This document shows, piece after piece, positions 1 to 38,463 of a stretch of DNA of 38,463 bases. How positions within the stretch are numbered: position 1 is the stretch's first letter; each line of letters starts with the position of its first letter. Made by a program: the position numbers and the translations under genes. The stretch lies in NCBI RefSeq assembly GCF_006345805.1, contig NW_021835778.1, positions 1 to 38,463 of the forward strand. Direction: 5' to 3'. Below the pieces are notes generated by a model. It saw only the letters and a program-made list of their open reading frames with translations, was not told the origin of the DNA and made no database searches. The stretch is from Octopus sinensis (Eukaryota).

Positions 1-198
1 GATCTTCAATTCATCTTTTGATTCAACGGCAAATTAGACAGTTAAAACGACCGCCAAGTGTTTAAGCTGTACAGAGCCATTACAATAGGAAATTATGGGA
101 CTTTGTTGAAATCTGACATGGCTGTAAGATTTATTTTGTAGCTTATTTCGAATTAACCTTATTTCGAGGGCCAAACCGAGAGTATTACACACACACAA

Positions 199-239
<41 letters not shown>

Positions 240-256
240 CAAACACACGCACACAT

Positions 257-292
<36 letters not shown>

Positions 293-644
293 ACACATAT
301 ATATATTAAATTAGGTCAAACTATATCTGAGGGTTCTAATATGCTTCATCAAAGAAAATTTTATCATAACTATGGAATTCCGCCGTACATATGCAGTCCA
401 TACGGAAGGTGCACTTGCGAATTGAGTTTCAAATGGGAGACACTGTAACCTGTATGTTTTGCTATGATTTATAAACAAGAAGAAACATATTCAAAGCTAG
501 TGATAATGACTAGCTAAAATATGTATGAATGTCATTATTCGGTTTTAATAGAATATTTCTGGGCCAACAGAAAGAGAGACGGCTTCTAACTTAGTTCCAA
601 GTATCTTTCATTGGAATTTCAACAACATGAACAGGATATTTTTT

Positions 645-673
645 GTATGCATGTATGTATGTATGTATGTATG

Positions 674-707
<34 letters not shown>

Positions 708-1292
708 TGTATGTATGTATGTATGTACGTATGTATGTATGCATGCATGGATGCATGTATGTATGCATGCATTTATGTATGAATATATGTATGTATGCAT
801 GAATGTATGCATGTATGTATGTATGTATGTATGTATGCATGTATGTATGTATATATGTATGTATGCATGTATGCATGTATGTATGCAAGTATGTATGTAT
901 GTATATATGTAAGTAAGTATGTATGTATGCATGTATGTATGTATGTATGTATGCATGTATGTATGCATGTATGCATGCATGAATGTATGCATGTATGTAT
1001 GTATGTATGCATGTATGTATGTTTGTATGTACGTATGTATGTATGTATGTATGTATTATGCATGTATGTATGTATGTATGTATGCATGTATGTAGGCATG
1101 TATGCATGCATGAATGTATGCATGTATGTATGTATGCATGTAAGTATGTATGTATGCATGTATGTATGTTTGTATGTATGTATGTATGTATGTATGTATG
1201 TATGTATGTATGTATGTATGTATGTATATATGTATGTCTGTATGTATGTATGTATGCATGTATGTATGTATGTATGTATGTATGTATGTATG
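645..1292. repeat. (TATG)n/(CATG) compound microsatellite
   Basis: Directly visible. It is the source of the YVCM/HTYI pseudo-ORFs. Confidence 0.97.
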
Positions 1293-1462
1293 GGTGGGTG
1301 GGAATTGGTAGGTTTTGATTTTGATATTCACATAAAACATTTCTAATCAGATTAACGCTTGTTGTGAAGAATCCAATCCGAACAGCGGACTTCATTAGAT
1401 TAAGTCTTGCGATTACTGTGTGGGTTGAACGAAATACTTCCCACTCTGGATATTCAAACAGT

Positions 1463-1908
1463 GTGTGGGTGTGTGTGTGTGTATGTGTGTGAGTGTGTGT
1501 GTGAGTGTGTGTGTGTCAGTGTATGTGCGTATATCGGTGTGTGTGTGAGTGTCAGTGTGTGCGTGTGTGTGCATGTGTGTGTGTCAGTGTGTGTGTCAGT
1601 GTGTGTGTGTGTGTCAGTGTGTGTGTATGTCAATATGCGTGTGTGTGTGTCAGTGTGTGTGTGTGTTAGTGTGTGTGTGTGTTTGTGTTTGTATGTGTGT
1701 GTGAGTGTGTGTGTGTGTGAGTGTGTGTGTATGACAAGGTATGTGTGTGAATCAGTGTGTGCGTGAGTGTGTGAGTGTGTGTATGTGTGTGAGTGTATGT
1801 GTTTGTGTGTGTTAGTGTGTGTGTGTGTGTGTGAGTGTGTGTGGGTGTATGTGTGTGTGTGTCAGTGTGTAAGTGTGTGTGTGTGCCTTTGTGTCTGTGT
1901 ATACGTCT
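1463..1908. repeat. (GT)n/GTCA compound microsatellite between two 39-bp direct repeats
   Basis: Directly visible. The flanking repeats are at 1424-1462 and 1909-1947. Confidence 0.9.
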
Positions 1909-1949
1909 GTTGAACGAAATAATTCCCACACTGAATATTAAAACAGTTT

Positions 1950-2312
1950 CCCAGAATAACAATAAAATTATATAACAACATTAGTAAATAAATATATCAT
2001 AATATCCAGAAACAGGAATCATTTCACTTTACACGTGTCTCTCATTCATCAAAATATTGCTAATTATTGTGTGACAATATCAAACCATGCCCTTCCAATA
2101 ATTAAACCTGTCAGACAAGTTCACGCCCACTTTTACAGTTCCACCAATCGCATTGGTTCATAAATTTACGATAAGATCTATGCCAGAGCTGGGTTGTTGT
2201 GCGCTCAATAAATACGTGGAATTCAGTTACAGGTCTTCAACTTAAACCTCGCATCTCGATCTTTTGTTGAAGCCACATGAAGTATCACTTACGACCGACA
2301 ACTGTCACCAGA
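1950..2312 (+). promoter_or_regulatory. Conserved non-repetitive block upstream of the ATG (candidate promoter/5' UTR)
   Basis: Nearly identical in A, C (about 22130-22499) and D (about 37245-37611). Contains CCAAT (about 2145) and ATAAATA (2208-2214). There is no direct TSS evidence. Confidence 0.35.
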
Positions 2313-2459
2313 ATGGATTTTCGCACAACTGTCCAGGAATATTTCGCAGCGTTATTCCATTTCTTCTCCTCATAGCTTTTGGGGTTCTTCTCGTTTCTGA
2401 CGATCGTGATTCTTCATCAAGATTCACGAATAGGAAAAATGGAAGAGAAATCGAAAACG
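2313..2459 (+). pseudogene. Copy A exon 1 (membrane anchor exon), frameshifted as assembled
   Basis: Homologous to the intact 144-nt exon 1 of C and D but 147 nt long, with three single-base insertions (atggatttt, ttctcctc, cgtttctg) giving an early TAG. The donor AAAACG|GTAAGT is intact. Confidence 0.75.
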
Positions 2460-2954
2460 GTAAGTCATTGATTTTGTGTTAATATATGTATGTCTTTATG
2501 TATTTATATATGCATGTATGTATGTATGCATTTACGTATGTATGTATTAATATGTGGGTGCATGTACGTACGGATGGATGGATGGATGTAAGGATGTATG
2601 CATGAATCACGTACATATGTTCCTATGGAGCACACACACACACATAAGATCACACACGTAATCACACACGAACACACAGTCGCAAACACATAAATATACA
2701 TATATATACATATAAGCATATTTGTATATATAATATACATATATATGTATATATAAATATACATATATATGAATATATTAGTGCGTGAACATATGTAGAT
2801 ATATATATATACAAACAAATATATGCGTGTGTGTATCTATCACTGTATCTCTATGTCTATCTCTCTCTCTCTCTCTCTGTCTATCTCTCTCTCTCTCTCT
2901 CTCTCTCTATTTATCTATATATATATATGAATGTGTGTGTGTGTGTGTGTATGA

Positions 2955-2985
<31 letters not shown>

Positions 2986-3002
2986 TATATAAATATATTC
3001 TT

Positions 3003-3195
3003 TTACCCGTTTCAGTCATTTGACTGCGGCCATGCTAGAGCACTGCGTTTAGTAGGACGAATCGTTTCAGGAATTATTCTTTGTAAGCCTATTGCTCATT
3101 CTCTCGGTATCTCTAGCCGGACCGCTAAGTAACAGGGACGTAAACACACCGACATCACTTGAGAAGCGATAGTGGTGCGTCAATAACAGACACAC
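3003..3195 (-). mobile_element. 3' part of a tRNA-derived SINE
   Basis: Reverse complement of the 3' half of the full SINE at 29925-30331 (catttgactgcggccatgct, ttattctttgtaagcc, gacgtaaacacacc). Confidence 0.8.
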
Positions 3196-3370
3196 ATGAA
3201 ACATAGATACATACACACTATGTGTGCTATACACACTATGTGTGCTATACACACACACACACACACACATACATCCATATATATATATATATACATATCA
3301 TATATGCATACACACATATATAGTTACGTATGTATGTACATACATATCCATCTATCAATCTATCTATCTC

Positions 3371-3423
<53 letters not shown>

Positions 3424-3942
3424 TATATATATATATATATATATACATATTATATATATATATTATATAAACATATATATATATAATATATATATATATT
3501 ATATATATATATATATATATGTATATGTATATATATTATATATATATATATATACATATACGCACATCCCAAGAAACAAAAGAAGAGTGGAATTGTACTC
3601 CTGTCCGATCGCTCTTTCACCAAACATAATCCTGGAGAGGGAAATAAGTGCGTAATGAAAAAAATCTAATGGTGGGGTTCTAGCATGGCCATGCCCGTCG
3701 CTGCAACGTTTAGCCCTATTAATATTAGTGTTTAAGTATATATTTTAGATGTACACTTACACGCACGCACAGAAACAGACACATACAAACACACACACAC
3801 GCACACATAGGAATACGTACATATTTACACACATTTATCTATTTCTCTCCATCAGGAACGGAAGTGAGGCGAGTTTTTTTGAATCTTTTCTTTCCAACTG
3901 AAAATAAAACGTGCGAGTGCCAATGTAGATCGGTGAATTTCG

Positions 3943-4662
<720 letters not shown>

Positions 4663-4667
4663 TGAGA

Positions 4668-4742
<75 letters not shown>

Positions 4743-4754
4743 CATGTCTGTGTG

Positions 4755-5005
4755 GGAGGCGCAGTGGCCCAGTGATTAGGGCAGCGGACTCACGGTTCGA
4801 TTCCCAGACTGGGCGTTGTGTGTGTTTAAAGCTCCATGATCACTGCTGTACTCTTTCGGTATAACTTTCTCCCTTTCTTCTGTTGGCCTGCTCGCTTAGC
4901 CAACGGGGTGGCGTCATTTGAAGCCTAAAACAATGCGAAGCGAATTGTGACCAGCGATGTGTAGCAACAACCGATAGCCTGGTCTGTAACGGTGATCACG
5001 GAGAT
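4755..5005 (+). mobile_element. tRNA-derived SINE (second family), internally deleted
   Basis: A-box-like tggcccagtgattag and B-box ggttcgattccc. The paralogous copy is at 24816-25090. Confidence 0.75.
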
Positions 5006-5400
5006 GTATGTATCATACGCACACAATACACGCACACACACATACACAAATACAAACAAAACACACACACGATACATATACATACACGCACGCACACACA
5101 TACATCAAACTAGCAGTACCTACTACTTGACCTGTGGTAGAGACAAAAGGAGCCACGCCCAATTCTTTCTTCCTTGACCTTAACACTACTAACCCTACAA
5201 CACGCAAAGATTAACAGCCACAACCACACACACACACGTGTCATCATTGCACACATACACATACACGCACACAAGCACACGCAGTCCTCCGCGCCCGCAC
5301 ATATCCACACTTACACACACATTCCTCATCCTCTTTCAAGGAACCACTCTCCTGATTTGAAAGAACTTTTCTTCACCCATTTCCTTCCGGTCATTCAAAA

Positions 5401-5575
5401 TGTGGCCGCGTGTGTACCGTTGGCGATTTTTTTCCCTCTGGCTTCCCTCCTCTGGATCTTTCTTTCTCATAAATGTTAAACCCTCCTTCTTTCCTTCCTC
5501 GTCCAATAATACTATATTTGTTGCACGTCCTCGCGTTGTTTTTTGTGCCTTCTTGTATGGATTAAATTTAACTAT
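5401..5575 (+). mobile_element. Penelope-like pLTR-type repeat, hammerhead core deleted
   Basis: Same family as 12505-12716 and 26160-26372 (ccgttggcgatt...gtccaataa...ttggattaa then (TA)n), but it lacks the ctgacgaagagc...gaaa segment. Confidence 0.6.
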
Positions 5576-5590
5576 ATATATAAATATGTG

Positions 5591-5623
<33 letters not shown>

Positions 5624-5678
5624 GAGTGCGTGTGTGTGTAGAGATATGTGTGTGTATATATGTGTGTGTGTGTGTGTA

Positions 5679-6310
5679 CTAGCAGACATACCCGGCATTG
5701 CTGGGGATTAAAATGGCAAAGTTGGTATATAATATATTCCAGTCATTTTGAAACAGGTGATATGGGAAAGTGCAACACTGACAACAAAACATTTGTAGAG
5801 TAAATGCTGGGCTAATTCGACTAAGCAACATGCTATGCGTCCGTTTGGAGTGTTTCAGGCCCTAACCTGTCATGCAAAATTGGAGGTGGGGTTTGTGTGA
5901 TTTTTGAACGCACCAAAAAGCTGTCAGTGGATATACTCTCCTTTGCCAGCAGTGTGCGCTGTGTCTAACACGACCCATCATCGGAAATTTTGACACCTCA
6001 CGTCGGGTTGTTTCCTACATCACTCATAGAGCAAATTTGAGGAACTGTGGTTGTTCATTCGCGGGTACCAGAGAACCAATGAGGGATAGACTTGCCCTTG
6101 AACTTTGACGTCGGCTAAATTCATTTTACTATCTTCTTAGATTCACCAAACGATTCATTTGAAATGCATATTTGTATTGTCTGATATTGTTCAGAAAATC
6201 CTTTGACTGGATTGAAGCACCTTCTAGAAATTCCTAAAGGGTTGAGATGGTATTGCCGGCAATGAAACTGTCCGAATATGTTGTCATCTATTGCATTGTT
6301 TTAAGTTCTA
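5679..6310 (-). mobile_element. Helitron remnant: RepHel N-terminal fragment plus 3' hairpin and CTAG terminus
   Basis: On the minus strand: hairpin cccagcaatgccggg, then CTAG|T at 5682-5678. The paralogous copy C segment translates as FLNDIRQYNSAFQMTSFG...FTPT, which I recognise as the Helitron N-terminal region. Confidence 0.75.
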
Positions 6311-6368
6311 AACGATAATAAATACCCTGAAGTTCTATTTATATGATCCTATTTCTATTTTTTCACAG

Positions 6369-6420
6369 AACCGTTTCATCTCCAAGAATCTCTCGACGAT
6401 AAACCCGATGACACACCCAA
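6369..6420 (+). CDS. Copy A exon 2 (stalk), with compensating -1/+1 indels relative to copy C
   Basis: tttcacag|AACCGTTTC...CCCAA|gtaaga, 52 nt, phase 0 to 1. Reads NRFISKNLSTINPMTHP versus NRFISKKSLDDKPDDTP in C. Confidence 0.7.
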
Positions 6421-6654
6421 GTAAGAAATAATTTATGGCTAAAGTCTTTTACCCGTGTCTCCTTAACCAATGATTTATAATTTCACCAACTTTGAATTAG
6501 TTCCACATTACTATCCAAATGTCCACAATAATATATACTAAGACACTGCCTGAATTTCTTTCGAAATATATTCTACTTTACAATAATTTCCTAATAAAAT
6601 GTTACTCTAATATACTATGCCATTTATTGAGTGTATATGAGTATATATGCAGTA

Positions 6655-8490
6655 CTACGTCGAGAATTGTTTCGGTCTGCACGGTTCCTCCGAGTGTGCT
6701 CTTCGTCGAGTGTCCGAGGCAGCCGGTACGTTCACTGTGAACAAATTAGAGTGCTCAGAGCCAGCCCCACCGGCTTGCAAACGAAAAGCATGGAATGCCC
6801 TCTTCATCTGAGAATCAAATGCCTGAGCTGGCGCTTCACTGCGTTTATATCTACAATTCAGCATTCTGTCCACTCTTGTGCTTCCAATCATTCGTGAATA
6901 GAGACCCGAAATAATGATGTTCCACTTTCCTACACAGTGCGTATTTGTCAATCCTGCCTTGGGGTACTCGGCAGCCAACCAATTCAGTGCACGTTGTTGG
7001 TGACCATCAGACGAATCAGGTAGCAGCATGTCGTCTACAAATAACAGTCCACCGATCACGTAGAGATGAATTGGGATACCTCTACCACAATGGCTGAGCA
7101 TATTCAACCAGATCACAAAAAAGAATGTGAGAAGGGGCACTAACAATGCACACTTCAACTAAGTGAAACCTTCACGTTGAAAACTTTCGACTTTTACATA
7201 AATACAAACATTTGAACATCCATATAAGTACTTTATGGCAACCAGTGTTTCCCATTAAACTCACCTTCCTGGCAAACAATCCACAACATGCCCCAGGGCA
7301 CGGGATCGTGTGCATTTTCGCAGTTTACAGCGTATAAACCTTGGAAATATATCAATGGTTGCTGGAAGATCTGTCTCTGAATCACTCTCTGGTCGGGTGT
7401 ACTGCGTCCCGGACAGTAATCTTGGGCACGAAAATGTCCCTACATATCTTTTCCTGACATCTAGGGTAGACATTTCTATAATTAGAACACACTCTTTGGT
7501 CTCTGTTTGAAAAGATTGTGACTCTCACCCCTTATTATCGTTGCCTTGGTGTTTTTTCCAGAGTTCCCATCCACCTAGCATACATGGGTCACTTAGAGAA
7601 TACCATTTGTATTTAAGGTTTCTAAAATATCAAGCCGAACGTGCTTTTCACCAGCAGTTTTATCACTTTTAACTGAATTGAGCTCAAATAAGCGTTCAAC
7701 CGAAGAAGAACCTGCCGAAAAAATTAATACAATCACGAATGTATTTCGATGTCCAAGTTCATTCAGGCGGGTCACTCCCAATTTGGATGCAAATGTCTCC
7801 ACATTTCTGCTTCTGATCCCAGCATCCACTGCGGCTTCCAACTGTATTCTGTAGGTCGCACTGGACTTACCAATTTCCAGTGTTCGGTAGACTGTAGGAA
7901 TTTTCAGGTTTTCAGCCATTTAGGTTGTGACGAGTTGACAACTCCACCCCTTCCTTTTACCCGAACGTTCAGCAAAGAGTGAAAGATGACCGAACTCTAT
8001 CACAAACCTCTGTCACCAAGAATTTCTATACCAGGAACCCTTATAAATATCCCTGTTTTAAAATAATATCTATACCATAGAGTGGAGAGTGTGTATTTTG
8101 CACAGAAGGCTGCTATGACCTCTCCATTAAGTTCACTGACGACATTCCTTCCAATCAATCCTTCTCACGGTTATCAGTGCCAAGGTGTGCACTGAAGTCT
8201 CCTTGCAGGACAAATGACTTTACCCCAAATATATCTAAAGCTGAGGTGAATTTGCTTAGGATTGATTTGTATTTGACCTCGGTGTTTGCTGCATATACAT
8301 ACAGTACGCTAAGGGCTCCAAGGAATAGCCATACCGCGTCATCCATCGAGTGGGATAAAAGCCATTGTGTCTGGGTCTTGAGTGGAGGAGTCCATTCGGG
8401 AAATATATTGCAGTCTCCACCCAACTCAATCTGAGATGCATGGGGAGGGAATACAAAATATGCGTCTTCCAAACCCCGAAGCAGGTCCAG
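6655..8490 (-). mobile_element. Degenerate RTE-clade LINE (endonuclease and reverse transcriptase remnants)
   Basis: Minus-strand fragments VLYVYAANT...VLQGDFSAHLG (APE), KSDKTAGEKHVRLDILETLNTNGIL (RT N-terminus) and LLFVDD (RT active-site remnant). Many stops and frameshifts. Confidence 0.85.
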
Positions 8491-8499
8491 AAGGGATCA

Positions 8500-9015
8500 A
8501 CCGTTCATAATTGAGAATTAGACTGTCAAAACCTGACGATACAAAATGCTCCCTATTGTATATAATCGGTGTCTCCTCAAGAAATCTTCATTATTTCGGA
8601 GGCGTACACTTGGAAGTAGGTTGGAAACTCCACCGTGCAGGTGTGGTGCCAACTATGTCTGCATAGGCGGAAGTGGGATGCTCACAATCCCTGGCTTTCG
8701 GATTGGATTATGGAGTGAATCCCACTAGGTATTAAGGGATACCTCCTGAAGCTCAAGCAGAATGAAGGAGTGGTGTAGCTGCAGGAAGTAAATGCATCCA
8801 ATAGCGAGGGCAAATACAAATGCTTCCTTAACAAAGTCACTGCAGCTTTGGATATATTTGGGGTAAAGTCATTTGTCTTACGGGGAGACTTCCGTGCACA
8901 CTTTGGCGCTGATAACCGCAAGAAGTATTGATTGTGTGGAATGGCGTCACACCTTAATGGAGTGGCCATACTAGTCTTCTGGCAGGAAACGGACTCTCTT
9001 CGCGCCAAACACCAA
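8500..9015 (+). mobile_element. Inverted RTE endonuclease fragment, head-to-head with the minus-strand LINE
   Basis: Plus-strand KVTAALDIFGVKSFVLRGDFRAHFGADNR, and GWKLYRAG...SAQAEVG in the paralogous copies. 8787-8975 is a diverged reverse complement of 8110-8300. Confidence 0.8.
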
Positions 9016-9833
9016 GCTGCTATCTGTAATTGACCAATCAGGTACCAAGAATTGATAATATCGCCTACTTATCTATAAAAGAAGAACATTATCATTATTA
9101 TGGTCACAAACATATCTCTTATTATAAAAGTAAGATTTTCTCTGGTTTTCTCCTGCTATTACCACCACACTTTCTCCTACTTTCTCTTAGCAAGTGTGAA
9201 ACTATTAAAGTGAAAGTATTCCCTTATCATGTGTGTGTGTCTGTGTGTGTGCGTATTAGCAATTCGTATAAAATTGCATCAATGCCTTGAACTTGAATAA
9301 GTGGTTTCACATAAATGGGGATAAATTAAAAAAGTTTGTTGTTATTATTATCACGTTTGTTGGTTCCGCGTCAGGGAAACGTCGTTGTGTTGCATTTGTT
9401 AAATAATTGTAAACCGTACCTCTCCCCCTTTCGGAGAAGGGGCTCTGGTTATTGTTTAAAAATTGAATTGTGTCCCTGTTTGGGAAATTGACAATATTTT
9501 CGCCGTCTTTACGGAAGCATTTTTGTTAAAATGCCTTCGATAGAAGAAAGTCCAAAAATGAATTTCGCTGCAGCCGTACACTTCTATACAAGAGGAGGTC
9601 AAGATCCAATTGATCGAAATTGCAAGAGATGGGCCTACAATTCCAGTCTGTTATATATTTTGAGTAGTATTATCACTAGCGATATCACGATATAACTTTG
9701 TATTTTGTATCTTATGTGTAGATGTATATATATATAGATGTACATGTAATATGTACACATATATATACACATATATACGTGCATAATATATCTACCCATA
9801 CACACACACGCACACACACACACACATACATAG

Positions 9834-9890
9834 GGGCAGGTGTGGCTGTGTGGTAAAAAAATAGCTTCCAAACACATGGTCCTGGGTTCA
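9834..9890 (+). mobile_element. 5' fragment of a tRNA-derived SINE
   Basis: ggggcaggtgtggctgtgtggtaa...cacatggtcctgggttca matches the head of the SINE at 29925. Confidence 0.6.
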
Positions 9891-9932
9891 TGTACATATA
9901 TACAAACATACATCCACACATACATACATGTG

Positions 9933-9967
<35 letters not shown>

Positions 9968-9985
9968 ATTAATGTGTGTGTGTTA

Positions 9986-10376
9986 TCTCTCTTTATATAA
10001 AGCTGAAATGGTCTGTGTGCGCCAGGTTTAGTAACCTTTAACAAACACTATCTCCTCCGAGACCCTGCGGCGCAAGTTGACCAAAATTGAGAGCATGATA
10101 GAAGAAAGGTTGCTCTTCCCTCCGTAGCAGATAATTTCAAATCGGACCATGTTAACACCAAAAATTTTTTACATCAACAAGGTGCTTTTTTCTATGAAAA
10201 TCCCTATTTTTTCACGATTTTTTCACTGCTGTGTCGCCACTTTTCGGCGTATTTCAACCAGAAAAATATTTACTTGAAGAGAATAACAAGCTACATAATG
10301 CAAAATATTTACTTTTCAAAAATTCCAATTCCAGCGGGTCGAAACAAACCCGAGAGACGCCGGGCGATACTGCTAG
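9986..10376 (+). mobile_element. Short non-autonomous Helitron, apparently complete, specific to copy A
   Basis: A|TC start at 9985/9986, subterminal imperfect hairpin cccgagagacgccggg, CTAG|T end at 10373-10377. Absent at the orthologous site in B and C. Confidence 0.7.
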
Positions 10377-10721
10377 TATATATATATATATACTCACATC
10401 CAAGTTCAACTACAAAACAAACGTCCGTTCTTAAGGGAGCCAAATACACATTCTGTTATTCTGAGATTAATCTCTCAATTCGTTGACATCAACGTCAACA
10501 ACAGGCTCAATAGACAAATGACTAATTTTCTTCGTTTAAAATTTATTCTTAACGAATCATTTACTTCTTTCATTCTGATTTTCATTCATTCACTCATTCT
10601 TTTTCTCGTAAATTCTAAATTTCTCTCCTCTCTATCAATTCCTTCCAAGCCAACAACTTCCTTTGTATAGGATTCAAGAATTCTTTCTTTTAAACTAAGT
10701 TGTTTCATTTTAATTTCACAG

Positions 10722-10796
10722 AACCCGGTCCCGGATCATTGTATACCCGATGGGGCAGAACTACTTGTCCTCCTTATTCAAACCTTGTATATGACG
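10722..10796 (+). CDS. Copy A exon 3 (start of the short-chain-collagen C4-like domain)
   Basis: tttcacag|AACCC...GACG|gttagt, 75 nt, phase 1-1. Reads (K)PGPGSLYTRWGRTTCPPYSNLVYD(G). Confidence 0.9.
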
Positions 10797-11479
10797 GTTA
10801 GTACAAACTACACTTCTGTCCTCTCTTTCTCTCTTTCTCTTTCTCTTCTTCTCTTTTTATTCTTCTCATTTTCTCTTTGTGTTACCCCCTCTCTTTCCGT
10901 TTCTCTCACGCACACGCACGCACGCACACTCAAGCAAATCATGTGATATATCACGTTTCAAACGATACCTATAGACCCTATAGAGACTGCACAAGACTGC
11001 TTACTCCTTTGTAAGTATTTGGTCAAATCAGAATTCAAATGTGGTCTAATATGGACCAGGTGAAAAGGATGTTGTCTAACCACAGAATATAGATATCTCT
11101 ACGTTAAATTATAGATAGGGACTACAGTGGAATCCAGTGTAGCGATCAAGGACTCCTGGCTGACTTGTATGGAGTGTAGATATCAAATACCGAGGCTGCT
11201 AACTGGTGATCAAGTGTACTGGATACGGATGGTGGTATTGTACGTGAGTGACCAGAGCTGAAAGTGGCCACTTGACTATCATTAACTAGAGTGTCTATTG
11301 AATGTCGTTATAGACTAAATTGAACAAGGTCTCTTAGAACTGATGAATGAATGTATATGGTTAATGAAATGAATGCAGAATGTACAATGTGGACTGGACA
11401 AACCACACACTGTAACTAATGGACAAAGCTAACTAAGGGCCGTATGTATTATGCAAAATATTGAGGGACCAAGTACCAC

Positions 11480-11800
11480 TGTGTGAACCCAAGTTAGTAC
11501 ATATTGCACTTCTATTCTTCTCCGCCTTACCGAAATCGTCCTATCCCTTAAACCTTTCTGTTTTCATGCGCCACCTCGCCTCATTAATTGTCCAGTATAT
11601 CTTTGTAAGGTAACGCCGGCACATCCAATTCAAAGCTACTGCTTCCCACATCTTCTCCAACCAACCTCGCAACCTTTGTGAATCTGCTCTCTATAAACCC
11701 TATACGTAACCTTTATCGGTCGCCCACTCCGCTCTCCATTCTTCTTAAGCACTACGCTATCAATGAGCTTCAAAATTCACTCCACCTCAGTTCATGCTTT
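11480..11800 (-). mobile_element. Probable RTE LINE 3' remnant in intron 3
   Basis: Minus-strand tggatgtgccggcgttaccttacaa gives WMCGVTLQ with one indel, resembling the RTE C-terminal region. Also present near 17550-17900 and 31500-31820. Confidence 0.4.
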
Positions 11801-12205
11801 GCATGAAATAAAATCTGTGTGATCATAATATCATAGTATGTGGTAGGCCCGTTTTGTGGTAGGCCTGACTCGTACGAGACAAACCGATGGATATAGCCAG
11901 CCACGCACTTATGGTCGGCTAAACAGTATTTCATCCCCTCTTACCCACCAGTTCTCTGCATCTCGCCGTCTCTCGTATTGTTCTACTCAAACCACATGCA
12001 ATTCCGATCACCAACAATTTTCCCGTTTAAACGTAAACGACATCTTTTCAATTTCGGGAAATCACGACCACATGCGTCACAAAATCCCTTTCCTTTCTCC
12101 GTTTATTGACATCCACACACAAACATCTACTCCAAGCAATACACATCTCAACCACAAATACTTACCCGTACACACACAAACACACACATAGACACACACA
12201 CACAT

Positions 12206-12237
<32 letters not shown>

Positions 12238-12349
12238 GCAGGTACACAAACACGCAGACACACGCATACATTCACACATACGCAAACACACATACACACA
12301 CAAACACAGATATCCACAACAAACACACACACAGACACACACACACATG

Positions 12350-12380
<31 letters not shown>

Positions 12381-12504
12381 GCAGGTACACAAACACACAG
12401 ACACACGCATACATTCACACATACGCAAACACACAGACACACACAAACACAGACATACACACACAAACACAAAAAACACACGCAAATACACACACACATA
12501 CCAA

Positions 12505-12709
12505 CCTGTGACCGCCAGTTTACCGTTGGCGATTATTTCCCTCCGTTTTCCCTTCTTTGGATCTTTCCTTTTCCTATTATTCTGACGAAGAGCTCCGCTC
12601 GAAACTTTAATCCCTCATTCTTTCCTTCTTTCATGGGCGTCCAATAACACTATACTTGTTCCACGTCCTCGCAATGTTGTGTTTTCTCTTTGTGTTTTTA
12701 TGCTTGGAT

Positions 12710-12716
<7 letters not shown>
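12505..12716 (+). mobile_element. Penelope-like pLTR-type repeat with a degenerate minimal hammerhead motif
   Basis: tatt CTGACGA A GAGC tcc GCTC GAAA cttt aat at 12578-12611. The element ends at a (TA)n tract. Confidence 0.65.
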
Positions 12717-12764
<48 letters not shown>

Positions 12765-12982
12765 GAACAGAGAGAGAAAGGCACAGCTGCGAACGCATGC
12801 GCACTCCCATACAGCAACACACAGCTTACACTCATATAAACACTAACACATACACCACAATTCGTTCACACGTGACTAAACATGACTTCTTTTAAGGGTC
12901 AAACTGTAATGAATGTTTCCGTTATTTCAGATATAATTTTGCTTCCTATCATTTTTACTTGATTTATTCTTACCAATTCTAG

Positions 12983-13482
12983 GTGTGGCTGGTGAACAAT
13001 TTTATGACCACTCAGGTGGCGGAAGTAATCTCTTATGTCTACCCAACGACCCCATTTGGGCCAATTATACTTCAAAAGTTGAAGATGTGGGTTCCATTTA
13101 TGGTACTGAATATCAATCACACGCATACGGCACCAATACCATGTTTTCCTTTGCTAACGCTAAATCACTTAAAGATCACAACGTTCCGTGCGCTGTCTGT
13201 TTGACACGACAACCTGCTGTTGTTATGATGTTACCAGCCAGGACAAAGTGCTACGCTGGTTGGACAGCTGAGTATTCAGGATATTTGATGTCCAATTATC
13301 ACGGACAGAAGGGCAGACAAGAATATGTGTGTGTGGATTATGCACCAGAAGCTGATCCAGCAGGTTACAGAAAGGAAGATGGAGCTCTATTATATTTCGT
13401 TCAGGCTGCTTGTGTTTCATTGCCATGTCCACCGTATGTCCATGGTCAAGAATTAACCTGCGTTGTTTGCAGTAAATATTGA
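12983..13482 (+). CDS. Copy A exon 4, short-chain collagen C4 (spongin NC1-like) domain, terminal coding exon
   Basis: ttctag|GT GTG GCT; open 165 codons to TGA. Motifs GGGSNLLCLP, HNVPCAVC, CYAGWTAEYSGYLM, YVCVD, LPCPPY, ELTCVVCSK. Confidence 0.93.
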
Positions 13483-13592
13483 ATAGAAATTAAATTCGGT
13501 TCCATATGAAAATATCTCTGTGAATAACAAGAAATAACATAAAATTTTAATTGTGTTACCTAATATTTTCTTTAAAGTATGTCTATCATTAC

Positions 13593-13598
13593 AATAAA
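13593..13598 (+). promoter_or_regulatory. Candidate polyadenylation signal AATAAA for copy A
   Basis: About 110 nt after the stop codon and conserved in copy C (33432-33437). Confidence 0.5.
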
Positions 13599-14200
13599 CT
13601 GTTGTACTAGTTTACAGAAGATATTCAAACAATACAAAAGAGGCGACCTAGAATGCCAGAAATATCCTCAAAAACAAGAAAAATCTAAATCTATCGAAAT
13701 GATTCTAGAAAACATTTTGTAAGATTTCAGTTTATCAAACTTATCGTTGAAATAAAATGTTATTTTGTTTAACAGTATTTTGTCTTCTGTCTCATGATTC
13801 AACAAACCCCAAATAAAGTACCACCATAGAATTATATCAGCTTTTCATGCACAGCCTTAGAAAATCTAATACTCGACGCTGCTATCTCAGACATCTTGGT
13901 TTTCAAATTACAAATTGGATTCTGACAAGGACCCATGAACCGCTACATTACATAGCACAGAACTTAACTGATTCTTTCAACAACAATCCATTCTATTTTA
14001 TAAAACCTATTTATCGTCTACTTTAGAAATATCACAAAATGTTCAATTTAAGCTTTCTGAGAATGTGGAATTTACACGATCAATCCATCAAAAGACAGTA
14101 TTAATGAGTATTGGTCCTGCCAACCTAAATCAATATCACAAAATTCCCACCTCTCTTCAAAATAAGATACAAAATGAAACTCGATGCCCACAACATACAG

Positions 14201-15850
14201 GTTTATATCTACAATTCAACATTCTGTCCACTCTTGTGCTTCCAATCATTCGTGAATAGAGACCCGAAATAATGATGTTTCACTTTCCTACACAGTGCGT
14301 ATTTGTCAATCTTGCCTTGGGGTACTCGTCAGCCAACCAATTCAGTGCACGTTTTTGGTGACCATCAGACGAATCAGGTAGCAGGATGCCGTCTACAAAT
14401 AACAGTCGACCGATCACGTAGAGATGAATTGGGTAACCTCTACCACAATGGCTGCGCATATTCAACCAGATCACAAAAAAGAATGTGAGAAGGGGCACTA
14501 ATAATGCACACTTCAACTAAGTGAAACCTTCACGTTGAAAACTTTCGACTTTTACATAAATACAAACATTTGAACATCCACATATGTACTTTATGGCAAC
14601 CAGTATTTGCACATTAAACTCACCTTCCTGGTAAACCATGCACAGCATGCCCCAGGGCACGTGACCGTGTGCCTTTTCGTGGTTTACAGCGTATATACCT
14701 TGGAAATATTTCAATGTTTGCTGGAAGATCTGTCTTTGAATGACTCTCTGGTCGGGTGTACTGCGTCCCGGACAGTAATCTTGGGCACGACAATTTTCTC
14801 ACATATCTTCTCCTGACATCTAGTGTAGACTTTTCTATAATTAGAACTCACTTATTGGTCTCTGTTTGAAAACATTGTAATTGTCACCCCATATTACCAT
14901 TGCCTCAGTGTTTTTTCCAGAGGTCCTATCCACCTAGCGTACATGGGTCACTCAGAGAATACCATCTGTATTTAAGGTTTCTAAAATATCAAGCCGAACG
15001 TGCTTTTCACTTGCAGTTTTATCACTTTTAAGTGAATTTAGCTCATATAAGCGTTCAACCGAAGAAGAACCTGCCCAAAAAATTAATACAATCACGAATG
15101 TATTTCGATGTCCAAGTTCATTCAGGCGGGTCACTCTCAATTTGGATGCAAAAGTCTCCACATTTTTGTTTCTGATCCCAGCATCCACTGCGGCTTCCAA
15201 CTGTATTCTGTAGGTCGCACTGGACTTACCAATTTCCAGTGTTCGGCAGACTGTAGGAATTTTCAGGTTTTCAGACATTTAGGTTGTGATGAGTTGACAA
15301 CTCCACCCCTCCTTTTACCCGATCGTTCAAAAAAGAGTGAAAGATAACCGAAATCTTTCACAAACCTCTGTCACCAAGTATGTCTATACCAGGCACCCTT
15401 ATAAATATCCCTGTCTTAAAATAATATCTATACCATAGAGAGGAGAGTGTGCATCCTACACAGAAGGCTGCTATGACCTCTCCATTAAGTTCACTGACGA
15501 CATTCCTTCCAATCAATCCTTCTCACGGTTATCAATGCCAATGTGTGCACTGAAGTCTCCTTGCAGGACAACTGACTCACCCCAAATATATCTAAATCTG
15601 AGATGAATTTGCTTAGGATTGATTTGTATTTGAACTCGGTGTTTGCTGCATATACATACAGTACGCTAAGGGCTCCAAGGAATAGCCATACCGCGTCGTC
15701 CATCGAGTGGGATAAAAACCGTTGCGTCTGGATCTTAGGTGGAGGAGTCCATTCGGGAAATATATTGCAGTCTCCACCCAACTCAATCTGAGATGCATGG
15801 GGATGGAATACAAAATATGCATCTTCCAAACCCCGAAGCAGGTCCAGAAG
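14201..15850 (-). mobile_element. Degenerate RTE LINE (paralog of 6843-8490)
   Basis: LLFVDG, KSDKTASEKHVRLDILETLNTDGIL and VLYVYAANT fragments. Confidence 0.85.
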
Positions 15851-15859
15851 GGATCAACC

Positions 15860-16375
15860 GTTCATAATTGAGAATTAGACTGTCAAAACCTGACGATACA
15901 AAACGCTGCCTATTGTATATAATCGGTGTCTCCTCAAGAAATCTTCATTATTTCGGAGGCGTACACTCGGAAGTAGGTTGGAAACTCCACCGTGCAGGTG
16001 TGGTGCCAACTATGTCAGCACAGGCGGAAGTGGGATGCTCACAATCCCTAGCTTTCGGATTGGATTATGGAGTGAATCCCACTAGGTATTAAGGGATACC
16101 TCCTGAAGCTCAAGCAGAATGAAGGAGCGGTGTAGCTGCTGAAAGCAAATGCATACAATAGCGAGGGCAAATACAAATGCTTCCTTAACAAAGTCACTGC
16201 AGCGTTGGATATATTTGGGGTAAAGTCATTTGTCTTACAAGGAGACTTCCGTGCACACTTAGGCGCTGATAACCGCAAGAAGTATTGATTGGGTGGAATG
16301 GCGTCACACAACTTTATGGGGTGGCCATACTAGTCTTCTGGCAGAAAACGGACTCTCTTCGCGCCAAACACCAAG
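15860..16375 (+). mobile_element. Inverted RTE endonuclease fragment (paralog of 8500-9015)
   Basis: EVGWKLHRAGVVPTMSAQAEVG, and gatatatttggggtaaagtcatttgtcttacaaggagacttcc. Confidence 0.8.
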
Positions 16376-16812
16376 CTGATATTGTTAATTGACCAATCAG
16401 GTGCCAATAATTGATAATATGGCCTACATATCTATAAAAGAAGAACTTTATCATTATTATGGTCACAAATATATATATATATACTCACATCCAAGTTCAA
16501 CTACAAAACAAACATCCGTTCTTAAGGGAAACAAATACACATTCTTATATTCTGAGATTAATCTCTCAATTCGTTGACATCAACATCAACAACAGGCTCA
16601 ATAGACAAATGACTAATTTTCTTCGTTTAAAATTTATTCTTAGCGAATCCTTTACATCTTTCGTTCTTATTTTCATTCATTCACTCATTCTTTTTCTCTT
16701 AAATTCTAAATTTCTCTCCTCTCTATCAATTCCTTCCAAGACAACAACTTCCTTTGTATAGGGTTCAAGAATTCTTTCTTTTAAACTACATTGTTTCATT
16801 TTAATTTCACAG

Positions 16813-16887
16813 AACCTGGTCCCGGATCATTGTATACCCGGTGGGGCAGAACTACTTGTCCTACTAATTCAAGCCTTGTATATGACG
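16813..16887 (+). CDS. Copy B exon 3, intact
   Basis: tttcacag|AACCT...GACG|gttagt, 75 nt. Reads PGPGSLYTRWGRTTCPTNSSLVYD. Confidence 0.85.
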
Positions 16888-18286
16888 GTTAGTATAAGCT
16901 ATACTTCTGTTCTCTCTTTCTCTCTTTATCTTTCTCTTCTTCTCTTTTTATTCCTCTCATTTTCTCTTTCTGTCGCCCCTCTCTTTCCGTTTCTCTCACG
17001 CACACGCACACACACGCAAGCAAATCATGTGACATATCACGTTTGTAACGTTACCTATAGACCCTATAGAGACTGCACAAGATTGCTTACTCCTTTGTAG
17101 GTGTTTGGTCAAATCAGACTTTAAATGTTGTCTAATATGGACCAGGTGAAAAGAATGTTGTCTAACCACAGAATATAGATATCTCTACGTGAAATTATAG
17201 ATAGGGACTAGAGTGGAATCCAGTATTGCGATCAAGGACTCCTGACTGACTTGTATGGAGTGTAGATATCAAATACCGAGTCTGCTAACTGGTGATCAAG
17301 TGTACTGGCTACGGATGGTGGCATTGTATGTGAGTGACCAGAGCTGAGATGTGGCTACTTGACTATCATCAACTAGAGTGTCTATTGATTGTCGTTATAA
17401 ATTAAATTGAACAAGGTCTCTTAGAATTGATGAATAAATGTATATGGTTAATGAAATGAACACAGAATGTACAATGTGGACTGGACAGACCACACACTGT
17501 AACTAATGGACAAAGATAATTAAGCACCGTATGTATTATGCAAAATGTGGAGGGACCAAGTACCACTGAGAGTACATATTGCACCCAAGTGAGTACATAC
17601 TGCACTTCTATTCTACTCCGCCTTACCGAAATCGTCCTATCCCTCAAACCTTTCTGTTTTCATCCGCCACCTCGCCTCATTAATTGTCCAGTATATCTTT
17701 GTAAGGTATCGCCGGCACATACAATTCAAAGCTACTGCTTTCCACATCTTCTCCAACCGACGTCGCATCCTTTGTGAATCTGCTCTCTATAAACCCTATA
17801 CGTAACCTTTATCGGTCGCCCACTCTGCTCTCCATTCTTCTTAAGCACTACGCCATCAATGAGCTTCAAAATTCACCACACTTCAGTTCATGCTTTGCAT
17901 GAAATAAAATCTGTGTGATCATAATATTATAGTATGTGGTAGGCCCGTCTCGTGGTAGGCCTGACTCGTACGAGACAAACCGATGGATATAGCTAGCCAC
18001 ACCCGTATGGTCGGCTAAACAGTATTTCATCCACTCTTACCCACCAGTTCTCTGCATCTCGCCGTCTCTCGTATTGTTCTACTCAAACCACATGCAATTC
18101 CGATCACCAACAATTTTCCCGTTCAAACGTGAACGACATCTTTTCCATGTCGGGAAATTACGACCACATGCGTCACAAAATCCCTTTCCTTTCTCCGTTT
18201 ATTGACATTCACACACCCCATGCAATACACATCACCCCATGCAATACACATCACAACCACAAATACTGACTCGTAAACACACACAA

Positions 18287-18333
<47 letters not shown>

Positions 18334-18391
18334 ACATTATTGGTGAATTGAAGAAATGGAGCTGAACGCAGATTGAACAGAAATCGTTTTA

Positions 18392-18481
18392 TTTCATTCT
18401 ACACGTGTTTCGAAAGGCACAAATTACCAAAATCCGATTGAATAATGGGACCATATTGTGTCTTTCTCTTCAGGAAGAAAA
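18392..18481 (-). ncRNA. Type I hammerhead ribozyme motif (left arm of the palindrome)
   Basis: Minus strand: ttttcttc CTGAAGA gaaag...ctttc GAAA c acgt g TA gaatgaaa. Intact core, G-C closed helix II, palindromic loop 3 and a GUA triplet. Confidence 0.75.
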
Positions 18482-18632
18482 AAGGAAATCCGTTGGAAAA
18501 ACAAAAACAGAACAGAGGCAGAGCAAAAAACAAATCGAACTGTGCTCCTAAGAGCCCATGGCTCTTAGGAGCACAGTTTTTGATTTTTTTGCTCTGCCTC
18601 TGTTCTGTTTTTGTTTTTTCCACGGATTTCCT

Positions 18633-18721
18633 TTTTTCTCCTGAAGAGAAAGACACAATATGGTCCCATTATTCAATCGGATTTTGGTAATTTGTGCTTT
18701 CGAAACACGTGTAGAATGAAA
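18633..18721 (+). ncRNA. Type I hammerhead ribozyme motif (right arm of the palindrome)
   Basis: CTGAAGA 18641-18647, gaaag/ctttc helix II, GAAA 18702-18705, cacgtg, GTA 18711-18713. Helix I is weaker than in the left arm because of a 1-nt deletion. Confidence 0.7.
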
Positions 18722-18968
18722 TAAAACGATTTCTGTTCAATCTGCGTTCAGCTCCATTTCTTCAATTCACCAATAATGTTTTAATTTCAATTATCCGCAC
18801 CAACGCACGGTTGCAACGCCAGATGGTTGTACCTCCAACCGTGCTGTTCACTGCTGTGATTTTTGCTACTAAGGTATCGGTTAAACTTTTGATTAATCTA
18901 CTACAAGATTATTCATCTTTCTATTTCACATAATATATATATATATATATATATATATTCATTTAAAT

Positions 18969-19176
18969 TGTGACCGCCTGAGTAACGTTGGCGATTTTTT
19001 TCCTTCCGTTTACCCTTCTTTGGATCTTTCCTTTTCTTATGATTCTGACGAAGAGCTCCGCTCGAAACGATAAACCCTCATTCTTTCCTTCTTTCATGGG
19101 CGTCCAATAACACTATAGTTGTTCCAAGTCCTCGCAATATTGTGTTTTCTTTTTGTGTTTTTATGCTTGGATTAAC

Positions 19177-19178
<2 letters not shown>
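18969..19178 (+). mobile_element. Penelope-like pLTR-type repeat with a degenerate minimal hammerhead motif
   Basis: gatt CTGACGA A GAGC tcc GCTC GAAA cgat aaac at 19041-19075. Ortholog of 12505-12716. Confidence 0.65.
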
Positions 19179-19216
<38 letters not shown>

Positions 19217-19432
19217 GAACAGAGAGAGAAAGGCACAACTGCGAACATATGCGCACTCCCATACACCAACACACAGCTTACACTCATATAAACACTAACA
19301 TATACACCACAATTCGTTCACACGTGACTAAACATGACTCCTTTTAAGGGTCAAACTGTAATGAATGTTTCCGTTATTTCATATATAATTTTGCTTAATA
19401 TCTTTTACTTGATTTATTCTTACCAATTCTAG

Positions 19433-19932
19433 GTGTGGCTGGTGGACAATGGTACGACCACACAGGTGGCGGAAGTAATCTCTTATGTCTACCTAACGAT
19501 CCCATTTGGGCCAATTATACTACAAAAGTTGAAGAAGGTGGTCACATTTATGGCAGTGAATATCAACTACAGGATTACGACACCAATACCATCTTTTCTT
19601 TTGCTAACGCTAAATCACTTCATGATCACAACGTTCCGTGCGCTGTCTGTTTGACACGACAACCTGCTGTTGTTATGACGTTACCAGCCAGAACACAGTG
19701 TTACGCTGGTTGGACGGCTGAGTATTCAGGAAATTTGATGTCCGAACGTCATACACATAAGGGCAGACTTGAATATGTGTGTGTGGACTATGCACCAGAA
19801 GCTGATCCAGCAGGTTACCGAAATGAAAATGGAGCTGTATTATATTTCGTTCAGGCTGCTTGTGGTTCATTGCCATGTCCACCGTATGTCAATGGTCAAG
19901 AATTAACCTGCGTTGTATGCAGTAAATATTGA
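19433..19932 (+). CDS. Copy B exon 4, short-chain collagen C4-like domain, intact
   Basis: ttctag acceptor and 165 open codons. About 84% amino-acid identity to A and about 89% to C by hand count. Confidence 0.9.
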
Positions 19933-19961
19933 ACAGAAATTAAATTCGGTTCCATATGAAA

Positions 19962-19992
<31 letters not shown>

Positions 19993-20057
19993 TGTATGTA
20001 TGTATGTATGTATGTATGTATGTATGTATGTATGTATGTGTGTAAGCATGTATGTAT

Positions 20058-20613
20058 GTCAGGTCACTTTCGTGTGCTACTGGTAACATGTAACCCAGGA
20101 CAACCTGTTGCATTGTTGGGTCGTCGGCGACTAAACCGGCAACCCCACCAAGCTTGCTTGGTGAGGAGGGTGTTTATTGGACACCCTGCGGGATGAAAAA
20201 CAAAACCCGTCAAAGAGCGGAGGAACTCTTGAGAGTCAACGGCCATCCAATAACTGTCTTAAGGCTGTATCATGCGCGGGGACACAGAAATAATCGGACT
20301 GAATATCCGATCGCGCGGTTAAACCATTGGGAGTGAAGGACTCCTAGCCTTTGTCAGGGTATCATTCTAGGAGAGGGTAACTCAGGTAACTGGGATAACT
20401 CCGATATAAAACCTGCGGCTCAGTGGTTACCGATGATGTTGACTTGTTCTTCTTTTCGGATTATGGCTGCTGATGCTTAGTGAGTGGGATTGACTCAGTG
20501 CACAGCCTTTCCTCGCTTTAAAAAAATTCTTCATGCACAGGCATTGCACGATAACAATATTGATTAAGCACCGTGCAATGCCCATACTCGATAACGAGGG
20601 AGCAGCCACCAAG
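20058..20613 (+). mobile_element. About 555-bp non-coding element embedded in (TATG)n, possibly a non-autonomous RTE derivative
   Basis: A second copy lies at 35648-36205. It has a hairpin-rich 5' part and a 3' end ccatactcgataacgagggagcagccaccaag running into (TATG)n, reminiscent of RTE 3' ends. No useful ORF. Confidence 0.45.
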
Positions 20614-21523
20614 TATGTATGTATGTATGTATGGATGGATGGATGGATGTAAGTATGTGTGTATGTATGTACGTGTGTATGTATGTATGTATGTATGTAT
20701 GTATGTATGTATGTATGTATGTATGTATGTATGTATGTATGTGTATATGTGTCTATCGATGTATACATGCTTACATGCATGCATACATGTATACATACAT
20801 AAATGTATGTATACATATATGCATGCATGTATGTATGAAAGTATGTATGTATGTATGTGTGTGTGTATGTATGTATATATGTAACTATGTGTGTATGTAT
20901 GTGTGTATGTGTGTGTGTATGTATGTATGCATGTGTGTGTATGTATGTATGTATGTATATATATATGTGTGTGTATGTAAGTATATATGTATGTATGGGG
21001 GTATGTATGTATGTATATATGTATGTATATACGTGAGTGTGTATGTATGCATGTATGTATGTATGTATGTGTGTATGTATATATGTATGTATGCATGTAT
21101 GTATGTATGTATGTGTGTATGTATGTATGTATGTATGTATGTATGTATGTATGTATGTATGTGTGTATGTATATATGTATGTATGCATGTATGTATGTAT
21201 GTATGTGTGTATGTATGTATGTATATATGTATGTATGCATGTATGTATGTATGTATGTGTGTATGTATGTATGTATGTATGTATGTATGTATGCATGTAT
21301 GTATGTATGTATGTGTGTATGTATATATGTATGTATGCATGTATGTATGTATGTATGTGTGTATGTATGTATGTATGTATGTATGCATGTATGTATGTAT
21401 GTATGTGTGTATGTATATATGTATGTATGCATGTATGTATGTATTTAAGTGTGTATGTATGTATGTATGTATGTATGTATACCTGTATGTATGTGTGCAT
21501 GTATGTATGTATATATGTATGTA
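20614..21523. repeat. (TATG)n compound microsatellite, about 900 bp
   Basis: Directly visible. It is the source of the 379-aa and 304-aa pseudo-ORFs. Confidence 0.97.
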
Positions 21524-22499
21524 TTAGTGGGTGGGAATTGGTAGGTTTTGAATTTGATATTCCCATAAAACTTTTCTAATCCGATTAACGCTTGTTGTGA
21601 AGAATCCAATCCGAACAGCGGACTTCATTAGATTAAGTCTTGCGATTACTGTGTGGGTTGAACGAAATACTTCCCACTCTGGATATTAAAACAGTGTGTG
21701 AGTGTGTGTGTGTGTGTGTGTTTGTGAGTGAGTGTGTGTGTCAATTTTTGTATGTGTGTGTGCCAGTGTGTGTGCGTGTGTGTGTGTGTTAGTGTGTGTG
21801 TATGTGTGTCTAAGTGTGTGTCTGTGTGTATGTGTCACTGTGTGTGTCGGTGTGTGTTTGTGTGTTTGTCAGTGTTTGCGTCTGTGTGTGTCAGTGTGTG
21901 TGTGTGTGTGTTAGTGTGTGTGTCAGTGTGTGTGTGTGTCAGTGTGTGTGTGTGTGTGTTAGTGTGTGTGTCAGCGTGTGTGTTTGTCATTGTGTGTGTT
22001 TGTTAGTGTGTGTGTGTGTGTGTCAGTGTGTGTGTGTGTCTCAGTGTGTGTGTGTGTGTGTGTGTGTCTTTGTGTCTGTGTATTTGTTGGTTGAACGAAA
22101 TACTTCCCACACTGAATATTAAAACAGTTTCCCAAGAATAACAAATAAAATTAAATAACAACATTAGTAAATAAATATATCATAATATACCCAGAAACAG
22201 GAATCATTTCACTTTACACGTGTCTCTCATTCATCAAAATATTTTGCTAATTATTGTGTGACTATATCAAACCATCTCTTTCCAATAATTAAACCTGTCA
22301 GACAAGTTCACACCCGCTTTTACAGTTCCACCAATCGCATTGTTTCATAAATTTACGATAAGATCTATGCCAGAGCTGGGTTGTTGTGCGCTCAATAAAT
22401 ACGTGGAATTCAGTTACAGGTCTTCAGCTTAAACCTCGCATCTCGATCTTTTTTTGAAGCCACACGAAGTATCACTTACGACCGACAACTGTCACCAGA

Positions 22500-22643
22500 A
22501 TGGATTTCGCACAACTGTCCAGGAATATTTCGCAGCGTTATTCCATTTCTTCTCTCATAGCTTTTGGGGTTCTTCTCGTTCTGACGATCGTGATTCTTCA
22601 TCAAGATTCTAGAATAGGAAAAATGGAAGAGAAATCGAAAACG
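22500..22643 (+). CDS. Copy C exon 1, intact; signal-anchor/transmembrane exon
   Basis: MDFAQLSRNISQRYSISSLIAFGVLLVLTIVILHQDSRIGKMEEKSKT, 144 nt, donor ACG|GTAAGT. Confidence 0.88.
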
Positions 22644-23127
22644 GTAAGTCATGGATTTTGTGTTAATATATGTATGTCTTTATGTATTTATAAATGCATG
22701 TATGAATGCATTAACGTATGTATGTATTAATATGTGGATGTACGTACGTACGGATGGATGGATGGATGAATGTAAGGATGTATGCATGAATCACTTACAT
22801 ATGTTCCTATGGAGCACACACACACACATAAGATCACACACGTAATCACACACGAACACACAGGCGCACACACTAAACATACAAAGATATACATATACAT
22901 ATATTTGTATATATAATATACATATATATGTATATATAAATATACATATTTATGAATATATTAGTGCGTGAACATATATAGATATATATATATAAACAAA
23001 TATATGCGTGTGTGTATCTATCACTGTATCTCTCTGTCTCTCTTTCTCTCTTTCTCTCTATTTATCTATATATATATATATGTATGTATGTGTGTGTGTG
23101 TGTGTATGTGTGTATAAATATATCCTT

Positions 23128-23318
23128 TAACCGTTTCAGGCATTTGACTGCGGCCATGCTAGAGCACTGCATTTAGTAGGACAAATCGACTTCAGGAATT
23201 ATTCTTTGTAAGCCTATTGCTCATTCTATCGTTATCTCTAGCCGAACCGCTAAGTAACGAGGACGTAAACATACCGACATCAGTTGAGAATCGATAGTGG
23301 TGCGACAATAACAGACAC
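23128..23318 (-). mobile_element. 3' part of a tRNA-derived SINE (ortholog of 3003-3195)
   Basis: catttgactgcggccatgct...ttattctttgtaagcc. Confidence 0.8.
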
Positions 23319-23512
23319 ATATATTAAACAGAGATACAAACACACTATGTCTGCTATACACACACACATACATCTATATATACATATATATACATATCAT
23401 ATATACATACACACATATATAGTTACGTATGTATGTACATACATATCTATCTATCAATCTATTTATCTATCTATCTATCTATCTATATATATATATATTT
23501 ATCTATGTATCA

Positions 23513-23558
<46 letters not shown>

Positions 23559-23583
23559 GTATATATATATATATATATTATAT

Positions 23584-23681
<98 letters not shown>

Positions 23682-24410
23682 GTATGTATGTATATATACA
23701 TATACACACATCCCAAGGAAACACAAAGAATAGTGGAATTGTACTCCTGTCCGATCGCTCTTTCACCAGACATAATCCTGGAGAGGGAAATAAGTGCGTA
23801 ATGAAAAAAATCTAATGGTGGGGTTCTAGCATGGCCATGCCCTGTCGCTGCAACGTTTAGCCCTATTAATATTAGTGTTAAGTATTATATCTAGATGTAC
23901 ACTTACACACACGCACAGAAACAGACACATACAAACACACACACACACGCACACATAGGAATACGTACATATTTACACACATTTATCTATTTCTCTCCAT
24001 CAGGAACGGAAGTGAGGCGAGTTTTTTTGAATCTTTTCTTTCCAACTGAAAATAAAACGTGCGAGTGCCAATGTAGATCGGTGAATTTCGTAATGTTTGA
24101 CTGTAATTCACGTTGGTTTTTATATATGACAATATGTAAGAACGAATGTAAATACATACACACAGACACACGGACAAACAAACGCACAAATAAACACAAA
24201 CACACACACATACGCACGCACACAGACACACGTGCTCAATTGTACACGAACAATCACACTATACAGTGTATGTCCACTCACATATATGTGTGCGTTTGTG
24301 TGTGTGTATGCGTATAAGTAGATACGTGTATTTGTGATATTTATGGTGTGTATGCTTCAGTATACGTGCATACGTATATATTGATGTGTTATATATATAT
24401 ATATATATAT

Positions 24411-24544
24411 ATTTATTATATAGAAGGAGCTTCTACAGGACTAGTACTGTTTCATTCAAGAGAAATCTTCAGGAAGCGCTTCCTGAAGATTTCTCTTGAA
24501 TGAAACAGTACTAGTCCTGTAGAAGCTCCTTCTATATAATAAAT
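24411..24544. repeat. Perfect 134-bp palindrome with no spacer
   Basis: Two 67-bp arms meet at aggaagc|gcttcct (24477/24478). Specific to copy C. Confidence 0.96.
24478..24526 (+). ncRNA. Type I hammerhead ribozyme motif (mirror copy on the minus strand at 24429-24477)
   Basis: GCTTC CTGAAGA t TTC tctt GAA t GAAA CAG tactagtc CTG TA GAAGC. Helices I (5 bp), II (3 bp) and III all pair. The helix II closing pair is U-U, which is non-canonical. Confidence 0.68.
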
Positions 24545-24608
24545 TAATTTTACTCTGCTACGTATTGAGTACCTTACTTACTGTGGTTAACCCCGATCAA
24601 CCCGGACC

Positions 24609-24656
<48 letters not shown>

Positions 24657-24703
24657 GTGTGTGTGTGTTTGTGTGTGTGTGTGCTTGTATGTGTGTATGT
24701 GTT

Positions 24704-24751
<48 letters not shown>

Positions 24752-24815
24752 GCACCCTTCTTTCAGTCTGAATCTACCAAATCTACTGACATGGCTCTGG
24801 TGTGTGTGTGTGTGT

Positions 24816-25090
24816 GGAAGCGCAGTGGCCCAATGGTTAGTGCAGCGGAGTCTCGGTTGTAGGATCGCGGTTTCGATTCACAGACTGGGTGTTGTGAGTG
24901 TTTATTGAGCAAAAACACCTAAAGCTCTACGAGGCTCAGGGAGTGGGTTGTGTTGATCTCTGCTGTACTCTTTCGCTACAACCTTCTCCCCTTCTTCTGT
25001 TGGCCTGCTCGCTTAGCCAGCGAAGCGCATTGTGACCGGCGATGTGTAGCAACAACTGATAGCCTGGTCGGTCACGGTGATCACGGAGAT
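24816..25090 (+). mobile_element. tRNA-derived SINE (ortholog of 4755-5005)
   Basis: ggaagcgcagtggcccaatggttag...cggtttcgattcac. Confidence 0.75.
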
Positions 25091-26159
25091 ATATCTATGT
25101 ATCATACGCACACAACACACACACATACACACGTGCATACACACACACCAGCACAGATGCCCTCATCTACCCCCAACAAACAATACTCATACTGATACGC
25201 ACGCACTTATACACAAATGGGCACAGACACACACGCACATACACGCACTTAAGCGCACACACGCACACAAGCACACGCACGCACACGCATGCACAAATTC
25301 ACATATACGCCGATACATATACATACACACAACATATGCCTACACGCATACACACACATACACATACGTATATACATACAGACACACACACACACGCACG
25401 CAAAAAGATGCGCACACATACGCACGCACACACGCATATTAATTCCCATACCCAAATCTCACAACCCCACGGATACACGTATATACACCCATATACGCTT
25501 ACACACACACATACAAACGCACACGTACATGCACAACAGAAACACGCACGCACATACATGCACACACACACACACACAAATGAACCCACACATACATCCC
25601 ATACACACGGCACACAATTATACATACACGCACACAATTATACATACATGTATACACACATACGCACGTACAAGCACACACTCACACATACTCTAATTAA
25701 AGCACAGTTATTCACCACACACCCAAACTCTACGCATACACACACTGACACACACACATACGTACACACACACACAATACAAACAAAACACACACATGAT
25801 ACATATACATACCCGCACACACACACACATACTTCAAAGTAGCAGTACCTACTACTTGACCTGGGGTAGAGACAAAAGGAGCCACGCCCAATTCCTTCTT
25901 CATTGACCTTAACACTACTAGCCCTACACCACGCAAAGATTAACAGCCACAACCACACACACATACACACACACACGCACACACACACACACACACACAC
26001 ACGTGTGAACTTTGCACACATACACAGAGATACACACACGCACACGCAGACCCTCGCGTCCGCACATATCCACACTTGCACACACATTCCTCCTCCTCTA
26101 CCACTCTCCTGTCTTTGAAAGAACTTTTCTTCATCCATTTCCTTACGGTCATTCAAAAT

Positions 26160-26372
26160 GTGGCCGCGTGTGTACAGTTGGCGATCTTTTTTCCTCTGTC
26201 TTCCCTTCTCAGGATCTTTCCTTCTCGTATGTTTCCGACGAAGAGCTCCACCCGAAACGTTAAACCCTCCTTCTTTCCTTCTTTCCTGAGCGTCCAATAA
26301 TACTATCTTTGTTCCACGTCCGTGCGTTGTTGTGTTTCTTTGTGCTTTCTTATTTGGATTAAATTTAACTAT
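26160..26372 (+). mobile_element. Penelope-like pLTR-type repeat with a mutated minimal hammerhead motif
   Basis: gttt CCGACGA A gagctccaccc GAAA cgtt aaac at 26231-26265. Helix I gttt/aaac and the palindrome aacgtt are intact; the core has U4 changed to C. Confidence 0.65.
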
Positions 26373-26406
26373 ATATATACATGTGTGTGTGTCTATATAA
26401 ATATAA

Positions 26407-26440
<34 letters not shown>

Positions 26441-26457
26441 GTAGAAATATGTGTGTG

Positions 26458-26490
<33 letters not shown>

Positions 26491-26491
26491 A

Positions 26492-27125
26492 CTAGCAGAC
26501 ATACCCGGCATTGCTGGGGATAAAAACGGGAAAGTTGGTATATAATATATTCCAGTCCTTTTGAAACAGGTGATATGGGAAAGTGCAACATTGACAACAA
26601 AACATTTGTAGAGTAAATGCTGGGATAATTCGACTAAGCAACATGCTATGCGTCCGTTTGGAGTGTTTCAGGCCCTAACCTGTCATGCAAAATTGGAGGT
26701 GGGGTTTGTGTGATTTTTGAACGCACCGTAAAGCTGTCAGTGGATATACTCTCCTTTGCAGCAGTGTGCGCTGTGTGTAACCCGACCCATCATCGAAAAT
26801 TTTGACACCACACGTCGGGTTTCTTGTCCTATATCACTCATAGAGTAAATTTAGAGGAACTGTGGTTGTTCATTCGCGGGTACCAGGGAACCATTGAGAG
26901 GATAGACTTGCCCTTGAACTTCGACGTCGGCGTAAATTCCTGTTTATCTATCTTCTTAGATTCACCAAAAGATGTCATTTGAAATGCAGAGTTGTATTGT
27001 CTGATATCGTTCAGAAAATCGTTTGACTGGATGGAAGCGCCTTCTAGAAGATTCCTTAGGGGTTGAGATGGTAGTGTTGTCAATGATACCTGTCCGAATA
27101 TGTTGTCATCTATTGCATTGTTTTA
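26492..27125 (-). mobile_element. Helitron remnant (RepHel N-terminal fragment and 3' terminus)
   Basis: ORF 26838-27083 reads TLPSQPLRNLLEG...FLNDIRQYNSAFQMTSFG. Hairpin plus CTAG|T at 26495-26491. Confidence 0.78.
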
Positions 27126-27190
27126 AGTTCTAAACGATAATAAATACTCTGAAGTTCTATATATATGATGCTATTTCTATTTTTTCACAG

Positions 27191-27242
27191 AACCGTTTCA
27201 TCTCCAAGAAATCTCTCGACGATAAACCTGATGACACACCAA
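27191..27242 (+). CDS. Copy C exon 2 (charged stalk)
   Basis: tttttcacag|AACCGT...CCAA|gtaaga, 52 nt. Reads NRFISKKSLDDKPDDTP and is phase-compatible with exons 1 and 3. Confidence 0.8.
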
Positions 27243-27499
27243 GTAAGAACTAATTTTATTGCTAAAGTCTTTTACCCGTGACTCATTAACTAATGAGTTC
27301 TTATTTCACCAACTTTGAATTAGTGCCACAATACTATCCATATGTCCACCATAGCATATACTAGACACTTGCCTGAATTTATTTCAAAATATATTCTACT
27401 TTGTCAATAATTCCTAAATATATGTTACTTTAATATACTATGCCATTTATTGTGTGTATATGAGTATATATGCAACGATACGTCGAGAATTCTACCAAG

Positions 27500-29140
27500 C
27501 CCTCTTCATCTGAGAATCAAATGCCCGAGCTGGCGCTTCACTGCGTTTATATCTACAATTCAGCATTCTGTCCACTCTTGTGCTTCCAATCGTTCGTGAA
27601 TAGAGACCCGAATAATGATGTTCCACTTCCCTACACAGTGCGTATTTGACAATTCTGCCTTTGGTACTCGGCAGCCAACCAATTCAGTGCACGTTGTTGG
27701 TGACCATCAGACGAATCAGGTAGCAGCATGTCGTCTACAAATAACAGTCGACCGATCACGTAGAGATGAATTGGGATACCTCTACCTCAATGGCTGCGCA
27801 TATTCAACCAGGTCACAAAAAAGAATGTGAGAAGGGGCACTAACAATGCACACTTCAACTAAGTGAAACCTTCACGTTGAAAACTTTCGACTTTTACATA
27901 AATACAAACATTTGAACATCCATATAAGTACTTTATGGCAACCAGTATTTTCCCATTAAACTCACCTTTCTGGTAAACCCACGCAACATGCCCCAGGGCA
28001 CGTGAACGTGTGCTTTTTCGTTTTACAGATCTGTTTTGAACGAATCTCTGGTCGGGGTACTGCGTCCAGGACAGTAATCTTGGGCACGACAATTTCCCTA
28101 CGTATCATTTCCTGACATCTAGTGTAGACTTTTTGATAATTAGAACACACTCTTTGGTCTCTGTTTGAAATAAATTGTGATTATCTCCCCATATTACCAT
28201 TGCCTTGGTGATTTTTCCAGAGGTCCAATCCACCTAGCTGACATGGGTCACTCAGAGAATAACATCTGTATTTAAGGTTTCTAAAATATCAAGCCGGACG
28301 TACATTTCACCAGCAGTTTTACCACTTTTAAGTGAATTTAGCTCAAATAAGCGTTCAACCGAAGAAGAACCTGCCGAAAAATAATACAATCTCGAACCCA
28401 TTTCGAGGTCCAACTTCATACAGGCGGGTCACTCTCAATTTGGATGCAAAAGTCTCCACATATTCGTTTCTAATCCCAGCATCCACTGCGGCTTCCGATT
28501 GTATTCTGTAGGTCGCACTAGACTTACCAATTTCCAGTGTTCGGCAGACTGTAGGAATTTTCAGGTTTTTAGACATTTAGGTAGTGACGAGTTGACAACT
28601 CCACCCCTCCTTTTACCCGAACGTTCAGCAAAGAGTGAAAGATGACCGAAATCTATCAGAAACCTCTGTCACCAAGTATTTCTATACCAGACACCCTTAT
28701 AAATATCCCTGTCTTCAAATAATATCTATATCATAGAGAGGAGAGTGTGTGTCCTGCACAGAAGTCTACTATGACCTCTCCATTAAGTTCACTGACGACA
28801 TTCCTTCCAATCAATCCTTCTCGCGGTTACCAGTGCCAAGATGTGCACTGAAGTCTCCTTGCAGGACAAATGACTTTACCACAAATATATCTAAAGCTGA
28901 GGTGAATTTGTTTAGGAAGGATTTGTATTTGAATTCGCATTTTGCTGCATATACGTACAGTACGCTAAGGGCCCGAAGGAATAGCCATACCGCATCATCC
29001 ATCGAGTGGGATAAAAGCAGTTGCGTCCGGATCTTGAGTGGAGGAGACGATTCGGAAAATATATTGCAGTCTCCACCCAACTCAATCTGAGATGCATTGG
29101 GATGGAATACAAAATATGCGTCTTCCAAACCCCGTAGCAG
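27500..29140 (-). mobile_element. Degenerate RTE LINE (ortholog of 6655-8490)
   Basis: VLQGDFSAHLGTGNREKD, plus RT remnants collinear with A and B. Confidence 0.85.
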
Positions 29141-29159
29141 GTTCACAAGGGATCAACGG

Positions 29160-29695
29160 TTCATAATTGAGAATTAGACTGTCAAAACCGGACGATACAA
29201 AACGCTGCCTGTTATATATAATCGATATCTTCTCAAGAAAGCTTCGTTACTTCCGAGGCATACACTTGGAAGTAGGTTGGAAACTCTACCGTGCAGGTTT
29301 TGTGCCAACTATGTCAGCACAGGCGGAAGTGGGATGCTCACAATCCCTGGCTTTCGGACTGGATTATGGAGTGAATCCCACTAGGTATTAAGGGATACCT
29401 CCTGAAGCTCAAGCAGAATGAAGGAGTGGTGTAGCTGCTGGAAGTAAATGCACCCAATAGCGAGGCCAAATACAAATGCTTCCTTAACAAAGTCACTGCA
29501 GCTTTGGATATGTTTGGGGTAAAGTCATTTGTCTTACAAGGAGACTTCCGTGAACGCTTTGGCGCTGATAACCGCAAGAAGTATTGATTGGGTGGAATCG
29601 CCCCACACACATAATTGGGGTGGCCATACTAGTCTTCTGGAAGGAAACGGACTCTCTTCGCGCCAAACACCAAGCTGATATTCGTAAATGGCCAA
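29160..29695 (+). mobile_element. Inverted RTE endonuclease fragment
   Basis: LEVGWKLYRAGFVPTMSAQAEVG, and ggatatgtttggggtaaagtcatttgtcttacaaggagacttcc. Confidence 0.8.
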
Positions 29696-29867
29696 TCAGG
29701 TGCCAAGAATTGATAATATTGCCAACATATCTATAAAAGAACTTAATCATTTTTATTGTCACAAATATATATAAATGTATATATATATGTATATATATAT
29801 AATATATATAATATATATATATATATTATAATATATTATATATATATTATATATATATATATATATT

Positions 29868-29912
<45 letters not shown>

Positions 29913-29924
29913 TATATATATATA

Positions 29925-30331
29925 GGCGCAGGAGTGGCTGTGTGGTAAGTAGCTTGCTAACCAACCACATGGTTCCGGGTTCAGTCCCACTGCGTGGCAC
30001 CTTGGGCAAGTGTTTTTACTATAGCCCCGGGCCGACCAATGCCTTGTGAGTGGATTTGGTAGACGGAAACTGAAAGAAGCATGTCGTATTAATATGTATA
30101 TATATGTATATGTATGTGTGTGTGTTTGTGTGTCTGTGTTTGTCCCCCTAGCATTGCTTGACAACCGATGCTGGTGTGTTTACGTCCCCGTCACTTAGCG
30201 GTTCGGCAAAAGAGACCGATAGAATAAGTACTGGGCTTACAAAGAATAAGTCCTGGGGTAGATTTGCTCGACTAAAGGCGGTGCTCCAGCATGGCCGCAG
30301 TCAAATGACTGAAACAAATAAAAGAGTAAAA
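29925..30331 (+). mobile_element. Near full-length tRNA-derived SINE with an internal microsatellite, specific to copy C
   Basis: A-box tggctgtgtgg, B-box ggttcagtccc and an A-rich tail (aaataaaagagtaaaa). Inserted in (TA)n. Confidence 0.85.
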
Positions 30332-30345
30332 CAAAAAAAGTGTAA

Positions 30346-30413
<68 letters not shown>

Positions 30414-30738
30414 TCACATCCAAGTTCAACTACAAAACAAACATCCGTTCAAAATGGAGCCAAATACACATTCTGATATTCTGAGATTAATCTCTCAATT
30501 CGTTGGCATCAACGTCAACAACAGGCTCAATAGACAAACGACTAATTTTCTTCGTTTAAAATTTATTCTTAGCGAATCATTTACTTCTTTCATTCTGATT
30601 TTTATTCATTCACTCATTCTTTTTCTCTTAAATTCTAAATTTCTTCCTCTCTATCAATTCCTTCCAAGCCAACAACTTCCTTTGTATAGGATTCAAGAAT
30701 TCTTTCTTTTAACTAAATTATTTCATTTTAATTCACAG

Positions 30739-30811
30739 AACCCGGTCCCGGATCATTGTATACCCGTGGGCAGAACAAGTTGTCCTCCTTATTCAAACCT
30801 TGTATATGACG
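30739..30811 (+). pseudogene. Copy C exon 3, -2 frameshift as assembled
   Basis: 73 nt versus 75 nt: acccg-tggg-caga versus acccgatggggcaga. Splice sites are intact. Confidence 0.7.
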
Positions 30812-32364
30812 GTTAGTATAAACTATACTTCTGTTCACTCTTTCTCATTTTGTCTTTCTCTTCTTCTCTTTCTATTCCTCTCATTTTCTCTTTGTGTCGC
30901 CCCCTCTCTTCCCGCTTCTCACACGCACACGCACGCACGCACACTCAAGCAAATCATGTGATATATCACGTTTGTAACGATACCTATAGACCCCACAGAG
31001 ACTGCACAAGATTGCTTACTCCTTTGTAGGTATTTGGTCAAATCAGAATTCAAATGTGGTCTAATATGGACCAGGTGAAAAGGATGTTGTCTAACCTCAG
31101 AATATAGATATCTCTACGTTAAATTATAGATAGGGACTAGACTGGAATCCAGTATAGCGATCAAGGACTCTTGGCTGAATTGTATGGAGTGTAGATATCA
31201 AATACCGAGTCTGCTAACTGGTGATCAAGTGTACTGGCTACGGCTGGTGGTATTGTACGTGAGTGACCAGAGCTTAAATGTGGCCACTTGACTATCATTA
31301 ACTAGAGTGTCTATTGATTGTAGTTATAGACTACATTGAACAAGGTCTCTTAGCATTGATGAATGAATGTTTGTGGTTAATGAAATGAACGCAGAATGTA
31401 CAATGTGGACTGGACAGGCCACACACTGTAATTAATGGATAAAGCTAACTTAGGGTCGTATGTATTATGCAAAATGTGGAGGGATGAAGTAACACTGAGA
31501 GAACCAAGTGAGTACATATTGCACTACTATTCTTCTCCACCTCACCAAAATCGTCCTATCCCTCAAACCTATCTCTTTTCATGCAACACCTCGCCTCATT
31601 AATTCTCCAGTGTATCTTTGTAAGGTAACACCGGCACATCCAATTCAAAGCTACTTCTTCCCACATCTTCTCCAACCAACCTCATATCCTTTGTGAATCT
31701 GCTCTCTATACCCTACACATATCCTTTATTGGTCGCCTCTCCGCTGTCCATTCTTCTTAGGCACTACGCCATCAATGAGCTTCAAAATTCACCCCCTCAG
31801 TTCATGCTTTGCATGAAATAAAATCTGTGTGATCATAATATTATAGTATGTGGTAGGCCCGTCTCGTGGTAGGCCTGACTCGTCCGAGACAAACCGATGG
31901 ATATAGCCAGCCACACCCGTATGGTCGGCTAAACAGTATTTCATCCCCTCTTACCCACCAGTTCTCTGAATCTCGCCGTCTCTCGTATTGTTCTACTCAA
32001 ACCACATGCAATTCCGATCACCAACAATTTTTCCGTTTAAACGTAAACGACATCTTTTCAATTTCGGGAAATTACGACCACATGCGTTACAAAATCCCTT
32101 TCCTTTCTCCGTTTATTGACATCCACACACAAACATCTACTCCAAGCAATACACATCTCAACCACAAATACTTACCCGTACACACACAAACACAAACACA
32201 GACACACACACACATGCACACACACACACACACACACACACGCAGGTACACAAACACGCAGACACACGCATACATTCACACATACGCAAACACACAGACA
32301 CAACAAACAGACATACACACACAAACACAAAAAACACACGCAAATACACACACACATACCAACC

Positions 32365-32560
32365 TGTGACCGCCTGTTTACCGTTGGCGATTATTTCCTC
32401 CGTTTTCCCTTCTTGGATCTTTCCTTTCCTATTATTCTGACGAAGAGCTCCGCTCGAAACTTTAATCCCTCATCTTTCCTTCTTTAATGGCGTCCAATAA
32501 CACTATACTTGTTCCACGTCCTCGCAATGTTGTGTTTCTCTTTGTGTTTTTATGCTTGAT

Positions 32561-32566
<6 letters not shown>
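32365..32566 (+). mobile_element. Penelope-like pLTR-type repeat with a degenerate minimal hammerhead motif
   Basis: tatt CTGACGA A GAGC tcc GCTC GAAA cttt aat at 32433-32467. Confidence 0.65.
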
Positions 32567-32603
<37 letters not shown>

Positions 32604-32821
32604 GAACAGAGAGAGAAAGGCACAGCTGCGAACGCATGCGCACTCCCATACAGCAACACACAGCTTACACTCATATAAACACTAACACATACACCACAAT
32701 TCGTTCACACGTAACTAAACATGACTTCTTTTAAGGGTCAAACTGTAATGAATGTTTCCGTTATTTCAGATATAATTTTGCTTCCTATCATTTTTACTTG
32801 ATTTATTCTTACCAATTCTAG

Positions 32822-33321
32822 GTGTGGCTGGTGGACAACGGTACGACCACACAGGTGGCGGAAGTAATCTCTTGTGTCTACCTAACGATCCCATTTGGGC
32901 CAATTATACTACAAAATTTGAAGAAGGTGGTTCAATTTTTGGCAGTGAATATCAACTACAGCATTACGACACCAATACCATGTTTTCTTTTGCTAACGCT
33001 AAATCACTTCAAGATCACAACGTTCCGTGTGCTGTCTGTTTGACACGACAACCTGCTGTTGTTATGATGTTACCAGCCAGGACAAAGTGTTACGCTGGTT
33101 GGACAGCTGAGTATTCAGGATATTTGATGGCCAATTATTACGGGCATAAAGGCAGACATGAATATGAGTGTGTGGACTACGCACCAGAAGCTGATCCAGC
33201 AGGTTACAGAAACGAAGATGGAGCTGTTTTATATTTCGTTCAGGCTGCTTGTGGTTCGTTGCCATGTCCACCGTATGTCAATGGTCAAGAATTAACCTGC
33301 GTTGTGTGCAGTAAATATTGA
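32822..33321 (+). CDS. Copy C exon 4, short-chain collagen C4-like domain, intact
   Basis: ttctag acceptor, 165 open codons, all cysteines conserved. AATAAA at 33368 and 33432. Confidence 0.92.
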
Positions 33322-34811
33322 ATAGAAATTAAATTCGGTTCCATATGAAAATATGTCTGTGAATTTCAATAAATAACATAAAATTTTAATTGTGTTACCT
33401 AATATTTACTTTAAAGTGTGTCTATCGTTACAATAAACTGTTGTACTAGTTTACAGAAGATATTCAAACAATGCAAAAGAGGCGACGTAGAATGCCAGAA
33501 ATATCCTCAAAAACAAGAAAATTCTAAATCTGTCGGAATGATTCTTGAAAACATTTTGTAAGATTTCAGTTTATCAAACTTATCGTTGAAAGAAAATGTT
33601 ATTTTGTTTAACAGTATTTTGTCTTCTGTCTCATGATTCAACAAACCCCAAATAAAGTACCACCATAGAATTATATCAGCTTTTCATGCACAGCGTTAGA
33701 AAATCTAATACTCGACGCTACTATCTCAGACATCTTGGTTTTCAAATTACAACTCGGATTCTGACAAGGAGCCATAAACCGCTACATTACTTAGCACAGA
33801 ACTTAACTGATTCTTTCAACAACAACCAGATACTTCCACACAATCCATTCTATTTGCCGTTATTAATCAGGAAAGCTTTCCGTTCCATTCCTACAACATA
33901 TCTTATAAAACCTATTTATCGTCTACTTTAGAAATATTACAAAATGTTCAAATTAAGCTTTCTGAGAATGTGGAATTTACACGATCAATCCCTCAAAAGA
34001 CAGTATAAATGAGTATTGGTCCTGCCAACCTAATCTATATCACAAAATTCCCACCTCTCTTCAATAAGATACAAAATGAAACTCGAAGAACCAACATACA
34101 CATCATACACTAAATGCTGATATACAAGAATAAGAAATGAAATCAACCAGAGAAATTGCCTCATTTCAGCGACAGAGATCATCAAATACGACGATTTCTT
34201 TCACTCATCTACGTAAACATACCAGACTCGAAGAAAGGAGGAAACCTAGAAGCTGAATACATTTCATGCGAAACGAATACAACACCCATTAAAGTGAGAG
34301 TAAAGAGAGCAAATATAGTCAGGGCAAGCACGGATGCTGTGTGTAAGAAGGCTGAGATGTTGTGACCGTAACGTTATCCAATAGGATTCATGACAGTATG
34401 TTGGAGGGTGTCGAATATATGTTAGATAAACGAAGGGTTCGGTTAACAGCATCAAGCTGCAATAAAGATTAAAGATTATTAATGTTTACTATCCCAATAT
34501 TATTAGCCTGATGGGTAAATCTGCATTCGCTTCTCTAGATTACAAATATTTTCTTGATTGTAAATCGTAAACAATTGCAGAGAATACGGACGCTGGTAGA
34601 TCTTCAAATTCATCTTTCGATTCAGCGGCATAATTAGACAGTTAAAACGACCGCCATGTGTTTAAGCTGTACAGAGCATGCGCAGCTGCATAGGCAACAC
34701 GCCATTACAATAGGAATAATTATGGGACTTTGTTGAAATCTGACATGGCTGTAAGATTTATTTTGTAGCTTATTTCGAATTAACCTTATTTCGAGGGCCA
34801 AACCGAGGGTG

Positions 34812-34854
<43 letters not shown>

Positions 34855-35276
34855 ACACCACACACACACACACCACACACACACACCTAATATTATATAT
34901 ATTAAATTTGGTCAAACTATATCTGAGGGGTCTAATATGCTTCATCAAAAAAATTTTATCATAACATACTAGGAATCCGCCGTACATATGCAGTCCATAC
35001 GGAGGTGCACTTGCGAATTGAGTTTCACATGGGAGACACTGTACCTGTATGTTTTGCTATGATTTATAAAACAAGAAGAAACATATTCAAAGCTAGTGAT
35101 AATGACTAGCTAAAAATATGTATGAATGTCATTATTCGGTTTTAATAGAATATTTCTGGCCAACAGAAAGAGAGACGGCTTCTAACTTAGTTCCAAGTAT
35201 CTTTCATTGGAATTTCAACAACATGAACAGGATATTTTTGTATGCATGTATGCATGTATGCATGTATGCATGTATG

Positions 35277-35310
<34 letters not shown>

Positions 35311-35647
35311 TATATGTATGTATGTAGGTATGCATGTATGCATGTATGTATGTATGAATGTATGCATGTATGCATGTATGTGTGTATGTATATATGTATG
35401 TATGTATGTATGCATGTATGTATGAATGTATGTATGTATGTATGCATGTATGTATGTATATATGTATGTAAATATGTATGTATGTATGCATGTATGTATG
35501 TATGTATGTATGTATGCATGCATGGATGCATGTATGTATGCATGCATGTATGTATGTATATATGTATGCATGCATGAATGTATGCATGTATGTATGTATG
35601 CATGTATGTATGTATGTATGTATATATGTATGTATGCATGTATGTTT

Positions 35648-36205
35648 GTCAGGTCACTTTCGAGTGCTACTGGTAAACATGTAACCCAGTACAACCTGTT
35701 GTCATTGTCGGGTCGTCGGCGACTAAACCGGCAACCCCACCAAGCTTGCTTGGTGAGGAGGGAGTTTATTAGACACCCTGCGGGATGAAAAACAAAACCC
35801 GTCAAAGAGCGGAGGAACTCTTGAGAGTCAACGGCCATCCAATATATGTCTTAAGGCTGTATCATGCGCGGGGACATAGAAATAATCGGACTGAATACCC
35901 GATCGCGCGGTTAAACCGTTGGGAGTGAAGGACTCCTAGACTTTGCTAGGGCATCCTTTTGGAGAAGTTAACTAAGGTAACTGGGATAACTCCGATATAA
36001 AACCTGCGGCTCAGTGGTTACCGATGATGTTGACTTGTTCTTCTTTTCGGAATATGGCTGCTGTTGCTTAGTGACTGGGATTAACACAGTGCACAGCCTT
36101 TCCTCGCTATAAAAAAAAATCTTCATGCACAGCCATTGCAAGATAATAACATTGATTAAGCTTCGTGCAATGCCCATACTCGATAACGAGGGTGCAGCCA
36201 CCAAG
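35648..36205 (+). mobile_element. Second copy of the (TATG)n-embedded element
   Basis: Closely similar to 20058-20613 and flanked by (TATG)n on both sides. Confidence 0.45.
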
Positions 36206-36793
36206 TAGGTATGTATGGATGGATGGATGGATGGATGTAAGTATGTATGCATGTATGTATGTATGGATGTATGTATGTATGTATGTATATATGTATGTAT
36301 GTGTATATGTGTCTATCGATATATACATGCTTACATTCAAACATACATGCATGTATACATGTATACATACATACTTGTATGTATAAATATATGCATACAT
36401 GTATGTATGTATGAAAGTATGTATGTATGTATGTATGTATGTATGTGTGTGTATGTATGTATGTTTGTATGTATGTATGTGTGCATGTATGTGTGTATGT
36501 ATGTATATATATGTGTGTGTATGTAAGAATATATGTATGTATGGGGGTATGTATGCATGTATATATGTATGTATGTATGTGTGTATGTATATATGTATGT
36601 ATGCATGTATGTATGAATGTAGGTGTGGGTGGGAATTGGTAGGTTTTGATTTTGATATTCACATAAAACGTTTCTAATCAGATTAACGCTTGTTGTGAAG
36701 AATCCAATCCGAACAACGGACTTCATTAGATTAAGTCTTGCGATTACTGTGTGGGTTGAACGAAATACTTCCCACACTGAATATTAAAACAGT

Positions 36794-36832
<39 letters not shown>

Positions 36833-37611
36833 GTGTGTGTTGTGTGTGTGTGTGTGTGTGTGTGTGAGTGTATGTGTGCGTGTGGGAGTGTGTGTGTGTG
36901 TGTCAGTGTGTGTGTGTGTGTGCTAGTGTGTGTGCGTGTGTGTATAAACGTGTGTGTGTGTGTGTCAGTGTGTGTGTGTGTGCGTGAGTGTGTGTGTGTG
37001 TGTGTGTGTGTAAGAAATTGTATCTGTGTGTGTGTGTCAGTGTGTGTGTCAGTGTGTGTTGTTGTCTGTGGGTGTGTGTGTTGGTGTGTGTGTATGTCAG
37101 TGTGTGTGTGTGTATTAGTGTGTGTGCGTGTGTGTGTGTCTGTGTGTCTGTATGTCAGTGTGTGTGTGTGTGTGTGTGTGTCTTTGTGTCTGTGTATTTG
37201 TCGGTTGAACGAAATACTTCCCACACTCAATATTAAAACAGTTTCCCAAGAATAACAAATAAAATTAAATAACAACATTAGTAAATAAATATATCATAAT
37301 ATATCCAGAAACAGGAATCATTTCACTTTACACGTGTCTCTCATTCATCAAAATATTTTGCTAATTATTGTGTGACAATATCAAACCATCTCTTTCCAAT
37401 AATTAAACCTGTCAGACAAGTTCACGCCCACTTTTACAGTTCCACCAATCGCATGGTTCATAAATTACGATAAGATCTATGCCAGAGCTGGGTTGTTGTG
37501 CGCTCAATAAATACGTGGAATTCAGTTACAGGTCTTCAGCTTAAACCTCGCATCTCGATCTTTTGTTGAAGCCACACGAAGTATCACGTACGACCGACAA
37601 CTGTCACCAGA

Positions 37612-37755
37612 ATGGATTTCGCACAACTGTCCAGGAATATTTCGCAGCGTTATTCCATTTCTTCTCTCATAGCTTTTGGGGTTCTTCTCGTTCTGACGAT
37701 CGTGATTCTTCATCACGATTCAAGAATAGGAAAAATGGAAGAGAAATCGAAAACG
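37612..37755 (+). CDS. Copy D exon 1, intact
   Basis: MDFAQLSRNISQRYSISSLIAFGVLLVLTIVILHHDSRIGKMEEKSKT, donor ACG|GTAAGT. Confidence 0.88.
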
Positions 37756-38309
37756 GTAAGTCATGGATTTTGCGTTAATATATTTATGTCTTTATGTATT
37801 TATATATGCATGTATGTATGTATGCATTTACGTATGTATGTATTAATATGTGGATGTATGTACGTACCGATGGATGGATGGATGTAAGGATGTATGCATG
37901 AATCACGTACATATGTTCCTATGGAGCACACACACACACATAAGATCACACACATAATCACACACGAACACACAGGCGCACACACCTAAACATACATATG
38001 TGTATATACATATATATACTTATTCGTGTATTTATATATATAATATACATATATATGTATATATAAATATACATATATATGAATTTATTAGCACGTGTAC
38101 ATATATATATATATAGAAACATATATATGCGTGTGTGTATCTCTCTCTCTATATATATATTTTGGTTTCTCTAGAAGTCATTTTTTAAGTAGAAGTAATA
38201 GCTAAGATTTTTGGCTGCTACTTCTAAACTTCGCTATGTGGTAAAGCAAATCTTTGCTGAACTCTCTTATTAAGTATGTATATATATATATATATACATA
38301 CATATATAG

Positions 38310-38373
<64 letters not shown>

Positions 38374-38463
38374 GCACAAACATGTATATGCGTGTGTGTA
38401 TGTTACTATCTGTGTATCTCTCTCTCTCTGCCTCTCTCTATACTATATATGTGTGTGGTGTGT

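Follow-up and report, generated by a model that had tools for sequence, protein, structure and literature searches.

Why should a coding exon be far more diverged between gene copies than the intron that adjoins it, and why should the relationships among those copies change at the splice site? This question was raised by the window analysed here, a 38.5-kb stretch of AT-rich eukaryotic DNA crowded with microsatellites, in which the initial annotation had described such a conflict among three gene copies (A, B and C) and had put forward patchwork gene conversion or unequal crossover as its source.

Organization of the array and gene structure

Comparison of the window with itself revealed a nested tandem array, made up in order of block X1 (1-6668), unit A (6797-14199), unit B (14201-19971), block X2 (19963-27491), unit C (27499-34100) and block X3 (34599 to the window end). 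The tandem repeat units are 6-7 kb in length, with pairwise identity of 90-94% among units A, B and C and 86-87% among the X blocks. Mapping of full-length relatives onto the window, including a tblastn search with the O. vulgaris homologue P0016, gave a four-exon gene in which exon 1 (a signal anchor) and exon 2 (a linker) are located within the X blocks and exon 3 (75 nt) and exon 4 (500 nt) within units A, B and C. Unit B is an additional 3′ cassette, with no exons 1 and 2 of its own and a truncated 3′ untranslated region (UTR).

All gene features and exon segments given below are on the + strand. For the gene ending in unit A, exon 1 was placed at 2313..2459 by tblastn with P0016 and a three-copy exon-1 alignment, and exon 2 at 6369..6420 by mapping and alignment. 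Compared with its X2 and X3 counterparts, this exon 1 has three 1-bp insertions that lead to an in-frame stop, and the exon 2 carries a -1/+1 indel pair by which the frame is shifted internally and then restored. Exon 3 of copy A (10722..10796), where the NC1-like domain starts (...GSLYTRWGRTTCPPYSNLVYD-G), is followed by intron 3 (10797..12982, GT...AG), which holds a CA-rich microsatellite (~12204-12500), a dispersed repeat (12507-12713) and a (TA)n stretch (12714-12761). Exon 4 of copy A (12983..13482) is an intact open reading frame (ORF) of 165 codons plus stop, and the 3′UTR (13483..13620) has an AATAAA signal at 13593-13598. In copy B, exon 3 lies at 16813..16887 (tblastn and alignment) and an intact exon 4 at 19433..19932; only the first ~34 nt of its 3′UTR are in common with A, after which a (TATG)n repeat begins. 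The gene ending in unit C has an intact exon 1 at 22500..22643 (tblastn), with 48/48 aa identical to P0016, exon 2 at 27191..27242, exon 3 at 30739..30811 (alignment), frameshifted by a 2-bp deletion when set against A and B, and an intact exon 4 at 32822..33321. A further exon 1 at 37612..37755 belongs to the next gene of the array, the remainder of which is outside the window. The small frameshifting indels noted for the gene ending in unit A (exons 1 and 2) and for copy C (exon 3) resemble consensus errors, or true pseudogenisation.

Protein family and predicted fold

Relatives ~80% identical to the exon-4 ORF, named ‘short-chain collagen C4-like’, were found in Octopus sinensis and O. vulgaris, and remoter ones in other molluscs, annelids, cnidarians and amphioxus. 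Identity between the window and the loci sampled from O. vulgaris and O. sinensis was 88-93%, and none of these loci stood out as a clear ortholog. A classification of the window genes as strict collagens was rejected, since no run of four or more Gly-X-Y triplets occurs in any frame of the whole window; the collagen repeat family PF01391 was absent from the octopus members and present in 7/54 aligned relatives, all of them non-octopus. Pfam, including the C4 domain (PF01413), gave no match for the window exon-4 products, P0016 or any of the 54 aligned homologues, and no NC1 chain was matched when phmmer and a family-profile hmmsearch were run against PDB sequences. With nothing relevant from Pfam, phmmer or the family profile, the link to NC1 comes solely from the fold search. 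Specifically, an AlphaFold2 model was built for P0016, which aligns over exon 4 with 78% identity and no gaps, from the 54-sequence alignment, with a mean pLDDT of 84. In a Foldseek search of this model against the PDB, ranks 1-35 were all collagen IV NC1 (best E=4e-5, probability 0.99), these matches having a low global TM of ~0.2.

Exons 3 and 4 together encode a domain of ~190 aa, the bulk of it in exon 4, with 10 cysteines (1 in exon 3 and 9 in exon 4), of which seven are invariant and two nearly invariant among the 54 homologues. The NC1 domain of spongin has 10 cysteines, 7 in common with collagen IV and 3 of its own (PMC5395295), and the octopus domain, compared by count, equals this published number. 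Judged from the model, the window proteins are predicted to be NC1-only, signal-anchored relatives of spongin short-chain collagens. The sole functional trace found was the detection, in the ink proteome, of a peptide of one O. vulgaris family member (PMC10142993), and no description of this octopus NC1-only array or of its hypervariable loops was found in the literature.

Copy relationships across the intron 3/exon 4 junction

Sites were counted in a three-way alignment of copies A, B and C. Across the last 220 columns of intron 3 (12762-12982), a single difference (12874) separated A from C, and B showed 9 substitutions and a 2-bp indel, in agreement with the ~1 and ~10 sites first noted. 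Over exon-4 nt 1-165 there were 25 A-C differences (15.2%, where ~26 or ~16% had been noted); the 25 A-C substitutions fall in 12995-13130 (18%). Here C grouped with B, as had been claimed, with 19 sites shared by B and C, 3 by A and C and 6 by A and B, and the synonymous sites at codons 7, 20, 22, 40 and 55 placed C with B precisely as described. In the next 162 nt (a regrouping first noted for codons 53-107) C was again with A, with 13 A=C, 4 B=C and 4 A=B sites, and the A/C 3′UTR (13483-13800) gave 14 differences over 318 bp, or 4.4%, close to the earlier ~5%.

Exon 4 begins at 12983, the acceptor AG being 12981-12982. The tree flip that had been put at the splice site was confirmed to within 120 bp but not as an exact point, the switch being resolved just to 12875-12994. 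Similarly, homogenisation of the intron between A and C holds for the 3′ ~1.1 kb of intron 3 but not for the remainder, which is 5-12% diverged. Downstream of the switch is a segment (12995..13171) with A as the outlier and C with B, where B=C at 21/30 informative sites. Upstream of it, the intron tail (the last ~160 bp, 12822..12982) is fairly conserved in all copies, and in a 13-copy Maximum Likelihood (ML) tree of the tail the A+C clade had support values of 93/85 and B+C was rejected (AU p=0.0008). A search for RNA genes and structured elements by which this conserved tail could be accounted for returned no Rfam match and no tRNA match. The final ~30 bp of intron 3 and the opening 15 nt of exon 4 are highly conserved, again in all copies (diversity ~0.05).

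The divergence of A extends to silent sites. In codons 1-55, dS was 0.33 for A-C, 0.23 for A-B and 0.05 for B-C (dN ~0.14), the A-C value of 0.33 comparing with 0.5% in the adjoining intron. The non-coding background divergence of the units is 6-10%, and since the dS of the A segment is above this background, the segment is old at silent sites also. Sites were then polarised with ten extra copies, drawn from loci L001-L005 of O. vulgaris, O. sinensis and O. bimaculoides. The derived intron states common to A and C were absent from every other copy in this 13-copy set; of the A-specific states in exon nt 1-165, 13/19 recurred in other paralogs and 6/19 were private to A. The exon segment of A is mainly reshuffled standing variation and not a burst of new mutation.

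Recombination tests and the A-C tract

The mosaic was significant in site-pattern tests. Fisher tests gave p=1e-5 for the distribution of B=C and A=C sites between intron and exon and p=3e-9 for the density of A-C differences. A two-breakpoint max-chi2 scan picked 12995-13171, with a value matched in 0/2000 permutations, and a 3SEQ-like maximum descent (random walk) over the whole 7-kb unit returned the same interval (p=0.002). A GENECONV-like analysis with a mismatch penalty (mismatches allowed) identified an A-C fragment at 12570-12994 (global p=0.0009) and, abutting it, one between B and C (13001-13172; pairwise p=0.0007, global p=0.08), together with two fragments elsewhere in the unit (A-C 6807-6889, p=0.0001; A-B 8247-8659, p=0.0017). 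In the strict no-mismatch Sawyer runs test the focal A-C fragment was marginal (global p=0.077). PHI on the 13 copies was significant in three configurations (p<=0.0002). As a check on the initial claim, for which recombination tests such as GENECONV and trees had been suggested, the max-chi2, 3SEQ-like, mismatch-tolerant GENECONV-like, PHI and intron AU results were all significant. AU did not reject A+C in a tree of 13 taxa built from exon nt 1-165 (p=0.34), 165 nt giving low power, and reliance was therefore placed on the site-pattern tests and on the O. sinensis replicate described below.

The A-C difference list, the GENECONV-like fragment and the derived states together delimit a recent A-C conversion tract at 11910..12994, with ~1.3% substitutions vs ~8% just upstream and 15-18% downstream and a 3′ end between 12874 and 12995. 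It contains ~12 substitutions as well as differences in microsatellite length (149 bp and 13 bp). Diverged DNA borders the tract at either end, and unit B and block X2 lie between the two copies, which are 20 kb apart. A single unequal crossover is therefore an unlikely origin for so internal a tract, and non-reciprocal conversion is favoured. Of the two processes initially proposed, conversion was supported by every adequately powered substitution-based test, and a single unequal crossover is disfavoured.

Hypervariable segments across the family

Diversity along exon 4 was determined for 13 full exon-4 copies (from four genomes). Peaks of 0.3-0.43 were evident at codons ~4-10, 30-37, 44-53 and 100-112, and the framework showed 0.01-0.1. 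In copy A these hot spots correspond to HV0 (codons 4-10, 12994..13014), a predicted loop with a diversity of 0.41 among the 13 copies; HV1 (13072..13143), with peaks at codons 30-37 and 44-53 and a conserved IYGxEY block between them; and HV2 (codons 100-112, 13282..13320), where A equals C and B is very different. In all copies, divergence in the four hot spots was 3-4x that of the intron or the remaining exon; among the seven closest copies, mean divergence reached 22% and 26% in the main patches, with 7.6% in the intron tail and ~6% in the framework. The initial claim that the coding exon is more diverged than the adjoining intron therefore holds family-wide, the excess being concentrated in loop-coding patches, and is a property of the whole family and not of A and C only. 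All four hot spots are centred on predicted inter-strand loops (AlphaFold2 model, DSSP), and the same loop positions vary across phyla in the 54-sequence alignment.

Selection was assessed from region averages by the Nei-Gojobori (NG86) and ML (GY94) methods. The hot spots gave dS 0.51, dN 0.36 and omega values of 0.71 (NG86) and 0.69 (ML), with an ML tree length of 7.1, and the framework dS 0.18, dN 0.054 and an omega of 0.31 by either method (NG86 and ML), with an ML tree length of 1.6. Positive selection was not indicated by the average hot-spot omega, which is below 1. Within the hot spots, divergence was raised even for codon pairs encoding the same amino acid (pS 0.30 vs 0.11-0.19), and an ‘old island’ hitch-hiking test gave no significant excess of silent divergence at the conserved codons between hot spots (0.19 vs 0.11-0.16, p=0.21).

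Reassortment of exon segments in other octopus copies

The conflict between intron and exon was replicated in a pair of O. sinensis neighbours, L002:25272 and L002:47975, picked after tree inspection, which are 3.3% different in the intron tail and 13.9% different in exon nt 1-165. The two are sisters in the intron (96/89), and their pairing was rejected in the exon (AU p=0.0017). A second case involves copy B, which shares with O. sinensis L003:34025 a 400-bp tract (19304-19704) with 2 mismatches that spans 130 bp of intron through the splice junction and HV1, the surrounding intron being ~8% diverged. So close a match may point to the window being from O. sinensis or a species very near to it. 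Downstream of this tract the HV2 sequences are completely different, and HV2 of L003:34025 matches an O. vulgaris copy bearing another HV1. Hot-spot cassettes therefore move, or persist, as blocks with conserved flanks, and the breakpoints lie in the conserved blocks adjoining them. The shuffling or preservation of diverged exon segments that had been supposed for the window copies is in this way borne out, with hot spots family-wide and HV1 and HV2 cassettes in differing combinations.

Origin of the mosaic

A significant mosaic, hot spots throughout the family and reassorted cassettes are matters of observation, and we consider it probable that the mosaic arose from non-reciprocal interlocus gene conversion in the tandem ‘short-chain collagen C4-like’ array. 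Under such a mechanism, paralogs would exchange short tracts by non-reciprocal interlocus gene conversion, and a single recent tract of ~1.1 kb (11910-12994) would have left the 3′ ends of intron 3 in A and C nearly identical, stopping within 120 bp of the splice acceptor, in the conserved block around it. Just downstream, the loop-coding HV0, HV1 and, later, HV2 would have a history deeper than that of their surroundings, silent sites included; in this hot-spot region A would have kept an older, different haplotype composed mostly of variants found in other paralogs, and B and C would share one. The conserved blocks flanking the hot spots may provide the homology for tract starts and stops, high mismatch density and/or selection may stop tracts from erasing the hot spots, and relaxed constraint may lie behind some of the private changes of A.

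An assembly artefact, in which the contig path switched between near-identical paralogs or partly collapsed them and so left A or C chimeric at the junction, appears unlikely. Tandem units of 6-7 kb that are 86-94% identical and microsatellite-rich speak in its favour, as do the private short indels, which are asymmetric (23 deletions and 1 insertion in C, 3 deletions and 10 insertions in A) and, together with the frameshifting indels in exons 1, 2 and 3, suggest an error-prone consensus. However, substitution mosaics cannot come from indel errors, and the A-C tract, given the substitutions and the two microsatellite length differences within it, is not identical between the copies, a state that collapse or read re-use would not yield. 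Furthermore, the breakpoints sit non-randomly at the edges of family-wide hot spots, the intron/exon flip and the cassette mosaics recur in the O. sinensis genome (counted as independently assembled), and similar patterns were found in the O. vulgaris assembly.

We also think it improbable that no exchange took place in the exon, A being a decaying or fast-evolving copy with private point mutations and the intron likeness stemming from one A-C conversion. Exon 1 of the gene of A does contain a stop and its exon 2 is disturbed, although these frameshifts are possibly assembly errors. Two glycines at least 90% conserved among the 54 homologues are replaced in A (G->E at codon 4, G->V at codon 144), 6/19 of the A-specific states in exon nt 1-165 occur in A alone, changes unique to A are mostly non-synonymous, and no donor for the divergent segment of A was found among the 13 genomic copies (A being 19-40% away in HV1) or among 35 database proteins (<=71% aa identity). 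Against this, the 13/19 A-specific states that occur in other paralogs or species include the synonymous changes at codons 7, 20 and 22, the dS of 0.23-0.33 between A and B/C over codons 1-55 exceeds the non-coding divergence of the units as a whole by a factor of two to three, and the changes are clustered in 12995-13171 and not dispersed across the exon and 3′UTR. Relaxed constraint may contribute to the excess divergence of A, which is possibly a defective copy.

Constraint with no exchange at all, the intron tail being conserved for a splicing or regulatory function and the hot spots unconstrained loops, is very improbable, as the conserved stretch at the junction, the variability of loop positions across phyla and a hot-spot omega below 1 would fit with it, but the derived A/C intron states against B and 10 other copies, which refute pure intron constraint, the spatial clustering of incompatible site patterns and the three-fold higher silent divergence of the hot spots are left unexplained.

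Significance and comparison with known systems

Interlocus conversion, as favoured here, is a mechanism of textbook molecular evolution with close precedents, and the mildly novel part is the apparently undescribed octopus family. The new setting would be a group of spongin and collagen IV relatives, as predicted from the fold, that has expanded in octopus, its members NC1-only and signal-anchored, with four sharply bounded hypervariable loops. Gene trees and orthology calls in this family are unreliable unless partitioned by segment. If the loops were under diversifying selection, the family would be a candidate cephalopod recognition or defence family, in which a very old metazoan matrix domain had been repurposed. 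By analogy, the array might even serve the germline combinatorial diversification of surface or secreted recognition/defence proteins, with loops kept diverse and cassettes recombined by conversion, a tentative reading that we regard as rather doubtful; its logic is likened to that of plant R-gene clusters, MHC/KIR and venom families and is undescribed for the NC1 fold. The likeness to diversifying recognition families drawn in the initial annotation is retained in that loop-located segments exceed intron divergence; with an average dN/dS of 0.69-0.71, it stands as an analogy only.

The octopus proteins resemble spongin short-chain collagen and collagen IV NC1 (PMC5395295) in the name of their nearest annotated relatives, the predicted NC1 fold and the cysteine count, and certain non-octopus relatives carry collagen repeats. 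They differ from spongin and collagen IV in having an N-terminal signal anchor and a short linker in place of a Gly-X-Y domain, in showing no match at the sequence level, and in forming a large tandem array with hypervariable loops.

At the level of mechanism, a close parallel is provided by the tandem L/M opsin genes of primates (gibbons), in which conversion homogenises introns and key exons stay diverged (PMC3213168). As in the octopus genes, exon divergence exceeds that of introns, intron and exon trees conflict, and GENECONV-type tracts are mainly intronic and end near functionally differentiated exon parts. The opsins, however, comprise two genes with few spectral-tuning sites, for which purifying selection against homogenisation has been demonstrated, whereas the octopus family has many paralogs with four reassorted loop-coding hot spots, whose average omega is below 1. 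In venom gene families, exon segments are switched and introns conserved (PMC2474615). The octopus genes share with them a conserved fold, conserved introns and short, radically different exon segments on surface loops, the octopus loops being those of the predicted fold. Unlike the venom families, the octopus family offers no toxin evidence, and its average dN/dS in the variable segments is ~0.7, not >1. Moreover, its segments travel between paralogs as flanked cassettes, which points to ordinary homologous conversion and differs from the unexplained ‘switch’ of the venom families.

Variable-region haplotypes and gene organization

The stretch of copy B at 19304–19704 was found to differ from the copy at about position 34025 of L003, an Octopus sinensis locus on CM016876.1, by only 2 mismatches in 400 bp. 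This tract lies amid surroundings showing about 8–14% divergence. It points to an origin of the window in O. sinensis/vulgaris or a species very near to these, and suggests that the haplotype of HV1, one of the loop-coding hypervariable hot spots in exon 4, is either long-lived or recently transferred. A second O. sinensis locus, L002, carries a 5'-truncated exon-4 copy (L002:8564–8947) whose homology begins only at codon 38, within HV1, so that the rearrangement breakpoint of this copy falls inside the variable region itself.

Unit B (14201–19971) has the form of a 3' cassette, with exons 3 and 4 present and exons 1 and 2 of its own absent, and its 3'UTR is ended by a (TATG)n repeat after ~34 nt. 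The NCBI gene models of O. sinensis at L002 and L003 span 38–40 kb and pass over several 3' cassettes. Taken together, the cassette-only unit and the cassette-skipping models could mean that 3' cassettes are used alternatively in the array, or that the gene models are chimeric.

Frame disruptions and indel spectra

Three exons were near-identical to their counterparts apart from small frame-disrupting indels. In the first gene, exon 1 (2313–2459) carries three +1 insertions leading to a stop, whereas in exon 2 (6369–6420) a –1 and a +1 indel compensate each other. Copy C lacks 2 bp in its exon 3 (30739–30811). The genes concerned are either young pseudogenes or affected by indel errors in the consensus. 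Private short indels were counted for each tandem unit, giving 23 deletions and 1 insertion in unit C (27499–34100), 3 deletions and 10 insertions in unit A (6797–14199) and 4 deletions and 2 insertions in unit B. Such a strong contrast is not expected of paralogs from the same genome and suggests that the assembly was polished unevenly.

Repeats and palindromes

Intron 3 of unit B, and of no other unit, contains a ~450-bp palindrome (18330–18783; 95% self-complementary). A palindrome of 82% (3937–4668) is located in X1, one of the blocks carrying exons 1 and 2, and an inverted pair of 79% (8085–8294 and 8788–8998) has a counterpart in every unit, adjoined by minus-strand ORFs of ~105–110 aa with no match in Pfam. 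These large inverted structures may be transposon remnants. A dispersed ~200-bp repeat ending in (TA)n (12507–12713, with further copies at 5401–5625, 18969–19175, 26159–26418 and 32365–32560) is carried by intron 3 in units A, B and C alike; its X-block copies, with 70–79% identity, lie upstream of exon 2. The repeat is possibly a small non-autonomous element, and a search for similarity to Rfam families or tRNA found none. Very long CATA/TATG- and CA-rich compound microsatellites (600–2000, 12100–12500, 20400–22100, 25000–26000 and 35200–37300) show extreme strand skew and give rise to dozens of spurious ORFs of 100–380 aa (MHTYIHTY..., MYVCMYVC...).

Homologues in metagenome contigs

Many homologues of the NC1-like domain were stand-alone proteins of 155–190 aa (e.g. 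the database matches P0072, P0077, P0080 and P0094) encoded on ENA/JGI metagenome contigs that carry no annotation and in some cases extend over hundreds of kb. The domain may be widespread beyond annotated animals, or these contigs may represent unannotated invertebrate DNA.
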